NCBI GenBank assembly: GCA_016935175.1
Contig: JAFGRK010000019.1
Span: 6,037-70,036, forward strand
Source: Candidatus Woesearchaeota archaeon
GTDB lineage: Archaea > Nanobdellota > Nanobdellia > Woesearchaeales > SM23-78
Direction: 5' to 3'
DNA: 64,000 nt
In this document: positions 1 through 64,000 of the stretch, one piece after another
How positions within the stretch are numbered: position 1 is the stretch's first letter
Layout: each line of letters opens with the position of its first letter
Notes under the pieces: generated by a model
Seen by the model: the letters and a program-made list of their open reading frames with translations, nothing else
Databases searched by the model: none
Told to the model about the DNA's origin: nothing
Position numbers and translations under genes: made by a program

Positions 1-201
1 CATTGTTATTTCCATAGCAAATAAGGGGTTTATTGCTGTTTTTAATTGTTTGCATGGAATGGGACTGAGCGACGAAGGTGCGAATGTCGCATATTTCCCT
101 AAAGGCTATCAAAAGCCACGGCTTTTGGAGCCTCAAAAGCCAAAGGCTTTTGTAGGCTTTCGCTAAAGGCTTGAGGCAAAAGCTTTTTAAACAACACGCC
201 A

Positions 202-951
202 GTGCTAGAAAGCAACATGCCAAGGAAGAAAGGAGCTAAGAAAAAGCAGGAAAAAAAGCAAGTGAAAGAGCCTCAGGCAGAGGCAGAGCTAAAGGAAAAG
301 CCTAAGCTAGAGGAATTCATAGAGCTTGAGGAGCTGAAAGAAGAAGTCAAGGAAGAGCAGAAAGAAAAAGAAGAGCTTCTAGTGCAAGATAAAAAAGAAG
401 AAGCCAAGGAAAAGGATTCTAAGAAGGCCGTAATCAATGCCATACTGGCAAGGGAGAGGGTGCTCACAGAAGCCACAGATGAAGCCAGGTCTTTGTACGA
501 CAAGAGCGCCTATGGACAGGTGCTTGATGACGGAAGAGTGCAGCTAGCCCTTCCAGAAGCGCTATACCTGCTTGAAAAAGGAAAAATACAATTGCTAGAG
601 GGCAAGAAAAAGAAGATTACAAAAGAAGAGTTCATTGCCAAGGCAAGAAAAGTAGAGCCTAACTTCTGGATAAGGTACTGCGTGTTCAAGGACATGAGGA
701 ACAGGGGCTACATCATCAAGACAGCGCTTAAGTTCGGGGCAGACTTCAGGGTTTATGACAGGGGAGTCAAGCCAGGGGAAGACCATGCAAGATGGATAAT
801 CTTCCCAGTACACGAAGGAGAGACTTTGACGTGGTACGAATTCGCAGCCAAGAACAGAGTAGCCCATAGCACCAAGAAAAGGCTTATGATGGGAATAGTT
901 GATGACGAAGGAGATGTCACTTACTACGAGATTAAGTGGATGAGACCCTGA
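202..951 (+). CDS. endA: tRNA-splicing endonuclease, short (alpha4-like) form with K/E-rich N-terminal tail
   Basis: The C-terminal half has the EndA catalytic-domain pattern (RNRGY, KFGADFRVY, HARWIIFPV, AHSTKK). The first ~75 aa are Lys/Glu low complexity. Confidence 0.85.
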   Translation: MLESNMPRKKGAKKKQEKKQVKEPQAEAELKEKPKLEEFIELEELKEEVKEEQKEKEELLVQDKKEEAKEKDSKKAVINAILARERVLTEATDEARSLYDKSAYGQVLDDGRVQLALPEALYLLEKGKIQLLEGKKKKITKEEFIAKARKVEPNFWIRYCVFKDMRNRGYIIKTALKFGADFRVYDRGVKPGEDHARWIIFPVHEGETLTWYEFAAKNRVAHSTKKRLMMGIVDDEGDVTYYEIKWMRP

Positions 952-959
952 TTTAGCTA

Positions 960-2000
960 TTGGCAAAGTATATAAATCAAGTTCTAGTTCTTATGAGCAA
1001 CAAAATGCAAATGATAAGCAAGGATGCTGTGCTAAGGATAGTGCAGCAGAAAGGCCCAGTAATCCCTAATGACATAAGAAAGGAAATGGGAGGGGAGAAC
1101 ATACTTATCTCTGCCATCTTGTCCGAGCTTTCTCAGGATGGTAAAGTAAAAATAAGCCATACTAAGATAGGAGGCACACCAGCCTATTACTCTCCAGGCA
1201 CAGAGATAAGATTGCAGAACCTGATGAAACACCTTAACCACAAGGACAAGGAGACAGCTGAGCTCCTGATGCAAAGGAAAGTGCTGAAAGACACTGACCT
1301 AACACCTCTGCTAAGAGTGAGCCTGAGGAACATCAGGGACTTTGCCAAGCCCCTAGAGGTCAATGTGAGAGGGATCAAGGAGATTTATTGGAAATGGTAC
1401 ATGCTGCCGACACCTGAGGCAGAGAAGCTAATAATGGGTTCTGTAAGGCCTGTAAGAAAGCCAGAGATTATTGTGCAGAAAAAGCCAGTTATTGTTGCGC
1501 CTGTGAAAGAAGAGCCAAAAAAAACCGAGCCTAGAATAATCGCAAAGCCAGAGCCCAGGATTGAAACCAAGAAAGAAGAGCCTAAAAAAATTGAGAAACC
1601 TGAAACAAAAAAAGAAGAAGCGAAGAAAGTTGAAAAAGCTGAGACGCAAAAAGCATTAGGATTAGAAGCTGATGATTTGGAAAAGGAAAAAGACCCTTAC
1701 TTCAAAAAAGTGCTGCAATACCTGAAGGAGAATGATATCCAGGTTATTGAGTACAAGATTCTTAGGAGAAATTCAGAGATAGAGATGATGCTGATAGTCC
1801 CATCAAGAATAGGGAGCCAGGAATACTATTGCAAGGCCAAGAACAAGAAAAAAGTCAATGATGGCGAGCTGAGCAGCACCTATGTGCAGAGCCAGGCAAA
1901 AAGGCTTCCAGTCATCTTCATAACCACGGGTGAGCTTACCAAGAAAGCTAGGGAGATGCTTGCCAAGGACTTCAAGGGAATGATTGTCAAGAGGATATGA
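960..2000 (+). CDS. Hypothetical protein: N-terminal winged-helix-like domains, K/E/P-rich linker, C-terminal Mrr-cat-like (PD-(D/E)xK) domain
   Basis: The ORF has coding-like composition. The C-terminus (SEIEMMLIV..YYCKAKNKKKV..VIFITTGELTKKA) resembles restriction-endonuclease-like Mrr catalytic domains. The linker has repeated EPKK/KPE motifs. The start is uncertain: TTG at 960, with ATGs shortly downstream. Confidence 0.5.
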   Translation: MAKYINQVLVLMSNKMQMISKDAVLRIVQQKGPVIPNDIRKEMGGENILISAILSELSQDGKVKISHTKIGGTPAYYSPGTEIRLQNLMKHLNHKDKETAELLMQRKVLKDTDLTPLLRVSLRNIRDFAKPLEVNVRGIKEIYWKWYMLPTPEAEKLIMGSVRPVRKPEIIVQKKPVIVAPVKEEPKKTEPRIIAKPEPRIETKKEEPKKIEKPETKKEEAKKVEKAETQKALGLEADDLEKEKDPYFKKVLQYLKENDIQVIEYKILRRNSEIEMMLIVPSRIGSQEYYCKAKNKKKVNDGELSSTYVQSQAKRLPVIFITTGELTKKAREMLAKDFKGMIVKRI

Positions 2001-2020
2001 GAAATCAAGATTATGATTCC

Positions 2021-2131
2021 GTTAAAATAAGCCCTACTCAGATTTGCTCGCAAGCTCGCTCATCTTCGCCGCGCCGTGCAAGTTTACGTTGTAAACATTG
2101 CACCAGAAGGCAGCGACGGGCTTATTTTAAC
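2021..2131 (+). ncRNA. Candidate structured RNA, copy 1 of a two-member family (see 19744..19893)
   Basis: A perfect 14-bp closing stem pairs GTTAAAATAAGCCC (2021-2034) with GGGCTTATTTTAAC (2118-2131). The interior is GC-rich with nested helices, and both architecture and sequence blocks are shared with 19744..19893. Confidence 0.4.
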
Positions 2132-2145
2132 CAAAGGAGAAAAAA

Positions 2146-2685
2146 ATGCCACTGCCACTTTCCCACTGGAAAAAGCTTTACCAGCAGTATAAGCACCAGG
2201 CTCTTTGCATTGATGTGGAAGCAACCTATTGGAACGGCCCTATTTCTGTAATTGGGGCTTACAGGCCAAAAGATGGGGAGATAGACTACACTGCATATGT
2301 AAGAGGGGAGAGTCTGACGAGAGAGAATCTTATGCAAGCCTTTTCTAAATGCAAGCTACTTATAACATTCAATGGCATGAAGTATGATGTGCCTGAAATT
2401 GAAAAACAGTTTCCAAGGGTACTGCCAAAAAACATTCCTGTGATTGACCTTTACCTGATTGCAAAGCAGCTCAACCTTGACACTGGACTTATGGTACTAG
2501 AAAACACTTTCAAGATTCTCAGAAAAAAGGAAGTCGAGGGCAAAAAGCATATCTCCACCAAGATGTGGAAAAAATACGAGCAGAAAAAAGACAAGAGAGC
2601 TCTTAATACATTGATAGAGCACAACCGCCAGGACACAATAAACCTTTACCCGCTGGCTGAGAAATTGATGGGGATGATAAAATAG
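2146..2685 (+). CDS. RNase H-fold DEDDh 3'-5' exonuclease (YprB-like)
   Basis: Exo motifs are present: CIDVE (ExoI), ITFNGMKYDVPEI (ExoII) and HNRQDTINLY (ExoIII, H-type). An SD-like AGGAG lies 7 nt upstream of the ATG. Confidence 0.7.
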   Translation: MPLPLSHWKKLYQQYKHQALCIDVEATYWNGPISVIGAYRPKDGEIDYTAYVRGESLTRENLMQAFSKCKLLITFNGMKYDVPEIEKQFPRVLPKNIPVIDLYLIAKQLNLDTGLMVLENTFKILRKKEVEGKKHISTKMWKKYEQKKDKRALNTLIEHNRQDTINLYPLAEKLMGMIK

Positions 2686-2725
2686 AAAAAGAAAGCTATA
2701 ATACTAAAAATTCGGGGATGATAAA

Positions 2726-3784
2726 ATGGGCCTTGCAATAACAGAAATCCTTAACCCGAATGAAATAAGCATTGAGGACTTGAGGAACAAGACTCTTGCT
2801 GTGGATACTTATAATCTTCTTTACCAGTTCCTTAGCAGCATTAGGCAAGCAGACGGTAGCCTTCTTATGGATAGCAAAGGCAGAGTCACAAGCCACCTCA
2901 CAGGATTGTTTCACAGGATTACCAGGCTCATGGGCTATAACATGAAGTTCATCTTCTGCTTTGACGGCAAAGTGCCAGAGCTAAAGGGAAAAGAGCGTGA
3001 GCGCCGAAAGGAGCTTAAGGTTGAGGCGCAAAAAAAATATGATGAAGCTGCAAAAGAAGAGGATGTTGAGAACATGAAGAAATTTGCAGCAAGGACCAGC
3101 AGGCTCACCTCTGAGATGGTAGAAGATGCAAAAGAGCTGATAAAAGCCCTTGGGCAATGCATTGTTGAGGCTCCTAGCGAAGGAGAAGCACAGGCATCTT
3201 ATATTGTGAAGAAAGGCGATGCAGATTATGTTCTTTCCCAGGATGCTGACTGCTTCATGTTCGGGGCACCAAGGCTTGTCAAGAACCTCACCATTAGTGG
3301 CAAGAGAAAAAAGCCAGGAGCTTATGCTTATGACGAAGTAATGCCTGAAATTATTGCCCTTAGGGATGTGCTAAAAGAATTGGAGCTTGACCAGGACCAA
3401 TTGATAGTGCTAGGCATTCTTGTAGGCACTGACTACAATGTCGGCGGTATCAAGGGCATTGGGCCAAAAAAAGCCTTGGCACTGATAAAAAAGCACAGCA
3501 AAGATAGCAATAATGGCAAGGACAGCCAAGGCTTTGATGAGATTTTCAAGGAAGCTAAATGGGATGAAAGCTTTGATTATTCCTGGAAAGAGGTTTTTGA
3601 CACCATCAAGCACATGCAAGTCACAGACCATTACACTCTTGAATGGAAGCCTATTGACAAGGAACAGGTAATCAAGGTGCTGGTTGAAGAGCATGATTTT
3701 AGCAGGGAAAGGGTTGAGAATGCTCTTGCCAAGCTTGAGCAGAACACGTCAAAGCAGCAAAAAGGCCTTGGTGAGTTCTTCTGA
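2726..3784 (+). CDS. fen: Flap endonuclease 1
   Basis: It aligns over the full length to the archaeal FEN-1 pattern: N-domain LAVDTYNLLYQFL, I-domain VEAPSEGEAQASY, H3TH GTDYN..GIKGIGPKKA. Confidence 0.95.
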   Translation: MGLAITEILNPNEISIEDLRNKTLAVDTYNLLYQFLSSIRQADGSLLMDSKGRVTSHLTGLFHRITRLMGYNMKFIFCFDGKVPELKGKERERRKELKVEAQKKYDEAAKEEDVENMKKFAARTSRLTSEMVEDAKELIKALGQCIVEAPSEGEAQASYIVKKGDADYVLSQDADCFMFGAPRLVKNLTISGKRKKPGAYAYDEVMPEIIALRDVLKELELDQDQLIVLGILVGTDYNVGGIKGIGPKKALALIKKHSKDSNNGKDSQGFDEIFKEAKWDESFDYSWKEVFDTIKHMQVTDHYTLEWKPIDKEQVIKVLVEEHDFSRERVENALAKLEQNTSKQQKGLGEFF

Positions 3785-3799
3785 AAGCATCGGCTATAA

Positions 3800-4108
3800 T
3801 TAACTCACTTCCTCGAGTATTAGTTTTTTCTTGAATTTCCCCCGCTCCTTTGCTTTCTTGTTCCTTCTTATTTCCAAATCATTCTTATTAATCTTTTTAA
3901 AGTCAATTATTGCATATATGACCTCTAAAATATCAGCCAGCTCTTCATCTGTAGCGCATTTCATGAACTCTTCAACTTCTTCCCCTAATTTCTCTTTTAG
4001 CTTTTGCCAGTATTCTTGATTATTAGCAACATGAAATTTGTATTTCAATCCTTTTCTCCTAAGGATAATCGGTATCTTATCCCTAACGAGCTTGTTGTAT
4101 TCCATCAA
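3800..4108 (-). CDS. MazG-like nucleotide pyrophosphohydrolase (small, all-alpha)
   Basis: The N-terminal YNKLVRDKIP and EE..E / E..D helical pattern are typical of the small MazG/PRA-PH-like family. Confidence 0.7.
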   Translation of the reverse strand: MMEYNKLVRDKIPIILRRKGLKYKFHVANNQEYWQKLKEKLGEEVEEFMKCATDEELADILEVIYAIIDFKKINKNDLEIRRNKKAKERGKFKKKLILEEVS

Positions 4109-4189
4109 TAAATGTAAACTCTTTAAATTTATATATTTATTTGGTTGGAAAGGGAAACGTTTAAAAAAACCAGAGTTAAAGTGCTTATC

Positions 4190-5350
4190 ATGTCAAAAAA
4201 GAGGTTGTTCCAGGCAATAGCCACCTTAGTTGGCTGCATGATAGGAGCAGGCATCCTAGGCATACCCTATGTGGTAGCTCGGGCTGGGTTTATCACAGGG
4301 CTAATCAACATAATAGTCTTAGGCATCATCTTTACCTTCATCCACCTATACCTGGGGGAGATAGCCCTTAGGACTAAAGGCAACCACCAATTGACAGGCT
4401 ATGCTGAGAAATACGCAGGGAAAACAGGCAAGTATTTCATGTTCATAAGCATGATAATAGGCATATACGGGGCATTAATAGCCTACATCCTTGGGAGCGG
4501 TGAAGCCTTGGCAAGCATTACTGGGCTGCAGCCAATGCTGTGCAGCTTCATCTTCTTCGGAATAATCTCGTGGCTCATATATATAGGGCTTGATGCTATT
4601 GAGAATTCAGAAGCCTTTGCCATGCCGCTGGTATTAATAATAGTCCTTCTAATATTCATACTCTCAATCGGAAGGGTAGAGGGCGCTAACCTTTCAGGTT
4701 TCAGCTTCTCAAAAATGCTAGTCCCATACGGGGTTGTACTTTTTGCCTTCATAGGCTGCTCTGCAATCCCTGAAGTCAAGGAAGAGCTTGAGAAGCAGAA
4801 AAAAGACATGAAAAAAGCAATAATAATAGGAAGCATAATCCCTGTAGTTGTATATGCCTTGTTTGCATTGGCAATCGTGGGAGTGCTAGGCACTGAAACC
4901 CATGCAATAGGCGCATTAGGGCTAGCAGCCATCCTTGGGGAGAAAATGGCTTTCATAGGCTCTTTGCTTGCTGTTCTTACCATGAGCACATCATTCCTTG
5001 CGCTAGGATTAGCCTTGAAAGAGCTTTTCATGTACGACTACAACATCAGGAAGAACACCTCCTGGCTATTGGCATGCTTCATCCCTTTCATTCTTTTCCT
5101 GCTGCTGCAGCTGCCCGCGCTCAAGGAAAACGCTACCTTCACCTTGGTGCTTGAGGTCACAGGCATTGTTACAGGGGCCATTACAGGCATACTAATAGTG
5201 CTCATGGTCATGAATGCGAAAAAGAAAGGTGAGAGAAAGCCAGAATACAGCATCTACATCAATAAGTTCATTGCTTTCCTATTGGTGATAGTTTTCATAA
5301 TCGGGGCCTTGAACCTGCTATTGAAAATAACCGGGATGAAATTATGGTAG
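4190..5350 (+). CDS. Amino acid permease (Aa_trans / Trp-Tyr permease-like)
   Basis: It is a polytopic membrane protein with the GAGILGIPYVVARAGF N-terminal motif. ATG 4190 is preferred over the upstream TTG at 4145 because the TATA lies at ~4126-4136. Confidence 0.75.
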   Translation: MSKKRLFQAIATLVGCMIGAGILGIPYVVARAGFITGLINIIVLGIIFTFIHLYLGEIALRTKGNHQLTGYAEKYAGKTGKYFMFISMIIGIYGALIAYILGSGEALASITGLQPMLCSFIFFGIISWLIYIGLDAIENSEAFAMPLVLIIVLLIFILSIGRVEGANLSGFSFSKMLVPYGVVLFAFIGCSAIPEVKEELEKQKKDMKKAIIIGSIIPVVVYALFALAIVGVLGTETHAIGALGLAAILGEKMAFIGSLLAVLTMSTSFLALGLALKELFMYDYNIRKNTSWLLACFIPFILFLLLQLPALKENATFTLVLEVTGIVTGAITGILIVLMVMNAKKKGERKPEYSIYINKFIAFLLVIVFIIGALNLLLKITGMKLW

Positions 5351-6243
5351 CTTCATGGATAATCCTGGCTCTTATATCAGCGTTGCTAGTAAGCTCTTCC
5401 AGCATCCTGGAGAAGAGGACTCTTCTTCACCAGCACGCCATGGAATTCATAACAGTGCTGTCAATATGCACAGCCATCTTCACCATGCCTCTTTTCTTCA
5501 TGTCTGACACTTCATCAATAAGCCTTAATGCCATTGCTATGACTTTTATAGCTTCATTCATAGGCTCACTAGCAGCATTGCTGACTGCCAAGGCTGTAAG
5601 GCATATAGCCATCTCGCTCTCAAGCCCTTTGCTCGCATTTACTCCTCTTGCAACCCTGATAATAGCAGTTATTTTCTTAGGTGAAAAAGTTACTGGAATA
5701 CAAGTTACAGGCATATTAGTGCTCATGGCAGGAGCTTATTTTCTGCAAAGCCACGCCCATGATAATGTATTGGAGCCATTAAAGCAATTATTCAAGTCAA
5801 AGCACATCCGCTACATGCTCCTGGCAGTAATGTTCTACGGCATAAGCAGCGTGCTTGACAAAAAAATACTAGGGGCAGAAGCAGATGGGGGGCTTGGGGT
5901 GCCAGCCCTGGCCTACTTGCCATTAAACCAGTTCTTCCAAGCAATCATACTTGTGGTGATGATGCTCATATTCCATGATGGCTTCAAGGGGGTAGAGCAA
6001 GGTATAAGGAGCGGGTGGAAGCCTATATTATTGATTGGGTTTCTGCTAGTTTGGGCCAGGCTTAGCTATACTTTTGCACTTTCCCTTCCAGGGGTTCTGG
6101 TAAGCCTTTTCATACCAATAAAAAGGCTTGGGATCATATTCACGACTTTCTTTGGGGGCAGAATATTCCATGAGAAGGAAGTCATCAGGAGAAGCCTTGC
6201 GTGCGTTGTGATGCTAATAGGGGCAGTGCTCATCCTATTCTAG
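5344..6243 (+). CDS. EamA/DMT-family transporter
   Basis: It has roughly ten hydrophobic helices in two similar halves. It overlaps the upstream permease by 7 nt. Confidence 0.7.
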   Translation: MVASWIILALISALLVSSSSILEKRTLLHQHAMEFITVLSICTAIFTMPLFFMSDTSSISLNAIAMTFIASFIGSLAALLTAKAVRHIAISLSSPLLAFTPLATLIIAVIFLGEKVTGIQVTGILVLMAGAYFLQSHAHDNVLEPLKQLFKSKHIRYMLLAVMFYGISSVLDKKILGAEADGGLGVPALAYLPLNQFFQAIILVVMMLIFHDGFKGVEQGIRSGWKPILLIGFLLVWARLSYTFALSLPGVLVSLFIPIKRLGIIFTTFFGGRIFHEKEVIRRSLACVVMLIGAVLILF

Positions 6244-6303
6244 GAAACACCTTGCCTGAGAAACCATAAAAATTTAAAAGCAGCCATTGATTCTGGTAGT
6301 GCT

Positions 6304-7311
6304 ATGCTATGCATCAAAGTGCCTCTTAAGCAGGCAGAAAAAATAAAAAAGGAGCTGATAAGGAATGGTCTTCTTGACAAGGAGCACATGATCGCCAGAG
6401 ACAGTCAATTCATCTATTTCCCGATAAAGAAAAAATTCCCCACAGAGCATAAGATAGTCTTCAAGATGGTAGGAAAGCGCAAATTGCAGTCTGACCTCAA
6501 AAAAGTCCTAGAATCAAAGCTAAAGCCCGAGGAGCTTGAGCTGCTAAAAAGGTCAATGGATGTCATAGGAAGCATCGCCATCATTGAAATACCCACTCTG
6601 CTCGAGAAGAAAGAAAAGCTCATAGCAGAGGAAGTATTAAAAAACAACAGGAACATCAAGACTGTTCTGAAAAAAGGTAGGCACGAAGGAGTTTTCAGGA
6701 CCCAGAAGCTAGAATACCTGGCAGGGGAAAAGACCAAGGAAGCTGTGTGCAAGGAAAACAATGTAGTGATCAAGCTTGATGTTGAGAAAGTATATTTCTC
6801 CCAAAGGCTAAGCCATGAAAGAGGAAGGATTGCAAGCTTGGTAAAAAAGCCAGAGGAAGTTATTGTTATGTTCTCAGGATGCGGGCCTTACACTTGCGCC
6901 ATTGCCAAGAACACGCCTGCCAAATATGTGACTGGGGTGGAGATAAACCCTGAAGGACATAGGTATGAGCTGCAGAACATACTTCTCAACAAGCTAAGCA
7001 GCAAAGCCAAGGCATGCCTTGGAGATGTGAAAGATATAATGCCCAAGCTAGAGAAGAAATATGACAGGATAATCATGCCACTGCCCAAGTCAGCAGCAGA
7101 CTACCTTGATGTTGCTCTCAAATATGCAAACAAAAATGCCATCATACACTTTTATGACTTCCAGAAAGAAGGAGATTTTGAAAAGAGCATTGAGAAGATA
7201 AAAAAGGCATGCAAGACTGCAAAGAGGAAATGCAAGATTCTGGGAATAGTCAAGTGTGGCCAGTCCTCACCAAGAGAGTTCAGGATTTGCGTGGACTTTG
7301 AAGTCATTTAG
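6304..7311 (+). CDS. trm5: tRNA (guanine37-N1)-methyltransferase Trm5/Taw22 family (Met-10+ like)
   Basis: It has a class I SAM-MTase core (VMFSGCGPYTCAIAK, GVEINP), an NLP-type pocket (IIMPLPKSA) and the Trm5 N-terminal domains. Confidence 0.8.
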   Translation: MLCIKVPLKQAEKIKKELIRNGLLDKEHMIARDSQFIYFPIKKKFPTEHKIVFKMVGKRKLQSDLKKVLESKLKPEELELLKRSMDVIGSIAIIEIPTLLEKKEKLIAEEVLKNNRNIKTVLKKGRHEGVFRTQKLEYLAGEKTKEAVCKENNVVIKLDVEKVYFSQRLSHERGRIASLVKKPEEVIVMFSGCGPYTCAIAKNTPAKYVTGVEINPEGHRYELQNILLNKLSSKAKACLGDVKDIMPKLEKKYDRIIMPLPKSAADYLDVALKYANKNAIIHFYDFQKEGDFEKSIEKIKKACKTAKRKCKILGIVKCGQSSPREFRICVDFEVI

Positions 7312-7442
7312 ATTCTAAAATAATGCGCGCTCAGAAGTTACTTACTTCTGTCATTGCTTTCGCTCCAAGGGTGTTCACTTCATTCATTGCGCGCAAATAA
7401 ATAATAATCTGGCTTAATTTATAAATTTTTAGAAGAAAAAAA

Positions 7443-8579
7443 CTATCCGAACATCTGCGTAAACTCATCACTGCCTTCTTCTTCATTCTTTACTTTGTCT
7501 ATGGCGCAGAGGAAGTCGTGCTGTGTCACCTTGGTCCTGTTCTTCCTTATGGCAAAGTAGCCTGCTTCTGTGCACACAGCCCTGACTTCTGCCCCTGAAA
7601 AGCCTTTCATCTTCTTGAGCAGCGCATCAATCTTGATTTTCCTGTCAAGGGTCATCTCCTCAGTGTGTATCTTGAATATCTCCTTTAACCCTTTATCGTC
7701 AGGCAAGGGCACTTCTATCAGCCTGTCTAGCCTGCCAGGCCTTATCACTGCAGGGTCTAGTATGTCAAGCCTGTTAGTGCATCCGATTATCTTCACATTG
7801 GCAAGGGGCTTGAAGCCATCTATCTCTGCCAAGAACTGCATGAAAGTCCTTTGCACCTCTCGCTCGCCACTCGTACCCAGGTCAACCCTTTTGGCTGCCA
7901 AGGCATCAAGCTCATCAATGAATACTATGCTAGGGGCTTTTTCCCTTGCCAGCTGGAATATCTCTTTTACCAGCTTAGCTCCTTCACCTATGAATTTCTG
8001 CACTAATTCAGAGCCAACAATCTCTATGAAGGTGCTATTGGTGGAATTGGCAACTGCTTTTGCAAGCAAGGTCTTGCCTGTTCCTGGCGAGCCATGCAGC
8101 AGTATTCCTTTTGGCGGCTGTATGCCTACTTTCTTGAAGATCTCAGGATTATTTAGCGGAAGCTCTATCACTTCCTTTATCTCTTGCATCTGGGCATCCA
8201 ATCCCCCTATCTCTGACCAGCTAACATTAGGCTTTTCCATTATCACAAACCTTTCGACATTGAAATATTTGGAAGAAGCAACTTTCTCAATCACAGTCAA
8301 ATTTTTCTGCTCAACCAATACTGTTTCTCCAGGAACAAGGTTTTTTGCGCCATTAGAGACCTGGACTAGGAACTTGTTGCCGTTAGGCAAGGCTATGACT
8401 GCTCCCTTATCAATCATATCGACGACATCTGCAAGCATCAGGGCTGGGCTCCTGAACCTTTCAAGCTCTTCCCTTAGCTGTGAAAGCGTCTCGCGAAGGA
8501 GCCTGTTCTCTTCCTCTAATTCGTTGGAAGAAGTGGTATAGTAGAAAACAGAACGCTTTATCTCCTCTTTGGTTTGCAT
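7443..8579 (-). CDS. pan: Proteasome-activating nucleotidase (AAA ATPase)
   Basis: It has an N-terminal coiled coil, an OB domain, Walker A GSPGTGKTLLAKAVA, Walker B VFIDELD and an SRH. A TATA (gtttataaacc) lies ~30 nt upstream. Confidence 0.9.
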   Translation of the reverse strand: MQTKEEIKRSVFYYTTSSNELEEENRLLRETLSQLREELERFRSPALMLADVVDMIDKGAVIALPNGNKFLVQVSNGAKNLVPGETVLVEQKNLTVIEKVASSKYFNVERFVIMEKPNVSWSEIGGLDAQMQEIKEVIELPLNNPEIFKKVGIQPPKGILLHGSPGTGKTLLAKAVANSTNSTFIEIVGSELVQKFIGEGAKLVKEIFQLAREKAPSIVFIDELDALAAKRVDLGTSGEREVQRTFMQFLAEIDGFKPLANVKIIGCTNRLDILDPAVIRPGRLDRLIEVPLPDDKGLKEIFKIHTEEMTLDRKIKIDALLKKMKGFSGAEVRAVCTEAGYFAIRKNRTKVTQHDFLCAIDKVKNEEEGSDEFTQMFG

Positions 8580-8682
8580 AAAAAATCCGAAATCAAGTTT
8601 GGTTTATAAACCTTACCATTAAAAATTTTACACCTGAAGTGGTGACAAAAAGTTTTTAAATGCAAATATCATACTGGCTCTT

Positions 8683-9945
8683 ATGGGTGAGATCGGGCTT
8701 AACTTCTTTGTCAACTTCATGGTTGCCATAGCCCTTGGCATACTGGTGGGTCTTGAGAGGGAGTTCCATGCTGCTAAAGGCAAAAAAGAAAGCTTTGCTG
8801 GCATAAGGACTTTTACTATCGTATCGATTTTTGGCGCACTAGTAGGCTACCTGGGGATTAATTACTCTTATTGGATAATTGTTGCTGGGCTGATATGCTT
8901 TTCCATCTTCGCAATTGTTTTTTATGTGATTGACTGCCAGGTCTCAAAGCGTTATGGGGCCACAACCGAGATTGCGAGCATAGTGGTTTTTGTCATAGGT
9001 ATACTTTGCTCAGCAGGCCAGTTAAGGCTGGCTATAATCGCAACTATAATTCTTACCCTTTTCCTTTCTCTTAAGGGCCCTTTGCATGGCTTTGTGAAAA
9101 AACTAGACAAGGAAGACATCTACTCAACCCTCAAGTTTGCTATCATAGCCTTCATCATCCTGCCATTCCTCCCTGACAAGGCTTACGGCCCTTTCAATGT
9201 GTTGAATCCGTATAAGATATGGCTTATTGTTGTGCTCATCTCTGCCATCAGCCTTGTGGGCTACCTTGCCATGAAGTTTATTGGAGCAAAAAAAGGAATG
9301 AGCATAACTGGTTTTTTCGGCGGGTTTGTGTCAAGCACCGCTGTCAGCATGAGCATGTCCCAAACTTCCAAGACAGTCACCAAGATAGTCAACCCTTTTG
9401 TATTTGCAATGGTAATAGCCTGCTCTACCATGTTCTTCAGGGTGCTCGTGGTGGTAGGAATACTTAATAGGGCGCTTCTAGGGAAGTTGCTAATCCCTCT
9501 CCTGGCCATGGGGATTACTGGTGCTGCTTCTGCTTTTGTTTTATGGAGGAAAAAAGAAAACGTGTCTGAAAAGGACAAGCAGCTAAAGATACACAGCCCG
9601 TTCACCATAGGCCCTGCGCTTAAGTTTGCCTTGTTCTTCATCATTGTCTTATTCATCGCCAAGATAGGCTCAGTCTACCTGGGGTCAAAGGGGCTTTACC
9701 TAACAGCCTTGCTCTCTGGGCTGGCTGATGTTGATGCATTGACAGTCAGCGTCACCCAGCTTACCAATGCAGGAAGCGTAGCAGCTGATGTGGGGGTGAC
9801 TGCCATAGTCATAGGAGTCATCACCAACACACTTGTCAAGGCGGGCATTGCCAACATATTTGGAAGCAAGGAATTCAAGAAAAAGATTAATGTTGTGTTT
9901 GCCCTGATTGTGCTAGCAGGGCTTATAAGCCTGCTTTTTATCTGA
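8683..9945 (+). CDS. MgtC/SapB-family membrane protein with DUF4010-like C-terminal half
   Basis: It has the N-terminal GLEREF...GIRTF MgtC signature followed by many additional TM helices. Confidence 0.7.
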   Translation: MGEIGLNFFVNFMVAIALGILVGLEREFHAAKGKKESFAGIRTFTIVSIFGALVGYLGINYSYWIIVAGLICFSIFAIVFYVIDCQVSKRYGATTEIASIVVFVIGILCSAGQLRLAIIATIILTLFLSLKGPLHGFVKKLDKEDIYSTLKFAIIAFIILPFLPDKAYGPFNVLNPYKIWLIVVLISAISLVGYLAMKFIGAKKGMSITGFFGGFVSSTAVSMSMSQTSKTVTKIVNPFVFAMVIACSTMFFRVLVVVGILNRALLGKLLIPLLAMGITGAASAFVLWRKKENVSEKDKQLKIHSPFTIGPALKFALFFIIVLFIAKIGSVYLGSKGLYLTALLSGLADVDALTVSVTQLTNAGSVAADVGVTAIVIGVITNTLVKAGIANIFGSKEFKKKINVVFALIVLAGLISLLFI

Positions 9946-9989
9946 GAAAAAAATTTATCTGAGAATAAAAAGTCTGAGAATAAAAAAAA
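9940..9989. repeat. Three tandem copies of TCTGAGAA(A/T)AAAAA in the convergent spacer
   Basis: Read directly from the sequence. The T/A runs may double as terminators for both flanking genes. Confidence 0.65.
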
Positions 9990-11786
9990 TCACACAACTA
10001 GCTTGCCTTTCTTCATCATCCAGAGCTTTTTTTCCTTTACTGGCTTGCCACCCTTTGCTTTTTCTTTCTTCACTCCGTAGATGTCCAGCTTCTGCTCCTT
10101 GGCATTGATGACAATGTCATAATGATAGACTGTGGGCCTGTCATCCTCAAACCCTGAGCCCAGGGCCACGTGTATCATGCCTGCAATCTTCTCATTGACA
10201 ATCAAGTAGTTGCACAGCCTGGCCTTGGGGTTGGTGTTTATGGCAAACTCCCCTATCTTGTTGAAGTTCTTTTTCTTCATGTCAATTATTTCCTGCGGCA
10301 ATGACTTATGTTTTTCCTGCTTGAGCAACACTTTCATAGCCTCATTCTTCTTCTCATTTATCTTCTTGATTACACTCTTTGGCCCGCCAACTATCTTGTA
10401 GCCTTTCTCATCAAACTTCACTACCAAAGGGTTCTTCTTGCTGAGCACATAGCTCTTGTCAATGCTTATGACCACGTCCCCGTAAAGAGTTCCTTTCATG
10501 TACTCCGGGGTCACAAACATCTCTCCGCCAGGGACATTGGCATAGGTTCCTGCCTTGATGCCTTTCTTCAGGCACTTAGGGTCAAGCTTGTGCCTGACAT
10601 CAACATCAGAGCCAAGAGGCTCTCTTCTCTTGTTGTTCTTGCCGATTAGGAAGACTTCAAAATTGGTCTTGCCAGAGTCAACCACTATCTTATCAGACTG
10701 GCTCACCTTCTTTATTAGGGCGTCGTCATCCTTTTTCATCTTGAGCCAGTCTATCTTGCAGCTCTCAATGAAGATGTCAATGGGCAATGTGTCTGTGAAG
10801 CCTAGCCTGCAAAGAGGAGGCCTGTTGTCTATCTTAGTCTGGGGGGACCATGGCAGCTGGTAAATTATGCCCCCTGGAGAGTCCCACCTTGACTTCTTGT
10901 TAAGGGTAGGGTAGCCTATCACTTCCCCGAACAAGTGCTTGCCAGCATAGCCTTCTCCCTTGATGAAGAAAGCAGCATCATTAGCCTTGAAGCGGTTAAG
11001 CCTCAGAAGGCTTGAAAGCTTTTTGAATCGCTTGAAGACAGGCTCATCAATGTTCTTGTCCAGCTCACAACCCAGCAAAGTCGAAGATAGCTCTCCAATT
11101 CTTTCTCCTTCTTCTAGCATGGTCTTTCGCACGCTGCTGGCCTTCAAGGCCTTTTTCCTGGCAGGGCAGCTAAGAAAAGCTGTCCTTACAAGGGCGTAGG
11201 AGTCAAGATAATCTTCCAGAGGGTACTCTATGTCATCAGCCTTGGCTATAAGGTCAAAGCCTATTCCTACTTTCTCATTCTTCTTGATATTGTAGAGCTG
11301 AGACCAGATAATCCTGTTAGTGACCATTAAGTCATCCCACCTGTACTTCCTGAACCATTCTGGCCTGAGCCTGAGCTTGAGAGTATTGCCCTTGCCATTG
11401 CTGATTATGAAACCCTTATTATCAGAGCTCACAAAGGCATCTGGCTTCTTGAAAATCTTCCTAAACCCTCCTTTGGCTTTCTTGTCAACCATATCGATGA
11501 AATCATTAAGGGAAATAGTAACCTTGTTCTTCACTCCTTTCTTAAGCAGCTCATAGGCATTCCACACATCCATCAAGGCATCGAGCGCCTCTGACTTTTC
11601 CTGGATGATGCTGACAGACAAGTCTCCCTTGAGGTTATGCACAGCCCTGCTAAAAGGAGCCAGCGCAAAGAAAGCCTTCTCATCCCTCACATCAAGAACA
11701 GCAAAGAAAGTCTTACCCTTGTATTGAGCCAAACAATTTTCATAATACTTCACAGCATCATTAAAAGCCTTAAGGTTGTATTTCAT
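9990..11786 (-). CDS. M29 (aminopeptidase T/PepS)-like protein with long divergent N-terminal region
   Basis: The C-terminal third has NVPGGEMFVTPE, GTLYGDVVI, IGEFAINTNP, NEKIAGMIHVALG and YHYDIVI, matching the M29 metal-site pattern as I remember it. The N-terminal ~380 aa are unassigned. Confidence 0.5.
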   Translation of the reverse strand: MKYNLKAFNDAVKYYENCLAQYKGKTFFAVLDVRDEKAFFALAPFSRAVHNLKGDLSVSIIQEKSEALDALMDVWNAYELLKKGVKNKVTISLNDFIDMVDKKAKGGFRKIFKKPDAFVSSDNKGFIISNGKGNTLKLRLRPEWFRKYRWDDLMVTNRIIWSQLYNIKKNEKVGIGFDLIAKADDIEYPLEDYLDSYALVRTAFLSCPARKKALKASSVRKTMLEEGERIGELSSTLLGCELDKNIDEPVFKRFKKLSSLLRLNRFKANDAAFFIKGEGYAGKHLFGEVIGYPTLNKKSRWDSPGGIIYQLPWSPQTKIDNRPPLCRLGFTDTLPIDIFIESCKIDWLKMKKDDDALIKKVSQSDKIVVDSGKTNFEVFLIGKNNKRREPLGSDVDVRHKLDPKCLKKGIKAGTYANVPGGEMFVTPEYMKGTLYGDVVISIDKSYVLSKKNPLVVKFDEKGYKIVGGPKSVIKKINEKKNEAMKVLLKQEKHKSLPQEIIDMKKKNFNKIGEFAINTNPKARLCNYLIVNEKIAGMIHVALGSGFEDDRPTVYHYDIVINAKEQKLDIYGVKKEKAKGGKPVKEKKLWMMKKGKLVV

Positions 11787-11840
11787 ACTCCCAACAGAAA
11801 AACCTAAATTAATAAAGGTTGTGGTTTTCAGATTTAGACA

Positions 11841-12878
11841 TCAAGCTTTAATGCAAATCAGCCTCTTGGTGCTCTTTGTCAGGACCTCTTTCCTATTTCC
11901 GCCGATCAGCAGCACATCATCCTCTATCCTTATGCCTATACCTGTCTTCTGGTTGTAATAGCCAGGCTCAATCGTAAAGACCATGTCTTTCTCCAGGATG
12001 TCCTTGGATTTTAGCCCGAGGTTTGGCTTTTCATGTATCTCAACGCCAATGCCATGGCCTAGGCCATGCACAAAGTATTTTGCATCACTGCCAAAAAGCT
12101 GGGTCGAGTACTTGTAGAGGCTTCCTGCAGTCATTCCTTCTTTTGCCTTGCCAATGCAAGCCTCTTGGATTGCCAGGACTTTGCTGTAAATAAGCACTTC
12201 TTTGCTGCTAGGCTTGCCAAGGTATATAGTCCGGGTCATGTCAGCGTGATAGCCTTTGTACTTCACCCCGAAATCCATGACAAGAAAGCCTTTTTTTAGC
12301 TTGGAGCCTGGAACATGATGGGCTATCACTGCATTATTGCCGCTGGCAACTATTGGCTCAAAGCTCATCTCTGCGTCAGCCTCTAAAGCTTTTATTTTTA
12401 TGAACCTAAGAATGTCTTTTTCTGTCCTGAACTTCCTGAAATTAGCAATAATTCCTGAGAAGATCGAGTCTGTAAGCTTGCAAGCCTTTCTTAACCTTGC
12501 CAGCTCTTCATTGGTCTTGGTCTCCCTGAGCGAAAGAAGGAATTTACTGCTGTCAGCTAGCTTGAAATGCTTCTTGAGAAACCTTTTCTGGCTTATTAGC
12601 AGGCTAGAATAATCAGCGCCAACCTTCCCTATACTATTCTTCCTGACAAAAGCTGCAAGGTCTTGCTTAAAGCTGCTCCAGTTCACCACCTCGAATCCTT
12701 TGAACTTAGGAGAATAAAGTGGAGAAAGAAACAGGTAATTGGCTTTTCTTGTCAAGAACATCATGCCGTGCTCAAATTCCAAACCCACAAAATACTTGAA
12801 AGCAGGGGACTTGTTGAAAAGCATAATCGCGTCAAGTTTTTCTTTTTTCAGGTATTTTCTTATTTCTTGGAGCTTCAT
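11841..12878 (-). CDS. M24-family Xaa-Pro aminopeptidase/dipeptidase
   Basis: Pita-bread metal ligands are present: VMDFG..Y.GYHADMTRT, HGLGHGIGVEIHE, FTIEPGYY, IRIEDDV. Confidence 0.85.
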   Translation of the reverse strand: MKLQEIRKYLKKEKLDAIMLFNKSPAFKYFVGLEFEHGMMFLTRKANYLFLSPLYSPKFKGFEVVNWSSFKQDLAAFVRKNSIGKVGADYSSLLISQKRFLKKHFKLADSSKFLLSLRETKTNEELARLRKACKLTDSIFSGIIANFRKFRTEKDILRFIKIKALEADAEMSFEPIVASGNNAVIAHHVPGSKLKKGFLVMDFGVKYKGYHADMTRTIYLGKPSSKEVLIYSKVLAIQEACIGKAKEGMTAGSLYKYSTQLFGSDAKYFVHGLGHGIGVEIHEKPNLGLKSKDILEKDMVFTIEPGYYNQKTGIGIRIEDDVLLIGGNRKEVLTKSTKRLICIKA

Positions 12879-13093
12879 ACAAGGAGGTTAGCATTTATCA
12901 TTTAAATCTTTATCGGGTTAGTCATCAGGGGGCTAAGCTCACAAAGTGTGCGCATGTATTCCTTTAAAGGAACACTCAAAAATCTTAAAGGTTTTTGTTG
13001 CCGCCTGCTTTTGAGATCTTTTCGTGCTAAAAGGTCACACTGGACATGTTGCCGTAAGCCTTATAAACAAGTTATGTGTTTGTTCGTATTACT

Positions 13094-13945
13094 ATGATCA
13101 GCGTTAGCCTGCTCTCCAGCTATGATTATTGCCCTAGGAAGCTTTTTCTTGAGCAGGTGCTAAAGCTCATAGTCATACCCAGGGAATCTGTTGTCAAGGG
13201 CAGCATCAGGCATGAGGTGCAGGACAGAATCAGCAAGGCAGAGGAGAGTATTGTCAAGAGCATAAAGTCAGAGCAGAGCTACAAGGAGCTGTTGGAGAAG
13301 TACAAGAAGCTTCATTCTGATCTCTTGAACCAGAGCATCATCAAGAACAAGAGCAAGCTGGGTGAGATAAAGGTCTCATTGGCTGAGTTCTTCAAGGAAT
13401 CATGGCCTACAGTGCTTGAGGAGAGCAAAGACCGGGCCTTGAATGTGCATAAATTCATCCAGTCCAACAAGGTGTTTGGTGATGAACTCTGGAGAAGCCT
13501 TAGCCCTAAGATTGAGACAGAGTATTATGTTGCCTCAGAGGAGCTCCAGCTCAAGGGAGTGATTGATAGGCTAGAGGTCTATGATAACAAGTTCGTAAGG
13601 GAGGTTGTGCCTTATGAGCTTAAGACTGGCAGCGTCCCAAGGGAAGGGGTTTGGCCTGGTCATAAGGTCCAGGTAGGCGCCTATGTCATGCTCTTAGAGA
13701 AGAACAAGATGTTTGTGAGAGAGGCTTTTGTCAAGTACCTGGATATAAGCGAGGCAAGGCCTGTGATGATGAACCCTTTCCTTGAGAAGAAAGTGCTTGA
13801 GGCAAGGGATGCTGTTCTTAAGCTGTTCCAGGGAAAAGAAATACCTTGCATATGCGAGAACTCTAAGAAATGCTCTTCCTGCAGCCTGAAAGAGCAATGC
13901 TGGAATGAAAAGTTTATAAAAGAGAGATTATCCCTGCTTTCTTGA
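13094..13945 (+). CDS. Stand-alone Cas4-like PD-(D/E)xK nuclease with Cys cluster (DUF83-like)
   Basis: An N-terminal Cys (YDYCPRKLF) plus a C-terminal C-x-C..C..C..C cluster (CICENSKKCSSCSLKEQC), together with an internal D...ELK nuclease motif. ATG 13094 sits ~28 nt after the ccttataaac TATA. Confidence 0.65.
   Translation: MISVSLLSSYDYCPRKLFLEQVLKLIVIPRESVVKGSIRHEVQDRISKAEESIVKSIKSEQSYKELLEKYKKLHSDLLNQSIIKNKSKLGEIKVSLAEFFKESWPTVLEESKDRALNVHKFIQSNKVFGDELWRSLSPKIETEYYVASEELQLKGVIDRLEVYDNKFVREVVPYELKTGSVPREGVWPGHKVQVGAYVMLLEKNKMFVREAFVKYLDISEARPVMMNPFLEKKVLEARDAVLKLFQGKEIPCICENSKKCSSCSLKEQCWNEKFIKERLSLLS
13913..13922 (+). promoter_or_regulatory. TATA box for the tRNA-Val gene, embedded in the 3' end of the preceding CDS
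   Basis: TTTATAAAAG lies 30 nt upstream of tRNA position 1. Confidence 0.4.
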
Positions 13946-13951
13946 AGAATT

Positions 13952-14128
13952 GGGCCTGTGGTCTAGCGGCTACAGCAAAAGAGCAGCTCTTTTGAGCTTG
14001 CGGCTTTTGCGCCGCAAATGATCCCACCTTCACATGCATTTGAGCAAAACTCTTTTGCTGAATGCGGTGGTGGTCGCCAGTTCGAATGAGCTTTTGCCAA
14101 AAAGCTAGCGAAAGTCTGGCCAGGCCCA
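13952..14128 (+). tRNA. tRNA-Val(CAC) interrupted by three putative introns (D-loop ~21/22, anticodon loop ~37/38, T-loop ~59/60)
   Basis: The exon pieces assemble into a 73-nt cloverleaf. The acceptor stem is GGGCCTG/CAGGCCC plus A. The D-arm is GTCT-AGCGGCTA-(46 nt)-TGAT. The anticodon arm is CCACC-TTCACAT-(30 nt)-GGTGG. The variable loop is TGGTC. The T-arm is GCCAG-TTCGAAT-(28 nt)-CTGGC. Each inserted block folds into its own hairpin(s). Confidence 0.7.
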
Positions 14129-14150
14129 TTTTATTTTTAAGAGGTTTTTT

Positions 14151-14696
14151 ATGAGGGAAATCGAGGTTAAGATTCTAAACATCAACAAGAATGAAATAGA
14201 GAAAAAGCTGGCATTGCTTGGGGTAAAGAAAACCTTTGAAGGCATGCTCGAGGCTTATTATTTTGACTACCCTAACCTAAAGCTCAGAAAATCTGGTAAG
14301 ACTCTTCGCTTGAGAAAAGAGGATGGCAAGGCAGTGCTCACTTTCAAGCAGAAAGTGAATGACAAGAAATTCAAGATTAGGAATGAGCATGAAGTTGAGC
14401 TGTCTGATTTTGGCAAGGCAAAGCAAATCCTTGAGCTGCTAGGGCTGAGGGTTTTTAGTGGCATAAACAAGAAAAGGACTGCTTACACTCTGGGAGAAGT
14501 CCACCTGGAGATTGACAAGTACCTTGGCAAGTATTCTTTTGTGCCTGAGTTCCTGGAGATTGAGTCAGAAGATGAGCGCCTTATTTATAAGTACGCGGGG
14601 ATGCTCGGGTTCAAGCCAAAGGATTGCAAGCCTTGGAGTATGGTTGACATCATTAATCATTACAAGGTTAAGAAAATTAGTAATAAAATACGATAA
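14151..14696 (+). CDS. CYTH-domain protein (class IV adenylate cyclase / triphosphate tunnel metalloenzyme)
   Basis: It has the N-terminal EIEVK motif, the alternating charged beta strands LRLRK..VLTFK and the C-terminal FLEIE. Confidence 0.8.
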   Translation: MREIEVKILNINKNEIEKKLALLGVKKTFEGMLEAYYFDYPNLKLRKSGKTLRLRKEDGKAVLTFKQKVNDKKFKIRNEHEVELSDFGKAKQILELLGLRVFSGINKKRTAYTLGEVHLEIDKYLGKYSFVPEFLEIESEDERLIYKYAGMLGFKPKDCKPWSMVDIINHYKVKKISNKIR

Positions 14697-14728
14697 TATT
14701 TAAATAATATTGCACAATTTCTGGCGTA

Positions 14729-15247
14729 ATGGACTTAGATAAGCTCGGGATTAAGGCTTCAAAAAAGGCAGAATGCGGGGTTTTGCTTAAGGAATGCTAC
14801 GCTTATGCAAAGAAAAGCTATCATCCGTCAACTCATAACGCAGCCTTGCTTGTTGACAAAGGCAAGATCATTCTGAGAGGAGTAAATGTTCTTCCTCCTA
14901 GAGTTAAAAGGAAAAAGGAGCGTTTTGAAGGCAACAATAAGCATATTTATCCTAATCACGCTGAGAGGGATCTGGTTTACAAAGCAGCTCGCAAAGGGAT
15001 TTCTACTTCTGGCCTTACCATGGTGATGCCTTGGTTACCATGTATTCCGTGCGCCAATGCAATCATCAGTTCTGGAATAGCTACCTTGATTGTCCATAAA
15101 CAGATGGTTGAGCGAACAAGAGAAGGATGGCAAGAAGAGCTAAGAAATGCAGTTAAAATCATGAAAGAAGCAGGAGTAAAAATAATAGCTTACGATGGCA
15201 GGGTTGGAGCGAAAGCTTATATGCACCATGAAGTTTGGGATGCTTGA
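14729..15247 (+). CDS. dCMP/cytidine deaminase-family zinc enzyme
   Basis: The HAE (HAERD) and PCxxC (PCIPCANAI) zinc motifs are present. Confidence 0.8.
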   Translation: MDLDKLGIKASKKAECGVLLKECYAYAKKSYHPSTHNAALLVDKGKIILRGVNVLPPRVKRKKERFEGNNKHIYPNHAERDLVYKAARKGISTSGLTMVMPWLPCIPCANAIISSGIATLIVHKQMVERTREGWQEELRNAVKIMKEAGVKIIAYDGRVGAKAYMHHEVWDA

Positions 15248-15289
15248 ATAATAGACAAATTTTTAAACTCTGCCAGCCAGGATAATTCT

Positions 15290-16966
15290 ATGCCTGAATT
15301 CAAGGACTTGAGCGTGGCTTATTTTAGCATGGAAATAGGCATAATGCCTGACATACCCACTTATTCTGGAGGGCTTGGAGTGCTCGCAGGAGACACTCTT
15401 CGCAGCTGCGCAGACATGAACATACCTGTCATGGGCATTACCTTGCTTTACAAGAAAGGCTATTTCAAGCAGGACATTGACTCTCATGGCAACCAGGTTG
15501 AGAGCGAAGTGGAATGGGATCCTTATGCTTTCTTGCAGGCCATGCCCCAGGAGGCAGAGGTTAGCATTGAAGGTAGGCGAGTTCGCATCAAGGCTTGGCT
15601 TTATAACCTCGTAGGAAGCGCAGGCCAAATCAACCCAATAATATTCCTTGACACTGATGTCCCTGGCAATGAGGATTATGACAAGAAGATAACCCACCAC
15701 CTTTATGGGCATGATGATAAGTACAGGCTGGCTCAAGAGATTGTACTAGGCATAGGGGGGGTGAGGATGCTGGAAAGCATGGGATGCACTGGCATCAAGA
15801 AATACCATATGAATGAAGGGCACTCTGCACTGCTAGCCTTAGAGCTTTACAATAGGCTCTCTGGGCAGAAATACCCTATTGATGGGGTTAGGAAGATGTG
15901 TGTCTTCACCACTCATACGCCAGTGCCTGCAGGGCATGACCAGTTCCCAAAGGAACTGGCAGAGCAGATGCTCGGAAATATGCTGGAAGGCAAGGTAAGG
16001 AAGGAAGCCTTCTATAATGACAAGCTCAACATGACTTACCTCGGGCTGAGGTTCAGCGAGTTTGTTAATGGGGTGGCAAAGAAGCATGGTGAAGTGTCAA
16101 GAACTATGTTTCCTGGCTATCACATAGAATCAATAACCAATGGAGTGCACTCTTTTTACTGGACTGCTGAGCCTATGAGAAAGCTATTCAACCAATACCT
16201 TCCTGGCTGGGAGAACGACCCTTTCAACCTAAGGTATATCTTGGGAGTGCCTAAGGAGGAGATTTGGAGCGCTCACCAAAAGTCCAAGGAAGCCCTTATC
16301 AGGCTTGTGAACAGGCAATACAAGGCAGGCATGAGCAGGGAAATATTCACTATTGGCTTTGCAAGGAGGGCAGCCACTTACAAGAGGGGTGACATGCTCT
16401 TTAGCGATGTTGACAGGCTTCTTAAGATTGCTGAGAAGTGCAAAGGCATACAGATAATCTACGCAGGAAAAGCCCATCCTAAGGATGCCCAGGGAAAAGA
16501 GCTTATCAAGAGGATAATAGCTAAGATGAAAGAAGTAGGCCATAAGATAAAGGTATGCTATCTAAAGAACTATGATATGGGCATTGCCAAGCTCTTGGTT
16601 TCAGGAGTCGACATCTGGCTTAACACTCCCCAAAGGCCTCAAGAGGCTTCTGGCACTTCTGGCATGAAAGCAGCCCATAACGGAGTCCTGCATTTCTCTG
16701 TGCTTGATGGGTGGTGGCTTGAAGGCCACATAGAGAACGTAACTGGATGGAGCATAGGGGTGCATCCTGAAGTCTCAAAGGAAAACATCCATGAAGAGGA
16801 TGTCAAGGACATGTACAACAAGCTAGAGTACATAATCATCCCCAGGTTCTATGATGAAAGGGATAAGTGGGTTGAGATGATGAAGCATGCCATTGCCATT
16901 AACGGCTCATTTTTCAACACGCACAGGATGGTGCAGCAATACGTCTCCAATGCCTATTTTGAGTAG
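15290..16966 (+). CDS. glgP: Alpha-glucan (glycogen/maltodextrin) phosphorylase, GT35 short archaeal type
   Basis: It has YFSMEIG..YSGGLGVLAGD at the N-terminus and the PLP-lysine region EASGTSGMKAAHNG. Confidence 0.9.
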   Translation: MPEFKDLSVAYFSMEIGIMPDIPTYSGGLGVLAGDTLRSCADMNIPVMGITLLYKKGYFKQDIDSHGNQVESEVEWDPYAFLQAMPQEAEVSIEGRRVRIKAWLYNLVGSAGQINPIIFLDTDVPGNEDYDKKITHHLYGHDDKYRLAQEIVLGIGGVRMLESMGCTGIKKYHMNEGHSALLALELYNRLSGQKYPIDGVRKMCVFTTHTPVPAGHDQFPKELAEQMLGNMLEGKVRKEAFYNDKLNMTYLGLRFSEFVNGVAKKHGEVSRTMFPGYHIESITNGVHSFYWTAEPMRKLFNQYLPGWENDPFNLRYILGVPKEEIWSAHQKSKEALIRLVNRQYKAGMSREIFTIGFARRAATYKRGDMLFSDVDRLLKIAEKCKGIQIIYAGKAHPKDAQGKELIKRIIAKMKEVGHKIKVCYLKNYDMGIAKLLVSGVDIWLNTPQRPQEASGTSGMKAAHNGVLHFSVLDGWWLEGHIENVTGWSIGVHPEVSKENIHEEDVKDMYNKLEYIIIPRFYDERDKWVEMMKHAIAINGSFFNTHRMVQQYVSNAYFE

Positions 16967-17005
16967 AAAGATTTATAATCAGCCATAATTGTTTCTCTTT
17001 GAGTT

Positions 17006-17812
17006 ATGAATAACGAAAAGATTATCCAGGTAAAAAGCCTTACCAAGAAATATAGGGATTTCAAGGCAGTGGATGATATCTCGTTTGAGGTTCGCAAAGG
17101 CCAGATTTTCGGCTTTCTAGGTCCTAATGGCGCAGGCAAGTCAACCACTATCAAGATGCTGACCACTCTCCTGCACCCGAACGGGGGAGAAATAATGATT
17201 GACGGCAAAAACCCAGTAAGCCAGCCAGATGCTGTGAGAAAGGCTTTTGGCATAGTATTCCAGGACCCTAGCCTTGATGATGAGCTCACTGCTTGGGAGA
17301 ACATGGAATTCCACGGGGTCCTTTACAGCATACCTAAGCCTTTACGAAGGCAAAGGATTGAGCATATGCTTAAGATTGTTGAGCTTTGGGAAAGAAAGGA
17401 TGAATTAGTCAAAAGGTTCTCTGGCGGAATGAAAAGAAGGCTTGAGATCGCAAGAGGCTTGCTTCACCACCCCAAGGTGCTTTTCCTTGATGAGCCAACC
17501 CTCGGGCTGGACCCTCAGACAAGGAACAATATCTGGAACCATATAATTGATTTGAACAAGGAAGAGGATATTACTGTTTTTTTCACAACTCATTACATGG
17601 AAGAGGCAGAGAAAGTAGCTGATTATATCTGCATAATTGACCTTGGAAAAATCATTGCAAAAGGCAGCCCTGGTGAATTAAAGTCCAAAGCCAAGGCAAG
17701 ATCATTGGAAGATGCATTCATCAAGCTAACAGGAAAAAATATCCGTGAGGAAGAGGCCAAGCCAATTGATAAGCTAAGGATGAGAAGAAGGGTGTTTGGC
17801 GGCAGGAGATAA
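17006..17812 (+). CDS. ABC transporter ATP-binding protein (ABC-2/DrrA-like)
   Basis: It has Walker A GPNGAGKST, the signature FSGGMKRRL and Walker B LFLDEPT. A TATA lies ~30 nt upstream. Confidence 0.9.
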   Translation: MNNEKIIQVKSLTKKYRDFKAVDDISFEVRKGQIFGFLGPNGAGKSTTIKMLTTLLHPNGGEIMIDGKNPVSQPDAVRKAFGIVFQDPSLDDELTAWENMEFHGVLYSIPKPLRRQRIEHMLKIVELWERKDELVKRFSGGMKRRLEIARGLLHHPKVLFLDEPTLGLDPQTRNNIWNHIIDLNKEEDITVFFTTHYMEEAEKVADYICIIDLGKIIAKGSPGELKSKAKARSLEDAFIKLTGKNIREEEAKPIDKLRMRRRVFGGRR

Positions 17813-17815
17813 AAA

Positions 17816-18559
17816 ATGAGGACAGTCTATATTTTATGGCTTAGGCAGATAAAAAGGTATTTTCGCTCTAAGTCCAGGATAATCGGCTCACTAGGCCAGC
17901 CATTGCTGTTCCTCGTGGCGCTGGGCTTTGGGTTTGGCCCAATATATGCGAAAGCAGGAGGAGGGGATTACATCCAGTTCCTTACGCCAGGCATCATTGC
18001 CATGAGCACACTGTTCACATCCACATTCATGGGCATTGAGCTGATATGGGATAAGGAGTTCGGATTCTTAAAAGAGACCTTGGTAGCCCCTGTGTCCAGG
18101 CTCAAGATAATGATGGGCAGGACTCTTGGAGGTGCGACAGTTGCAGTATTGCAAGGGCTCATAGTGCTATTGATATCATTGCCTATAGGGTTCAGCCCTA
18201 ACTGGGTTGCCTTGCCATTAGCCATATTATTCCTTATAATGATAGCAGTGATATTTACAGCATTTGGCACTGCAATAGCCACAAAAATGGAGGATATGCA
18301 CGGGTTCCAGCTAATTGTGAACTTCCTTCTCATGCCTTTGTTCTTTCTCTCAGGAGCAATATTCCCAATCAATGGGGCTCCTGCAGCCATAAAGGCAATA
18401 GTGCTGATTAATCCCTTGACTTATGGTGTTAGGGGGCTTAGGGCTGCGCTTACAGGCACAGTTGATATCAGCTCATTAGGCAACCTCGGAATCATGGTAG
18501 GGATAGCTTTATTGTTCGTGGCAATAGGGAGCTACTTATTCTCTAAAGTAGAGATATGA
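17816..18559 (+). CDS. ABC-2 type transporter permease
   Basis: It is a six-TM protein starting 4 nt after the ATPase gene, with typical ABC-2 topology. Confidence 0.85.
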   Translation: MRTVYILWLRQIKRYFRSKSRIIGSLGQPLLFLVALGFGFGPIYAKAGGGDYIQFLTPGIIAMSTLFTSTFMGIELIWDKEFGFLKETLVAPVSRLKIMMGRTLGGATVAVLQGLIVLLISLPIGFSPNWVALPLAILFLIMIAVIFTAFGTAIATKMEDMHGFQLIVNFLLMPLFFLSGAIFPINGAPAAIKAIVLINPLTYGVRGLRAALTGTVDISSLGNLGIMVGIALLFVAIGSYLFSKVEI

Positions 18560-18620
18560 ATAAGAAAATATGAATAAAAAAATCGTGTGCATAATATAAA
18601 ACTAAAGAAAAAAAAGCAGC

Positions 18621-19679
18621 TCAGACCTTAACCCTTAACCTCTTCACGTGCGGGCTTGCCTGCCAGAGCTTCTTCTTGTTCTTCATGCCAGCTCTCACAA
18701 CTGCTCCCCTGCTCTTAAGGTCTCTTATCCTAGAAGCTGCCACATTCTCAGAAACATTGAACTCCTTGGCAAGGTCTCCGACTGTCTTTGAGCCTGTCAT
18801 CAGGAATATTAGCCAGTCCTGCTCTTCCTTGCTAAACCTCTTTTCAAAGGCTTCAAGCCTCTTTTTCTTATCCTCCTTCTCAAGATAGACATAGGCATTG
18901 ACATTGACCTTGTGAGTCTCAAGAATCTCTTTTGCACCCCAATAAGTTACCATGTAGGTTCTATTCAGGAGAATGGGATTATTGTCCTTGAATTTCCTAT
19001 AATGAAAGTCAAAAAGCATGTCAGCGTATTCAAGCAGGCGCCTTGGGTTCCCATCTGCGCAAGCCACCAGCAGGTTTAAGGCTTCATTGTGCAGCTTGTT
19101 ATAGTAGTTAATTCCTTTTTTCCTGTGCTCCAGCCTTGCCTTGAGTATCTCTTTCATCTCCTCATCATCAAGAGTAGGAAGCTCTATTGTCCTGTTGCCT
19201 AGCCTTTCCTTGAAAGCAGGTGTCACGTTCTTGAGGTATTTGCTGATCTGGGCTATGATTATGCTCTTAATCCTTTTCTCGTTAGTGTTCTCCCATTTCG
19301 CCCTTGCCTCAAGTATGAGGTTCTTGTCAGTTGCCTGGAACTCATCTATTATCAGGACAGGGGTCTTGGAAGGGTATTCCCTGAAGGTTATCCTATCAAA
19401 GAAGTTCTTCTTGTTCTTGAGCTCTTCCTCAAGATTAAAGCTTTTTGGCAGCTCCTGGGCATCCAGGTAGACAAATGTGTGGTTCTTGAGGTTCTGTTGC
19501 ACCCTTAAAAGCAATGATGACTTGCCAGAGCCTGTCAAGCCGTTCAGAAAGCAAATCTCTCCCTTGAGGATGTGGTTGACCAGCTGCTCTTCCTGCCTTT
19601 CCAGCCCTACGAGCAGCGGATTGGGCCTCATATCCAACGGGTTCTCTTTAAAGCCAAGCTGCTCAAACCAGGTGGCCAT
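18621..19679 (-). CDS. AAA+ P-loop ATPase with C-terminal winged-helix (Orc1/Cdc6-like or ExeA-like; unresolved)
   Basis: It has Walker A GLTGSGKSS, Walker B LIIDEFQ, a sensor-2-like GNPRRLLEYADML and a C-terminal HTH (VGDLAKEFNVSENVAASRIRDLKSRG). Confidence 0.6.
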   Translation of the reverse strand: MATWFEQLGFKENPLDMRPNPLLVGLERQEEQLVNHILKGEICFLNGLTGSGKSSLLLRVQQNLKNHTFVYLDAQELPKSFNLEEELKNKKNFFDRITFREYPSKTPVLIIDEFQATDKNLILEARAKWENTNEKRIKSIIIAQISKYLKNVTPAFKERLGNRTIELPTLDDEEMKEILKARLEHRKKGINYYNKLHNEALNLLVACADGNPRRLLEYADMLFDFHYRKFKDNNPILLNRTYMVTYWGAKEILETHKVNVNAYVYLEKEDKKKRLEAFEKRFSKEEQDWLIFLMTGSKTVGDLAKEFNVSENVAASRIRDLKSRGAVVRAGMKNKKKLWQASPHVKRLRVKV

Positions 19680-19743
19680 AATGCTTCTATTGGAAGGGTA
19701 TTATATAAATCTTACTCAAAGATGGGTTGGGTAAAATCTCTTG

Positions 19744-19893
19744 AAAAGTGCTCTACTCGGCACCCCGTGGGGGCCGACCCCCGCCTCGCCACGCCATGCC
19801 AAGCCTTAACAGGCGTTGGCAAAGGTGGCGGTGCTCAGAGGCAAAGCCTCTGGCACCACAAAAGCAATGCTTTTGGCGGTGACGAGCACTTTT
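19744..19893 (+). ncRNA. Candidate structured RNA, copy 2 of the family (see 2021..2131)
   Basis: This is a GC-rich island in an AT-rich spacer. Its closing stem pairs AAAAGTGCTC with GAGCACTTTT. Internal helices are shared with copy 1 and carry compensatory changes. A palindromic TATA (TTATATAA, 19701-19708) lies ~35 nt upstream. Confidence 0.45.
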
Positions 19894-20006
19894 AAAGTAT
19901 ACGCCTCAAAAGTAGTCTATTAGCAAAAACTTTATATATTCAAAGCGATTTAGCAGGAGTATAAGTTTGCATGAATATCTCATGGTAATGTAGAGGAGGG
20001 ATTATT

Positions 20007-20270
20007 ATGGCTGAGGAAGACAAGAAATTTTCAAAGCAGCTGATTGGCAAGACTGTTGTTTCTAAGACAGGCAAGAGGTTCGGGGAAGTAGGCGATATTG
20101 TGTTTGAGACAGGCAGTGGAGAGCTCATCCACATGGTACTTAAGAACCCTACTAGCTACACAGAAAGGCTCGAGCTTGAGAGAAGCAAGGAAGGAGAGCT
20201 ATTGATACCTTTCAGCGCAGTCATCGCAGTAGGAGACTTCATGGTTGTGGCTGAAGAGGATATAGTATAA
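20007..20270 (+). CDS. PRC-barrel domain protein
   Basis: It has the LIGKTVVSKTGKRFGEVGDIVFE...IPFSAV pattern. An SD GGAGGG is present, and a TATA lies at ~19931-19940. Confidence 0.75.
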   Translation: MAEEDKKFSKQLIGKTVVSKTGKRFGEVGDIVFETGSGELIHMVLKNPTSYTERLELERSKEGELLIPFSAVIAVGDFMVVAEEDIV

Positions 20271-20369
20271 GCATACAGCCAAACTCTTTAAATTTTTCAT
20301 TTTTATCTCAATCTTGTTCTGTAACAGCTTAATTTAAAAAATAAAGCAGATTACTTTTAGAAAAACACG

Positions 20370-20780
20370 ATGGAAAAGAGAGTGAAAAAGAAGGAAAAAG
20401 GGCTGAGCCTAGAGCAATGCATAAGAAGAGCTGAAGAATATGTTGCAGACTTAGGTGTATGCGTCCTAGCAATGGATGTGAAAGGCTCTGCAACACACCT
20501 TGAAGAGGAAGGGAACCGATATACAAAGAGGCTGGCCAGAATGGTGTCAGATTTGAACCACGTGTTTGAGAAATACCTTCCTTTCAGCAAGATTATAGCG
20601 GGAAATGAAGAAAGAGGATTTAAGATAATCAGGGGAGATCAAGTGATTGGCGCCATAAACTATGCGGGAGCTATTAAGAAGATTTATGATTATCAAAAGG
20701 AGCATTACCCTGACATTGATTTATACTGGACAGTGGCCAAAGACGGCTGGGATGAAAAAGCTTTTAGGGAAGTTGATTAA
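20370..20780 (+). CDS. Hypothetical protein (possible nucleotide-cyclase-fold / SatD-like)
   Basis: VLAMDVKGS and FKIIRGDQVIG resemble the two metal/strand motifs of cyclase-fold SatD-like proteins. This is a weak call from memory only. Confidence 0.35.
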   Translation: MEKRVKKKEKGLSLEQCIRRAEEYVADLGVCVLAMDVKGSATHLEEEGNRYTKRLARMVSDLNHVFEKYLPFSKIIAGNEERGFKIIRGDQVIGAINYAGAIKKIYDYQKEHYPDIDLYWTVAKDGWDEKAFREVD

Positions 20781-20818
20781 AATAATCTAAAATATGCTTA
20801 TTGTAAGCTAAAAAAAAG

Positions 20819-23197
20819 GTGAAAACGATGAATGAGCGCATAAAAAAATTAAGGCAGCAAAGCCTTGAGGCAAAGCCTCATATTGACCTTGAAAGGGCTG
20901 TGCTTATGACAGATTTCTATGAGAACCATAACAACCAAACCTTGTCTGCCCCTGTAAAAAGGGCCCTTGCCTTCAAGTATGTGCTTGACAACAAGGCAAT
21001 CTGCATAAATGAGGACGATCTGATAGTTGGAGAAAGGGGCTCTGCACCCAAAGCGACCCCAACTTATCCTGAGCTAACAACTCACACTGTGCAAGATTTT
21101 GAGATTCTTAACTCAAGGGAAAAAATACCGTTTGCAGTGAGTGAGGAAACAAAGAAAATACAATTAGAGAAGATTATTCCCTTTTGGCAAGGCCAAAGCA
21201 TGAGAGACAAGATATTCAATGAGATGGGACAGGACTGGAAAAATGCTTATGAGGCAGGCATATTCACAGAGTTCATGGAGCAGCGAGCACCAGGGCATAC
21301 TGTGCTTGACGATAAGATCTACAAGAAAGGCATGCTTGATTTCAAAGAGGATATAGCAAAGAGCCTGAGCAGACTAGATTTTGAAAAAGACCCTGATGCT
21401 TACAAGAAAAAAGAAGAGCTAAAAGCAATGGCTATAGCTGCAGATGCAGTTATTAGCTATGCAGCAAGGCATGCAGAGAAGGCAAAGGAATTGCTACAAT
21501 CAGAGCAGAAGCCCAAGAGAAGGCAAGAGCTTGAAAAGATAATAGAGACTGCCACTAATGTGCCTGCCCATGCACCGAGGGATTTCCAAGAGGCTCTCCA
21601 GTATTATTGGTTTGTGCACCTGGGTGTCATTACTGAGCTTAACACCTGGGACTCATTCAACCCTGGCAGATTAGACCAACACCTTTATCCTTTTTACAAG
21701 AAAGGATTAGAAGATGGCACCTTGACCAAGGACAATGCCAAGGAGCTGCTCCAGGCTTTCTGGGTGAAGTTCAACAACCAGCCAGCCCCTCCAAAAGTAG
21801 GGGTTACTGCTGAGGAGAGCGGCACCTACACTGACTTTTGCCTGATAAATACCGGAGGAGTAAAGGCTGATGGCAGTGATGCAGTGAACGAACTATCGTA
21901 CATGATACTCGATGTTATACAGGAGATGAGGCTGCTCCAGCCTAGCTCAATGGTGCAGATAAGCAAGAAAACCCCTCAAAACTTTCTTATGCGAGCACTG
22001 GATATTGTGAAGACAGGCTATGGCCAGCCTTCCATATTCAACACTGACGAACTAGTGCAGGAGATGCTGCGCGTAGGAAAAAAACCAGAAGATGCAAGAA
22101 ACGGCGGCTCCAGCGGCTGCGTGGAGACTGGGGCATTTGGCAAGGAAGCCTACATCCTGACTGGCTACTTTAACCTGCCTAAGATTCTTGAGATAACCCT
22201 TAACAACGGAATTGACCCTAACACTAGAAAAAAGATTGGCATTGAGACAGGCAACCCCGAGAAGTTCAAGAGCTTTGACGAGCTTTTGCAAGCCTACACT
22301 TATCAGATAAGGCATTTTACAGATATAAAGATTAAAGGAAGCAACATCATTGAGAAGCTTTTCGCAGATTACATGCCAACGCCAATGATGTCCTTGCTCA
22401 TTGATGATTGCATAGCCACTGGCAAGGATTACCATGCAGGAGGAGCCAGGTACAACACATCATATATCCAAGGGGTAGGGATTGGCAGCGCAACAGACTC
22501 ATTATCCTCAATAAAGTACAATGTATTTGATGAGGCAACCAAGACTTTGAGCATGCAAGAGATGATGAATGCCCTAAAGGCTAATTTCAGGGATAATGAG
22601 CAGGTACGGGAGCAATTCATCAACAAGACACCAAAATACGGCAATGATGATGACTATGCCGATAACATGATGCGCCAGTTGTTTGAAGCCTATTTCAGTG
22701 CAGTTGATGGCAGGCCTAACACTAGGGGAGGCAACTATCGCATCAATCTCTTGCCTACGACTGTGCATGTGTATTTCGGAAAGGTGACTGGAGCGCTTCC
22801 TGATGGCAGGAAGGCTTATGAGCCCTTGTCAGAAGGAGTGTCACCTGTGCAAGGAGCAGACAGGAAAGGCCCTACTGCGGTGCTTAAGTCAGTTGCCAAG
22901 ATGGACCATGTGCGCACAGGAGGAACCCTGCTCAACCAGAAATTCACACCTAGTATGCTGAGCGACCAGGCTGGCGTGAAAGGGCTTGCAGCCCTGGTAA
23001 GAGGTTACTTTGCCATGGACGGCCACCACATCCAGTTCAATGTGGTGGATGCAGACACCCTAAGGGATGCCAAGGCGCACCCTGAGCAGCACAGGGACTT
23101 GATAGTGAGGGTGGCTGGCTACAGTGATTATTTCTGCGACCTGGGCGAGAAGCTGCAGGACGAGATAATCAAGAGGACAGAGCACAGGGAATACTAA
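20819..23197 (+). CDS. Glycyl-radical enzyme, PFL2/glycerol-dehydratase-like family
   Basis: It has the C-terminal glycyl-radical motif LIVRVAGYSDYF and a single active-site Cys in the SSGCVETG context (GCVE type rather than the PFL CC type). Confidence 0.9.
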   Translation: MKTMNERIKKLRQQSLEAKPHIDLERAVLMTDFYENHNNQTLSAPVKRALAFKYVLDNKAICINEDDLIVGERGSAPKATPTYPELTTHTVQDFEILNSREKIPFAVSEETKKIQLEKIIPFWQGQSMRDKIFNEMGQDWKNAYEAGIFTEFMEQRAPGHTVLDDKIYKKGMLDFKEDIAKSLSRLDFEKDPDAYKKKEELKAMAIAADAVISYAARHAEKAKELLQSEQKPKRRQELEKIIETATNVPAHAPRDFQEALQYYWFVHLGVITELNTWDSFNPGRLDQHLYPFYKKGLEDGTLTKDNAKELLQAFWVKFNNQPAPPKVGVTAEESGTYTDFCLINTGGVKADGSDAVNELSYMILDVIQEMRLLQPSSMVQISKKTPQNFLMRALDIVKTGYGQPSIFNTDELVQEMLRVGKKPEDARNGGSSGCVETGAFGKEAYILTGYFNLPKILEITLNNGIDPNTRKKIGIETGNPEKFKSFDELLQAYTYQIRHFTDIKIKGSNIIEKLFADYMPTPMMSLLIDDCIATGKDYHAGGARYNTSYIQGVGIGSATDSLSSIKYNVFDEATKTLSMQEMMNALKANFRDNEQVREQFINKTPKYGNDDDYADNMMRQLFEAYFSAVDGRPNTRGGNYRINLLPTTVHVYFGKVTGALPDGRKAYEPLSEGVSPVQGADRKGPTAVLKSVAKMDHVRTGGTLLNQKFTPSMLSDQAGVKGLAALVRGYFAMDGHHIQFNVVDADTLRDAKAHPEQHRDLIVRVAGYSDYFCDLGEKLQDEIIKRTEHREY

Positions 23198-23265
23198 CCA
23201 AAGAATATAGAATATTTTAATCAGCACAACTTATTTAAACCATAGATTATTCTTGATTTTCTTAC

Positions 23266-24231
23266 ATGGAGCCAGAGGATTTTGCCATTTGGACTGAGAA
23301 GTACAGGCCTCAGGACTTTGATGAGGTCAAAGGGCAGGATGAAATTGTCAAGAGGGTAGAGGCTTTTGTGAAGAAGAAAAACATGCCTCATCTGTTGTTT
23401 GCTGGGCCTGCCGGCGTTGGCAAGACCACTCTTTCTCTTGTGATTGCAAAAAAGCTTTTTGGCAGCAGGTGGCATGAGAACTTTCTTGAGCTGAATGCCA
23501 GTGATGAAAGAGGAATAGACGTGATAAGGGTCAAGGTCAAGGACTTTGCAAGGACCAGGGCTATTGGTGATTTTCCTTTCAAGATCATTTATCTTGACGA
23601 GTGCGACGCCCTTACCAAGGATGCCCAGCAGGCTCTCAGGAGGACTATGGAGAACTATACCCAGACCTGTAGATTCATACTAAGCTGCAATTATTCCTCA
23701 AAAATCATCGATCCTATACAGTCAAGGTGCAGTGTGTTCAGGTTCAAGCCTCTTCCTAAAGAGGACATTCACAAAATAATTGAGAAAATTGCCAAGCACG
23801 AGAGCCTGCATATAGATGCCAAGGCAAAAGAGGCTCTGTACGAGATTAGTGAGGGTGACTGCAGGAAGCTGGAGAACATCATGCAGAGCAGCGCAGCAAT
23901 AAAGGACAAGATAACAGAGGATGTCATCTACAGTGTTGCAAGCGCTGCAGAGCCTAAGGAGATAAATGATATGCTGGAACTATGCATCAAGGGCTCCTTC
24001 CTGAATGCCAAGGACAAGCTGCTTGAGACCATGCTCAACCATGGCCTTGCCGGCCTGGATGTGATTAAGCAGGTGCAGCAGCAGATATGGAAGATTGAGA
24101 AGCTTGATAACAGGAAAAAGCTTGAGATGATCAAGGAGTGTGGAGAAGCAGAATTCAGGATGGTAGAGGGAAGCGATGAGTTCATCCAGCTAGAGGCCTT
24201 GCTGGCCAAGTTTGTTCTTATTAACAGCTAA
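23266..24231 (+). CDS. rfcS: Replication factor C small subunit
   Basis: It has W.EKYRP, Walker A GPAGVGKTT, the DEAD-like LDECDALT, the SRC motif (SRC at IQSRCSVF) and RFC box VII/VIII. Confidence 0.92.
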   Translation: MEPEDFAIWTEKYRPQDFDEVKGQDEIVKRVEAFVKKKNMPHLLFAGPAGVGKTTLSLVIAKKLFGSRWHENFLELNASDERGIDVIRVKVKDFARTRAIGDFPFKIIYLDECDALTKDAQQALRRTMENYTQTCRFILSCNYSSKIIDPIQSRCSVFRFKPLPKEDIHKIIEKIAKHESLHIDAKAKEALYEISEGDCRKLENIMQSSAAIKDKITEDVIYSVASAAEPKEINDMLELCIKGSFLNAKDKLLETMLNHGLAGLDVIKQVQQQIWKIEKLDNRKKLEMIKECGEAEFRMVEGSDEFIQLEALLAKFVLINS

Positions 24232-24299
24232 AAAAAAGTTTTGGCTTGGAATGATTTAGAATAATAATTCTGGCTGAGTACAGGTTGCAAGAACTGTTC

Positions 24300-24668
24300 T
24301 TATCTCAAGTACCATGGCTGGGCATAATTATTAGTATAGGTTTGAGGTGTGTAAGAGAATGCGAAACCCCTATAATCATTAGGGCAGCCAAACCAAGAGG
24401 TACAGCTGGTTCTAAATGAAAAGGATTTTCCTGAGTAAGGTGAAGCATAAGGATTATAGCTGTTATAGCCGTAGTTGTAGTTGAAAACTGATGGTTCAGG
24501 ATAGGATGGGTGATTATGTATATATACTAGGTATTCATTGCCAAAGAACCTGGCTGTTGAGAAAAGCCCGAGAAAAACAATGGTAACAAATAGGGCTAGC
24601 CATTGGGCTTGCTGCCTAGCTGGATTACCGACAAGTTTGCGGTTTATCATATTCTTTGCCAAATTCAT
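24300..24668 (-). CDS. Small membrane-anchored Tyr/Asn/Pro/Ser-rich protein
   Basis: It has one hydrophobic helix (WLALFVTIVFLGLF) and then a low-complexity tail (YNYGYNSYNPYASPYSG). The start lies within an 18-nt tandem duplication, so it could be ATG 24668 or ATG 24650. Confidence 0.5.
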   Translation of the reverse strand: MNLAKNMINRKLVGNPARQQAQWLALFVTIVFLGLFSTARFFGNEYLVYIHNHPSYPEPSVFNYNYGYNSYNPYASPYSGKSFSFRTSCTSWFGCPNDYRGFAFSYTPQTYTNNYAQPWYLR

Positions 24669-24683
24669 ATTCTTTGCCAAATC
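24648..24683. repeat. 18-nt tandem duplication (CATATTCTTTGCCAAATT/C x2) spanning the start of the 24300 gene
   Basis: Read directly from the sequence. It creates the duplicated N-terminal peptide (A)KNM-NLAKNM. Confidence 0.8.
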
Positions 24684-24717
24684 AAATTAAAAAAATAATT
24701 TAGAGCCAGGTTAATGC

Positions 24718-25113
24718 TTACAAGATGCCCCTGTAGCCGTAGTTGTAGCTTGGGTACCTGTAACTGGAGCTGTATGAGCTTCCCCCATAGTAGCTGCCTG
24801 TGTAGCTGCCTGTGTATCCCCAAGTTCCGCATGAGCCGCAAGATGACACATAGTAAGTGGGTGGCCTTGTGCTTAAGCAGGGCTGCTGGTAATAGTTAGC
24901 CCTTAAGGGTGTTGAGACGTAGCTTAGGCTTTGCCCGAACCATCCTCCTATCCTTGCTGGCTGCTGGTAGCTATAGGTTGTTGCGCAGTTTCCTGTCCAT
25001 CCGCAGCCATAACCATAGCTTGAGTAGCTAGAGGTATATGCTGAAGCCAGGCTAGTGCCCATCAAGACTCCTAGAACTACTAAGCCAAAAAATAGTGCTT
25101 TTTTGTTCTTCAT
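24718..25113 (-). CDS. Small secreted Tyr/Ser/Gly-rich, Cys-containing protein
   Basis: It has a Sec-type signal (MKNKKALFFGLVVLGVLMGTSLASA) and an SD GGAGGG ~10 nt upstream. The mature part has about 21 Tyr in ~106 residues by hand count. Confidence 0.6.
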   Translation of the reverse strand: MKNKKALFFGLVVLGVLMGTSLASAYTSSYSSYGYGCGWTGNCATTYSYQQPARIGGWFGQSLSYVSTPLRANYYQQPCLSTRPPTYYVSSCGSCGTWGYTGSYTGSYYGGSSYSSSYRYPSYNYGYRGIL

Positions 25114-25267
25114 TTTCCTTATCCCTCCAAAATTTAGTCTAAGACTAATTTGCTAATACTAATTAAAGTTAAAGTATTAGTACCGATTAGTAAATACAGC
25201 CAATTTATAAAGATTTCGCTCTTAACCACGCAATAGTGGTAAAGATGTTTTCTGAAGGAAACCGGTG

Positions 25268-26308
25268 CTAGATATAACCCTGGATTAGAAGAGGCACTTC
25301 CAAGAACTCAGCATACCTATACCTAAGTTTAATGTTAATCATGTCCTCATACACCCTTATGGTTGATGGTGAAGTCTTAGTGACAAAGCAGCTAAGCGTG
25401 ACAGGAGAGCCTCCGTACATCCTTAAAATGCCTGAAGAGCCGCCCGTGAACCCGAGACCAGAGGTAGAAGAGGTTTGGGTTGCGAACCTAGGGCAGTTTA
25501 TCTCATAATCCCCTTCCTGGGCAGGGGTGAGAGAGACCTCAATCCTATAAGCATCAGGATTCCTCTCAGTAGGATCACATGCTGATAAAAGGTTGCTGGT
25601 CTCTGAAGGCCTGAGAAAAAAAATCCCTCCACCAACATTCTCAATCAAGATGTTAAGCCTGATTGTATTATCGCTAGCCAGGTCTTCCCAGACGCCAGTT
25701 ATCTGGATGGGCGCGCCGCTGGTGCCTAAGGGCTTATAGCCTCTTATCTCGCAAATGGTTGCATCTACAGAGCTCTCAATCAAGTCATTTTTCATGCAGA
25801 ACTTGACATTGGCCTTGGTCTCATAGTCATAGCATACTTCGGTCCTGATGTTAAGAGCCAGATTATCTGCAACATCTGGCTTGTAAGCAAGGTTGTCGAA
25901 TGAGATGTAGGCTATCTCCCCGGGTATCATTGAGCCATCATAATTTCTCATGGCTGACTGCAAAGGCTCTTGCAGGGTCTTGGCAGCAGTCTCGGGCGTC
26001 AAGCCAAAATTGCTATGCATAATCCCGACAAGCCTTACCAGCACAAAAGGATTATCAGTGCCTGGCCCAACATCCATTTCGCCAGCATTCTCCAAAGAGA
26101 CAACAAAAGAGAAAGGAGTTATGCCCCTATCCTGGACTACTGAAGGAGGAGCTCCTGGAAGCACAGTCACCCTTAAGCCTTCATTCCCACCTAGAAAACC
26201 CTCTAGCCGCATGAACACAGGCTTGCCAGAAGAGCAAGCAGGCATGAGCAATAGGCTGCAAAATAATCCGAAAGCTAGGATTGATGGAAGAAAAGACTTA
26301 TTGAGCAT
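25268..26308 (-). CDS. Lipobox-signal secreted protein, surface-cluster paralogue F
   Basis: It has a signal plus LLMPAC lipobox-like site, shares conserved blocks with 26374..27360, and has an SD AGAGGT upstream. Confidence 0.65.
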   Translation of the reverse strand: MLNKSFLPSILAFGLFCSLLLMPACSSGKPVFMRLEGFLGGNEGLRVTVLPGAPPSVVQDRGITPFSFVVSLENAGEMDVGPGTDNPFVLVRLVGIMHSNFGLTPETAAKTLQEPLQSAMRNYDGSMIPGEIAYISFDNLAYKPDVADNLALNIRTEVCYDYETKANVKFCMKNDLIESSVDATICEIRGYKPLGTSGAPIQITGVWEDLASDNTIRLNILIENVGGGIFFLRPSETSNLLSACDPTERNPDAYRIEVSLTPAQEGDYEINCPRFATQTSSTSGLGFTGGSSGILRMYGGSPVTLSCFVTKTSPSTIRVYEDMINIKLRYRYAEFLEVPLLIQGYI

Positions 26309-26373
26309 TTATTAACCTCTTTAAAAAAATTAAAAACAAAAATAAAAAAACAAAAATGTATTGAGCGATTCTC

Positions 26374-27360
26374 TTATTCAGGCATGTCCTGTATTATAAT
26401 CGGAGTCTCAATGAACTGGCCATACCTGTACCTAAGCCTGATGTTGAGCAGGTCCTGGAAAATCCTGCCTGCGCTAGGCCTGGTCCTTTCTATTGTGCAG
26501 CTGATGGTTGTCGGCGCCCCTTGGTAGAGTTTCACTCTGCCAGCATTGCTTCCTCCGAACCTGCCGCAAGAGATTGTCAAGCCATCATCTCCCTGGAACT
26601 GAAGCACTTCAACATCCACGTTGTACTTGTTGATATTTCTCATGCTAAAGTCACAGTCCTCGCCAGCATCCCTGCCGAAGAACTCTCCAATGCCTATGTG
26701 CTCAATCATGAAGTTAATCTGGATCTTGTTAGAGCCCATGGGGTTCTCTGTGACCTTGGTGACGTGCAATGGCCCTCCACTGTTCTGGACATACTTCTCA
26801 CCCGATAGTGTGCAGATGCTAGTATCCTGCACGCTCTCAAGCACATCGTCCTTTATGCAGACTATTGCTGTTGCCATGTTCTCATAGTCATAGCACACAT
26901 CCGCCCTTATGGTGAATTGGGTATTGCCAAAAATATCAGGAACATAGCTTAAAGGCTCAAACACAATAGAGGTTAGCTCCCCTGGGAATATGGTGTCGTC
27001 AAAGTTCCTCTTTGAGCCTTGCAATGGGCTTTCAAGCATCTGCATTGCGCTGTCATCTGTGAGTCCGAACTGGACTGGGTTGATGCCTACCAGCCTTGCC
27101 ATGACATAAGGGTTATCAGTTCCTGGTCCTACAGCGACCTCTCCCTGGTTCTCAATCATTATGCCCACGCTAAAAGGGTATGAGTTACCATCGAATACCA
27201 CTGGCGGGGGCATGCCTTCAATGAGGTATGTGTTGAGCCCTGTTGGGCCTCCGACAAACCTGGGTGCTTCATTGCCAGTGCCTACGCCTTCACAACCTGT
27301 CAATAGAAGAGCTGCTGCTATTGCTACCAATCCAAATAAAAACAATTTGTTGCTTATCAT
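26374..27360 (-). CDS. Lipobox-signal secreted protein, surface-cluster paralogue E
   Basis: A strong SD (AGGAGGA) lies 9-10 nt upstream of ATG 27360. It has a signal plus LLLTGC site. It shares VGPGTDNPxV..RLVGI, VCYDYE and LRYRY blocks with F. Confidence 0.65.
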   Translation of the reverse strand: MISNKLFLFGLVAIAAALLLTGCEGVGTGNEAPRFVGGPTGLNTYLIEGMPPPVVFDGNSYPFSVGIMIENQGEVAVGPGTDNPYVMARLVGINPVQFGLTDDSAMQMLESPLQGSKRNFDDTIFPGELTSIVFEPLSYVPDIFGNTQFTIRADVCYDYENMATAIVCIKDDVLESVQDTSICTLSGEKYVQNSGGPLHVTKVTENPMGSNKIQINFMIEHIGIGEFFGRDAGEDCDFSMRNINKYNVDVEVLQFQGDDGLTISCGRFGGSNAGRVKLYQGAPTTISCTIERTRPSAGRIFQDLLNIRLRYRYGQFIETPIIIQDMPE

Positions 27361-27522
27361 GTTATCAATCCTCCTATTTATTTCCATTTATTTTACTTGT
27401 AGTATTTATATTTTATTTATTTGTACGCATGAAACAGCTTTTCCAGCCAGTTAGGGCATATATTTTGACATCAGTAGCCATTAGCCATGTTCAGCCATAT
27501 TCATTATGGCTCTAACTCATAT

Positions 27523-28836
27523 TCATATAGCCCTCTTTATCAACACATTCCTTTCCATAGTCTTGGAATAGCCATACCAGAGCTCGACCACTAAAGGAGT
27601 CAGGTAGGCTGACCTTAAGCCTGAATAGGGTATAAGGTATGAGCAGGTGATGATGCCTGAGCCTGTCTTTGGGTCAAGCCTTACAAAGTCATTAGGAGTG
27701 CAGTCAAGCCTTTGCAGGTCACCAGAGACTCTCACATCACCGACATATACTATGTTCTTGTCTTCAGCAGTTACCCTGCCGGGGAAGTAGGGGCTGCACA
27801 TCTCTAGCTTTCCAGGGTCATACACATCCCCTCCGCCAACATTCTTGATGTGGATGTCAAACCTTGCCTCCCTGGGAGTGTTCTCCTGGTAAATATAGGT
27901 CACGGCAACTGGCGCTCCTTGCCCTTTAGTGCCTGTGTATTTTTGCGGATAGCAAACTTTCCTGTCATCTGAGTAAGGCACAGGGTCAATGCATACCAAG
28001 GGGGCGGCATAAGTAGCATATAAGTAACAGTTGGTTATTAGGAAAGTCTGGTAGGCATAGTCAAGCCCTGGAGGCCAAGTTACTATGTTACCCTCGAAAT
28101 TGATGTAGTCAAGGTCTCCTCCTGGGAACTCATAAGTATCCCCTTCAAGCAAGTACTCGACTCCGAAATTCCTTGTGAAATCAATTCCCTGGAAAAGTGC
28201 TATCAGCAGCCTGCCGTGATTAGCATATTCTATATCAATTCCAGGATTGTCAAAACTAATGCTGAACTGGGTCTGGTCTCCTGAAGTCTGTCTGTAATAG
28301 ATATCTGTCCCTCCAAGAAGCCTGGTGAGGTCCAAAGCACCTGAATAAGCCCCAGTGGAGCTGAAAAGGTCCCTTATGCCCACTTCAAAAGTTCCTGAGT
28401 CCCCCACACCTAGGAAAAAGTCCTCGCATCGAAGAGTTCCTCCGAACTCCCCGAAGCCTATGTTGCCTATGTTCAATATGCATGCCCTTCCGCTGCTCCT
28501 TAAGGGATTGATCCCCTGGAATTCAATCATAGTGGGGTCATAGCCTGATAGAAACAATGCTCCTCTAGCCCATGATGAGCCTACATTGGCAACTTCCACA
28601 TTCACATCAAATGTGTTGTCCTGGGCATCTCCATAATAATACATCTTGTAAGGGGGCATCCCTGTCATGATTGCCATCTCCACCCCCCTGAACCCTTGGT
28701 AGTACTTATTATCCTCAAACCGCATCATGCTTTGGTCATCCCTAATGACCTTGTTGCAGGCTGATAGCAAGAAAACCAAGGCTAAGCACAGTAGGCCGAT
28801 GCCAAGCATACCTCTTTTTTTATTTTTAATACCCAT
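27523..28836 (-). CDS. Lipobox-signal secreted protein, surface-cluster paralogue D
   Basis: ATG 28836 is preceded by its own TATA (28861-28871, minus-strand sense). It has a signal plus FLLSAC site and shares blocks with C (YY.G..G.EM, QGAPVA.T, F.IH..N.G.G.V, CTPN). Confidence 0.65.
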   Translation of the reverse strand: MGIKNKKRGMLGIGLLCLALVFLLSACNKVIRDDQSMMRFEDNKYYQGFRGVEMAIMTGMPPYKMYYYGDAQDNTFDVNVEVANVGSSWARGALFLSGYDPTMIEFQGINPLRSSGRACILNIGNIGFGEFGGTLRCEDFFLGVGDSGTFEVGIRDLFSSTGAYSGALDLTRLLGGTDIYYRQTSGDQTQFSISFDNPGIDIEYANHGRLLIALFQGIDFTRNFGVEYLLEGDTYEFPGGDLDYINFEGNIVTWPPGLDYAYQTFLITNCYLYATYAAPLVCIDPVPYSDDRKVCYPQKYTGTKGQGAPVAVTYIYQENTPREARFDIHIKNVGGGDVYDPGKLEMCSPYFPGRVTAEDKNIVYVGDVRVSGDLQRLDCTPNDFVRLDPKTGSGIITCSYLIPYSGLRSAYLTPLVVELWYGYSKTMERNVLIKRAI

Positions 28837-28981
28837 GCTTAAGCCTTCCTTGTCAGTAATAGTATATAAAGCTTTCTTAAAATCTTGATAATGTATTAAC
28901 AATAATATATGCTATGCCCATATCGATTATTACATCAATTCACCAACCCCATCCAACCATACGTTATTTATCAATCGATAT

Positions 28982-30544
28982 TCATCCTAATATGGTTGAT
29001 GATGTGGATGTTGAAGTTGGACAGTTAGTGCTAGGGGTTGAACATGCATCTTTTGTATCATATACTTGTTTCGTTATAGGGCAGCAGAACTTGCCGCTCT
29101 CCATTAATACATAGTTATTAGGATCTGTGCCTGTTCCACAAGCGCACGTCCTGGTGGCCTCATAGCATCTTGTGCATTTAGGATAGCATTTGCCATCAGC
29201 AGGGTTGCGTATCTCATTGGACTTGCATTCTATCATGCAGCAATAGCTTGCGCCAGGGCAATAGCCTGCAAAAGGCACGCACAAGCCATCAGGGTAAAGC
29301 TTTGAGCATGTGTCAAAGCTGCACTGGCAGCTAAAGCCAATCTGGAAGTTGATGGTCTTGGAATTAGGGGCGTCAGGCTGGCACCCTGGCCCTCCTTGAT
29401 TGGATGCGCAATAATTACACCTGATCACTCCTGGCGAAACCTCATAAGGCAGTATAGAACTATTATCATATAATATTTCACCATAGGGGTTAAGCCTTTT
29501 GATGTCAATCCTCTTAGAAATCGAAGTGAGGTATATGTATGAAAGGGTTATTGTGAGGGGGGTTTGGTAGTTCTGGTAGCCCATTATCAATCCTTCATCA
29601 GTGACCTGGCACCTGGTAAAGCCTTCATTATTATAAAGCCTTATAGGGTTAGGGGTGCATTCAAGCCATCTGTCGTTAGAAAGGATTGCGTCTACCCTAA
29701 CGGTGTTAAAATCTTCCCTGTAAAGGTCGTGGAAAGAGCATACACGGTCCATCTCTGCAGGGTTATCATAAGGAGTCAGTACTGTGCCTGAGCCCTTGTT
29801 CTGCAAGTGAATAGTAAAGACCGGCCTTACCATATTGTTGCCAACAGGATGGTTCTCTACCTCAACAAGGGTTATAGCCACAGGAGCCCCTTGGTCTGAA
29901 AAGCTAAGGTCGTTCTGGGTGCATATTTGAGTCCTTTGGTTCTCACCATAAATGTTCAAGTCAACACACACTATCTGGGAAAGGGTAGTAGTATAAGGAT
30001 AGCATAAGGTAGATGATATCTGTGTGAAAGGCATCTCCCTCTGGCCCATGACACTCTTAGCCCTGAAATTAGGGAATGACAAGAAACTCTCTGTTCCTGA
30101 AGGGCTGTATCTTGACTTGCCCCTTAGCTGTATTCCCTTGAGCACCATGCTATTCCTAGTCACTGTAACTCCCGAGCCATTCTGTATGTCAAACAGCTCA
30201 ATGTAAAAAGGGTCAAAGCTGAATGACAGTATGCCGTACTTATCATCAATAACATCAAAGGCTCCCTTGTTCTCAACATAGACAGTAACTGGGAAAGTAG
30301 CTTCCTCATACACCTCTTTTGGAGGGCTGGTCTCGAGGAACATCATCTCCATGCCTTTAATGCCGACATAATAATTCACTTCCTTAGGCTGTTGCTGAAA
30401 ATTGCAGGAAGAAGCAGTTGTGAACAATAAGATTATTATGAATATTAAAATTATGCTGAAAGGCTGAAAATTATTGTGCTGCTGATTAAATCGATTGGCA
30501 AATTGGTTGGCAGGTGTTTTGGTTTTTTGGTTATTCATCGTCAT
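28982..30544 (-). CDS. Lipobox-signal secreted protein, surface-cluster paralogue C, with C-terminal Cys-rich module and S/T tail
   Basis: It has a signal anchor plus FTTASSC site and a core paralogous to D. The last ~145 aa contain about 20 Cys and end in STPSTNCPTSTSTSSTILG. Its start overlaps the stop of the upstream gene by 4 nt. Confidence 0.65.
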   Translation of the reverse strand: MTMNNQKTKTPANQFANRFNQQHNNFQPFSIILIFIIILLFTTASSCNFQQQPKEVNYYVGIKGMEMMFLETSPPKEVYEEATFPVTVYVENKGAFDVIDDKYGILSFSFDPFYIELFDIQNGSGVTVTRNSMVLKGIQLRGKSRYSPSGTESFLSFPNFRAKSVMGQREMPFTQISSTLCYPYTTTLSQIVCVDLNIYGENQRTQICTQNDLSFSDQGAPVAITLVEVENHPVGNNMVRPVFTIHLQNKGSGTVLTPYDNPAEMDRVCSFHDLYREDFNTVRVDAILSNDRWLECTPNPIRLYNNEGFTRCQVTDEGLIMGYQNYQTPLTITLSYIYLTSISKRIDIKRLNPYGEILYDNSSILPYEVSPGVIRCNYCASNQGGPGCQPDAPNSKTINFQIGFSCQCSFDTCSKLYPDGLCVPFAGYCPGASYCCMIECKSNEIRNPADGKCYPKCTRCYEATRTCACGTGTDPNNYVLMESGKFCCPITKQVYDTKDACSTPSTNCPTSTSTSSTILG

Positions 30545-32514
30545 TCCCTTACCATAATGGATTTTCTCTTCTCCATCTCATAATCATACTTAGCTATTGC
30601 CACAAAAGTCCTTTCTACTTTCTGGGCGCCCCTAAGCAAGGCAGCAGGGTCTTTTATGCGCAGCCTACAAGTTATTGACTGGAATCCCTGCCTGACATCC
30701 CCTAGCTCTGTCTTAAGGAACTTGTAAGTGTCAACCCCGTTTTCAGACTCGTCCGGAGCCTTCTCAGTCACAGGATACCATCGGTCACATTTGACTAGCT
30801 GGAAATCATCTGGGACTAGTATCATGAACTCATTAACAGTCCTTGGGTAGCCATCAGTCCATATGTTATCTATAGTCACTCCCAGGACAGGCTCCCTTGT
30901 ATTGTACCTGGTATCAATCCCTATAGGCAAGTCTACCTGGGCAGACATGCCTAGCATTATTGGTCCCGGAGTATAGACTGAGCGTGGAAGCGAAGGGATC
31001 TTGAGCTCTGAATTGATGTTCTTGCCTTGCGTCTCCATGGAGTGTTTGGTTTCTAGGTCGACAAAGGTGTAAGTCACATAAGCCCAAGTCTCAAAGTTGA
31101 ACTTGACACCTATACGGGCAGAGTAGGTTCCTTTTTCAAGTCCTGTAAATGTGCATGAGAAAGATGTGAGCTCGCTGCCTAGCAGGCTAAAAGCAGGAGG
31201 CTGAGCCACGCCAGGCCCCACCTTATCTATTACGCAGGTAGGCTGAATATTGACTTGTTCCACAAAGCTCTTACCCCTAACATCAGCCCAAAGAATGGCG
31301 GGGTAGTCTTTGTAGAAATATTTTTCAGCAGCATACACATTGGCAAGGTACAGCCCAACAGGCTCCTCATCATTTCTTCCCTCTATCTCACCCATATAAT
31401 AGCCAATGGAATTATTGTAGAATGCATACTGCGTAGGGTCTGAAACTCCCCTGATGTACTTCCAGAAGTCAGTGCCTATTTCCTTGGTCTTGTCAATGAG
31501 ATAGGTAAACACAGTGCCGAACTCCATGTTCTCCACTCTCCCCCCTAGGAATGAAAAATAAGAGGGAGTTAGCTTCAAGCCCACTCCAAATATGAATACG
31601 AACAGCAAGAATATTATCCAAAAATTAATGTAGCTATGGACAAACTTGTAATCTGCCTTGAACCCTATGTAGAGCGGCCAGATGGGAAGGATAGCCAATA
31701 AAAAAGTCACCCAGTTGAACAAGGTCGTGCCAGCAACTATCTCAATGTCTGGGATGGCGTAAAGCAAGGTCGGCACTGCAATATAAAAAAGCGATATTAG
31801 TATGAATAGTATTATCTGTCTTGGGGAAACCAGATGCCCTTCTTCCTTAGAAAAGAATATCAAAGCCAAAACAGCAAGCAACAAGTACATTATTATTGAA
31901 ATATAGAAATAGGATGTCCTGTTCATCCTTATGATGACAACATCAACTATTTGTATGCAGACCGCTACCCAGAAGAGCATCTTAAGAGAGCCTGAAGTGC
32001 TGGAACCAGAATCAGAGCCAGAGTCCTTTGATGATGAAATTTTTGACTTAACCACGTTTTTCGCCTTTCTTCCTGCGTTAGCAGCCCCGGCAGCCAAGCC
32101 TGTCATGAGGCCTGCACCTGCCACTGCAGCAGTCTTCGCAGCATTGGCTGATGTCCTGGCAGCCCTTGCAGCCCCTCTACTAGCAGCAGCCCATCTTCTT
32201 CTGGTTGCCTCAGCATCTGCTGCGCTTGAAGCATCCGGTGTTGCTGGCGGATTAGTTGGAGGAGGCTGAGTAGGAGCTGATGGTGCTGGGCTTGGGTTTG
32301 ATGGAGGGGATGATGGGCCTGAACTTTTAGTTTCTTTTTCCCCTTCAATGTATTTTTTTAATCTCTCTTTATACTTATTGGATATACCAGCCATTTCTGT
32401 TTCAGCTGTCTTTGCCACTCCAGAAGTCGTGGCTGTAACTTCCTTTGCTGCCGCCTTTCCTAACAAAGATTTGCCAGCATTGGCTGCTGCTCCCATAGGA
32501 ATTCCAGGGCTCAT
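30541..32514 (-). CDS. Polytopic membrane protein with Ala/Pro/Ser-rich N-terminus and large C-terminal ectodomain (surface cluster B)
   Basis: About 175 aa of low complexity are followed by a block of roughly six hydrophobic helices and then a ~300 aa Cys-containing soluble domain. An SD-like GAGGAA lies upstream. Confidence 0.65.
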   Translation of the reverse strand: MSPGIPMGAAANAGKSLLGKAAAKEVTATTSGVAKTAETEMAGISNKYKERLKKYIEGEKETKSSGPSSPPSNPSPAPSAPTQPPPTNPPATPDASSAADAEATRRRWAAASRGAARAARTSANAAKTAAVAGAGLMTGLAAGAANAGRKAKNVVKSKISSSKDSGSDSGSSTSGSLKMLFWVAVCIQIVDVVIIRMNRTSYFYISIIMYLLLAVLALIFFSKEEGHLVSPRQIILFILISLFYIAVPTLLYAIPDIEIVAGTTLFNWVTFLLAILPIWPLYIGFKADYKFVHSYINFWIIFLLFVFIFGVGLKLTPSYFSFLGGRVENMEFGTVFTYLIDKTKEIGTDFWKYIRGVSDPTQYAFYNNSIGYYMGEIEGRNDEEPVGLYLANVYAAEKYFYKDYPAILWADVRGKSFVEQVNIQPTCVIDKVGPGVAQPPAFSLLGSELTSFSCTFTGLEKGTYSARIGVKFNFETWAYVTYTFVDLETKHSMETQGKNINSELKIPSLPRSVYTPGPIMLGMSAQVDLPIGIDTRYNTREPVLGVTIDNIWTDGYPRTVNEFMILVPDDFQLVKCDRWYPVTEKAPDESENGVDTYKFLKTELGDVRQGFQSITCRLRIKDPAALLRGAQKVERTFVAIAKYDYEMEKRKSIMVRE

Positions 32515-32569
32515 TATCAGATTCCTCTTCTAAATCCTCTTTTTTAACAATCAAGAAGCCAACTCGTCT

Positions 32570-33763
32570 TTAGACCACGTCAACTCTTAGCTCAACCACA
32601 TCGATTGGGTCTGGTCTGGGTGTTATCTTGATTGAGTTAGGGCCTGCTGTGACGTACTCGGGATTTATCACAGTCTGGTAAACTATGTCCTGGGTTTCAA
32701 AGTAGCTCTTAAAACCGTTCACTTCCATTATGCCCCGTTTTAGGTTAGTGGAATCAGCAAACCTTAAGCCAAAGACAAGGGCTCTTTGTCCGTAGTAGAG
32801 TGCTTGGTAAAGGGTTGGCTGAATGGTGAAGTAAAACACTGGCTGCTCAGACTCCTTCAGATAAGTGGTCAGCTTAGGCCTGTCAAGAAGCAATGAGCCT
32901 GAGCTGGTGGTTGCAACAAGGGAGTTGTCCCCTATTCTTAGGAACTCCTTGCTCACCTCAACAGAGGTCTTGATGCCGCAGTCAGGATAGCTGGTGTAGA
33001 TGGGCCTGTTGTTGATGAGTATCTGTACCAGCCCTTCTTCTCTTGGAGGGCAGTCAGGCAAGAATTCCAGGACAGCCCTGCTCATGGTCTGGTATTCTAC
33101 GTCCCCAATTGAGAAGTGCTGCTCTGAAAAAGCCCCTGAATAGTCAGTTATCTTGGCAGATATGAGGATATTTTCAAGCATGTACTCGTTTATCCTCCAG
33201 AAAGCTGCTCCTGCATCTGACACCTCAAAGACCAGGCTGTTCTTGTCAGTAAGGTATTCTCTTGGCAAGTCTATGGGGTTTGGGCTTTGCTGAGTTACTT
33301 CCCCCTCGAACAGCTTGTAGTTGTTTAGCATTATGATTAGGTTGCCTGAGTGCTTCCTTACATTATAGGACAGTTTAACATCATTCATTGTCTGTGCGTC
33401 ATAAAAGAATATCATCTCTTCTGTCTTGTCCCCGAAGGCAGAGTTCTTCACATATAATGAGGATGTCCTTTTTATTTCTCCAGCATTGGTGACTGTGAAA
33501 ACAATGAATGAGGGCATGGTATGCTCTACGCTGTCCCCTCCTTCAGGGTATATTCTTCCTGGCGTAGTGGAAAGCAATATGCTCTTTACTGTTCCTGTGC
33601 CTCCGCCACTGCCTCCGCCGCCGTTTGGCTGCTCATCAAGTAGTGCAGCCCTGTCTTCTGGCGAGAGGAACAAGATGTAGAATACGATGAGCACTGCAAT
33701 AAGGATTACAGTTATTGCCGCGTTGGTGGCTGACTGGCCGAGCTTAGATTTCCATCTAGTCAT
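32570..33763 (-). CDS. Signal-anchored (possibly class III / pilin-like signal) secreted protein (surface cluster A)
   Basis: From ATG 33763 the N-terminus reads MTRWKSKLGQSATNAAITVILIAVLIVFYILF, followed by a Gly-rich linker and a ~330 aa beta-rich domain. A TATA lies 27 nt upstream, so the transcript is probably leaderless. Confidence 0.6.
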   Translation of the reverse strand: MTRWKSKLGQSATNAAITVILIAVLIVFYILFLSPEDRAALLDEQPNGGGGSGGGTGTVKSILLSTTPGRIYPEGGDSVEHTMPSFIVFTVTNAGEIKRTSSLYVKNSAFGDKTEEMIFFYDAQTMNDVKLSYNVRKHSGNLIIMLNNYKLFEGEVTQQSPNPIDLPREYLTDKNSLVFEVSDAGAAFWRINEYMLENILISAKITDYSGAFSEQHFSIGDVEYQTMSRAVLEFLPDCPPREEGLVQILINNRPIYTSYPDCGIKTSVEVSKEFLRIGDNSLVATTSSGSLLLDRPKLTTYLKESEQPVFYFTIQPTLYQALYYGQRALVFGLRFADSTNLKRGIMEVNGFKSYFETQDIVYQTVINPEYVTAGPNSIKITPRPDPIDVVELRVDVV

Positions 33764-33786
33764 AAGCAAGTTCTTAATAATCGAGG

Positions 33787-33794
33787 TATATAAA
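33787..33794. promoter_or_regulatory. TATA element in the divergent spacer, positioned for the minus-strand surface-cluster operon (pelota has its own TTATATA ~25 nt upstream of ATG 33875)
   Basis: TATATAAA (TTTATATA on the minus strand) lies ~27 nt from ATG 33763. A second TATA-like TTATATA sits at ~33846. Confidence 0.45.
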
Positions 33795-33874
33795 TTTATT
33801 GGTTTTGATTGAGGATGATGATAATGGCGCCATAAACAAAAAACATTATATACTAAAAAAACATTCTAGCAAAT

Positions 33875-34930
33875 ATGCAAATAATAAAGAAGAACCTGAA
33901 ACAGGGAGAAATCACTGTCAAAATTAACAATGCAGAGGACCTGTGGTCGTTGAACCAGCTCATTGAGACAGATGACATGATAAAGGGCAAGACTGAAAGG
34001 AAGATTAAGATTGGAAATGAGGATGAGCGCAAGCAAAGCGTTGTGAGAAAGACTGTTTATCTTGAGATAAAGGCAGAGAAAGTTGAGTTCCATAAGTACT
34101 CTGATAACCTAAGGGTGAACGGCGTGATTATTTCTGGGCCTGATGATGTGCCAAGAGGCAGCTACCACACCTTCAATGTTGAGCCTGGAAGCATAGTCAC
34201 CATTGTAAAGCAGGAGTGGCCTGGCTATCAGCTTGAAAAGCTAAAGGAAGCAACAGAGAGCATAGCAACCAAGATACTGCTAGTGATGATGGACAGGGAG
34301 GAGGCAATCTTCATGCTGCTTAAGAGCCAAGGCGGAGAGAAGCTTTCAAGCCTTAAAGGGAACGTGGCGAAGAAAGGCCTTGACGGCTCTGAAAAGAAGG
34401 ACTTTTACCAGGAGATAATTGAACAGATGAAAGAATATGATGAGAGGTTTGAGCTCCAGAACATCATAGTGGCAAGCCCTAGCTTCTGGAAAGAATACCT
34501 CATGAAGAGCATGCCTGATGAGCTCAAGAAAAAGATTACCCTTGCGACCTGCTCTGATGTTGGCGAGGCTGCTGTCAAGGAAGTGCTGCAAAGGCCTGAA
34601 CTGATGAGGGTGCTTGAGCATGACCGGGCAGCCAAAGAATCTTTGCTTGTTGAGGAAATCCTTAAGGCCATCTCAAAGGATGAAGCCTGCTATGGTTTGG
34701 CTGACTGCAAGGAAAAATCAGGGATAGGTGCTGTCAAGGAGCTCATTGTGAGCTATGAGTTCATGCAAAAGGCAAGGCAGGAGGGCAAGCACAGGGAATT
34801 AGAAGGCATAATGAGGCTTGTGGAGAGGATGAGCGGAAAAGTCCATATCCTGAGCACAGAAGAGGCTGAGAAAAAGCTGCTGGGCCTTGGCGGAATCGCA
34901 GGCATTTTAAGATGGCAAGCAACAAATTAG
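33875..34930 (+). CDS. pelA: Pelota / Dom34 mRNA surveillance protein
   Basis: It matches the archaeal Pelota pattern over the full length (N-terminal Sm-like domain, central eRF1-like domain, C-terminal GGIAGILR). Confidence 0.9.
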   Translation: MQIIKKNLKQGEITVKINNAEDLWSLNQLIETDDMIKGKTERKIKIGNEDERKQSVVRKTVYLEIKAEKVEFHKYSDNLRVNGVIISGPDDVPRGSYHTFNVEPGSIVTIVKQEWPGYQLEKLKEATESIATKILLVMMDREEAIFMLLKSQGGEKLSSLKGNVAKKGLDGSEKKDFYQEIIEQMKEYDERFELQNIIVASPSFWKEYLMKSMPDELKKKITLATCSDVGEAAVKEVLQRPELMRVLEHDRAAKESLLVEEILKAISKDEACYGLADCKEKSGIGAVKELIVSYEFMQKARQEGKHRELEGIMRLVERMSGKVHILSTEEAEKKLLGLGGIAGILRWQATN

Positions 34931-35814
34931 TTTCTGGCAAGCTGGATTCTGCATCCATAATAAGCTTGGTAAGGGATATACTCGCTAAAAAAGAGCTAAA
35001 AAACCTTGATGAAAGCTTTGTGGATGAAAAACTAAAGGCTTTTCTGGAAAAGAACAAGGAGCTGGAAAAAAAGATTAAGCTTGAGCTTGAAAGGAAATCA
35101 TACAATCAGTTCCAGCGCTCAAAAGAGCATGAGCTGATAATCAAAAAGATTAGGGCTGAGCTGCGAGAAATCTACGGGGTTTTCATACTTAATGATTACG
35201 CTAAAAGGCACGGGTTGCTAAAAAAGCTAGCGCAAGAGCCAAGCCTTGAAAACCACAACAAGGTTCTTGAGCTTCATAAGTCAAGCAAGGAAAGGCTGCC
35301 TTATTATGGTGTGGCTTATAAAAAAATTTTTGAGGTTACAGGCATCCCGAAAAAGATTGTTGACCTGGCCTGCGGGCTTAACCCCATAAGCTACCCTTAT
35401 ATTGCTGCTGCTATCAATGCAAATCCAGAATACCTTGCTTGTGACCTGGCAAAAAAAGACCTTGAGTTCATCCAGGAATACTTTAGGCTGCGCAAGATTA
35501 ATGGAAAAACCTCCAGGCTTGACTTGATAGGGGAAATAAGCAGGGTTCCCAGCATAACAAAAGGCAGCGATATAGTGTTCTTGTTCAAGACCTTGGATTC
35601 CTTGGAAAGCGTCAAGTGGAATATCAGCAAAGAGCTGCTTGAAAGCATTAGCTCAAAATTCATCGTGGTATCCTTTGCCACTAAGAGCATTGGGGGCAAA
35701 AAATCCATAAAAAAAGATAAAAGAGGCTGGTTTGAAAGGCTTTTGGCGCAAAAAAACCTTGTGTTCCGAACCTTTGAAATTCCTGGGGAAGTATTTTATA
35801 TCATACAAAGGTAA
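34912..35814 (+). CDS. FmrO-family 16S rRNA (guanine-N7)-methyltransferase homologue (ArmA/RmtB-like)
   Basis: Block-by-block resemblance to RmtB as I recall it: LELHKSSKERL vs LSLHASTKERL; IVDLACGLNPISY vs VLDIACGLNPLAL; DIVFLFKTLDSLE vs DLALIFKLLPLLE; IVVSFATKSIGGK vs MAVSFPTRSLGGR. Confidence 0.7.
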   Translation: MASNKLVSGKLDSASIISLVRDILAKKELKNLDESFVDEKLKAFLEKNKELEKKIKLELERKSYNQFQRSKEHELIIKKIRAELREIYGVFILNDYAKRHGLLKKLAQEPSLENHNKVLELHKSSKERLPYYGVAYKKIFEVTGIPKKIVDLACGLNPISYPYIAAAINANPEYLACDLAKKDLEFIQEYFRLRKINGKTSRLDLIGEISRVPSITKGSDIVFLFKTLDSLESVKWNISKELLESISSKFIVVSFATKSIGGKKSIKKDKRGWFERLLAQKNLVFRTFEIPGEVFYIIQR

Positions 35815-35994
35815 ATAGGCTTTGAAATGGTTTTCTAGAGTAAAAATCACGCCTTATCATAAGGTTTTCGTTCCCTATCAGTAGTCTTGATTTTGAAACT
35901 ATTGGGTAAGCGTAAAAAACAGTAACATATAAATAGTAGTTATGGGTTTTATGTATCAAAAAGGGGTGATCGACCTACTTTCGGAGGTAGAGGT

Positions 35995-36804
35995 ATGATC
36001 GTGAAAGAAGAGTTTCTGACAAAGCTCAGAAGGTATTTTGGGCTTAACTTGTATGAGGTGAAAATATGGACTGCCCTGCTGTCAAGGGGTGTAAGCACAG
36101 CAGGAGAGCTAAGCGACATAGCCAATGTCCCTAGGAGCAGGAGCTATGACATCCTGGAAAGCCTGGAAAAGAAAGGCTTTGTAGTGATGAAGCTTGGCAA
36201 GCCCATCAAATACATAGCAGTTGACCCAAAAGAAGTTGTTGAGCGAGTGAAAAAGAATGTGAGAAAAGAGGCAGATGACAGCGTAAAGAGGCTTGAAGAC
36301 CTGAAAAAGACAGATGTTGTCCAGGAGCTTAACTCTTTGCACACCCAAGGCGTGGAACTGGTAGAGCCATCAGACCTTTCAGGCTCGCTTAAAGGCAGGC
36401 ACAACCTGTACAACCACCTGGAGCTGACTATCAGGAATGCTGAGAAGACAGTTACCATAATGACCACCAGCCAGGGCTTGATAAGGAAGATTGAAGGGCT
36501 AAAGCCTGTTTTTGAGCAGGTCAAGAAAAGAGGCGTCAAGATAAGGATTGCAGCTCCCTTAACCAAGGAGACTGAAAAAGCAGTCAAAGACCTTGAAGGA
36601 GTGGCAGAGATAAGGCACACAGAGTGCAAGGCCAGGTTCACCATCGTTGATAGCAAGGAGCTCATCTTCATGGTAATGGATGACGCAGACGTGCATCCGA
36701 CCTATGATATAGGCATCTGGATAAACACGCCATTCTTTGCAGGAGCCCTTGAGGACATGTTCGAGCTTGCATGGGTTGCCATGAAGAAAAAGGTCAAGGC
36801 TTGA
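35995..36804 (+). CDS. TrmB-family transcriptional regulator
   Basis: It has the N-terminal wHTH LYEVKIWTALLSRGVSTAGELSDIANVPRSRSYDILESLEKKGFV, then a coiled linker and a C-terminal TrmB_C-like domain. Confidence 0.8.
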   Translation: MIVKEEFLTKLRRYFGLNLYEVKIWTALLSRGVSTAGELSDIANVPRSRSYDILESLEKKGFVVMKLGKPIKYIAVDPKEVVERVKKNVRKEADDSVKRLEDLKKTDVVQELNSLHTQGVELVEPSDLSGSLKGRHNLYNHLELTIRNAEKTVTIMTTSQGLIRKIEGLKPVFEQVKKRGVKIRIAAPLTKETEKAVKDLEGVAEIRHTECKARFTIVDSKELIFMVMDDADVHPTYDIGIWINTPFFAGALEDMFELAWVAMKKKVKA

Positions 36805-36904
36805 TAACCAATTATTTTTTTTCTTTATTCTTTCTTTATTTTTATTTTTCACCATCCTAAAATTAGCAATACTTTTATATATCTTAGTCAATAACAGGCT
36901 TGGA

Positions 36905-38452
36905 ATGGCTAATGACATTAAAGAGCTGGTTAGCAAGCTGCACCCGCTTGAAAGGAAAATCATGCCCCTGCTCAGGCAAAGCTCTGTGTTCTCTGAATTG
37001 GTGAAAAAGAGCGGGCTTAAAGACATCGAGGTTATGCGTGCGCTGCAATGGCTCCAGAGCAAGGAAGTGCTCAAGATAAAAGAGGATGTAAAAGAAGCCA
37101 TAACCCTTGGTGAAAATGGCAAAAAGGCTTTGGAAAAAGGATTGCCTGAAAAGCTATTCCTTGAAAGCATAAAGCATAAGCCAAGGCACATGGACGATAT
37201 AGAGAAAGAGACTGGGCTCTCAAGGCAGGAAGTGAACGCCTGCATAGGGCTTCTCAAAGGAAAAGCTGCAATTAACATCAACGCCCAAAGAGTCATAAGC
37301 ATAACCAACCAAGGCGCAGCAGTGCTGGAAAAAGAAGGGCTTGAAGAGGCATTGCTCAAAAGGATAAGCTCTGAGGAAATGGATATTGAGGCAGGCAAGC
37401 TCAAGGATGAGGAAAGATTTGCTTTTGAAAGCCTAAAAAAGCGCAAGGACATGTTAAAGACAGTGCTGAAAAAAGAATGGCATATCATACTATCAAGCAT
37501 AGGAAAAAAGCTTGTCACAATGAACCTCGGCTCTGAAAAAGTCATAGAGAGGCTTACTCCGGCGATGCTTAAGGCAGGCTCTTGGAAGAACAAGGAGTTC
37601 AGGGCTTATGAGCTAAAGGCAAAGGTGCCAAGAGTTTATAGGGGCAAAAGGCATTTTGTCAACCAAGCCATAAGCCAGGCAAAAAAGATATGGCTGGAGA
37701 TGGGCTTCAAGGAGATGACAGGGGAGATGGTGCAGACATCCTTCTGGAACTTTGATGCATTGTTCACTGCCCAAGACCACCCTGTAAGGGATATGCAGGA
37801 CACCTTCTTCATCAAGAGCCCTGAAAAAGGAAAGCTGCCTGACAAAAAATTGGTTGATGCAGTAAAGCATGCTCATGAAGACGGCTGGACTACTGGCAGC
37901 ACTGGCTGGCAGTATGAGTGGAAGGAAGAGGAAGCTAAAAAGAACGTCCTCAGGACCCACACCACTGTGCTTTCTGCCAGGACTCTTGCGAGGCTGAAGA
38001 AGGAAGAGCTTCCTGCAAAGTTCTTTGCAGTGGGAAGGTGCTTTAGGAATGAGACGCTAGATTGGTGCCATCTCTTTGAGTTCAACCAGACAGAAGGAAT
38101 AGTTATTGACAAGGACGCGAACTTCAGGCACTTGCTAGGCTACCTTAAGCAGTTCTTCAAGAAGATGGGTTATGAAAAAGCCAGGTTCAGGCCAGGCTAC
38201 TTCCCTTATACTGAATTCAGCGTGGAGATAGACATATACCATCCTGTGCACAAGAAATGGGTAGAGCTAGGAGGGGCAGGCATCTTCAGGCCTGAAGTGG
38301 TCAAGCCGCTATTAAGGGTGGATGTGCCTGTGCTTGCATGGGGCCCTGGGTTTGACAGGATAATACTTGAATTTTTCAAGATAAACGATATCAGGGAGCT
38401 GTACAAGAACGACCTGAAACAATTAAGAGAGATAAAGGAGTGGATGCGCTAG
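36905..38452 (+). CDS. pheS: Phenylalanine--tRNA ligase alpha subunit
   Basis: It has the N-terminal wHTH repeats and the class II core (HPVRDMQDTFF, RTHTT, FAVGRCFRNE, GAGIFRPEV). Confidence 0.92.
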   Translation: MANDIKELVSKLHPLERKIMPLLRQSSVFSELVKKSGLKDIEVMRALQWLQSKEVLKIKEDVKEAITLGENGKKALEKGLPEKLFLESIKHKPRHMDDIEKETGLSRQEVNACIGLLKGKAAININAQRVISITNQGAAVLEKEGLEEALLKRISSEEMDIEAGKLKDEERFAFESLKKRKDMLKTVLKKEWHIILSSIGKKLVTMNLGSEKVIERLTPAMLKAGSWKNKEFRAYELKAKVPRVYRGKRHFVNQAISQAKKIWLEMGFKEMTGEMVQTSFWNFDALFTAQDHPVRDMQDTFFIKSPEKGKLPDKKLVDAVKHAHEDGWTTGSTGWQYEWKEEEAKKNVLRTHTTVLSARTLARLKKEELPAKFFAVGRCFRNETLDWCHLFEFNQTEGIVIDKDANFRHLLGYLKQFFKKMGYEKARFRPGYFPYTEFSVEIDIYHPVHKKWVELGGAGIFRPEVVKPLLRVDVPVLAWGPGFDRIILEFFKINDIRELYKNDLKQLREIKEWMR

Positions 38453-38489
38453 AACACTGAATGGTAAAGAATGAAGCGCACAAAATAAA

Positions 38490-40154
38490 ATGCCTAACAT
38501 AACCTTGAACAAGAAAGTGCTTGAAAAGCTCATTGGAAAAAAACTGAGTGATGATGAGCTGCAGGACAGGATAAGCATGCTAGGCACTGACCTGCAAAAA
38601 ATCGAAGGAAACGAGATAACTGTAGAAGTCTTCCCTAACAGGCCAGACATGCTTTCTGAGCAAGGGTTTGCAAGGGCCCTCTCAGCATTTGTAGGTGCAA
38701 AGACAGGCTTGAAGGATTACAAGGTAAGCAAAGGAGGAAAGGATTATCAGGTTATCATACAAGAGCCTGTAAAAAAGGTAAGGCCTTACACTTCCTGCGC
38801 CATTGTCAAGAGCCTTAAGATGGATGGTGATTCCATAAAAGAAATAATCTCCCTGCAAGAAAAGCTTCATATAACCTTTGGCAGGAACAGGAAAAAGCTC
38901 GCAATAGGAATCTATCCTCTTGAGAAGATAAAACTGCCAATAACCTATACTGCGAAGAAGCCAAGAAATATTAAATTCCAGCCTCTTGAGGCAAGCCAGG
39001 AGATGGATGGGCTTGAAATGCTGCAAAAGCACCCTGCTGGCAGGGAATACGCTCACTTGCTAGAGGGAAAAGAGCTCTTCCCAGTATTCATAGACTCAAA
39101 TGATGAAGTCCTTTCTATGCCGCCAATAATTAATTCGCATAAGACAGGCAAGGTGACTGAAAAAACCAAGGATGTTTTCATTGAGTGCAGCGGTTTTGAC
39201 TTCAAGGCGCTGAACCAATGCCTTAGCATCATCGTCACAGCAATGGCAGACATGGGAGGGGAAATCTATTCCATGGCATTGGAGGGCGCTGGCAAAAACA
39301 TTATTACGCCAAGCTTAGTGCCAGAAGAAAAAGAGCTGGACTTGAAATACATCAACAAGATGCTTGGCTTAGAGCTCAAGGAAAGCGAAATTAAAACACT
39401 GCTTGAAAAGATGGGCTATGGGTATAGGGACAAGAAAGTGCTAGTGCCTGCGTATAGGGCAGATATCCTCCACCCAATAGACATCGCAGAGGACATAGCA
39501 ATCGCTTATGGGTATGAGAATTTTGAGCCAGAAATACCTAATGTTTCTACAATCGGTGAAGAAGATGAAATGAGCATTCTCAAAACAAGGATTGCCAATG
39601 TGCTCGTAGGCACTGGGTTAATAGAGACCAGCTCCTATAACCTGGTAAACAAGGATAACCACAGCGCCAAGATGCGAAACCAAGCTGAGCTAGTTGAGGT
39701 TGGCAATGCAGTAACCAAGGAATATTCTTGCCTCAGGAGCTGGATTCTGCCAAGCCTCATGCAGATACTGTCGGAAAACACTAGCAGGGAGTATCCCCAG
39801 GAAATTTTCGAGCTGGGAAGCGCTTTCCACCATGACAAGGCTAAAGAGACAGGTGTTGATGAAGGGCAAAGCCTGGCAATAGCCATCTGCGGGGCTGATG
39901 CTGATTTCACAAGGATAAAGCAGATGCTGGACATATTGATGGGTGCTACGGATAAAAAATATGAGCTCAAAGAAACAAACCACAACTCATTTATCAAGGG
40001 AAGGGCTGCCTCGATAATGGTTTACGGGCAAAATATAGGAATACTGGGCGAATTGCATCCTGAAGTGCTGAGCAACTTCGGGATTGAGATGCCTGCAGTT
40101 GGGCTTGAGCTGAATATCAGCGAGCTGCACGATTTGCTAAAAAAAGGCGATTGA
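38490..40154 (+). CDS. pheT: Phenylalanine--tRNA ligase beta subunit
   Basis: It has the archaeal PheT domain order (B1/B5, B3_4, C-terminal catalytic-like domain) and lies immediately downstream of pheS. Confidence 0.92.
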   Translation: MPNITLNKKVLEKLIGKKLSDDELQDRISMLGTDLQKIEGNEITVEVFPNRPDMLSEQGFARALSAFVGAKTGLKDYKVSKGGKDYQVIIQEPVKKVRPYTSCAIVKSLKMDGDSIKEIISLQEKLHITFGRNRKKLAIGIYPLEKIKLPITYTAKKPRNIKFQPLEASQEMDGLEMLQKHPAGREYAHLLEGKELFPVFIDSNDEVLSMPPIINSHKTGKVTEKTKDVFIECSGFDFKALNQCLSIIVTAMADMGGEIYSMALEGAGKNIITPSLVPEEKELDLKYINKMLGLELKESEIKTLLEKMGYGYRDKKVLVPAYRADILHPIDIAEDIAIAYGYENFEPEIPNVSTIGEEDEMSILKTRIANVLVGTGLIETSSYNLVNKDNHSAKMRNQAELVEVGNAVTKEYSCLRSWILPSLMQILSENTSREYPQEIFELGSAFHHDKAKETGVDEGQSLAIAICGADADFTRIKQMLDILMGATDKKYELKETNHNSFIKGRAASIMVYGQNIGILGELHPEVLSNFGIEMPAVGLELNISELHDLLKKGD

Positions 40155-40197
40155 TAGGCTAATAAAAGATCTATGGGTAATAAAAAGGTGAACATAA

Positions 40198-40758
40198 ATG
40201 GCCAGAAGGTTACAGATTGCAGTTCTAGGAAGCAGCAAGGCAATATGCACAAAGCATGCCTATAAGCTAGCAGAGCAAGTTGGAGAGGAGATTGCCAAGA
40301 TAAAGGCAATAACTGTGACTGGGGGAGGCCATGGAGTAATGGAAGCGGCCATGAAAGGAGCTAAGAGGCGCGGCGGGCTCACCCTGGGAATCTTGCCTTG
40401 GGAAAAAATGGAGCATTACAATAAGTACTGTGACGTCATTGTGGCTACAGGCATTGGCTTCTCAAGGGATGCCATCAACCTCAACAGCTGCGACGGAGCT
40501 ATAATAGTGGGTGGCGGGGCAGGCACGCTTAACGAGGCCAGCTATGCATATATAGAAGACATCCCTATTGTAGCAGTGACTACGAGCGGAGGCATGGCAA
40601 AGCAATTGTCAGGCATTTATTTTGACAAGAGAAAGACAGAGAAAGTGGGGGAGGCTAAGAGTGCAAAAGAGGCAATAAAGAAGCTGCTTTCTGAGATAAA
40701 GAAGAAAAAGATAGAAAGCAAGAGGCCTGGCATTAAGAAGCGCAAGATGGAGTACTAA
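40198..40758 (+). CDS. TIGR00725/SLOG (LOG-like Rossmann) family protein
   Basis: It has IAVLGSS...TGGGHGVMEAAMKGA...GILP and the GGAGTLNE motif. Confidence 0.75.
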   Translation: MARRLQIAVLGSSKAICTKHAYKLAEQVGEEIAKIKAITVTGGGHGVMEAAMKGAKRRGGLTLGILPWEKMEHYNKYCDVIVATGIGFSRDAINLNSCDGAIIVGGGAGTLNEASYAYIEDIPIVAVTTSGGMAKQLSGIYFDKRKTEKVGEAKSAKEAIKKLLSEIKKKKIESKRPGIKKRKMEY

Positions 40759-40810
40759 GAAAAAAAAAGTACTGAGAACAAAAAATAAAATATTTAAAAA
40801 ATAAAATAGT

Positions 40811-41164
40811 TTATTCTTTCTTTACAGCTGACTCTGGTTTTTTCGCTGTTTTTTCCTTGGAAACTGGTTGCTTCAAAGGCTTTTCCTTCCTCGCCCTTTT
40901 AGGCCTTTCTGTTTTTTTCTTTGCCTTGGTCTCAACAAGCCCTATGCCCATTTCCTTAAAGACCCTGATAATCTCAGTGTGGGGTGCGTTCTTATTTATC
41001 TCAACCATCTTGTCAAGAGGCTCCAGGTGCCTTAGGTTACATTTCCTTCTCCTAGTCTCCCCGTCAATCATAACATTATGTCCATCCATGACATCTATTA
41101 CCAGGCATCTTTTGCCTGCGTCCCTGCCTGCAATCTTAATACAAAACCTTCCTATCTCAAACAT
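40811..41164 (-). CDS. rpl14e: Ribosomal protein eL14 (L14e) with K-rich C-terminal tail
   Basis: It has the KOW-type N-terminus FEIGRFCIKIAGRDAGKRCLVIDV. Confidence 0.85.
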   Translation of the reverse strand: MFEIGRFCIKIAGRDAGKRCLVIDVMDGHNVMIDGETRRRKCNLRHLEPLDKMVEINKNAPHTEIIRVFKEMGIGLVETKAKKKTERPKRARKEKPLKQPVSKEKTAKKPESAVKKE

Positions 41165-41368
41165 CTTTATTACCTCCTAATGCCATCATCTCCTAATATC
41201 CCAAACACATCCCCGAACACAAGGCTATACGTATCTTCCTAATACATATCTTCCTAAATACCATCATTTAAAAGCCATGCTCTCTTGGGCATCTCGAGAT
41301 TTCATGTTTCTTGTCGCCAAAAAACTATAAGATTGCCCTAGTGAGTCATTATAGCTCTTTGCCCGCAC

Positions 41369-41659
41369 CTAAGCCTTAGCTAAGCCTGAGCCTAGAAGCC
41401 TGGCATCTTCCTTTATTTTCTTCCTTGCGCACTGGTTGCAGAGGAATCCGCCATAAGGCCTTTCTGTCCTCTTCTTGCTTTTAGGCATGTTCTTAGCCTC
41501 TACCTTGCTAAGCCTGGGGATTCCGTGCAGCTCTTCGCCGCATTCTGCGCACTTGGGCCTTGATGGCTTTCTAGCTAGGTAAACCTTCTTTACCTTGCCT
41601 CCCGGCATCTTTCTCTGAAGCCTTCTCAGGCTCCTTGACCTGTGTCTTGGTGCTGGCAT
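41369..41659 (-). CDS. rpl34e: Ribosomal protein eL34 (L34e)
   Basis: It has RHRSRSLRR..PGGK and the zinc-knuckle CAECGEEL...CNQC. Confidence 0.9.
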   Translation of the reverse strand: MPAPRHRSRSLRRLQRKMPGGKVKKVYLARKPSRPKCAECGEELHGIPRLSKVEAKNMPKSKKRTERPYGGFLCNQCARKKIKEDARLLGSGLAKA

Positions 41660-41681
41660 TTTCTCCTCTAGAATAAAGGGC

Positions 41682-41697
41682 TATTTATAAATGTTTT
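41682..41697 (-). promoter_or_regulatory. Promoter (BRE/TATA) of the L34e transcription unit; its 16-mer is identical to the one upstream of the L3 operon
   Basis: TATTTATAAATGTTTT occurs at 41682-41697 and again at 58880-58895. The TATA centre is ~29 nt from ATG 41659. Confidence 0.55.
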
Positions 41698-41700
41698 CGT

Positions 41701-41721
41701 TAAAAAATCTGTGCCTCAGAT
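41701..41721 (-). terminator. Hairpin plus oligo-U terminator candidate after the DUF106 gene
   Basis: The minus strand reads ATCTG-AGGCA-CAGAT followed by TTTTTT. Confidence 0.4.
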
Positions 41722-41770
41722 GATTTCTTTAAGTACGGACAGGCGCGAGCAGGCGCGTGACCGGGGCTTT

Positions 41771-42523
41771 TTAGTACAACTTCATAAGCTTCCTTAGGCC
41801 CATGCTCATTAGGACGCTGAAAATGATGTATGTCCAGAGCCAGTTAAGCTTTATCCCAAAGTCTTGCAAGGGATAAATCTTTTCGTTGCCGATCATAGTC
41901 TTCTTAAGCTTTGAGTTGGAAAAGGTTTTCTCTGGCGGGGCGTATTTGTGCTCTGAGCTTATGATAAGTGGCTGCTCGTATTGTTCTCCATTGTAAGCTA
42001 CTATGAGGTTATATTCGCCCTCTTCTCCCTTTAGCCTCCAGGAAGCTTGCCCTCCTTCTATTGGCTGCGTCACATCAGATATTATTTCTAGCTCTGGAAT
42101 GGTTGAGAGGCTTACTTCCGGGGCGTGGCCTTCTGCAAAGGATGCTGTGAAAGAGAACTCTTGCCCTGGGCTGATGGGGTAATAAGCCATGTGGCTGTTT
42201 AGCCAGCCAAATATGATGATGATTGGGATGAGAGTGTAAAGTGTTGACTTAAAGCTGCTCTTCATGTACTCAAGGTTGCCTTTCATGGCTTCCTGCTGGA
42301 GTGCCATTGCCTTCTGAGGGTCTTTCTTGCTTAGCTCCCTGATCTTTTTCTGATGCTCTTTCATCTCCTCCTTGAGCTTTTTCATCTTTTTCTGGTCTGT
42401 AGTGAACTTGTAGACCAGGGTTATCAGGAGCGTTATTATTAAAGACACTAAGAATATGGCTAATCCTGGGTGAAGCTTTAGAAGAGGATTAAATACGGGG
42501 TCAAGGATGTTTTCAAAAACCAT
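41771..42523 (-). CDS. DUF106/EMC3-like archaeal YidC/Oxa1-type insertase homologue with C-terminal extra domain
   Basis: A TM helix is followed by a K/E coiled hairpin (KKMKKLKEEMKEHQKK..) and a second TM helix. It occupies the conserved position after secY. An SD GAGGTGA lies upstream. Confidence 0.7.
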   Translation of the reverse strand: MVFENILDPVFNPLLKLHPGLAIFLVSLIITLLITLVYKFTTDQKKMKKLKEEMKEHQKKIRELSKKDPQKAMALQQEAMKGNLEYMKSSFKSTLYTLIPIIIIFGWLNSHMAYYPISPGQEFSFTASFAEGHAPEVSLSTIPELEIISDVTQPIEGGQASWRLKGEEGEYNLIVAYNGEQYEQPLIISSEHKYAPPEKTFSNSKLKKTMIGNEKIYPLQDFGIKLNWLWTYIIFSVLMSMGLRKLMKLY

Positions 42524-42549
42524 TTTTACAATTCACCTCTTGGTTAAAA

Positions 42550-42652
42550 ATGCTAATCAAGCACTAATCAAACGATAATCAAATGATAATCAAACCATGA
42601 TTAAACAATGATTAATTGATGATTCGATGATTAAGTGATGATTAAATGCTAA
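42550..42652. repeat. Periodic 10-11 nt repeat array forming an imperfect long palindrome
   Basis: Four units containing TAATCAA are followed by five units containing TGATTAA/TGATTC (the reverse complement). The array lies in the secY-DUF106 spacer. Confidence 0.7.
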
Positions 42653-42653
42653 T

Positions 42654-44021
42654 CTATCCGGCAATGAACTTTCTCATGGCCGGATTCATGTCCATCATGT
42701 GCTGCCTGGCTATATCCTCATAAAGCCTGTAGACTATCATGACTGTCAGCAGGATGCCTGTTCCTGTTCCGTAAGCCCCCGTGATGTCAGCCAATGCTGC
42801 TAAGATTCCGACTGCCAATCCGCCCATTACTGTCAATGGCCAGATATACCTATTAAGCAGCCTCTCTAGCACACGAATATCTTTTCGAAAGCCAGGAATC
42901 TGCAACCCTGAGTTTAACATCTGGTTAGCCTGGCTCCTGGCATCAAGACCTGAAGTCTGGACCCAGAAAATGCTAAAGATGACTGCGCCAACCATCATGA
43001 AAAGCACATATGCCAGTGCATGCCATAGGTCTGCCAGCTGGAATGAGTGCGTGATTATCTTCTGCAATATCTGGGGGCCATAAAGCCATTCTGCCAAGCC
43101 GGACACAGGAGTGTTGCCAACGAACTGCCCTAGTATGGGCTTGCCCCAATTTGCCAGAAGCCTCGCGAACAGCTGGACGTTGGCTATTAATGCAGCAGTC
43201 AATATTACTGGGATGTTGCTTGTGTAAAAGAAATGCAAAGGCCATCTTACGCCATAACCCCTTACCCTTCCAAAGCTGAGGGGAACTTCCACTCTCATGG
43301 CCTGGGCATATACTACTAGCATGAATACCACGATGGTTGCTGCAATAGCTGAGAACATAAGCCCTGCGGTGACTGGGTCGCCAGCGCTTAATGATTGCAC
43401 TAAAGCAGGCAAAGCTCCTGCAGAAAGCCCGGGGTTGTTAGGGCTTGGAAGGGGATTGAATACCCTTATGAAAATAGTCTGGGCAACCCCCGCAGCTATG
43501 AACAGGCTTATACCCGAGCCAAAGCCCCATTTGCTCACTACCTCATCCATAAACATTATCATCAGCCCTCCAAGGGTCAGCTGGAATATCAATATAAGGG
43601 GTGAAAAGCCTTGTGCAGGGCTCAGGCCGCCCATCTGGACATATATGAATGCTTCGAATATTATGAAAAATACTGATAACAGCTTTTGTATTCCCTGAAA
43701 CCTTTTCTTTCCTTCGTGGGAGGTGAGGTCGAACTTTACTAGGCCCGAGCCATTAAGAAGCTGGAGGACAATTGAGGCAGTTACAATAGGCCCGATTCCT
43801 AAGCTGATTATGCTGCCCATGGGTGAAGCCAGGATAATTGCTAAGAATTCAAACCTCTGCAATGCATTTGCGCCCAAGCCATAAAGCGGCACAAGCCCTA
43901 GCACGTAATAGAGCACGAGGATTATTAGAGTCCATTTCAGCTTTTCCTTGAAAGCAAGCTTTTTCTGTGTTGGTGCCTGCACTTCAGGGAGGTTGTAAAG
44001 GATGTTGTCAAAACCACCCAT
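42654..44021 (-). CDS. secY: Preprotein translocase subunit SecY
   Basis: It has a ten-TM SecY pattern and the conserved position after uL15. Confidence 0.95.
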   Translation of the reverse strand: MGGFDNILYNLPEVQAPTQKKLAFKEKLKWTLIILVLYYVLGLVPLYGLGANALQRFEFLAIILASPMGSIISLGIGPIVTASIVLQLLNGSGLVKFDLTSHEGKKRFQGIQKLLSVFFIIFEAFIYVQMGGLSPAQGFSPLILIFQLTLGGLMIMFMDEVVSKWGFGSGISLFIAAGVAQTIFIRVFNPLPSPNNPGLSAGALPALVQSLSAGDPVTAGLMFSAIAATIVVFMLVVYAQAMRVEVPLSFGRVRGYGVRWPLHFFYTSNIPVILTAALIANVQLFARLLANWGKPILGQFVGNTPVSGLAEWLYGPQILQKIITHSFQLADLWHALAYVLFMMVGAVIFSIFWVQTSGLDARSQANQMLNSGLQIPGFRKDIRVLERLLNRYIWPLTVMGGLAVGILAALADITGAYGTGTGILLTVMIVYRLYEDIARQHMMDMNPAMRKFIAG

Positions 44022-44037
44022 TGTTCTATCCTCAATA

Positions 44038-44065
44038 ATTCCCTATCGCTTATTCCCTATCGCTT
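44038..44065. repeat. Perfect 14-nt tandem duplication (ATTCCCTATCGCTT x2) upstream of secY
   Basis: Read directly from the sequence. Confidence 0.8.
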
Positions 44066-44168
44066 CAAAAATTGGTGTTTCCAAAAAATCTAAAAAACCT
44101 AATCTTAACAAAAAGCCCCTAACCATCTAATCATAAATAATTTCAGTTAGCAAATAATCATTTAATAA

Positions 44169-44732
44169 TTAATTATCAATTTTGTTGTCAGGGCCTGCTT
44201 CTGGCTTCGATGGGTTTGATGATGATTTTCCATCAGCTGCCTTTTTCTTGCTTTCAGGCTTCTTCTTTTTAGCTATGCTCTTTAAAACTTGCACTTCCCC
44301 GCCTGCTTCCCTGACCTTGGAAATAGCATTCTTTGAGGCAAAATCAGTTAGGATAACCAGCTTCTCATTAACCTTGCCATTGCCAAGAAGCTTGTTGTAG
44401 CCTAGCTTCCCTAGCTCAAGAGTGAAACCTTCGGCATCCTTGGCGTCCTTTGCGCCCCTGGTCGCAAGCCCTTTTTCAGCCCAATCAACAAGGTTCTTGT
44501 TTATATCCTCTAGGTTAATGGCTTTTATCTTAATCCTGCTCTTAGAGCTAAACCCCTGCCTGCCCACAGGGAGATGCCAATAGCTAGGCTTTTTGGTGTC
44601 TGCCCTCTTGCCAGTGCCTGCACGGCCTCTTCCTCCTCGGTTGCCTGCTCCTTTGTGGTGCGCTGCCCCTCTGCCATAGCCGCAGAACTTGCTTCCTCGC
44701 TTCTTGGAATTCTTTTTTTTCTTGAAACGCAT
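44169..44732 (-). CDS. rpl15: Ribosomal protein uL15
   Basis: It has the G/R-rich N-terminus (GRGAAHHKGAGNRGGRGRAGTGKR) and operon position, plus a C-terminal K/S-rich tail. Confidence 0.9.
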   Translation of the reverse strand: MRFKKKKNSKKRGSKFCGYGRGAAHHKGAGNRGGRGRAGTGKRADTKKPSYWHLPVGRQGFSSKSRIKIKAINLEDINKNLVDWAEKGLATRGAKDAKDAEGFTLELGKLGYNKLLGNGKVNEKLVILTDFASKNAISKVREAGGEVQVLKSIAKKKKPESKKKAADGKSSSNPSKPEAGPDNKIDN

Positions 44733-44794
44733 GATAATCTCCCTCTGGTCTTAATATCATTCAATATCTAAATCTTTCAATCTCTCAATTTTAT

Positions 44795-45226
44795 CTAAAG
44801 CATTTTCTTTATCAAAGCATTAATCTTATCCCCTCTGTAGCCAAGAGCACCGCCTTTTATAAAAGGCTTTTTAATACCTTTGCGCTCAAATCCTCCTCTT
44901 GGAGGGTGGAGGCAAAAGAATTTTTTTAGCTTGCCATCAGGCTGCTTTTCCCCTCTCTTCTCAACCAGCTGCTTATAGGTCTCTTCATTAATCTCGCCGA
45001 AAGTGATATAGTCCTTGCATTTCAAGGCAGAAGCCCTATAGCTAGGGTTGTCTTCTACCACGACGCAAACGTGCTTTTTTCTTATCCTCAGGGTATCCAG
45101 GGTAGCCCTTATCTCTGTCTTGGTGCCTGTAAGCCCCCTTATAAGAACTAATGCCAGCATGCCGCCTTTTTTCTTTTCAGGCGCTGCTTTTTCTGCTTTC
45201 TTTGTTTCAGTTGGTTTCTTTTCCAT
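44795..45226 (-). CDS. rpl30: Ribosomal protein uL30
   Basis: It has LALVLIRGLTGTKTEIRATLDTLRIRK. ATG 45226 is preferred over the GTG at 45250. Confidence 0.88.
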   Translation of the reverse strand: MEKKPTETKKAEKAAPEKKKGGMLALVLIRGLTGTKTEIRATLDTLRIRKKHVCVVVEDNPSYRASALKCKDYITFGEINEETYKQLVEKRGEKQPDGKLKKFFCLHPPRGGFERKGIKKPFIKGGALGYRGDKINALIKKML

Positions 45227-45343
45227 AGTAATCACATCATTATTAATCACATCATTATTGTGATCGCATCGTTAGCATTGTTAACATCAATAGCATCTTC
45301 ATCAATATCATCATCGATAACATTCTGCCCTATGCATTTTGCC

Positions 45344-46243
45344 TCATTCTTTTTTCACCTCTGCATCACCGGCAGGGCTTACAATCCCCTCAACAGCCAT
45401 TCCTGCCTCATCCGGGAGTGCAGGCTGCTCAATGCTTCCCTCAATCACTCCGAGCCTATTAATATCTTCGGGCTTGAGTTTTACCTGCATTAGCTGGTGC
45501 AAGGCATCTTCACAAGCATAAACAAAATTAAGCAGGTTCCTGGTCTGGCCCCTGGTCTTCACCCAGACATCCTTGATGCCTGCAAGCTCAAGCACCTTTG
45601 CAATCTCTTTCTGGCAGCAAAGCCCTTTTCCCTTGGGTGCCGGTATGAACTTAATCTCAATGGAACCACATTTTCCTGTGACTGTGAAAGGTATTGAGTG
45701 GGGCTTTCCGCAATTGCATTGCCAAGAGCCACATCCTCTTCTTATCTTGAACAGGTTGAGCTTCGCCTTTCTTATGGCTTTCTCCCTTGCAGGCACAGTT
45801 TCCTTGGCCTTCCCAAAGCCCAATCCTACATGCCCGTTCTTGTCACCGACAACCACGACTGTTGCGAACTTGGGCTTGTTGCCTTCCATGGTCTTTTTCT
45901 GGGTCTGCCTGAAGACTCTCCTTGCCCCTCCTCCGAACTTTCCTTTTGACTGCCCTACCATCAATAAATCCTGCTCAAGCGAAAGCAAAGAGTCAATTAT
46001 CTCGGGCTCAAGAACCTTTTGCCCGCGGTCAAGTATCTCATCTATGTGGAATATTTCCCTGTTTTTCACTTTTGACCCTAACAAGGTCTTGGGCTTCCAG
46101 TTGTCAAGCGAGGAGCTTTCCTGGGAAGCGCGGGGTGATTGCCCCGAAGACCTTAATTCTTTCTCTCCGTAAGCAGATCTTGGCGCTGCCTTATCATTTT
46201 TTTTGGGTGCGTCTGGTCTTTTTCTTCTTGCCATGATTATCAT
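45344..46243 (-). CDS. rps5: Ribosomal protein uS5 with N- and C-terminal extensions
   Basis: It has the dsRBD plus S5 C-domain core (VVVGDKNGHVGLGFGKAKE, IPAPKGKGL). Confidence 0.92.
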   Translation of the reverse strand: MIIMARRKRPDAPKKNDKAAPRSAYGEKELRSSGQSPRASQESSSLDNWKPKTLLGSKVKNREIFHIDEILDRGQKVLEPEIIDSLLSLEQDLLMVGQSKGKFGGGARRVFRQTQKKTMEGNKPKFATVVVVGDKNGHVGLGFGKAKETVPAREKAIRKAKLNLFKIRRGCGSWQCNCGKPHSIPFTVTGKCGSIEIKFIPAPKGKGLCCQKEIAKVLELAGIKDVWVKTRGQTRNLLNFVYACEDALHQLMQVKLKPEDINRLGVIEGSIEQPALPDEAGMAVEGIVSPAGDAEVKKE

Positions 46244-46359
46244 CCGTTCATTTTTTCATCCGTTATATTGTTTCATCCGTTGTTTTATTTCGGTTTGTCT
46301 TGTTGTTGATTTTGTCTTGTTGTTTTTATTTCGTTATTTGCTTTATTGTGTTTTCAATT

Positions 46360-46920
46360 CTAGCCTTTGGTTATTTTTTTCTTTAAATCCTCAAAATCAT
46401 CTTTTATCTTGGCTGGATTAAGCTTCTGCTTAGCATAACCGGAGAACTGGGTCTTGTTCTTATTGGCCTCGAAAAACTTGGCTATGTGCTCTCCGCTCAG
46501 CCTTTCTTTTGACGGGAAAACCTCTTCTGAGGCATTCATCATCAGCCCAGCATCTATTGTGCCTTTTATTGCTGCATAAAGCCTTGAGCCGGGCAAGGTT
46601 GTCTGCAGCCCTAAGTCGGGTATGGCCTCGGTTATCTTTTTTGCCAATGCCTTTTTGCCGACTAATAGTCCTGCCAGGTAGCAGGCAGGCAAGTTGTTGC
46701 ATGAATAGTTCCAGCCCAATTTTTTCAAGGCTGACGAGTTGATTCCGCAAACAATCCTGTCGCCTGATGGCTGGTATTCTGCCACCTGCATTATGATGCT
46801 GGTGTTGGTCCTTCTTATGATGAGCCTTGGCTTTTGGCTCTTTAGCAATATCAATCTTTTCTTGTAATTGGTCCTGCCTTCTTTTTTTCTCTTGTATGGG
46901 CTTATTTTTTTTGCGCTCAT
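46360..46920 (-). CDS. rpl18: Ribosomal protein uL18
   Basis: It has RRKEGRTNYKKRL, PRLIIRRTN and operon position. Confidence 0.9.
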   Translation of the reverse strand: MSAKKISPYKRKKEGRTNYKKRLILLKSQKPRLIIRRTNTSIIMQVAEYQPSGDRIVCGINSSALKKLGWNYSCNNLPACYLAGLLVGKKALAKKITEAIPDLGLQTTLPGSRLYAAIKGTIDAGLMMNASEEVFPSKERLSGEHIAKFFEANKNKTQFSGYAKQKLNPAKIKDDFEDLKKKITKG

Positions 46921-46931
46921 GATAGCTCACT

Positions 46932-46970
46932 TTTATGAATCATTTTTATGAATGATTATTATGAATCATT
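46932..46970. repeat. 13-nt tandem repeat x3 (TTTATGAATCATT-like) in the L19e-L18 spacer
   Basis: Read directly from the sequence. The last unit overlaps the L19e stop codon. Confidence 0.75.
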
Positions 46971-47577
46971 AGTTTTTTGTTGTTGGCTCCCTTGCTTTGG
47001 TTTCCTTCTTTCCAGCGCGCCTAGGCTTTGGAGATGATTTTCTTTGGCTGGATTGCTTTGGCTGCTGGTTTGGTTTTTCCCCTGCCTGCTCTTGGCGAGT
47101 AGTTTTTCCCTCTGAGGGCCTAGAAACCTTCATCGGCATTGCAAATAGCTTGTGCTCTGCTGTGTAGAGCTTGATGTGCTTGACGCTCCTGAAAAAGCCT
47201 CCTTTTGACTTTTTGTAGAGCTCTTTGAAAGCGCCCGGCTTTAGGATTGGCTTAATCTCCTTTATGAAGTTCCTCTGGGCCCTAACCTTGCTCATCCACG
47301 CATCTTTTCTCGCGTGCCTTGCTGTGGATTTACCTTTCCTGCTGCCAGCTCCTTTTCTCAAGCCTTTTCTCCTTTGGACAAGTCTCTTATTAGCTCTTAC
47401 CCTTGAGACTCCTTTCTCAGGAACTTCCCTTATGGCCCCTTCTCCTACCAGCAGCCTTATGTCTGTCTTGGTGATGGCCTCTTTTATATCCTCTAGCCTC
47501 GCAGGGTCAAATGCGACTCTCTTAGGAGAGCAGCGCATCACATTGGCCGCAAGCCTTTTTTGAAGTTTTAACATCAT
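46969..47577 (-). CDS. rpl19e: Ribosomal protein eL19 (L19e) with C-terminal extension
   Basis: It has LQKRLAA.V..C...RV..DP and a basic core. Confidence 0.9.
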   Translation of the reverse strand: MMLKLQKRLAANVMRCSPKRVAFDPARLEDIKEAITKTDIRLLVGEGAIREVPEKGVSRVRANKRLVQRRKGLRKGAGSRKGKSTARHARKDAWMSKVRAQRNFIKEIKPILKPGAFKELYKKSKGGFFRSVKHIKLYTAEHKLFAMPMKVSRPSEGKTTRQEQAGEKPNQQPKQSSQRKSSPKPRRAGKKETKAREPTTKN

Positions 47578-47687
47578 CTTAGCTTACCTCTGGAATATCT
47601 TGTGGAATATCCTGTCTACCATGTTTTCACATTAAATCCTATAATCATACTCTATCAATCATATTCTATCGTGTCTATCGTGTTATA

Positions 47688-48404
47688 TCATGTTCTTTTT
47701 GTGAGGAGCTTGTCCTTTTCCTCTTTCTCAAGCTTTTTCTTTTCCTCATCACTTAATTGGGCTTCTTGCCTTGCTGCTTCAGGAGCTTTTCCCGCATCAT
47801 CAGGAGCCTTTCCTGCTTTTTCTGCGTTTTCTTTTTTTTCATTTTCCTTGGCAACAGCTTGCTCAATGCCTTTTTTCTTGGATTTTTCCTTTTCCGCCTT
47901 TTCCTTTTCTTTCTCCTTGGCTTCCTTGGCTGCAAGAAGCTCTTTTTTCCTTGCTTCCTGCCTTTCCTTGACGCTTGCCTGTATGGCAACAATTGTCTTT
48001 TCAGCATCCATGTTAAGCAGCACGAGCCCTTTCTTCTGTATCTCCGCGAGGATAAGTGCCCTTTTCCTATCTCCTAGCCTTGATGAGAGTATGATGCCAT
48101 GCCCCTCGGCAATCCTATCTAACTGGTTGAGGCATGATACCAATACTGGCTTTAAGCCTGATTTGTGCAACCCTTTCACTTGCACTGGGGACTTGAAGCC
48201 TGAGCCGGGCCTGAGGGCGTGAGCCCTTCTCCTGAGCCTTTGCTTGTTGTCCACACCTCTCGGCCTTCTCCATCTCTTAGCCAAGCTCTTGGCCTTGTAA
48301 TGGTCCTTTTTTCTGAAAAAAGGCTTTCTCCTCTTGATTTGCCTTCTCCTTTCCAGCAATGGTTTATTGTTTGTCATTTTTCCCTTGTATTGGTTCGTAA
48401 CCAT
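47688..48404 (-). CDS. rpl32e: Ribosomal protein eL32 (L32e) with ~100 aa K/E/A-rich C-terminal extension
   Basis: The L32e core (WRRPRGVDNKQR, GFKSPV) occupies the first ~135 aa. The remainder is KEKEKEKAEKEK-type low complexity. Confidence 0.85.
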   Translation of the reverse strand: MVTNQYKGKMTNNKPLLERRRQIKRRKPFFRKKDHYKAKSLAKRWRRPRGVDNKQRLRRRAHALRPGSGFKSPVQVKGLHKSGLKPVLVSCLNQLDRIAEGHGIILSSRLGDRKRALILAEIQKKGLVLLNMDAEKTIVAIQASVKERQEARKKELLAAKEAKEKEKEKAEKEKSKKKGIEQAVAKENEKKENAEKAGKAPDDAGKAPEAARQEAQLSDEEKKKLEKEEKDKLLTKRT

Positions 48405-48450
48405 ATTGATTTTATGATAATTATGATTTTGCGGTCATTTGCAGTCATTA

Positions 48451-48996
48451 CTAGTTCACTGGCTCGCCATCCTTTTCTATTATATATATTCCATCCTGAA
48501 ATATCCTCTTGTCAAAGCCAGGCCTTCTGGATAGCAATTCCATGAGAGATGCTGCTTTGCTGGCAGCCTCCTTGTCTGCCCCTTCGATGATGATGAATTG
48601 GCCGTCAACCTTAATATTTAATCCTGGCGGCAAGGCAGTGGTCCTCGGCACTGTCTCTCCGAAAAAATTCTTCAGCTCAAAAATATTTCCCTTAACACTA
48701 GCAGTCATTGGGAAGTGCCCTGAGCATATCTTAAGCTTATAACTATGACCCTGGCTTACGCCCTTAATCATGTTTCTTAGGTGTGCCAAGTAACCCTTAA
48801 TCAGCTTTTTCTCCCTCTTGGTCGCTTTCTTTGACTCGAAGACCAAGGCATTGCCATCTATTTTTGACTCTATTTTAGGGTTATGGAAAGTTCTCTTTAC
48901 TTCCCCCTCGGGTCCCTTGACAGTGAACAGCCCGCCCTCTATGGTTATGTTTATGTTCTCTGGTATCAATAGCTCTTCTTTCATGTCTTGCTTCAT
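48451..48996 (-). CDS. rpl6: Ribosomal protein uL6
   Basis: It has the two-domain uL6 pattern and operon position. Confidence 0.9.
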   Translation of the reverse strand: MKQDMKEELLIPENINITIEGGLFTVKGPEGEVKRTFHNPKIESKIDGNALVFESKKATKREKKLIKGYLAHLRNMIKGVSQGHSYKLKICSGHFPMTASVKGNIFELKNFFGETVPRTTALPPGLNIKVDGQFIIIEGADKEAASKAASLMELLSRRPGFDKRIFQDGIYIIEKDGEPVN

Positions 48997-49060
48997 TTTC
49001 AGTTGGTGGGCGGGTTAATGGCATTAATAATATCCTAATTATAATACCCTAATTAATGTC

Positions 49061-49453
49061 CTAATAACAATAGCTTACCAGCCTTCCTCCAATTCCTTTC
49101 TTTTTAGCCTCATCATGGCTCATCATGCCTTGTGACGTGCTTACTACCAATATCCCGAAATCTTTTGCAGGCAGGAACCTCTTCTCAAACTTTTCATATG
49201 TGTCTTTCTTGACGCTGAACCTTGGCTTCACCACGCCTGCCTTGTTGATGTTGCCTATGAGGTTTATCTTAAGCGAGTCTCCCTTGGAATCCTTGAGCTC
49301 CTCATAGCCGCCTATGAACTTGTGCTCCTGCATTATGGAAAGCACTTTCTTAATGGTCTTGGAATTATTTCTTGTAACTATATCCTTTCTGCCTACCTTC
49401 TCATATGCATTGATCTGCGAAAGCACATTGGATAATGGGTCATTGAGCGCCAT
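49061..49453 (-). CDS. rps8: Ribosomal protein uS8
   Basis: It has DPLSNVLSQINAYEK and the C-terminal GGRLVSYCY. Confidence 0.92.
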   Translation of the reverse strand: MALNDPLSNVLSQINAYEKVGRKDIVTRNNSKTIKKVLSIMQEHKFIGGYEELKDSKGDSLKINLIGNINKAGVVKPRFSVKKDTYEKFEKRFLPAKDFGILVVSTSQGMMSHDEAKKKGIGGRLVSYCY

Positions 49454-49465
49454 CTTGTGTTTACC

Positions 49466-49696
49466 TCAGCTGTATTTCTTGAAACCTATCTTGGGGGCTA
49501 TTTCCCTAAAGCATTGCCTACAAAAATTAAGGCCGTATCTGCCTATAAAGGCTGATGTCTGGCCGCATCTCCTGCACTTATGCACGCTCCTGCCGAACTT
49601 CCTTTTTCTAGGAACGTTGTATTTTAGGTATTTCTCGTATTTGGCAGGCTTGTGCCTGATTTGCTTCAGGACTTTGGTGTAGTGGGTATTGGTCAT
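49466..49696 (-). CDS. rps14: Ribosomal protein uS14 (zinc type)
   Basis: It has CRRCG...CRQCFRE. ATG 49696 avoids the 26-nt overlap with rpl5 that the longer ORF would imply. Confidence 0.85.
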   Translation of the reverse strand: MTNTHYTKVLKQIRHKPAKYEKYLKYNVPRKRKFGRSVHKCRRCGQTSAFIGRYGLNFCRQCFREIAPKIGFKKYS

Positions 49697-49709
49697 TTTG
49701 CATCTTGCC

Positions 49710-50273
49710 TCATTGCTCTTCTTCCTGCTCCTCACTGAGCTTGATTGAAAAGCTTTTCTTCATAAATTCCACAGCAGCATCTTTTCTTACCCTGTGCCTC
49801 GAAGGAATCTTCCTCTTGAGTATCTTCCTCCTCTTGACCCTGAATCCTGGGCGCTCGAGGGTAATGGACGCCTGCAGCCCAATGATGCCTATCTTATGGT
49901 CGTATTTGACTCCCGGGATGTCAATGTACTCATGAATCCCGAAAGATACATTGCCATCATCATCAAAATTATCCCTTGACAAAAGGTTGTTTCTGGCAGC
50001 CAAGAGCCTGCCGATCAGCTCCTGGGCTTCTGACCTCCGTAATGTAAGTTTGCACCCTATTGGCAGGCCAGGCCTCAGCCCCCAGCCGGCAATCCTTTTC
50101 TGGGTTATGGTCTTGACCGGGTCAATGCCCGTGATGTTCTTCAAGAGGAGCATCCCCTTGTCTAGGTTAGCTGGCTCCTTGCCCGCGCCTATGTTAAGGG
50201 TTAATTTCCCGACTTTGATTTCGCTCATTGGTGAACTCATTTTGAATCCGTCCTTATCTAGTGCATTTATCAT
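49710..50273 (-). CDS. rpl5: Ribosomal protein uL5
   Basis: It has the uL5 core (NIGAGK, GIHEYIDIPGVKYD) and operon position. Confidence 0.92.
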   Translation of the reverse strand: MINALDKDGFKMSSPMSEIKVGKLTLNIGAGKEPANLDKGMLLLKNITGIDPVKTITQKRIAGWGLRPGLPIGCKLTLRRSEAQELIGRLLAARNNLLSRDNFDDDGNVSFGIHEYIDIPGVKYDHKIGIIGLQASITLERPGFRVKRRKILKRKIPSRHRVRKDAAVEFMKKSFSIKLSEEQEEEQ

Positions 50274-50315
50274 TTAATGCAATCATCTGCTATGATTATG
50301 TTCCGTCAAATGCAT

Positions 50316-50339
50316 CTCCTAATACAACTCCTAATACAA
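50316..50339. repeat. 12-nt tandem duplication (CTCCTAATACAA x2) in the S4e-L5 spacer
   Basis: Read directly from the sequence. Confidence 0.8.
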
Positions 50340-50340
50340 C

Positions 50341-51096
50341 TCATGGGTTTGGCTTCCTGCCATCGTTATTGCCTGGTGCTGATTGCCTGATGCTCAAGCT
50401 TATGACTGGTTTGTCTTGGCCGACTACAAAAGCATATATCCTCCTAGTCTCAAAAACATCATCATCAAGCTTGAACACGATGTTGGGCTCAGCGGGGTCT
50501 AAATCATCTATTTTCACAAGGTTCCCTACGTGCTTTCCCTTGTAAAGGTAGACTAATGCGCCTTTCTCCATCTTCAAGTGCTTCTTAATCTGGTTTCCAG
50601 GGATTGAATATAATAACGAGTCGTTTCTCTTGATTTGCTTCAGCAGCGGGTCATCTTTCTTAAAAAGGAAGTTCTTTCCATCAGAGCAGTTAAGCTGAAC
50701 AATGCCTCTTGGAAGATGGACAAGATTAATCACTTTTGACAGCTTGACCTTTGATTCCTCCTCGCTAATTTTATCAAGGAAAAGCTTGTCTTTCTGGTTG
50801 ACTAGCAGCCTGTAATGCTCCTTGATGGAGGGGAAACTGATGACATCCAAGAAGCCAACGGGAAACTTTTCATCAAATCTCCTCTTGCCGTTCACTAGCA
50901 CTTCCTGTGTCTTTATCATGAACTTGGACTCCTTGGTGGTCTTGGCCTTGCCAAGCATCTCCTTGAGTGCTGAGTTTAGCGAGATTGAAAGTGAGATGTC
51001 CCTGCCCGGGTTGGGGCGGGTTATGAAAGTCTTATTCTTCCTGAGCACATCCCATCTTTTGGGCGCATTTACCCTTTTGATATGATTCTTAGCCAT
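50341..51096 (-). CDS. rps4e: Ribosomal protein eS4 (S4e)
   Basis: It has HIKRVNAPKRW and the S4/KOW domains. Confidence 0.92.
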   Translation of the reverse strand: MAKNHIKRVNAPKRWDVLRKNKTFITRPNPGRDISLSISLNSALKEMLGKAKTTKESKFMIKTQEVLVNGKRRFDEKFPVGFLDVISFPSIKEHYRLLVNQKDKLFLDKISEEESKVKLSKVINLVHLPRGIVQLNCSDGKNFLFKKDDPLLKQIKRNDSLLYSIPGNQIKKHLKMEKGALVYLYKGKHVGNLVKIDDLDPAEPNIVFKLDDDVFETRRIYAFVVGQDKPVISLSIRQSAPGNNDGRKPNP

Positions 51097-51187
51097 TTTC
51101 TAACCTTCCTTTCGTGTTCTTTACATTTGTCTAAGCTGTTTTTACTGTGAATTTTATCCTTTATTTTATTTTTAATTTAGTTTTATC

Positions 51188-51604
51188 TTATTCTTGTTTT
51201 ATTTTTATTTTACTTGCCTGCGGCTGTTTTTTCTTGAACCTCTTCTTATCATCGGCTTTGGCATCTATTATGAGCAAATTTGAGGCATGAATCAATGGCT
51301 TGCTCTTGGAGCCGTCCTTTTTTGCAACCTCAATCCCTGAAATAGCTGATTTGCTTTTTTTCAAGTCAATCAGCTCTACTTTGCCTTCTTTGCCCTTGAA
51401 GCGCCCCGCCATCACCTTCACCTTGTCACCAACAATTATCCTTGCTTTTGCAAGTCCATGCTTCTTCGCCATATCCTTTGATAAAGGAGCATTAAGAAAC
51501 TTGCTCTGCACATGCTTAGGCGCACGGTACAAGTATTTTCTTTGCTTCCTTGGCTGGCTGCTTGCCTTCCACTTGGTTGAAAAAAGCTTTTTCATGGATA
51601 TCAT
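51188..51604 (-). CDS. rpl24: Ribosomal protein uL24
   Basis: It has the KOW motif GDKVKVMAGRFKGKEGKV and operon position. Confidence 0.9.
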   Translation of the reverse strand: MISMKKLFSTKWKASSQPRKQRKYLYRAPKHVQSKFLNAPLSKDMAKKHGLAKARIIVGDKVKVMAGRFKGKEGKVELIDLKKSKSAISGIEVAKKDGSKSKPLIHASNLLIIDAKADDKKRFKKKQPQASKIKIKQE

Positions 51605-51670
51605 CTCTTAGTATTCATATCTTTTAGTTTTCATATCATTTAGTATTCATTTCTCTTAGCATTCATCATC
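51605..51670. repeat. 16-nt tandem repeat x4 (TTAGTATTCAT-core) in the L14-L24 spacer
   Basis: The cores lie at 51608, 51624, 51640 and 51656. Confidence 0.8.
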
Positions 51671-51681
51671 ATTTTCAATCA

Positions 51682-52083
51682 TTAAATAACCATGCTGGCC
51701 ACCTTTGCAATCATTGGCCAACGCTCAGTCACTTCCTTTGCAATAGGTCCTTTGAAAATAGTGCCTTTAGGTGTGCCCTTGTCATCCTTAAGCACTATTG
51801 CCGCATTATCTTCAAACTTGATTCGTACGCCATTGTGCCGCCTATATTCGCGCTTTTGCCTAACAATGACTGCGAAAACAACCTGTTTTCTCATGTCAGG
51901 CCTGCCTTTCACTACGGACGCAGTTATAAGGTCCCCCATGCCACCGCTAGAGTTCCTTCCCTTGACAGTTTTTGATCCTTTGAAGGATATTATCTTAAGC
52001 AGCTTGGCTCCTGAATTGTCGCATGTCTCTAAAAATGAGCCTTTCTGCAATCCTGCTGTCACATTGGCTTTTACTGATTTCAT
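51682..52083 (-). CDS. rpl14: Ribosomal protein uL14
   Basis: It has CDNSGAK...R.NGVRIKFEDNAAV. Confidence 0.95.
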   Translation of the reverse strand: MKSVKANVTAGLQKGSFLETCDNSGAKLLKIISFKGSKTVKGRNSSGGMGDLITASVVKGRPDMRKQVVFAVIVRQKREYRRHNGVRIKFEDNAAIVLKDDKGTPKGTIFKGPIAKEVTERWPMIAKVASMVI

Positions 52084-52085
52084 TT

Positions 52086-52550
52086 TTAATCGCCCTTGGC
52101 TAGCACCTTATGTTTTTTTACGCTGGCATCTGTTTCTGATGCCTGGAAAGAGGCTGATTGAGCTTTTTCTTTGCCTTCATCTTCTGCCACCGCCTCTGCC
52201 TTGATTATGTCCTTGGCAGATTCCTTCCCTAATATCTCAACAACTACGAAATGTTTGGTCTTGGAAAGGGGCCTGCATTCTGATATAAGCACCAAGTCCC
52301 CTTTCTTGGCATCAATGCAATCCGGGTTGTGTGCGTTCACCTTGCTCTTTCTTTTCTCATACCTCTCAAACTTCGGGACAAATACCTTTCGGTCCCATGA
52401 TACTATGGCTGACTTTGACATCTTGTCACTGGTGACTTTCCCAGAGAGGAACCTTCCCCTTATGCTTAGTGTGCCGTGGAAAGGGCAATTCTTGTCAGAG
52501 CACTTCTTCTCTGGTTGCTTGATGTTGTGTCCTGTTCCTTTCTTTTTCAT
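52086..52550 (-). CDS. rps17: Ribosomal protein uS17 with acidic/K-rich C-terminal extension
   Basis: It has CPFHG...G.V.S.KM.K...V and an OB core. Confidence 0.9.
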   Translation of the reverse strand: MKKKGTGHNIKQPEKKCSDKNCPFHGTLSIRGRFLSGKVTSDKMSKSAIVSWDRKVFVPKFERYEKRKSKVNAHNPDCIDAKKGDLVLISECRPLSKTKHFVVVEILGKESAKDIIKAEAVAEDEGKEKAQSASFQASETDASVKKHKVLAKGD

Positions 52551-52649
52551 GTTGATTGTCTCCTTAAGGCGTGTTCCTTGGGTTTTGGTTGTGATCCGTA
52601 TATCTTGGCCCTCTTAACTCTTAGCTCTCATAGCTCTTGTTTGCCAGGG

Positions 52650-52892
52650 TTATTTTTTTATTCGCTCCTCAGGCCTGCGAAGAATCCTCTCGCCGAGGAT
52701 TTCCTTGCTGTTAATCCTGAAAACCGAGCCCTTTTTTAGCAGTCTCTTCTCTTGGTTCTGGCTATTGACTATGGTGAAGCTGTTCTTTGTCTCATCAATA
52801 ACCTTTCCTTTCGCACCCTCCACATCCTTGTTTTTTGACTTGATAACCTCTATTTCACTACCTATAAACTCATCTGAATAACCATTATCCAT
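52650..52892 (-). CDS. rnp1: RNase P protein component 1 (Rpp29/Pop4)
   Basis: It has the Sm-like core IGSEIEVIKSKNKDVEGAKGKVIDETKNSF and the conserved position between SUI1/L29 and S17. Confidence 0.8.
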   Translation of the reverse strand: MDNGYSDEFIGSEIEVIKSKNKDVEGAKGKVIDETKNSFTIVNSQNQEKRLLKKGSVFRINSKEILGERILRRPEERIKK

Positions 52893-52911
52893 CTTAATTT
52901 TTGTTTCCTTG

Positions 52912-53226
52912 CTATTTTTTCTTGATGTCTACCATGTCTGGGCTGAACCCGAGCTTTACAAATTCTGCCTTGATGTCCTTTAGGTGGTCTCCCTGAAGCT
53001 CAATCGCCCCGTCCTTGGCTGTGCCCCCGCAGGCGAATCGGCTCTTGAGCTTCTTGGCCAGCTCCTTCAGGTCAATCTCGTTTTGGTTTATTCCTGTAAT
53101 AACAGTGCTTATTTTCCCGAATTTCTTCTTTACCAAACCAATTTCGATCTTCTGGCTCTCCTTTGCGATTGTCTCACAAACGCAAAGCTCTTTCGGCAGC
53201 CCACATGTGTTGCATACTTCGCTCAT
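52912..53226 (-). CDS. sui1: Translation initiation factor aSUI1 (eIF1 homologue)
   Basis: It has an N-terminal zinc knuckle CNTCG..C.C and the SUI1 fold motif [18 protein letters not shown]. Confidence 0.9.
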
Positions 53227-53576
53227 TTTGTTTTCTTGTCTGTTTTTTTATCTTGGCTTTTCCCTTTTTCTGGGTTCCTGCTCTGCCTTCCAGCTAAATT
53301 ATCATATGATGCCCCTTTTTCCTGGAGCTGTTTAGGGCCAGTGCTTTTCGTAGTTTTCGTGTTTTTTCTTCTTTGCTGACCTGAAATTTTTTGCTCAATG
53401 CTATTCAGCAGCATAATCCTGGCCATATCCTTCTTTATTCTCCTTACATCGCCCGCATTCTTGGGAGGGGTGCCTGTTGCAACCTGCGAGTTTAGTTTGA
53501 TGAGCTCTAGCTCGAGCTCTTTCAGCTTTGCTTTTCTCTCCTCGTTGTTGAGCTGGGCCAATGCCTTAAACTTCAT
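53223..53576 (-). CDS. rpl29: Ribosomal protein uL29 with basic C-terminal extension
   Basis: From ATG 53576 it reads [25 protein letters not shown]. It overlaps the sui1 start by 4 nt and the rps3 end by 11 nt. Confidence 0.85.
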
Positions 53577-54564
53577 TATCGTTCCCCTCTTCAGTTGCCA
53601 TCTCGCCCGGTTCTTCATTCGGCTCTTCATCTTGTGCCGACTCCAGAGGCTCTGATTTAATCGCGTCTATAGTATCATCCTTTTTTTTGCTTGCTTGGGA
53701 TGTTTTGCCTGTTTGGGCTGAAGAGCCTGGCTCTTTTTTCGTGGCTTTTGCTCTTCCACTCCCTGATTTTGATGCGCTTGATGAAGAAGCTTTCTTTTTC
53801 TTTGGCTGCTTTCCCTTTGCTTGGTTGGAAGCTGATTTTCCATCCTTAGCCTCTGGCTCTCCAGAATCGCTTTCATCATTGGGGAGCATCTCCTTTATCT
53901 TTTCTTGCATTTCCACCTGAACATCATCATCAGCAAGCCCCTCTGACTTCTCCAACATCTCATCTGAGCCCGACTTCATCTTTATCTTATCAGGAAGCAC
54001 AGTATCGGGCGTCATTATGCTGACTTTTACCCCGACAACTCCGCTCTTGAGCTTGGCTGCCGCGTAGGAAACCCTTATCTTGGAAACTGCTATGTCACCA
54101 CATTTCTTCAGATATCCCTGGTAAAACCTCCAGGTCTTGGCCCTTGAGCTAGGCACTTTGCCTGCTATGAGTATTTCTACGCCGAAAGCTCCTGCTGACA
54201 AGACATCTGACATGGCCTTGTGGGCTATTCCCTTGAATCTTGATATTCCAAACCTCTCAAGTGAGTTGGCAATCATCTCAGCGATAATATTGGCATCGAG
54301 CCCGATGCTGGTAATCTCATCTATCTCTATCTGGGGGTTCTCGAGCTTGAATACCTCTTTCAGGTCCTTGGTAAGCTTGGTAATGTTAGTCCCTGACCTG
54401 CCCACCACAAGGCCCGGCCTACTGGTGCTTATGACTATCTTCTCGCCCAAGGGAGTCCTTTGCAGCTTAACATCGCTAAGCCCTACTCTTTGCAGGTTGT
54501 TCCTCACATACTCCTTAATCTCGAATTCCTTGATGTTTTGGTTGACAAATTTCCTCTCGATCAC
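53566..54564 (-). CDS. rps3: Ribosomal protein uS3 with ~120 aa acidic/K/S-rich C-terminal extension
   Basis: It has a KH domain (GRSGTNITKLT) and the S3 C-domain, followed by a low-complexity tail. Confidence 0.92.
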   Translation of the reverse strand: MIERKFVNQNIKEFEIKEYVRNNLQRVGLSDVKLQRTPLGEKIVISTSRPGLVVGRSGTNITKLTKDLKEVFKLENPQIEIDEITSIGLDANIIAEMIANSLERFGISRFKGIAHKAMSDVLSAGAFGVEILIAGKVPSSRAKTWRFYQGYLKKCGDIAVSKIRVSYAAAKLKSGVVGVKVSIMTPDTVLPDKIKMKSGSDEMLEKSEGLADDDVQVEMQEKIKEMLPNDESDSGEPEAKDGKSASNQAKGKQPKKKKASSSSASKSGSGRAKATKKEPGSSAQTGKTSQASKKKDDTIDAIKSEPLESAQDEEPNEEPGEMATEEGNDNEV

Positions 54565-54573
54565 AGTTTTCCC

Positions 54574-55089
54574 TCAATTAGTTTTATTATCAGTTTTTGC
54601 TGGCTGAGATTCTTTTACTTCTTTAGCCTTCTTTTGATCCTTTACCTCTTTCTTTGCGGGTTCCATCTCTTGCACTGCAAGCTCTATGTGCACCCTTTTC
54701 ATCCTTATCCTTCTCTTTCGGCCATAATGCATTGGTCTTGGGGCTTGCTGCGCACACGCATGCACAATCATCAATGATGAGCTTAGCCCCTTGTTCTGGG
54801 CATTGGCCTCGAGCAGCTTGAACAGCTTAAGGAGTGACGAGGAAGCTTTCAGGGGATATTTTCCGCTGCCTATTCCTTTCTTGTGCCCTGCTCCCTCTGT
54901 AAATCTCCTAAAAGGCACAGCAATCTGCTGATCCCTTACTTTCTCGATTACTGCCTTGGCTTTTGACAAGGGCATCCCCCTTATGAAATTGCACATCTCT
55001 ATCGCGGTCTTGGTTGATATGGGCATGTCCCTTCCCACAGTCCTAACAACGTTCTCTTTGCCTGACTTAAAAGCATAATTGTACTTCAT
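54574..55089 (-). CDS. rpl22: Ribosomal protein uL22
   Basis: It has the uL22 core and operon position, plus a K-rich tail. Confidence 0.9.
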   Translation of the reverse strand: MKYNYAFKSGKENVVRTVGRDMPISTKTAIEMCNFIRGMPLSKAKAVIEKVRDQQIAVPFRRFTEGAGHKKGIGSGKYPLKASSSLLKLFKLLEANAQNKGLSSSLMIVHACAQQAPRPMHYGRKRRIRMKRVHIELAVQEMEPAKKEVKDQKKAKEVKESQPAKTDNKTN

Positions 55090-55241
55090 GGGCTTTCCTC
55101 AACTTTGATCAATCATAAATCATAACAATCGTAATGATCCTATTAATCCTGACCGAACATGATTTTTCATTTCTGATTTTTAACTTCTAATTTGTCGTAT
55201 TTCGCTTGTCTTTTGCCATTTGTCACTTATCATTTTCGTGC

Positions 55242-55625
55242 TTATTTGACTGATAAGCTGGCGCTTGACCTGGTAGCGCCTATTCCTGGGGCGCTATGGG
55301 TTATCCTCTTCCTTGTAAGAGCGAACTCTCCCAGCCTGTGGCCAATCATCTCCTCTACAATGAATATCTGCTGAAAGCCTTTGCCGTCATGCACCATGAT
55401 GTTTTTGCCCACCATGAAGGGCAGGATAATCATGTCCCTCAAGTGAGTCTTGGCTGGCTTCTTGCTAATCTTTACTTTTTCCAGGAACTGCTTTTCCTTG
55501 TCAGTCAACTTCTTGATCTTTCTCCTTGACTCAGAAGGCAGCAGCTCTGCCAGCTCTGAAAGGCTTAATTTCTGTAGCTCTTCCAGGCTTTTTCCCTGGT
55601 AACTGAAACCTTTGCGCACCATCAT
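55242..55625 (-). CDS. rps19: Ribosomal protein uS19
   Basis: It has MVGKNIMVHDGKGF...GHRLGEFA.TR. Confidence 0.92.
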   Translation of the reverse strand: MMVRKGFSYQGKSLEELQKLSLSELAELLPSESRRKIKKLTDKEKQFLEKVKISKKPAKTHLRDMIILPFMVGKNIMVHDGKGFQQIFIVEEMIGHRLGEFALTRKRITHSAPGIGATRSSASLSVK

Positions 55626-55672
55626 GTTCTTTTCCCTCTGTAGCCTTGTTTGTTCATAAGCTTCTTTCCTGG

Positions 55673-56371
55673 CTATTTGTTCCTTCCAGTATGCCTAGGC
55701 CTTATCATCCCTACCTTCTTTCCAGGAGGGGCGTTTCTGGGCGCGATTGTAGGCCTTCCCTTGTGGCTGCTGGACCTTCCTCCGAATGGGTGGTCTACGG
55801 CGTTCATGCTTGTGCCTGAAACACTAGGCCAGTATTTGTTCTTGGCTTTCATAGCATAATATTTCCTTCCTGCCTTGTAAAAAGGCTTTTCCAGCCTCCC
55901 GCCTCCAGCAGCTGCGCCTATGCAAGCCCTGCAATCAGGATGGAAATCCTTGTATTTTTTTGAAGGCAATAATAGGGTAACTGAATTGTTTGTCTTGGCG
56001 ACAACTTTCGCAGTTACTCCTGATGATTTAACAAACTTCCCCCCATCCCCGGGCTTGTTCTCTATGTTGAAAACCTCGACCCCTTCAGGGACGTTCCTTA
56101 GCTCGAGTATATTGCCTATTCGCACATCCTTGCCGCCTATCTGTATGCTCTGCCCAGTCCTTATCCCTTCAGGGGCAATGAGCAGCGAAGTTGTGTTATC
56201 ATCATATTTAACCCTTGCAAGGGGAGCTGAATGGGCCCTGCAGTCGAGCAGCTCTATGACTGTTGCCTGGCCGTTCTTCCCTATGTTGGTTTTCCCTTCA
56301 AAGCTAAAGCTGGGCCTCCTGAAAGTCGGGCTTCCAGTTCCCCTTTTCTGTGAGGTTATGTTTTTACCCAT
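55673..56371 (-). CDS. rpl2: Ribosomal protein uL2
   Basis: It has the SVSGTSMNAVDHPFGG signature. Confidence 0.95.
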   Translation of the reverse strand: MGKNITSQKRGTGSPTFRRPSFSFEGKTNIGKNGQATVIELLDCRAHSAPLARVKYDDNTTSLLIAPEGIRTGQSIQIGGKDVRIGNILELRNVPEGVEVFNIENKPGDGGKFVKSSGVTAKVVAKTNNSVTLLLPSKKYKDFHPDCRACIGAAAGGGRLEKPFYKAGRKYYAMKAKNKYWPSVSGTSMNAVDHPFGGRSSSHKGRPTIAPRNAPPGKKVGMIRPRHTGRNK

Positions 56372-56434
56372 ATTGCATCAAATCCTTTCTGTTTTTTTTA
56401 TCAACCCGCACATACATTAATCTGCATCAATCAT

Positions 56435-56683
56435 CTACATCAAACCTAACTTGGTGGCTAAGTCTATGGCAGGGCTTTCTGGCGCAAACTGCACATAAGC
56501 CTTTTTCCTGCCCTTATTGTCATTGATAGTGTGGACCTTGGTCACCCTTGCATTGAAAGTCTCCTCAATAGCTTTTTTTATCTGTTGCTTATTGGCCTTG
56601 GCATCCACTACAAACACTAGCTTGTTCTCGGATTCCATGAGCCTTATGGACTTCTCTGTTGAAAGAGGATATTTGATTATCAT
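56435..56683 (-). CDS. rpl23: Ribosomal protein uL23
   Basis: It has the uL23 core (LVFVVDAKANKQQIK) and a 4-nt overlap with rpl4. Confidence 0.9.
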   Translation of the reverse strand: MIIKYPLSTEKSIRLMESENKLVFVVDAKANKQQIKKAIEETFNARVTKVHTINDNKGRKKAYVQFAPESPAIDLATKLGLM

Positions 56684-57600
56684 TGCTCAGCACCTGCTTT
56701 TGCTGTTTTTGTGTTTATCTTCGCAATTGTTTTTCTCGGTGATTTCTTTTCTGTTGCCCTTATCTCTAGTTTATTAGGGTTCGGGCTAATAGTCTTCTTG
56801 CTCAGCCATTTTTGGCTTAAGGAATCCATTGCTTTGGCAGTGAAAAGGGTTATCCTGCCTGCGTGCCCTCCTGGAGCCAAGGCCTCTGCATTCAATGTCG
56901 CTGCATGGATGCAATCAACACCAGGTATGTTGTTCGCGGCTTTCTTGACGTTGCAAATGCCAGAAACCACTATAAGCAGGCTTTTCCTGAAAAGCTTTTT
57001 TCGACCCCTTCTCTTTCCTTTGCCAGGCCTAATTGTCATGCGCGTCGCCTTTTCAAGCTCAGGCATGAACCCCAGCTTATCAAGCACAGCCAAAAGTTCT
57101 TTAGTCTTAGCCACACCCTCAAAATCCTCTGCTACGATGAAGGGGTAACCTGCAGGCAAGATGTGCCCCCTTGATGCGACAACATCCTTCTGCACTGTTG
57201 CGCTGAGGGCTGAGCATAATGCTTTTCTTCTTTCTTTCTCGTTTATTTTCCATTTAAATATCTTCCCTGACTTGGGAGGGTGGGCTTTTCTTCCCCCGAC
57301 AGTTCCAGGGGCAAAATCCCCTACCCAGAAGAACTGCGTCCCTCTTGATGAAAGGATTTTCCTGGGCACCCTGCTTATCCCATACCCGTAGCTTGTCTTG
57401 TAATCCCTTCTCCTCTTGGAAATCTCAACATGGTGCCTCATGCCTGCTTTCTTGTATGCGCCATACGGCTGCCTTTTGTTATTCTGTATTGCGAGTACTG
57501 CTTTCTTTATCAGGTCAAGCCTGAGTGGCTCTTGGAACTGCAATGGCAATTCTTTTTCGCCAATCGTTGCCCCTTCCTTGCTCAATACCTTAATTTTCAT
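56680..57600 (-). CDS. rpl4: Ribosomal protein uL4 with C-terminal extension
   Basis: It has the uL4 core (GGRKAHPPK) and operon position. Confidence 0.9.
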   Translation of the reverse strand: MKIKVLSKEGATIGEKELPLQFQEPLRLDLIKKAVLAIQNNKRQPYGAYKKAGMRHHVEISKRRRDYKTSYGYGISRVPRKILSSRGTQFFWVGDFAPGTVGGRKAHPPKSGKIFKWKINEKERRKALCSALSATVQKDVVASRGHILPAGYPFIVAEDFEGVAKTKELLAVLDKLGFMPELEKATRMTIRPGKGKRRGRKKLFRKSLLIVVSGICNVKKAANNIPGVDCIHAATLNAEALAPGGHAGRITLFTAKAMDSLSQKWLSKKTISPNPNKLEIRATEKKSPRKTIAKINTKTAKAGAEQ

Positions 57601-57645
57601 ATCAGCACGTCTTCATATCAAAATTTCTTTTCATCCATGGCGCCA

Positions 57646-58650
57646 TCATCTGCCTTGCTTTGAGCTTAGGCTGATGTGAGTTATTGTTGGCAAAGCATCT
57701 TCTTTTTTTTGCCTCATTGCCTTAGTCAGGAATATCATTCTCTTGCGCGGGCCAGGCACAGAGCCCTTTACGAGCACATAAGTTGAGTTGACTTTTCCAT
57801 AGCCGGGAAAGCCGTCTTTTGGGTTGATCTCTTCGGGCTTAGAGCCTATCTTCAATATCTGTAGGTTCATCTGGAATCTTTGGTGCATGCCCATCTGGCC
57901 AGAATAAGCAGTCCTGTACATGATATGCTGCTGGCCGCGCCACGGGCCCCTGCTTCCTGGCTGCCTAGTCCCTTTCTCGGTCTTGTGGCTCTTTAAGGCT
58001 ATGCCAAACCTTTTTACAGGCCCTTGTATGCCTTTACCTTTGGTAACTGCTCGCGCATCCACCAGCTGGGACTCCTTGAATACATCTTCTATGGTTATAT
58101 CCTTTTCTAGGTGCGCTTTGGCAAAGTCAAGCTTATCCTTATTTTGACCTGTTAGCTTGAGCTCAAAGAGGTCTGGCTTTTTCTTTTCAAATCCCGACAT
58201 GATGGGCTGGGTATATACCACTAAGCTTATGTCAGCACAATCATCTGGGTTGATGCTGTCAATCCCCTTTATATCCTGAATTTTTTTAGGGATTGAAACC
58301 CTGCGTTGAAGCTCCTTGGATGGCTTCAGGAGAAAATCCTTGTCGACAAATAATCCGTAAGCATTTTTTTTGTAGAAACGGACAGAAAAGATTTTGATGG
58401 GGGGGCACTCAATCACTGTTGTGGGGAAAACAATCTCCTCCCCTTTTGATGGTGAAGTCCTGCGGTTGTCCAGGCCCAATAGATGGGTCATGCCGGCCTT
58501 GTAGCCACAGAAACCCATGGGGGCAGATTTTTCTGAGCCCTTGTCTGCATGAGGATTAGCCCAGCTTCTGATCCTAGGATAAAATCTTTTAGCCCTCTTC
58601 CTAGGCCAGACTCCCATGCTTCCTTTCCTTGGTTTTCTTATGTTTGCCAT
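57646..58650 (-). CDS. rpl3: Ribosomal protein uL3
   Basis: It has PRKGS...GYKAGMTH and FKGKG.QGPVKR. Confidence 0.95.
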   Translation of the reverse strand: MANIRKPRKGSMGVWPRKRAKRFYPRIRSWANPHADKGSEKSAPMGFCGYKAGMTHLLGLDNRRTSPSKGEEIVFPTTVIECPPIKIFSVRFYKKNAYGLFVDKDFLLKPSKELQRRVSIPKKIQDIKGIDSINPDDCADISLVVYTQPIMSGFEKKKPDLFELKLTGQNKDKLDFAKAHLEKDITIEDVFKESQLVDARAVTKGKGIQGPVKRFGIALKSHKTEKGTRQPGSRGPWRGQQHIMYRTAYSGQMGMHQRFQMNLQILKIGSKPEEINPKDGFPGYGKVNSTYVLVKGSVPGPRKRMIFLTKAMRQKKEDALPTITHISLSSKQGR

Positions 58651-58879
58651 TTTGTACCTTTGATTGTAAGCTCACCATGAACAGATTCTGAGCATAGAGC
58701 AAAGCATAGCTCAGTATTGGTGTGATGCGTATGTGTAGAAAGATCCTTTTGCGAAAGCCCCTCATAGAAAACACAAGATAATCTTGACTGCTCTTTGTGT
58801 ACTGAAAAGGGATTTCTTCTCAGGCTTCTTTCTCATCCGGGTTCATTTACCACCCGAACCTAGGGAAAAAACCGCGGGT

Positions 58880-58895
58880 TATTTATAAATGTTTT
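58880..58895 (-). promoter_or_regulatory. Promoter of the L3 ribosomal superoperon (same 16-mer as at 41682..41697), followed by a ~200-nt leader
   Basis: TATTTATAAATGTTTT lies ~230 nt upstream of ATG 58650. Confidence 0.5.
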
Positions 58896-58917
58896 GCTAA
58901 TGAGCCAAAAGAAGCTA

Positions 58918-60288
58918 TTAGTCGTTAGAACGGGCTTGCTTTTTCTTTTTTCCCTGGCCGAAGCGTTCTGAAATGCTGGCTTTTCTCTTGGCATATTGCA
59001 GCGGGTTCTTTATCTTGGCGCAGAATTCGTCTGGCTTGCATATGGAAAGCCCTTTGTAGTAGGCGAGGTTGTTGCAATTGGGAGGAGGAAGGACTTCCTT
59101 ACCTTGCTTTGCATATCTCAACTGACCTAAGATATATTGGGGCCTTAAGGGCTCATAATTCTTCTCATTCCACTCCATAAGCCTTTGTTCTATCATATCA
59201 TAGCCCCAGCCGCAGCTGGAAAGGAAGTTGATGAGCGCAAAGCAGCTCCTCTTCCTGCCGTCCTCAAGACCCGCCAGGATAATCTTGATGCACGGGGGGA
59301 AGTGCTCTTCTCCAATGGCCTTTTCTGGCAGCGAATAGGATTTTTGCTTCGCACCCCCTTTCTCTGCTTCTTGCTCTTCCTGCCCGAAAGAGCCTGATGA
59401 TGGCCTAAAGTCAAAAGCGTTGCGCAAAAGTTTCTCAGCATCGCCACGCGCATCATTTCGCTCTAAAAATGGGTGCTCGATCTTGACATTCTCTGGCTTC
59501 GCATCATCTTTCTTGAACTTGAGAACAGAGTTAACATCTATGGGAACAGACACGAGCCATGATTTCTCATTGAATGAATAGGGCATCCTGTAAAGGTGGC
59601 GCGAGCTGATGAGAAGGGTGTCAATTTCTAGGAATGGGTCGGCATTAAGTTCAGGGATGTCGTCTCCGAACTCATTCTTCTTGTAGCGGATTATCTGCTC
59701 AGCCCTCATGCCTGTTTTTGTGATTACCTTCTGAAAATTATTTTTCTCCACTTTCATTATTGCCTTGCTCAGAGGCTCTTGTATGAGGAACTTGATGTAC
59801 TCCGCTATCCTTTTTGGCGCCTCCGGAAAAAGGTTCTTGACTGGCTGTCCATCAATGCTTTCAGGGAACGCCTCAAAAGGCACTGCTATATGGAATCCTT
59901 TATTTCCTGAGAACTTGCATGTTATTGATTTGACTCCATTATATTTCAGAGCTTTGATAGTATAATGGGCTGCTATCTTGCTGTAATCAAAGAAATGGCA
60001 GTCAATGTCCAGCACTAAGTCCCAGCCTTTTCTGAGAGAATCAAGCTCTTGCCTCCTGAGCTCAGTACTCAATTGCAGAGGAGAAACCCACAACTCCTCG
60101 GAGCAGTGTAAGCTAGTCATCTTCTGCTTTGCCAGCTCAAGTATATCATTAGGATAGGATAGAATCTCTGGGCGCTTACCGAAGAAGTCATCAAAACGAA
60201 AGGCTATCTCCTTGTCCTTGGCGTGCTTCACAATCTCCTTTTGTATGTCTTCTCTCTTGTAGAACGATAATGTCTTAGCTAGGAACAT
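58918..60288 (-). CDS. priS: DNA primase, apparent PriS catalytic domain fused to a PriL-CTD-like Fe-S module
   Basis: The AEP motifs are DLVLDIDC (DxD), SGNKGFHI (SGxxGxH) and RMPYSFN. The C-terminal ~120 aa have FPPCI plus three further Cys (RKRSC, LSSC, PPPNC / ICKPDEFC). Confidence 0.8.
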   Translation of the reverse strand: MFLAKTLSFYKREDIQKEIVKHAKDKEIAFRFDDFFGKRPEILSYPNDILELAKQKMTSLHCSEELWVSPLQLSTELRRQELDSLRKGWDLVLDIDCHFFDYSKIAAHYTIKALKYNGVKSITCKFSGNKGFHIAVPFEAFPESIDGQPVKNLFPEAPKRIAEYIKFLIQEPLSKAIMKVEKNNFQKVITKTGMRAEQIIRYKKNEFGDDIPELNADPFLEIDTLLISSRHLYRMPYSFNEKSWLVSVPIDVNSVLKFKKDDAKPENVKIEHPFLERNDARGDAEKLLRNAFDFRPSSGSFGQEEQEAEKGGAKQKSYSLPEKAIGEEHFPPCIKIILAGLEDGRKRSCFALINFLSSCGWGYDMIEQRLMEWNEKNYEPLRPQYILGQLRYAKQGKEVLPPPNCNNLAYYKGLSICKPDEFCAKIKNPLQYAKRKASISERFGQGKKKKQARSND

Positions 60289-60354
60289 CTTCTCATGCTA
60301 GAAAGCAGAGGGTGTTTTTAAAGAATGCTGTTTTATATTTGGCAGAATAAAAAA

Positions 60355-60364
60355 TTTATAAATA
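60355..60364 (+). promoter_or_regulatory. TATA box for tRNA-Leu
   Basis: TTTATAAATA ends 31 nt upstream of tRNA position 1. Confidence 0.45.
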
Positions 60365-60394
60365 GCACGGGTTTCTTTGCATATGCATCAATGC

Positions 60395-60525
60395 GCGGGT
60401 GTGCCGGAGTGGTCAAACGGGCATGGTTCAGGTGGCGAGAAGGAGGAAGCTTCTGAGGTTTCCTGCGCTCGCATGAAACGCCATGTGACTCAGTGTCTGC
60501 GCAGGTTCAAACCCTGTCACCCGCA
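60395..60525 (+). tRNA. tRNA-Leu(CAG), class II, with ~47-nt intron in the anticodon loop
   Basis: The acceptor stem is GCGGGTG/CACCCGC plus A. The D-arm is CCG-GAGTGGTCAAA-CGG. The anticodon stem is CATGG/CCATG with loop TTCAGG, then the intron. There is a long variable arm (GAC-TCAGT-GTC) and a T-arm GCAGG-TTCAAAC-CCTGT. Confidence 0.75.
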
Positions 60526-60641
60526 TTTTCGTAGAAAATGAGGGCTCAGAACCAGCAGGTTCTGTTATCCGCATTCACGAAGTGAATGTGGGTTCAAAAC
60601 TCCTAAGAGTTTTGTTGCCTTGCACATTTTATAACATCAAC

Positions 60642-60998
60642 ATGAAACCCCCGTTCAAAGAAATTATTGAGGAAGTCTGGGAAGCGATTGACAAGTATAA
60701 ACATGATTTCGTTCTTGTTGAGGGAAAAAATGACCGGGCAGCCTTAGAATCATTGGGTTTCAACAGTGTCCGTGCTATCAACGCCAATAAGCCCTTGTAT
60801 GAGATCATTGAAGAGGTTAATGAGAAAAAGGTTCTCATCCTTACAGATCTTGACAAGGAAGGTAAGCAAATCTACTCTAGGCTGAAGAAGGGCTTAGAGA
60901 GCAGAGGGGTGTTTGTGGATGATACTCTTCGCAACCTGCTTTTCAAGACTGAGCTTAGGCAGGTAGAAGGCCTCTACAACTACCTTAAGCGCTTCTAG
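60642..60998 (+). CDS. Small Toprim-domain protein
   Basis: It has FVLVEGKNDRAAL (Toprim Glu) and ILTDLDKEGK (DxD). ATG 60642 is preferred over the GTG at 60582, which lies inside the hairpin region. Confidence 0.7.
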   Translation: MKPPFKEIIEEVWEAIDKYKHDFVLVEGKNDRAALESLGFNSVRAINANKPLYEIIEEVNEKKVLILTDLDKEGKQIYSRLKKGLESRGVFVDDTLRNLLFKTELRQVEGLYNYLKRF

Positions 60999-61062
60999 CA
61001 ATTAACAATTATAATTGGCTGGGCGAAACCTTTTTATAATGATGTCCTTTCTTGGTTTACAG

Positions 61063-61311
61063 ATGGAAAAAGCTTATATGCTCATCAATACCAAGCAAGG
61101 AAAGCTGAAAATAGTAGAGGCCAAGCTAAAGGAGTATGATGAAATAAAGGAGATACATGAGATTTACGGCCGGTTTGACCTGATTGCTGAGGTTGAGACT
61201 GGAAGCCTGGCTGAGCTGAAGTCTTTTATCCAGAATAAAATCCAAATAATTGAAAGTATTAGGGGCACAGAGACCTTACTGGTCAATGACTTGGAAGAAA
61301 ATCTTGAATGA
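61063..61311 (+). CDS. Stand-alone Lrp/AsnC ligand-binding (RAM) domain protein
   Basis: It has AYMLINTKQGK...IKEIHEIYGRFDLIAEVE..S..EL..F. A TATA (TTTTTATAAT) lies ~25 nt upstream of ATG 61063. Confidence 0.7.
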   Translation: MEKAYMLINTKQGKLKIVEAKLKEYDEIKEIHEIYGRFDLIAEVETGSLAELKSFIQNKIQIIESIRGTETLLVNDLEENLE

Positions 61312-61358
61312 TTGAGAAGCCAAGCAAAGAACTTTTTCTGTTCAACCAAACATGATGC

Positions 61359-63596
61359 CTATTCCTCATAATTCTTATCGGAAATCTCCCTTATCCTCTT
61401 AGCCTTCTTATCCCCTATGAGGTCCACTTGCCTTAGCTCCCCCTCACTGGCGTTTACCAGGTTTCTTATTGACTTGAATTTTTTCAGCAGCGGTTTAGCC
61501 AGCACGCTTCCTACCCCCGGGAAAGAGCTGACGATGTATTCCTGCAAGTCCTTGTCTGTGAGAGGCTTGAATGAGTGGAGGGATATGTCTTTTTTACTAG
61601 GGTCAGCTTCCCTTCTTGCTATCATGAGAAAGAGGCCTGTGGTTTCCCTTGCATTCTTGGTATGGACGAGGGGTATTCCGTAGCTGACGATGATTGTGGC
61701 TATCGCCCCCCTTATCGCATTGGGGTGTATTTTTCTCTGCGAGTAAATATCCTCTTCGCCCTCAATGACAACAATGGGCTTTTCGTATTTCCGCAAAGAT
61801 GCCAGCTGGGATAGCAGCCTCCCATCCACGATAGAATCAACAAAGTCCTTTACGGTCTTGTATTCTACAGCCACCCGCTCGCTCAGGAGGTAATCTGCAA
61901 CATCCAGCTTGGTAAGCTCAACCTTGACCCCCAGGTTAGAAAGCTCCTTGATTATGCCCGAGCCTTTTTCCCTGTGGTCAGCAAAGACTGATATGCTTGA
62001 ATAATCCCATTCAGACTTTCCTTGCTCAAAGAGCCTTTTCTGCTCTTCCTCTTTAGCTTCTGTTTGGATTTGATTGCCAAATGAGGCGGTCAGCCCTCTT
62101 TTTAACCCGTGTATTATCCTGTGCATCCTCTTTTCCTTGTTCATTGAAACCCAGAGATTGGACTCGTCCCTTGTTTTCTTGGTGACTAATATTATCACTC
62201 TGCCTTTTTCCTGCCTGCCAGTCCTTCCCCTTCTCTGGACAGTCCTGATGGCTGATGGCACGGGCTCATAGAATATCACTAAGTCCACCGCAGGTATGTC
62301 AAGCCCTTCTTCTGCGACACTCGTGGCTATCAGACAGTTGAAACCTCCACCCCTAAATTCTTCAAGTATCTGCTTTTGCTTTTTCTGGCTTAGACCGGTA
62401 TCCTTCTTCTTTGCTTGGCCAACAAATATTTTTGAATTGATTCCCAATGAGTCTATTACTTCCTTTAGGTTGCTGGTAGAATCCCTGTATTGGTTGAAAA
62501 TTATGATCTTTATATCTTGCTTCTGCTTTAGCTCCTCAACCAAGATCTGCCTGAGCTTTGTTATTTTGGGGTGCTCCATACCAGCTGCCAATAAGTTTCT
62601 TGTCATGATGAAGGCACTCCTGAAATTCAGGTCACGGACGAGGTTCTGCACTGCCTTAACCCTGGTCTTGTTGGCCTCATCCTCCAGCTTCAGGAAGTAC
62701 TCCATCAAAGGCTTGAGACCCTGCGTTTCCACCAGCTCAAGCGCGTGCTGCAATTTCAAGGCCTCTGCAAGCAAGCTCACGCCCCTCATGATGCTGAAAT
62801 CCTTCTCACCTGATGTCATCTTGGCATAAAGGGCCCTTTGAAGCTCCAGCAAGGCTGTCTTGCTATAGCTAGAAACATTCCCATACATCAACCCCAGCTT
62901 TTTTATGGCTTCTAGCTTTTCCTGAAAAGAATTCCTAAGGTATGCTCTTACTTGCTCAAAGTCTTTCGGCAACTCAACTTTCACCCATTCAACATCTATG
63001 TCCTTAACATAAGGCCGGACATCTGGGTCATCAAAAGACCTAATCTCAATCTCCTCTATGAATAGGTTCTTGCATACTTCCTTGATTTTTTGCTCATCAG
63101 AGCCTGGAGAGGCTGTCAATGCCAGTATCTTGGGGTGGTCAGCGCGCTTCATGTATTGCTTTGCCAGAAAGACATAGGCGTAGTCCCCGACTGCCCTGTG
63201 TGCCTCGTCAACAACTAGCAAGCTCACTTCCTTAAGCAAGATCCTGCTGGTTATGATGTCATTCTCCAAACCTTGTGGAGTGCTGACTATGATTGTGCTT
63301 TTCTTCCAGAGCTCTGCCCTCTTAGAGGGCCTTATCATGCCGGTGAAAACAGAAACATCCTCTTCGTGCACATCTAGATGCTTGCGCACGGAATCAGCGT
63401 GTTGGTCGCAAAGAGGCTTGGTCGGGGCTATTATAAGAATCCTGCTGCCAGGGTAATTATGCAGTCTGTTCGCAGCGAGCAAGACTGCAATGTTGGTTTT
63501 GCCAAGGCCTGTCGGTAATACCACCAGAGTATTTTTCTTGACAGCAGTGTCTAGTATAGTCTGCTGGTAAAGCCTTGGCTCAAAACCGCGAATCAT
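61359..63596 (-). CDS. hef: Hef helicase-nuclease (SF2 helicase + ERCC4/XPF nuclease + HhH2)
   Basis: It has Walker A PTGLGKT, DEAH (VVDEAH), helicase motif VI QRRGRTGR, ERCC4 ADHRE...VADY and a C-terminal HhH (FPGVGSVLAKPLL). Confidence 0.9.
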   Translation of the reverse strand: MIRGFEPRLYQQTILDTAVKKNTLVVLPTGLGKTNIAVLLAANRLHNYPGSRILIIAPTKPLCDQHADSVRKHLDVHEEDVSVFTGMIRPSKRAELWKKSTIIVSTPQGLENDIITSRILLKEVSLLVVDEAHRAVGDYAYVFLAKQYMKRADHPKILALTASPGSDEQKIKEVCKNLFIEEIEIRSFDDPDVRPYVKDIDVEWVKVELPKDFEQVRAYLRNSFQEKLEAIKKLGLMYGNVSSYSKTALLELQRALYAKMTSGEKDFSIMRGVSLLAEALKLQHALELVETQGLKPLMEYFLKLEDEANKTRVKAVQNLVRDLNFRSAFIMTRNLLAAGMEHPKITKLRQILVEELKQKQDIKIIIFNQYRDSTSNLKEVIDSLGINSKIFVGQAKKKDTGLSQKKQKQILEEFRGGGFNCLIATSVAEEGLDIPAVDLVIFYEPVPSAIRTVQRRGRTGRQEKGRVIILVTKKTRDESNLWVSMNKEKRMHRIIHGLKRGLTASFGNQIQTEAKEEEQKRLFEQGKSEWDYSSISVFADHREKGSGIIKELSNLGVKVELTKLDVADYLLSERVAVEYKTVKDFVDSIVDGRLLSQLASLRKYEKPIVVIEGEEDIYSQRKIHPNAIRGAIATIIVSYGIPLVHTKNARETTGLFLMIARREADPSKKDISLHSFKPLTDKDLQEYIVSSFPGVGSVLAKPLLKKFKSIRNLVNASEGELRQVDLIGDKKAKRIREISDKNYEE

Positions 63597-63724
63597 TTTG
63601 CAGGATAGCGGAATGATACCTGGTTTATAATGATAACGCTTTAATGATAACGCCTAAAAAAAACTCTAAATCAGAGGGTTTTTGTTAGAATAAAATAAAA
63701 AATAAAAGAAAAAGTTGGAAAACT

Positions 63725-63952
63725 TTACCTTCCTCGTGCCATCTTGGCCCTTGCGACATTGCCCTTCTTGTCAATGAAGTACAGGTAGCCGTAGTCTTTC
63801 TTGACCCCGACCTTGGCGACGACTTCTATTTTTCCTTTTGCTTTCTTTCGGCCTCGTGCCATCTTGGCCCTTGATACATTGCCCTTCTTGTCAATGAAGT
63901 AGAGCCATCCTTTCTCCTTTCTTATGTTTGTTTTTGCTACAACTTGTGCCAT
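63725..63952 (-). CDS. Small basic protein made of two ~40-aa repeats (KG.LYFIDKKGNV.RAKMARGR)
   Basis: There is an internal duplication with 48/50 nt identity between 63732-63781 and 63852-63901. The protein is highly basic. Confidence 0.5.
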   Translation of the reverse strand: MAQVVAKTNIRKEKGWLYFIDKKGNVSRAKMARGRKKAKGKIEVVAKVGVKKDYGYLYFIDKKGNVARAKMARGR

Positions 63953-64000
63953 TTAAAGGTCACCCCCTTAATCCTTTACGTCAAAGGATTTTTATGTTTA

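Follow-up and report, generated by a model that had tools for sequence, protein, structure and literature searches.

The 177-nt segment at 13952-14128 (+) of the window (the whole 64,000-nt stretch of DNA analyzed here) raises the question of whether it is a functional tRNA gene, or merely resembles one once parts of it are taken away. Unspliced, it escapes the standard tools: ARAGORN found no tRNA in the whole 64-kb window, Rfam at its gathering threshold returned a sole tRNA match in the whole window (60395-60525, not this locus), and a permissive Rfam scan of 13850-14250 gave nothing tRNA-like. When 104 nt are taken out as three blocks, a 73-nt RNA remains that ARAGORN calls tRNA-Val(CAC). 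A custom scan of the 64 kb for insert-interrupted acceptor and T-arm geometry returned credible matches only at this locus and at the tRNA-Leu at 60395. Based on the evidence below, the locus is very probably a functional tRNA-Val(CAC) gene of a member of the Woesearchaeota (DPANN), containing three protein-spliced archaeal introns.

The spliced product has the expected build. The gene starts with GGGCCTG TG GTCT AGCGGCT and ends with CTGGC CAGGCCC A, and its spliced form has a 7-bp acceptor stem (GGGCCUG/CAGGCCC), a D arm (GGUCUAGCGGCUAUGAU) of the typical archaeal valine type, the anticodon loop UUCACAC, and the T arm GCCAG-UUCGAAU-CUGGC. The perfect T arm and acceptor stem claimed in a preliminary description of this DNA are thus both seen in the spliced 73-mer. 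Reading from the sequence, we found U8, A14, G18G19, U33, A37, U54-A58, G53-C61 and A73 to be present, and removal of the inserts restores a cloverleaf with the invariant nucleotides in the window and in four orthologs, as judged by ARAGORN. The exons, all on the + strand, are distributed as follows. Exon 1 (13952-13971) covers positions 1-20a, that is, the acceptor 5' strand, U8, G9, the D-stem 5' strand and the D-loop AGCGGCU. Exon 2 (14018-14034) covers positions 21-37, with the D-stem 3' strand, the anticodon stem 5' strand, the anticodon C34 A35 C36 (14031-14033) and A37. Exon 3 (14065-14086) covers positions 38-59, with the anticodon stem 3' strand, the variable loop UGGUC, the T-stem 5' strand and UUCGAA, and exon 4 (14115-14128) covers positions 60-73, with U60, the T-stem 3' strand, the acceptor 3' strand and the discriminator A73. 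CCA is not encoded in the gene. A 71-aa minus-strand ORF (13914-14129) was rejected as a coding gene because it overlaps the tRNA and cannot persist across orthologs of differing intron content.

If the three blocks are introns, their joints should be recognizable to the archaeal splicing machinery. In archaeal bulge-helix-bulge (BHB) motifs, each strand is cut 3' of the second nucleotide of its bulge. We applied blind a rule consisting of an outer helix, a 3-nt bulge, a 4-bp helix, a 3-nt bulge and an inner helix, and found that the central helix has four of four Watson-Crick pairs at all three cut pairs that restore the cloverleaf, where a 4-bp helix in BHB register is expected by chance for about 2% of random cut-site pairs. 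Intron 1 (I1, 13972-14017, +, 46 nt) lies in the D-loop at 20a/21 and is cut at U20a|A21. Its central helix pairs GCGG (13966-13969) with CCGC (14012-14015), its bulges are CU|A and AA|A, and its inner helix consists of a C-G pair, one bulged A and then GCAAAAG/CUUUUGC; since the outer helix is weak, we classified this BHB as relaxed. Intron 2 (I2, 14035-14064, +, 30 nt) lies at the canonical 37/38 site, is cut at A37|C38, and forms a strict hBHBh' motif, with the 5-bp anticodon stem as the outer helix, UUCA/UGAA as the central helix, the bulges CA|U and UG|C, and the inner helix GCA/UGC. Intron 3 (I3, 14087-14114, +, 28 nt) lies in the T-loop at 59/60 and is cut at A59|U60, with the 5-bp T stem as the outer helix, UUCG/CGAA as the central helix and a canonical 3' bulge AG|U. 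Its inner helix AGCUUUU/AAAAGCU is displaced, putting the 5' site AA|U in an internal loop, so that this BHB is relaxed at the 5' site. The BHB motif itself has been described (PMC4090602, PMC3488258). The preliminary description had proposed folding the junctions in search of such motifs, and all three sites proved compatible, one strictly and two in relaxed form.

Thermodynamic folding gives a similar picture. The unconstrained minimum free energy (MFE) fold of the 177-nt precursor (-83.2 kcal/mol) contains the acceptor stem and the central helices of I1 and I3; the BHB fold of I3 is the MFE structure, and that of I2 is 3.9 kcal/mol less stable than a competing local hairpin. Each intron alone folds into a hairpin (z-scores of -1.7 to -2.3), in agreement with the earlier claim that every inserted block does so, and the exon-plus-intron mini-substrates reach z-scores of -3.7 to -4.2 against shuffles.

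We fetched orthologs of the locus via the downstream CYTH protein, the homologs of which are 59-75% identical to it. The ortholog contigs keep the order of a Cas4-like nuclease gene, a spacer of ~90-240 nt and the CYTH gene, and the spacer contains in each case a tRNA-Val(CAC) gene whose intron content varies. L110 and L111 lack I1, with GGCUAUGAUCC contiguous, have an unrelated I2 of 46 nt, and carry an identical 28-nt I3. L115 has an I1 of 46 nt (87% identical) and an I2 of 29 nt (70% identical), and lacks I3, with UUCGAAUCUGGC contiguous. L113 and L114 have an unrelated I1 of 96 nt at the same site, lack I2, with UUCACACGGUGG contiguous, and have, at the I3 site, an unrelated intron of 46 nt that forms a strict hBHBh' motif. 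L116 lacks I1 and I3 and has an I2 of 14 nt, and L112 has an I3 of at least 135 nt, within which its contig begins, so that I1 and I2 are not seen there. Among other sediment, soil and wetland metagenome contigs, one matches the window without differences over 14064-14137 and has the I2 of L110 in front of it; further relatives carry other I1 sequences in this position, and one has a variant I3.

These intron-less alleles allowed us to read the joints directly. The alleles without I1 (L110/L111 and L116) have GGCUAUGA across the site, those without I2 (L113/L114) read UUCACAC-GGUGG, and those without I3 (L115 and L116) read UUCGAAU-CUGGC; in every case the empty site matches the joint predicted from the BHB motif exactly. 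Therefore, BHB-compatible junctions at all three sites together with orthologs lacking each intron at exact joints bear out the main claim of the preliminary description, namely, a tRNA-Val(CAC) gene with three introns, two of them non-canonical. The block sizes of 46, 30 and 28 nt and the sites at about 21/22, 37/38 and 59/60 given there are also correct within a one-base sliding ambiguity. However, the exact I2 cut had been placed one base too far 3', as position 38 is fixed as C, not U, by the I2-less sequence of L113/L114.

Conservation of the exons bears on whether the gene is still in use. It might be a decaying pseudogene disabled by three insertions, for instance small mobile or slippage-derived hairpins, with GUG decoded via another gene. 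Such a reading would account for the failure of ARAGORN and Rfam to detect the locus, for the imperfect BHBs of I1 and I3, and for the lack of RNA reads on the locus in the three metatranscriptomes of the source study, none of which gave a contig there. However, the spliced orthologs are all 73-nt tRNA-Val(CAC), and their exons are identical to those of the window at 73/73 (L110), 70/73 (L115), 67/73 (L113) and 64/73 (L116) positions, whereas nucleotide identity over the adjacent CYTH gene reaches only 61-75%. Exon 1 is identical in L110 and L115 and has a single change, C16 to U, in L113 and L116. Moreover, the 4-bp central helix is preserved in all nine intron/locus combinations, and in every ortholog insert it stands exactly where a BHB requires it relative to the joints. 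Stem changes are compensatory as well: the T-stem pair 52-62 is A-U in the window and G-C in L113, and pair 27-43 covaries from C-G via U·G to U-A. Within the splice motifs, the inner-helix pair G13975-C14010 of I1 becomes A-U in L115, and in L113 the change of exon C16 to U is matched by a change of G to A in its own unrelated I1, turning GCGG/CCGC into GUGG/CCAC. Such paired changes speak for the tRNA and for the splice motifs alike. As the promoter is also kept, the window copy retains its T-run (see below), and such upkeep in at least five lineages would be unexpected of a pseudogene, we consider decay very unlikely and retain the reading as a functional gene.

Since the sequence was assembled from a metagenome, and strains with differing intron sets coexist in sediments, one might also ask whether the three-intron arrangement is an artefact, that is, a chimeric contig joining the tRNA-Val genes of different strains. 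The best run (X1), read to 56%, gave no contig over the locus; however, it contains 96% of the sampled 31-mers of 13700-14400, and 31-mers span every exon-intron joint as the inner exons are only 17-22 nt long. Furthermore, I1 and I2 occur together in the independent assembly L115, and I2 and I3 in L110/L111, so that independent assemblies have each intron and each pair except I1 with I3, which disfavors a chimeric contig; the I1 and I3 pair is seen in L113, with different sequences. A chimera is thus hardly credible, and we regard the three introns as belonging to a single genuine gene.

Putative signals for expression are found on both sides of this gene. A TATA-like box TTTATAAA (13913-13920, +) with a purine-rich AAAAG before it lies within the final codons of the Cas4-like CDS (13076-13945), its first nucleotide being 39 nt upstream of tRNA position 1. 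It lies at the same distance in L110, L115 and L116, and reads TTTTTAAA in L113. The earlier claim that the gene has its own TATA box inside the upstream CDS is supported by this conservation, from which we infer a promoter, although coding constraint could also contribute to it. Directly 3' of A73, the T-run TTTTATTTTT (14129-14138, +) is likely an archaeal transcription stop. In the window, the tRNA and the CYTH gene are separated by a 22-nt spacer (14129-14150) with T-runs. In three orthologs (L113:2495-2503, L115:969-977 and L116:997-1004), the CYTH start codon lies 4-5 nt past the tRNA 3' end and the T-run is absent; this short gap implies that the tRNA and the CYTH mRNA would be co-transcribed there.

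Taken together, these features suggest the following pathway. The promoter would drive synthesis of a precursor of ~190 nt containing the three introns. At each intron, the 5' exon is predicted in silico to pair with the 3' end of the intron, forming the 4-bp helix between two bulges. EndA, the tRNA-splicing endonuclease, would then cut both bulges 3' of their second nucleotide, an RtcB-type ligase would join the exons, and the resulting 73-nt tRNA would receive its CCA. That the introns are spliced, in which order they would leave and that EndA would act on them are proposals based on what is established about archaeal tRNA splicing.

I1 appears to have a competing structure. The segment GCCGC at 14011-14015 can pair either with the exon, as in the BHB, or within the intron, as in a local hairpin, and the two alternatives are mutually exclusive. 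Each is backed by one compensatory change in L115, the pair 14000/14015 favoring the intron-internal hairpin that competes with the BHB. Accordingly, I1 may switch between two folds. The two pairings arise because the exon sequence directly before the 5' splice site (CTAGCGGCT, 13966-13970) recurs in slightly altered form within I1 (CTTGCGGCT, 13998-14017).

Conserved introns might additionally serve a second role in an otherwise functional gene, either as a guide or regulatory RNA, or by protecting the tRNA gene from integrating elements, a protection hypothesis that has been described (PMC4090602). This would explain why I1 (87%) and I3 (100%) are more conserved than the flanking coding DNA. 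The duplicated 5' part of the tRNA in the relative L117, with a 27-nt direct repeat as integration would leave, also speaks for it: in L117:1-130, 19 nt of the tRNA-Val start and 8 nt of the leader are present twice, ~100 nt apart, as the repeat AACTTAATGGGCCTGTGGTCTAGTGGC. On the other hand, sister lineages have lost or exchanged the introns freely, and the conserved intron segments belong for the most part to the BHB and the inner helices. A C/D-box guide-RNA role was dropped because we read the C-box (RUGAUGA) in none of the introns, and an Rfam search of the ortholog loci revealed no known RNA family inside the long introns. A second role is therefore unlikely, though less so than decay of the gene, and excision as ordinary tRNA introns is the reading that we follow below.

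Which enzyme would cut these introns? The window contains one noted EndA gene, endA (202-951, +), which lies 13 kb upstream of the tRNA-Val locus and encodes 249 aa with Pfam domains PF02778 and PF01974. The protein is composed of a variable, K/E-rich N-terminal tail of ~75 aa and a single alpha unit made up of an N-terminal and a catalytic domain. Its best solved relative is the Nanoarchaeum equitans alpha subunit (3IEY_A, E-value 6.5e-40), followed by the Methanopyrus kandleri and Methanocaldococcus jannaschii enzymes. Close homologs comprise thousands of proteins labelled Woesearchaeota tRNA-intron lyase, with that of RBG_13_36_6 at 76% identity, which also assigns the window to this lineage. 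In our alignment (A1), the catalytic residues Y185, H195 and K226 are invariant. This EndA is presumed to cut the three introns.

The specificity of this enzyme is less readily accounted for. [quoted passage not shown] In alignment A1, the window EndA has no Aeropyrum CSL insert (a 9-aa gap), as is also the case for M. jannaschii alpha4, and no N. equitans loop insert (a 6-aa gap), its length here being that of M. jannaschii alpha4; a basic-residue loop insert of the kind that marks broad-specificity enzymes is thus lacking. The protein does carry a C-terminal Trp, which is typical of broad-specificity EndA enzymes. In the same alignment, other Woesearchaeota EndAs, including that of RBG_13_36_6, have the same tail, the same loop-less build and a C-terminal Trp. 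Cleavage of relaxed BHBs has been ascribed to the loop inserts (PMC5829648, PMC3488258), yet I1 and I3 have relaxed BHBs and the sole EndA seen here is a single loop-less alpha unit. That such an enzyme removes relaxed-BHB introns from the D- and T-loops in Woesearchaeota is a doubtful idea; specificity may then reside in the lineage-wide Lys/Glu-rich tail and C-terminal Trp, or in an unrecognised partner subunit. If true, loop-less cleavage would add a fourth way of attaining relaxed specificity, so far undescribed, to L1/CSL, L2/ASL and the L3/N. equitans loop. With one strict and two relaxed BHBs, the locus offers a set of substrates for probing the loop-less Woesearchaeota EndA.

To place the intron differences in a phylogenetic context, we built a maximum-likelihood tree of the CYTH proteins. 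The window groups with L110, L112 and P0004 (support 99/98), this clade joins L113 and L115 (100/99), and L116 falls outside. As the more distant L115 has a homolog of the window's I1 and the closer L110 has no I1, precise loss of this intron in L110 is the simplest reading; the same reasoning suggests that I3 was lost in L115 and I2 in L113. In other lineages, the unrelated introns suggest wholesale replacement of sequence at fixed sites. Horizontal exchange of tRNA gene segments may be an alternative source of this pattern. The tRNA-Val introns are evolutionarily labile, with precise loss or unrelated same-site replacement within a well-supported clade.

The three introns of the window copy also resemble one another. 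Counting both strands, the 64 kb contain three copies of the composite signature TGAGC-N(0-7)-TTTTGC (~1.3 expected), one per intron, and the 3' 20 nt of I1 align with the core of I2 at 70% identity. This shared signature and alignment are suggestive of, although they do not prove, a common origin of the three introns, and intron transposition has been described in Thermoproteales (PMC4033280, PMC4090602). Only the composite TGAGC...TTTTGC is specific to the introns; the idea of a dispersed repeat based on the hairpin word GCTCTTTTGMKC was discarded, since this word occurs no more often in the window than expected (3 matches versus 3.4). A metagenome scan with the pattern CCACCTTCACA-N10-40-GGTGGTGGTC returned 29 loci, none of them a tRNA; we rejected these as chance matches, as they lie in unrelated, mostly protein-coding and mostly high-GC DNA. 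A different hairpin module, with an outer stem, ACAUU, an inner stem and a UUCG loop, is found in L113:2325-2375 and L112:75-115, occupying intron 1 in one of these tRNA-Val orthologs and intron 3 in the other. The two copies (AAG-GAGGAC...GUCCUCC-GAAC and AAG-UGGG...CCCAC-GAAAC) differ by compensatory changes, which suggests that the module moves between intron positions.

How new is such a gene? The preliminary description had called a tri-intronic tRNA notable here, such genes being known mainly from Thermoproteales-type lineages. The three-intron gene is real; however, 20/21 and 59/60 are listed archaeal non-canonical intron sites (PMC4090602), three introns are the recorded maximum for an archaeal tRNA, and multi-intron tRNAs have been recorded in Crenarchaeota, N. 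equitans, M. kandleri, Korarchaeum and ARMAN (PMC4033280). Kaneta et al. (2018) have surveyed disrupted and multi-intron tRNAs in DPANN, including one Woesearchaeota genome, and noted that DPANN tRNA sets are incompletely predicted (PMC5829648). We found no published account of a specific three-intron Woesearchaeota tRNA. The locus thus adds a good example to a phenomenon already known and does not reveal a new mechanism. It is most similar to the genes of Thermofilum and Pyrobaculum in the Thermoproteales (Sugahara et al. 2008; PMC4033280, PMC4090602), which have up to three BHB introns, at sites including 20/21 and 59/60, with introns related to one another in sequence and quickly gained and lost. 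However, the host here is a mesophilic-sediment DPANN archaeon rather than a crenarchaeote, and the EndA seen is not an (alpha-beta)2 enzyme with the Crenarchaea-specific loop. The DPANN survey (PMC5829648) concerns the same superphylum and reports multiple and non-canonical introns, which it links to EndA variants, but it ties DPANN disruption to the L3 insert, which the Woesearchaeota EndAs analyzed here lack when compared with M. jannaschii alpha4. A eukaryotic nuclear tRNA gene with introns distributed over three arms and BHB-dependent splicing is also similar, but it is processed by a heteromeric Sen complex and has no evolutionary connection to this locus.

The practical consequence concerns annotation. 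Of the orthologs, ARAGORN and Rfam detected only the one with a single intron, and missed all those with two or three. As standard finders miss the gene, tRNA-Val(CAC) would seem to be missing from Woesearchaeota genomes, leading to wrong inferences about their completeness or codon usage. The syntenic series moreover amounts to a small natural archive of how introns at three sites in a single gene were precisely lost or replaced, and should be useful for understanding how archaeal tRNA introns are gained and lost.

Several other features of the window were recorded. The tRNA match at 60395-60525 (+) is a class II tRNA-Leu(CAG) with one canonical 47-nt intron (60433-60479), the central BHB helix of which is UUCA/UGAA; Rfam scores it at 42 bits and ARAGORN misses it. 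At 20819-23197 (+) lies a gene for a pyruvate formate-lyase-like glycyl-radical enzyme, which is 64-72% identical to proteins from many bacterial phyla (Aminicenantes, Bacillota and Ignavibacteriales among them) and from a few DPANN and Asgard MAGs, and has probably spread horizontally. Finally, a 456-aa protein encoded at 58918-60288 (-) combines a weak primase-polymerase match with a primase large-subunit domain, and may be a fused PriS-PriL primase.

Follow-up and report, generated by a model that had tools for sequence, protein, structure and literature searches.

The window, by which we mean the whole 64-kb stretch of DNA analysed here, is Woesearchaeota (DPANN) DNA with a G+C content of about 44%. 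A first-pass annotation had pointed to two loci in it, at 2021-2131 (copy 1) and 19744-19893 (copy 2), as candidate paralogous structured RNAs. Our analysis confirmed that the two are paralogues and belong to a single structured family. In both of them the same order is found: a closing helix (P1), the junction CTACTC(R)G, a side arm and a second helix (P2) stacked on P1, which together make a three-way junction. The element is 95-160 nt long, non-coding, intergenic and conserved in structure, and it occurs in Woesearchaeota (DPANN archaea). Within the 64-kb window, the 14-mer TCGCCRCGCCRTGC and the 13-mer GGCRGYGACGRGC are each found only at these two loci. Folding relative to shuffled sequences gave z values from -4.2 to -7.6 for both loci and both strands (0/200 shuffles).

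Copy 2 is P1-open and spans 19740-19897 (core, 19744-19893), probably on the minus strand; the covariance model described below scores it at 83.7 bits (E 1e-20). Its closing strands are AAAAGTGCTC (19744-53) and GAGCACTTTT (19884-93), in which P1 pairs AAAAGTGCT (19744-19752) with AGCACTTTT (19885-19893). The helix continues for 3 bp further out, past a G·A mismatch, to 19740-19897. The junction CTACTC (GAGUAG on the minus strand; 19753-19758), which is invariant across all members, is followed by the side arm (19759-19785), where a basal GGC/GCC stem surrounds C4-G5-C5 runs. Within this arm, two hairpins are possible that exclude each other (63-66:70-73 or 69-73:78-82). P2 is formed by TCGCCACGCC (19786-19795) and GGCGGTGACG (19875-19884), and the apical hairpin (19797-19821; 6 bp plus 4 bp, with bulged G19815) is the hypervariable part of the family. 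Copy 2 also contains a lineage-specific 48-nt insert with two hairpins (19834-19881). The insert is flanked by a 7-nt direct repeat, GGCGGTG (19827-33 and 19875-81), and its boundaries can slide within this repeat. A near-identical relative (X4) does not have the insert and reads ...GGTGGCGGTG/ACGAGCACTTTTT at this point.

Copy 1 (2021-2131; 62.9 bits, E 8e-15) is also P1-open and probably on the minus strand, and it is compact with a divergent arm. Its closing strands are GTTAAAATAAGCCC (2021-34) and GGGCTTATTTTAAC (2118-31); the 5' strand of P1, GTTAAAATAAGCC (2021-2033), pairs with 2119-2131. The junction CTACTC lies at 2034-2039. The arm (2040-2065) has an AGAT/ATCT basal stem and a weak inner hairpin, and there is no sequence similarity between the arms of the two copies. 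P2, formed by TCGCCGCGCC (2066-75) and GGCAGCGACG (2109-18) with 2067-2075 paired to 2109-2118, encloses the apical hairpin (2076-2103).

Every sequence feature that had been read from the letters was found at its given place in the two loci. The long closing helix bounded by an A-run and a T-run keeps its pairing despite different sequences, and TACTC(A/G)G stands straight after the 5' closing strand (TACTCGG at 19754-60; TACTCAG at 2035-41). The P2 strands TCGCC(A/G)CGCC and GGC(G/A)G(T/C)GACG adjoin the 3' closing strand in both copies. Each copy keeps the C·A mismatch (C19789·A19882 and C2069·A2116; G·U when read on the minus strand) as well as a bulged purine (A2112 in copy 1, G19878 in copy 2). 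The covariation A19791-T19880 versus G2071-C2114 is present, both apical hairpins are two-tiered with a 1-nt bulge on the 3' side, and the two additional hairpins of copy 2 were observed at 19830-58 and 19859-75. The "31-32 nt insert" after the junction stands only if TACTCRG is included in the count; otherwise the distance from TACTCRG to TCGCC is 24-25 nt.

On the minus strand, P1 and P2 stack into one rod, and P2 bears the hypervariable apical hairpin. The side arm exits this rod between an invariant single A and an invariant GAGUA, and an invariant U·G wobble is located two base pairs from the junction. Read on the minus strand, the junction strands measure 0, 1 (A) and 5 (GAGUA) nt; on the plus strand they are CUACUC, U and 0. 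The first-pass annotation had implied the plus strand. This is less likely, because its "C·A mismatch" and the other non-canonical pairs become G·U on the minus strand. When the helices of seven members were curated, 282 Watson-Crick pairs were counted, and the plus strand contained no G·T as against nine A·C (G·U on the minus strand). The nine A·C derive from three independent events, namely the invariant pair near the junction and the apical helices of two homologues (L202 and L221). The MFE was lower on the minus strand in 8/8 members, by 4.5-12.9 kcal/mol; the pair counts and the MFE are interdependent measures and the events are few. These data consistently point to the minus strand of the window as the folded strand, either as RNA or as single-stranded DNA.

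We compared the element with known RNA classes. The first-pass annotation had found no match to tRNA, 5S, SRP, RNase P, C/D or H/ACA patterns, and Rfam 15 and ARAGORN were likewise negative at both loci. In an Rfam 15 search of the window at gathering thresholds, a check that the annotation had itself proposed, no known family was matched at the two loci and the sole match was an intron-containing tRNA (60395-60525). Local Rfam scans at E<=10 yielded chance matches of 11-17 bits (gathering scores, 50-126), and nothing relevant was obtained from Rfam for the homologous loci. By eye, no motif of SRP RNA, RNase P RNA, H/ACA, C/D or K-turn, nor of HDV-like, twister, twister-sister, pistol or hatchet ribozymes, was recognized, and these classes gave no Rfam match. 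A scripted search for a BHB motif, as expected of an intron or a circular precursor, detected none at the ends of either copy or of the 48-nt insert. On the minus strand, the script returned only loose matches away from the boundaries (five in copy 2, one in copy 1); on a tRNA-Val used as a control it returned several loose matches, including a 30-nt candidate (14035-14064). Full-text literature searches turned up no paper that ties DPANN or Woesearchaeota to MITEs, intergenic repeats or permuted three-way-junction RNA. The family is a three-armed structured intergenic element, undescribed in Rfam 15 and in the literature searched.

Homologues, covariation and circular permutation

A covariance model was built on the minus strand and recovers all members. 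In the 64-kb window it finds exactly two copies, also with the filters off. Homologues are carried by Woesearchaeota MAGs and by groundwater and sediment metagenomes; the junction core is the same, and the P1 and apical helices differ and are still paired. Common to all members are CTACTCGG, CCYGCCTCGCCAC(C)GCC and GGCRGGTGACG; the core can also be written as CTACTCGG, TCGCCAC(C)GCC and GGCRGYGACG. The best-kept part of copy 2 is a 38-nt block (19753-19790) made of CTACTCGG, the arm and TCGCC, which shows 80-95% identity to at least nine other contigs of one sediment metagenome (run X1; Logan contigs). Contigs of several other runs also match this block, and the flanking sequence is unalignable on either side. 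P1 of copy 2 recurs with different flanks in X4, where 19834-19881 is absent, and in X6, where the apical region is different and shorter.

Pattern searches gave few true members. A three-block pattern applied to GTDB genomes found two (L197, a Woesearchaeota MAG, and L202) together with 95 chance matches in high-GC genomes. A two-block pattern applied to JGI metagenomes found three (L218, L219 and L221) and one chance match in a high-GC contig. L197, L202 and L221 are P1-open; L218 and L219 are permuted, as described below. Exact searches with a 37-mer and a 22-mer of the conserved block had no match in viral or JGI metagenome contigs, and a loose two-block pattern gave nothing beyond chance matches in viral contigs. 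A pseudo-ORF read through the element, used as a query for miscalled ORFs, gave no candidates. Members of the same genome are far more divergent from each other than are the orthologues of different genomes.

The proposed helices (the closing helix, P2 with its mismatch and bulge, and the apical helix) are kept in the homologues of other genomes with compensatory changes. We performed a covariation test on a model-made alignment of six natural members. Standard pairs filled 88.3% of the paired cells as compared with 77.0% after shuffling, and 13 pairs had changed on both sides as compared with 5.3±1.7; the observed values were reached in 0/500 shuffles in both cases. As a control, the partners were slid by 1-3 columns, and pairing fell to 36-48%. 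P1 occurs as four unrelated sequences, all of them paired (AAAAGTGCT, GTTAAAATAAGCC, GCAAAGCCAAGMC and GATTTTGCC). In P2, A-U is exchanged for G-C at one position and C-G for A-U at another (L218 versus L219), while L197 and X6 have a base pair where the other members have the bulge. Most members have GGC/GCC as the basal stem of the arm; copy 1 has AGAU/AUCU, and a related family has GAC/GUC. Each of the two alternative arm hairpins has one covarying pair (63:73, C-G/U-A; 69:82, G-C/A-U), and the two exclusive hairpins may reflect either a switch or a coincidence. The covariation of P1 and the apical helix may in part not reflect selection, because template switching in DNA can restore inverted repeats that are long and perfect. 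For this reason, the covariation of P2 and of the pairs close to the junction is the most telling.

The related family mentioned above is a second three-armed family, found at L232 5203-5304 and L233 17125-17229. It has only the G5-C5-G4 arm in common with the element. This shared arm shows a modular make-up.

Some members are exact circular permutations of the window element, with a loop closing P1 and with an open apical helix. The 5' part of L218 and L219 consists of the 5' strand of the terminal helix, GCAACAACAAT, followed by AAT, GGCAGGTGACG, the P1 hairpin (with a 5- or 13-nt loop) and CTACTCGG. The 3' part runs on from this CTACTCGG through the arm and TCGCCACCGCC (TCGCCAC(C/A)GCC) to the 3' strand of the terminal helix, ATTGTTGTTGC. 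This arrangement is the window element cut at the apical loop rather than at P1. The loose ends in X1, X2 and X5 have the same order: GACG, then a short hairpin and then CTACTCGG. Around the open helix of L218, there are about 60 nt more of inverted repeats on each side.

Insertion sites, contexts and copy number

The copy-2 site was compared through the orthologues of the neighbouring ATPase gene, each taken with the adjoining 10 kb to its left and right. The divergent promoters are kept in L222-224, the closest relatives (ATPase 88% identical), where 19 nt separate them as compared with 208 nt in the window. L228/229 have no element at this site, and run X3 skips 19721-19918. A palindromic TATA at 19701-08 had been read by the first-pass annotation as compatible with an independent transcript. 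It is no evidence of one. The TATA box lies outside the element on the minus strand, 25-26 nt from the ATG (19679, minus strand) of the ATPase gene, which is leaderless. Since it is conserved with its surroundings, as TATTATATAAATCTTAC, in four relatives that have no element (L222, L223, L225 and L228), it is the promoter of the ATPase gene and not that of the element. The spacer of L222, CTTAAAAGTGG, resembles P1 of copy 2, and we considered whether the target site had supplied P1. We rejected this idea, since in X4 and X6 this P1 is bordered by other sequence.

At the copy-1 site, the spacer is 6 nt in L230/231 and 19 nt in L232, and there is no element in either case. In L233 the spacer is 124 nt and contains a decayed member of the GCAAAG... 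subfamily (9890-9986) in the opposite orientation. Because this is a different and inverted member, two members entered the same operon junction independently or one was replaced. An 8-nt repeat, AATCAAAA, flanks L233 9890-9986 with an offset of 7 nt. Copy 1 itself is wedged into the operon junction, 4 nt from a Shine-Dalgarno site. When filled and empty sites of copies 1 and 2 were compared for a target-site duplication or defined termini, nothing clear emerged, the sites being too diverged to fix the ends. Both copies in the window are lineage-specific inserts and not a fixed RNA gene.

Related copies are found in unrelated contexts and in both orientations. For example, L197, L202 and L221 are about 90% alike and have different neighbour genes. 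All contexts are strictly intergenic: divergent promoters (copy 2, L197 and L202), co-directional pairs (copy 1, L221 and L233) and convergent genes. The neighbours are unrelated and include AAA ATPase/PRC barrel, RNase H-like, UPP synthase-like, UMP kinase-like and MBL/deacetylase proteins. A comparison of the 346-aa and 352-aa neighbouring proteins gave no paralogy. A riboswitch or a cis-regulatory leader does not accord with unrelated neighbours and varying orientation. Overall, its behaviour is that of a dispensable insert that hops between positions, and neither that of a fixed RNA gene nor that of a regulator of neighbouring genes.

The Woesearchaeota DNA that was sampled without bias amounts to about 190 kb and contains three members (the two window copies and the one of L233); most 20-kb pieces of relatives contain none. 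The copies of this genome are very divergent, and only two lie in the 64 kb, which suits old paralogous RNA genes no less than a repeat. In the groundwater run X16, P1 and the core of the subfamily of L197, L202 and L221 reached a summed depth of about 450-500, some ten times that of the flank (49), and the apical region about 75-85 (45 contigs); a low depth of the apical region relative to the core was seen in X14-X16. The X16 depth points to numerous copies whose differences lie chiefly in the apical hairpin, although the excess may stem from many species rather than from multiple copies in each genome. No RNA run contained sequences of the element; contigs were likewise absent from three small metatranscriptomes belonging to the same study, an uninformative result.

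Probable nature and spread of the element

We consider it slightly more probable than the opposite that both loci belong to a dispersed, mobile and non-autonomous repeat family whose structure is under selection; its function and its spread are what we infer from these comparisons. Like REP/BIME elements, the family keeps its fold across several intergenic copies that are dispersed and oriented either way. The likeness extends to ERIC/IRU, the Neisseria Correia/NEMIS elements and the pneumococcal BOX/RUP as well as to REP/BIME (REPIN-RAYT): these are also non-coding, about 100-150 nt long, strictly intergenic and inserted in both orientations, present or absent among close relatives, mosaic in make-up, and folded into hairpin-type structures kept by paired changes. 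The Woesearchaeota element differs from these bacterial repeats in its DPANN host, its three-way junction, its invariant core with the wobble, its termini, which vary between subfamilies, and its circularly permuted members.

The element resembles MITEs (Sulfolobus SM1-SM4; IS5/IS903-derived) as a small non-autonomous intergenic insert at differing places in related genomes, and the 48-nt insert with its 7-nt direct repeat inside copy 2 resembles the nested insertions of MITEs. However, MITEs keep the terminal inverted repeats of the parent IS and fixed-length target duplications, whereas in this element the ends vary and the interior is conserved. A transposase-dependent MITE does not fit, because the P1 ends differ completely among subfamilies. 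Elements that act as folded single-stranded DNA (attC, IS200/IS605 and REP hairpins) are similar in that their structure is conserved, their fold is specific to one strand, their terminal structure varies, and bases are extrahelical or bulged at set positions. In contrast to attC, the element has no R'/R'' core sites (GTTRRRY/RYYYAAC) in the right arrangement, and it has a three-way junction instead of a single imperfect hairpin. Permuted ribozymes (hammerhead I-III; twister P1/P3/P5) share with it a compact junction core, natural permutation and scattered contexts; their core sequences and an Rfam match are absent from the element.

Several features of the family would also suit a trans-acting small RNA gene family on the minus strand, for example the RNA subunit of a DPANN ribonucleoprotein, which rearrangement or duplication has moved and which takes its specificity from the apical hairpin or P1. 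The best-conserved part is internal (the 38-nt block and the junction) and not at the ends, the U·G wobble is conserved, the single-stranded GAGUA is invariant and the strands are asymmetric. Moreover, copies are few in DNA sampled without bias, and the greater divergence of paralogues within a genome than of orthologues between genomes is as in tRNA-like gene families. Nevertheless, we regard such a gene family as unlikely. No promoter is assignable on either strand, since the TATA box at copy 2 belongs to the ATPase gene and copy 1 is 4 nt from a Shine-Dalgarno site; there are no known transcripts. Furthermore, the element is missing at the syntenic sites of close relatives, decayed copies exist (L233 9890-9986) and the orientation to neighbour genes is not kept. 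The same empty sites speak against a cis-acting mRNA module with incidental spread, like REP/ERIC/BOX, which would stabilise 3' ends, act between transcription units as a terminator or insulator in both directions, or mark a site of intercistronic processing. The strictly intergenic position of the members, between divergent promoters, co-directional pairs or convergent genes, is what such a module would show; because of the A-run and T-run around P1, a strong stem is followed by oligo-T whichever strand is read, and both strands fold well. However, a terminator or stabiliser does not need the junction sequence, the wobble and the side arm, the folded strand is independent of gene direction (copy 1 and the L233 member are inverted at the same site), and copy 1 would place a terminator-like stem before a gene that has no room for a promoter of its own. 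A module of this kind is quite improbable in our view.

The permutation also recalls a new small self-cleaving ribozyme or a circularly processed RNA, in which permutation of the open helix is typical. The members are exact permutations of one another in which P1 or else the apical helix is the open one, the three-way junction is compact, its core has about 15 invariant nucleotides, and the genomic contexts are many and unrelated; all this fits. However, no Rfam ribozyme was matched even at E<=10, the hammerhead core (CUGANGA, GAA and UH) is missing on both strands, there is no BHB at the ends or at the 48-nt insert, and no circular molecule was observed; we judge a ribozyme very unlikely. Permuted mitochondrial 5S rRNAs have been described, and a diverged known RNA that Rfam misses, either a reduced 5S rRNA or a multi-intron or permuted tRNA, was considered as well. 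On the plus strand the topology is 5S-like (helix I, a 5-6-nt junction, a short arm and a long arm abutting helix I), and the tRNAs of this genome include several large introns. For tRNA, neither strand allows a T-loop, a D-loop or an anticodon arm to be drawn, and ARAGORN and Rfam gave no match. For 5S rRNA, there is no RF00001 match, the arm is 27 nt, the element is dispensable and the strand evidence opposes the plus-strand topology. With several divergent and decayed copies, and none at the syntenic sites, such an RNA would be very surprising, and the Rfam 5S model finds a normal 5S rRNA in 203 of 208 complete Nanobdellota genomes, including 123 Woesearchaeales (bioRxiv 10.64898/2026.05.13.725050).

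For the dispersed repeat that we favour, variable ends, a junction core conserved across species, a favoured strand and permutations point to selection on a folded single strand. The element would be non-autonomous and mobile now or until recently, and selection would act on the junction core as a folded single strand, be it RNA or single-stranded DNA, and not on conserved terminal repeats. The permuted members suggest a circular intermediate that can be opened at either hairpin tip. Spread might accordingly proceed via a closed circular single-stranded intermediate reopened at the tip of P1 or of the apical hairpin, and these two reopening sites would give the two gene arrangements, P1-open and apical-open. 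After insertion, the element would be tolerated only between genes, where a secondary role as a folded spacer or terminator in transcripts is conceivable. As a more speculative proposal, to which we give little weight, the junction core (CGU / GCGA / GAGUA with the U·G wobble) and the bistable G5-C5-G4 arm could be the recognition or catalytic module of a new archaeal mobile element that moves as a covalently closed circle of single-stranded RNA or DNA; reopening of this circle at different hairpin tips would then have left the P1-open and apical-open forms as footprints.

In practice, such elements cause spurious ORFs and assembly breaks, since unitigs branch at the variable apical hairpin, and they can be mistaken for novel RNA genes or for regulators of neighbouring genes. 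A conserved interior with variable ends and a natural circular permutation are uncommon traits for a structured intergenic repeat. DPANN archaea have tiny, streamlined genomes and yet keep families of folded non-coding inserts. The pattern seen in this family offers a concrete handle on how such inserts spread in organisms that have no obvious transposases for them.

Insert of copy 2 and tRNA genes of the window

Copy 2 of the three-armed intergenic element (19740-19897) carries a 48-nt insert (19827-19881 including the bounding repeats). The insert is composed of two hairpins, and a 7-nt direct repeat, GGCGGTG, is located on either side. This insert is missing from a near-identical relative in run X4. 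One of the two hairpins possesses a CAAAAGC/GCTTTTG stem, and the same stem recurs in the inserts within the tRNA-Val gene (13952-14128). The 48-nt insert resembles an even smaller hairpin element that is nested in copy 2 by insertion.

A scripted search for bulge-helix-bulge motifs in this multi-intron tRNA-Val gene gave a 30-nt candidate intron (14035-14064) together with several looser matches on both strands. In another tRNA gene (60395-60525), an intron of 50 nt is accompanied by a further insertion of 12 nt, which lies either in the variable region or in the approach to the T-arm; this gene was detected by Rfam (42 bits) and missed by ARAGORN.

Sites of the two copies in relatives

In the window, copy 2 lies in the spacer between the PRC-barrel and ATPase genes. 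In two relatives, this spacer is filled by a gene for a 150-160-aa protein of unknown function (L225, 9440-9922; L226, 9473-9925). The spacer seems to be an insertion hot spot.

At the operon junction that holds copy 1 (2021-2131), the relative L233 has a decayed family member (9890-9986), which is in the opposite orientation and has a different closing helix P1. Two A·G mismatches in P1, a degenerate helix P2 and an arm of 12 nt were observed in this member. The original Shine-Dalgarno site of the RNase H-like gene was located within the end of the upstream gene, and a new site (AGGAG or GGAG) for this gene follows each of the two inserts.

Larger units and a shared arm

In L197 (6286-6452) and L202, which are members with an open P1 in other contigs, P1 is preceded on its left side by a conserved stretch of about 35 nt (TACCTGCTAACAGCCTAAGGCTTTTTGAAATTAA, with a small hairpin), despite different neighbouring genes. 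Furthermore, the motif TACCTGCT of L197 has a mirror, AGCAGGTA, on the right side. Therefore, the repeated unit of this subfamily exceeds the three-way junction.

The circularly permuted members are borne at the tips of composite palindromes of about 300 nt (L218, 740-1060; L219, about 440-760). These palindromes contain several additional hairpins (z = -8.8 and -7.8 for the two strands), and their outer inverted repeats are kept between the two loci.

The arm of copy 2, G5-N-C5-N-G4-U, recurs in intergenic elements of a second three-armed family at L232 (5203-5304, minus strand) and L233 (17125-17229, plus strand). The junction of this family differs and does not possess the CGU/GCGA/GAGUA strands. 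Thus, the arm is a module common to both families.

Follow-up and report, generated by a model that had tools for sequence, protein, structure and literature searches.

A conserved five-gene surface module of Woesearchaeota is a candidate for contact with bacterial cell walls

Introduction

What do eight consecutive genes of no named family, placed between RFC and pelota, do for a reduced, probably host-associated archaeon? We asked this of a cluster, A to H in transcription order, in a 64,000-nt stretch of a Candidatus Woesearchaeota contig (JAFGRK010000019.1, positions 6,037 to 70,036), hereafter the window. An earlier note, made from the sequence alone, had proposed that the cluster is a dedicated, uncharacterised cell-surface system. 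Murein-like transglycosylases of Woesearchaeota and Pacearchaeota have earlier been taken to point to bacterial hosts (PMC8204110), and lipoproteins and the AliA enzyme family have been reported in DPANN (PMC12462473). A literature search found no paper describing the five-gene module presented here.

Results

Layout of the cluster

The ORF listing contains eight consecutive minus-strand ORFs at 24300-33763 (Table 1), with spacers of 37-154 nt and a 4-nt overlap between B and C (30541-30544), as the earlier note had described. The expression signals it had listed were all found as well: a TATA-like core, TTTATATA, at 33787-33794, a second TATA-like element upstream of D, and a GGAGG-type site upstream of each of E, F, and G. 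The core lies ~25-30 nt before the ATG of A, which suggests, on sequence grounds, that the A transcript is leaderless or has a short leader; the larger element falls inside the 111-nt divergent spacer common to A and pelota. G has its own TATA-like element in addition to its GGAGG site, and a T8 run after H is common to the convergent RFC gene. The ATGs tabulated for D, E, and H are their most likely starts, that of E because an AGGAGG falls within the longer ORF.

Table 1. Features of the cluster in the window.
Feature	Coordinates	Strand	Description
Promoter-like element AATAAATTTATATACC	33781..33800	-	upstream of A; read from the sequence; putative promoter
A	32570..33763	-	397 aa; N-terminally anchored protein; ORF
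B	30541..32514	-	657 aa; five-TM protein with ectodomain; ORF
C (P1)	28982..30544	-	520 aa; lipoprotein, lipobox-type signal FTTASSC; ORF
D (P2)	27523..28836	-	437 aa from ATG 28836; lipobox FLLSAC; ORF reaches TTG 28902
E (P3)	26374..27360	-	328 aa from ATG 27360; lipobox LLLTGC; ORF reaches 27387
F	25268..26308	-	346 aa; clade-specific duplicate of E; lipobox LLMPAC; ORF
G	24718..25113	-	131 aa; Tyr-rich, signal peptide; ORF
H	24300..24668	-	~122 aa from ATG 24668; Tyr/Asn-rich tail; ORF

Five of the eight genes form a conserved core

None of the eight ORFs reached a Pfam, NCBIfam, or PHROG family or matched a PDB sequence, and scanning 23-45 homologues each of A, B, and E one by one still gave no family match. 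The impression that none could be placed in a named family thus holds against these three collections. The homologues retrieved (90 of E, 22 of B, and 65 of A) are all unnamed and all from Woesearchaeota or Nanoarchaeota. A-family genes occur in at least 137 species genomes, and the B family comprises 1016 representative clusters at 50% identity. Of the loci drawn from the A-encoding genomes, 52 had enough sequence to be informative, and 47 of these keep the order pelota / A-B-P1-P2-P3 / RFC, so that the position noted in the window holds across relatives. The identity of A, D, and E follows that of pelota; at locus L003, for example, it is 65%, 70%, and 67%, respectively, with pelota at 62%.

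The remaining genes are confined to close relatives. F, found only in a close clade (loci L003, L004, L007, L009, L012, and L013), is a clade-specific duplicate of E, and G and H are clade-specific accessory genes. The latter two are small and Tyr-rich, as had been read by eye: G (16% Tyr) carries a signal peptide that ends in SLASA, and Tyr, Ser, and Gly abound in its mature part, whereas H (11% Tyr) has an N-terminal hydrophobic anchor before its Tyr/Asn-rich tail. The eight genes do stand as a cluster, but the strongly syntenic unit has five members, namely A, B, and the lipoproteins P1, P2, and P3.

A nearly universal module with a fixed core-genome position and a conservation close to that of pelota could be a general Woesearchaeota envelope scaffold, either forming a canopy like an S-layer or anchoring such a canopy in the membrane and spacing out a pseudo-periplasm. 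The core would then be mechanical rather than ligand-directed, and hydrolase, FN3, PKD, or Cys-rich modules would simply ride on the exposed C-termini of B and P1. We regard this as a serious minority possibility, and return to it below.

The lipoproteins are paralogous Ig-like sandwiches

The proposed paralogy of C to F was borne out by pairwise comparisons, in which E and F share 39% identity (E-value 2e-86) and C and D 31% across 239 aa (E-value 6e-14), with matches of 3e-4 for D and E and 2e-5 for C and F. Profile-profile comparison of the P1, P2, and P3 orthologue groups gave a probability of 100% and E-values of 1e-41 to 1e-63. The lipobox-like Cys noted in each signal is conserved too: the motif occurs in 52/55, 51/54, and 47/54 orthologues of the three groups, and the lipobox Cys of the E family, C32, is invariant. 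The two N-x-G strand-turn motifs and the Cys positions singled out by eye proved to be alignment invariants (N80/G82/E83, G232/G234, C165, C177, C192, C274, and C297).

In the AlphaFold model of E (pLDDT 91.3, pTM 0.82), two strands of ~25 residues connect two fused Ig-like beta-sandwich domains, and six Cys of the ectodomain are conserved. C has a two-domain Ig-like core followed by a Cys-rich extension at its C-terminus, and contains 27 Cys in all. For E, Foldseek returned nothing beyond generic tandem Ig-like matches. The suggested CARDB-type sandwiches hold at the level of the fold, although Pfam gave no match to the CARDB family itself. Many archaeal S-layer proteins are likewise built of Ig-like sandwiches, and the lipid and TM anchors, the acidic mature proteins (pI 4.5-5.4), and the tight length distributions of the three paralogues, which fit a structural assembly of fixed stoichiometry, are also consistent with a scaffold. 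However, no solved S-layer protein was among the top 50 Foldseek matches of E, and codon usage gave no sign of exceptional expression, in a genome that itself has no usable codon bias.

The weak matches of E include a WxL-interacting protein (9i25, 9i1y), and the Csc/WxL systems of Lactobacillales resemble the cluster in grouping paralogous secreted beta-sandwich proteins with a membrane-anchored partner. Csc complexes are bacterial, are thought to assemble into a polysaccharide-binding surface complex, and are bound to peptidoglycan via WxL domains and LPXTG. They have no detectable homology to the module (TM-score about 0.2), however, and lack both its triad of lipobox paralogues and its five-TM base.

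A and B are membrane-anchored proteins

The N-terminus of A is charged and bears a class-III-like site, K-L-G/Q-S-A. A single hydrophobic helix, ending in a conserved YILFLSPEDR motif, comes next, followed by a Gly-rich disordered linker. Its AlphaFold model (pLDDT 83.9) places three galactose-binding-like beta jelly rolls after the helix, at about 61-207, 212-302, and 309-396, and C238 and C262 are conserved among homologues. Foldseek matched A to galactose-binding-like domains of GH35/GH2 enzymes, reelin, BcsB, and PNGase F; TM-scores were at most 0.23 against every PDB match of A and E. Neither the jelly roll nor the Ig-like sandwich is a distinctive fold, and the search for a sugar-binding site gave none. 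BcsB, the periplasmic subunit of bacterial cellulose synthase, recurs among the matches of A (probability about 1.0, TM-score at most 0.22) and resembles it in having a single-pass anchor, tandem jelly rolls, which in BcsB bind carbohydrate, and an adjacent polytopic membrane partner. Yet the anchor of BcsB is C-terminal and that of A N-terminal, BcsB also contains flavodoxin-like domains, and the module has no glycosyltransferase.

B begins with a ~175-aa Ala/Pro/Ser-rich tail containing K/R, presumably cytoplasmic. Five TM helices are predicted at residues 177-313, rather than the roughly six counted by eye, and a homologue alignment gave no conserved catalytic residues in this block. The ectodomain of ~340 aa is highly conserved (e.g., FNFETWAYVTYTFVD).

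The N-terminus of A raises the possibility of a type IV filament-related system, a pilus or a bindosome-like structure in which A would be a class-III-signal subunit served by TFF machinery encoded elsewhere. A [KR][GA]Q-type site precedes the hydrophobic helix in 47/83 A orthologues, a T2SSE ATPase lies ~6 kb from the cluster in one relative (L002), and in Sulfolobus a TFF system assembles sugar-binding proteins with class III signals (bioRxiv 10.64898/2026.04.22.720090). The Sulfolobus bindosome also resembles the module in having a large globular, probably glycan-binding surface protein with a prepilin-like N-terminus, there assembled by Bas/TFF. We nevertheless consider a filament very improbable. 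The motif is missing or atypical in more than 40% of A orthologues, with a polar stretch between motif and helix, and the other four proteins are anchored by lipobox or TM segments. A is a triple jelly roll and not a periplasmic-binding-protein fold, and no ATPase, platform protein, or prepilin peptidase was found in the cluster at any of 84 loci or, by Pfam scan, among the 30 larger ORFs of the window.

N-glycosylation sequons are avoided

N-x-S/T sequons are nearly excluded from the lipoproteins and are depleted in A. Across 54 P2 orthologues we observed none against ~125 expected, and counts were 8 against ~118 for P3, 40 against ~137 for P1, and 137 against ~287 for A; A and D of the window have none. 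Depletion was specific to N-x-S/T, with reversed and Q/D-x-S/T patterns near 1, and the remaining exported proteins encoded at these loci stood at 1.32. Several causes are possible. Together with the lipoboxes, TM predictions, and conserved Cys pairs, the depletion leads us to infer that the cluster proteins are extracytoplasmic.

This avoidance bears on the scaffold alternative. The module resembles archaeal S-layer systems (lipid-anchored S-layer glycoproteins; SlaA/SlaB) in its Ig-like sandwiches, lipid/TM anchors, and lineage-wide universality. Archaeal S-layer proteins, however, are typically heavily N-glycosylated, whereas sequons are almost forbidden here. The module also has five components, whereas S-layers are usually made of one or two proteins (PMC5744192), and solved S-layer proteins matched it neither in sequence nor in fold. 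More broadly, no S-layer, pilus, or transporter system already characterised gave a confident match to the cluster, which contains no transporter or ATPase. The earlier proposal of a dedicated, uncharacterised cell-surface module is supported.

Relatives fuse the module to peptidoglycan hydrolases

In Woesearchaeota relatives, peptidoglycan hydrolases from six families have repeatedly been joined to the C-terminal ends of B and P1. Of 20 C-terminally extended B representatives, 12 carry SLT, Amidase_2, NlpC/P60, M23, or Muramidase domains. Among species genomes, B is joined to SLT at L016 and L048 and to Glucosaminidase at L063, and P1 to SLT at L015, L029, and L047. At L020 the SLT of P1 was recognised by a local profile, and a B-type fragment at L081 matches the local SLT profile without a match in the Pfam scan. 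The named carriers are Ca. Woesearchaeota, and no non-cluster ORF of the 84 loci or of the window gave an SLT match. B and C of the window have no hydrolase domain, but the Cys-rich extension of C corresponds by homology to a linker found in relatives just ahead of SLT. Fusions were seen in ~8-13% of lineages, so a cell-wall function is extrapolated from a minority, and they could merely exploit an abundant outward-facing anchor and be uninformative about the core. These fusions and the sequon avoidance are new facts and the two most informative features, and neither could have been seen by the earlier note.

The same fusions, and the lectin-like modules of A, apply equally to a surface 'utilisome' with which the cell, touching no other cell, would scavenge glycans such as loose cell-wall debris from its surroundings. 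Polymer would be caught by A and the lipoproteins and cut by hydrolases, either attached or recruited, before separate transporters import the products; multi-protein glycan-capture complexes are the closest analogies. The conserved block, in the window and in relatives' loci, has no permease, ABC transporter, or binding protein, though, and M23, NlpC/P60, and amidases are also typical for attacking intact sacculi. We think scavenging rather doubtful, while noting that these data do not separate it from a contact platform.

Discussion

Our best reading, which we hold with evenly balanced confidence, is a complex that faces outward from the cell surface and makes contact with the glycan of bacterial cell walls. 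B would sit in the membrane through its five helices, with the low-complexity tail in the cytoplasm and the conserved ectodomain outside. A, anchored through the helix at its N-terminus, perhaps once a class-III signal has been cleaved, would extend three lectin-like jelly rolls on a flexible Gly linker, and the lipid-anchored P1, P2, and P3 (plus F here), as rigid two-lobed Ig-like paralogues, would join A and B in a hetero-oligomeric scaffold. At its distal ends, the C-termini of B and P1 would display modules swapped between lineages: Cys-rich knots as in the window, FN3/PKD domains, or murein hydrolases. Near-absence of sequons may keep packing or ligand-binding surfaces glycan-free. The complex would bind bacterial cell-wall glycan as the cell's contact platform, and attached or recruited hydrolases would digest peptidoglycan locally, so that the cell could attach to bacteria or feed on them.

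Castelle et al. 2021 (PMC8204110; fam00969, 'Module 98') described extracellular murein-like lytic transglycosylases with SLT domains in the same lineages, Woesearchaeota and Pacearchaeota, and read them likewise as attaching to or degrading bacterial walls. Those are described as single very large proteins of up to ~3000 aa, whereas the hydrolases found here span six catalytic families, are appended to B and P1 of a five-gene module, and are missing in most lineages, including that of the window. Plausibly, the five families belong to a mostly unannotated lineage-specific module in that study. The conserved module is thus a concrete candidate for how Woesearchaeota may touch or feed on bacteria.

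A conserved five-gene block between pelota and RFC

Reading of the ORFs bore out the layout described in the earlier note: eight consecutive minus-strand genes, A to H in order of transcription, with a 4-nt overlap that falls between B and C. Spacers between the cluster ORFs are 37-154 nt long, and the cluster has the base composition of its flanks. The TATA-like elements that the note had placed before A and, internally, before D were both found in the sequence, as were GGAGG-type SD sites before E, F and G. CAI values lie at 0.72-0.82 across all genes of the genome, leaving no usable codon bias, and codon adaptation was therefore dropped as a proxy for expression.

Positions of the gene cluster, its signals and other features of the window
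Feature	Position	Strand	Remarks
tRNA-intron endonuclease gene	202-951
346-aa ORF	960-2000	+	no Pfam match
598-aa ORF	9990-11786	-	no Pfam match
Cas4/PD-(D/E)XK nuclease-like gene	13076-13945	+
Pyruvate formate-lyase-like glycyl-radical enzyme, 792 aa	20819-23197	+	adjoins RFC
Cluster A-H	24300-33763	-	eight ORFs
Start of H (probable)	24668	-
Start of E (probable)	27360	-	chosen because the AGGAGG upstream of E falls within the longest ORF
Start of D (probable)	28836	-
B transmembrane segments	residues 177-313 of B		five predicted by hydropathy
TATA-like TTTATATA	33787-33794		~25-30 nt upstream of A's ATG; read from sequence
FmrO-type rRNA methyltransferase	34912-35814	+	19-nt overlap with the end of pelota
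tRNA, 131 nt	60395-60525	+	Rfam, 42 bits; not reported by ARAGORN

A pattern scan covering one genome per species, using a motif that is almost invariant in A orthologues (YILFLPPxERxxLL), retrieved A from at least 137 genomes, the complete genome GW2011_AR15 among them. All homologues were unnamed proteins of Woesearchaeota/Nanoarchaeota (DPANN) assemblies. The phyletic range drawn from the genome scan rests on the best 80 of the 137 matches; a search for B-family representatives was filled by orthologues, and its view is confined to Woesearchaeota.

Conserved synteny in relatives, by which the earlier note had proposed to judge the block, was found when ORFs were called in 84 loci from relatives' genomes (L001-L084). 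A single order recurs: pelota (divergent), A, B, P1, P2, P3, RFC (convergent), where P1, P2 and P3 are the orthologue groups of C, D and E. A, B and at least three paralogues were present in 47 of the 52 loci with enough sequence, and in most genomes RFC lies only 1-100 nt from the end of P3. The duplication of P3 into E and F and the addition of the Tyr-rich G and H belong to the window's clade (L003, L004, L007, L009, L012 and L013). We rejected G and H as core parts, as they are confined to this closest clade. Because one order recurs and the extras are clade-specific, we define a five-gene conserved unit consisting of A, B, C (P1), D (P2) and E (P3).

Housekeeping genes surround the block: RFC, pelota, TrmB, PheRS, SecY, ribosomal proteins and a methyltransferase of FmrO type. 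In L003, pelota is 62% identical to that of the window, and A, D and E are 65, 70 and 67% identical; in distant genomes the values fall to about 45% for pelota and about 30-35% for A, D and E. The identity of A, D and E thus tracks that of pelota, indicating strong constraint for exported proteins. Conservation of the block rules out junk, and we rejected a viral or proviral origin given the flank-like composition, the fixed position in the core genome and the lack of notable fold matches in BFVD.

Several side observations concern these loci and the rest of the window. The FmrO-type gene stands beside pelota in many Woesearchaeota loci, and L003 has a matching PFL-like neighbour with a Gly_radical (Pfam) domain, so that this synteny is conserved as well. 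Among public MAGs with this Woesearchaeota-type block, many bear the title 'uncultured Methanosarcinales archaeon', 'Methanobacteriota' or 'Euryarchaeota' (L010, L016, L022, L023, L030-L032 and others), which looks like taxonomic mislabelling. Elsewhere in the window, the tRNA match suggests a gene that contains an intron. Besides the Cas4-like gene, none of the other window ORFs scanned matched a Cas family.

C to F are paralogous, predicted lipoproteins

The earlier note had judged C to F to be paralogues by eye, and sequence comparison supports this at several levels. E and F share 39% identity (E = 2e-86), and C and D share 31% over 239 aa (E = 6e-14); D vs E (E = 3e-4) and C vs F (E = 2e-5) were also detected. 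Profile-profile alignment of the orthologue groups from about 55 genomes gave a probability of 100% for all three pairs (P1 vs P2, E = 1.8e-63; P1 vs P3, E = 1.8e-41; P2 vs P3, E = 2.9e-48). A and B showed no detectable relation to the lipoproteins or to one another. The C-terminal strands of the B ectodomain had looked similar to those of C to F, but profile-profile comparison did not support a relationship (the probability was 0.3% with E/F, and the highest value, reached with P1, was 6.8%, E = 0.005), nor was A supported as a relative of C to F.

Hydropathy predicts a single N-terminal hydrophobic segment in every cluster protein except B. We scored a lipobox where a conserved Cys in [LVI][ASTVI][GAS]C ends this region. 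The lipoboxes noted earlier in C to F held up: the segments end in TASSC (C), LSAC (D), LTGC (E) and MPAC (F), a lipobox-like motif is present in 52/55, 51/54 and 47/54 orthologues of the three lipoprotein groups, and C32 is invariant in 45 E/F-family sequences. C to F therefore fit bacterial-type lipobox lipoproteins, with lipidation predicted from the motif. Lipobox proteins and the AliA family of lipidation enzymes are reportedly common in DPANN (PMC12462473).

The N-terminus of A has a different order of elements: a basic stretch, a [KR][GA]Q-type site, a few small residues and one hydrophobic helix. The [KR][GA]Q site is found in 47 of 83 A orthologues, the window's A having K-L-G-Q, and is separated from the helix by 4-10 small or polar residues; class III signal peptides, cleaved by PibD/EppA-type enzymes, are recognised by [KR][GA] directly before the helix. 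The N-terminus of A thus resembles a class III signal peptide, though not conclusively. The motif used for the genome scan lies at the outer end of the anchor helix (residues 28-42 of the window's A) and may contact B or mark a processing site. A class-III-like site raises the question of a pilus or bindosome, a reading we regard as highly improbable. Archaeal type IV filament (TFF) systems combine an ATPase and a platform protein with a prepilin peptidase and substrates of class III signal peptidase (bioRxiv 10.64898/2026.04.22.720090). No such machinery accompanies the block: no locus has an ATPase or platform protein in its block, the window ORFs that were scanned include neither, and the class-III-like site occurs in A only.

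For B, the C-terminal domain should lie outside the cell, given the K/R-containing low-complexity tail, the odd number of helices and the positive-inside rule. One B homologue (P0104) is named a 7TMR-DISM receptor at NCBI. We rejected this identity, because 23 B members had no such Pfam family at E <= 0.1 and because the seven-TM domain that it requires exceeds the predicted number of helices.

New families with common folds

None of the eight proteins matched a family in Pfam, NCBIfam or PHROGs. Between 23 and 45 homologues each of A, B and E, scanned singly against Pfam, gave nothing above noise, the sole recurrent weak matches being lipoprotein-signal models, and the family profiles of A, B and E matched no PDB sequence. 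The suggestion that C to F are of CARDB type (PF07705) was not upheld, as C, D, E and F had no match at E <= 1 and all 45 E/F-family members lacked one at E <= 0.1 in Pfam. Literature searches turned up no description of the cluster and, on Woesearchaeota envelopes and archaeal sequon depletion, general statements only.

The broader guess of an Ig-like sandwich was correct at the level of fold. An AlphaFold2 model of E built from 45 sequences (pLDDT 91.3, pTM 0.82) has an N-terminal helix followed by two beta-sandwich lobes joined by two ~25-residue strands, which hold the conserved VCYDYE and RLRYRY motifs. Foldseek returned generic tandem Ig-like matches from the PDB (integrin alpha leg domains, RbmA, transglutaminase C-terminal barrels, SdrG and a WxL-interacting protein), all with TM-scores of 0.20 or less when normalised to the length of E, and no informative match from a viral fold library.

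The AlphaFold model of A (pLDDT 83.9, pTM 0.47) has a helix at residues 9-32, which a disordered Gly linker connects to three jelly rolls. Its best Foldseek matches were carbohydrate-binding jelly rolls of GH35/GH2 galactosidases, reelin repeats, BcsB and PNGase F, with probabilities of 0.99-1.00 to jelly-roll domains; the flexible linkage of the three domains keeps the TM-scores low. As modelled, A is a galactose-binding-domain-like or CBM-type jelly-roll protein at the level of fold, with putative sugar binding. A subgroup of A orthologues of 555-581 aa (L022, L032, L034, L039, L041, L050, L054, L056, L057, L060, L064, L068 and L082) has a ~155-175-aa Cys-rich, Asp-rich insertion between jelly rolls 2 and 3, with CPxxC motifs and DKDCCF repeats; the one example scanned had no Pfam match.

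The lipoproteins and A avoid glycosylation sequons

In the window, N-x-S/T is absent from A, D and E, occurs once in F and twice each in C and B. We compared counts across orthologues with expectations from per-protein shuffles, and found sequons to be excluded entirely from P2 and almost entirely from P3.

Sequons (N-x-S/T) observed across orthologues and expected from shuffled proteins
Protein group	Observed	Expected	Ratio
P2	0	~125	0.0
P3	8	~118	0.07
P1	40	~137	0.29
A	137	~287	0.48
B ectodomain (last 330 aa)	93	125	0.74
Other same-locus proteins with one N-terminal hydrophobic segment	94	71	1.32
Cytoplasmic same-locus proteins	420	480	0.88

The control patterns S/T-x-N, Q-x-S/T and D-x-S/T gave ratios of 0.74-1.57 in P1, P2, P3 and A. 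One preprint reports oligosaccharyltransferases of AglB type from the DPANN superphylum (bioRxiv 10.1101/2021.01.19.427365). We read the sequon depletion as independent evidence that the lipoproteins and A are exported, and as a sign of selection for their staying unglycosylated. Possible causes are tight packing, avoided self-recognition by a lectin-like partner, or steric slimness. Near-total exclusion of sequons is in itself unusual in an exported archaeal protein family, and could serve as a general marker of glycan-free interaction surfaces in archaea.

Peptidoglycan hydrolases are fused to B and P1 in some relatives

The B-family profile yielded 1016 representative clusters at 50% identity, and about 21 of the best 150 representatives had at least 100 extra C-terminal residues. 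Peptidoglycan hydrolase domains were found in 12 of the 20 extended representatives scanned (P0219, P0224, P0236, P0242, P0255, P0279, P0280, P0283, P0290, P0300, P0304 and P0305): SLT in six, Amidase_2 in three, NlpC/P60 in two and Peptidase_M23 in one, and one Amidase_2 protein also has Muramidase (PF11860). One more extended representative has a PKD domain. Where a source is named for these carriers, it is Ca. Woesearchaeota. Other genomes have short extensions of B that consist of FN3 domains.

Hydrolase fusions were also present in 8 of the roughly 55-60 species-genome loci. B is fused to SLT in L016 and L048 (two copies in L048 by local profile) and to Glucosaminidase in L063, and a B-type fragment is fused to SLT in L081 (local profile only; no Pfam match). 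P1-type lipoproteins carry SLT in L015, L029 (plus DUF2272), L047 and, by local profile only, L020. L015, L016, L020, L029, L047 and L048 all preserve the Glu-Ser motif of SLT, and across about 1.2 Mb of loci the local SLT profile, built from the sequences found here, had no match outside cluster proteins. That six catalytic families occur on two subunits indicates several independent fusion events, and the pattern identifies the C-terminus of B and that of P1 as exposed sites of module swapping.

The window itself gave no match to the local SLT profile, and A to H contain no SLT, Amidase_2, NlpC/P60, M23, Muramidase or Glucosaminidase domain. C does have the Cys-rich module that, in L015, L020 and L029, lies between the P1 core and SLT; in C the place of the enzyme is taken by another Cys-rich segment.

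As the most likely function, to which we give about even chances, the module would be an outward-facing platform engaging bacterial cell-wall glycan. In some lineages the platform would bear lysins itself; the window's version would carry Cys-rich terminal modules. The main rival, which we find rather doubtful, is a general envelope scaffold onto which enzymes were grafted opportunistically. Its classical S-layer form, though not a scaffold as such, is opposed by the sequon avoidance, the five components and the lack of S-layer matches. Archaeal S-layer glycoproteins are recognised by a sequence or fold match to known families and by abundant N-glycosylation sites; we rejected this identity, as neither a family nor a PDB match was found and the lipoproteins have sequon ratios of 0.0-0.3.

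A possible role in contact with bacteria

We conclude that a five-protein, lineage-wide module of exported or membrane-anchored proteins, built from new families with common folds, is firmly supported; we infer its complex formation, topology and ligand. Large extracellular murein-like transglycosylases have been noted in Woese/Pacearchaeota, with bacterial hosts suggested (PMC8204110; PMC10936187). Beyond a glycan-engaging platform, we tentatively propose that the module may be the host-contact apparatus of Woesearchaeota, gripping bacterial peptidoglycan and opening it by means of lysins that it bears or recruits. The lipoprotein triad, rod-like and free of glycans, would then be the part reaching into the wall, and the apparatus might, on the same tentative footing, be an archaeal surface machine not recognised before. 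Scavenging of debris by the module would fit the same data equally well, but we think it unlikely.

Woesearchaeota are among the most widespread uncultured archaea, and to our knowledge neither their partners nor the molecules that mediate contact are known. For a structure at the cell surface, the block offers five marker genes that are conserved and easy to recognise, the anchor of each being defined, and it gives a concrete biochemical lead in peptidoglycan. If the host-contact reading is true, order-wide conservation of the block would mean that bacteria, not archaea, are the main partners or prey of this very large DPANN lineage.
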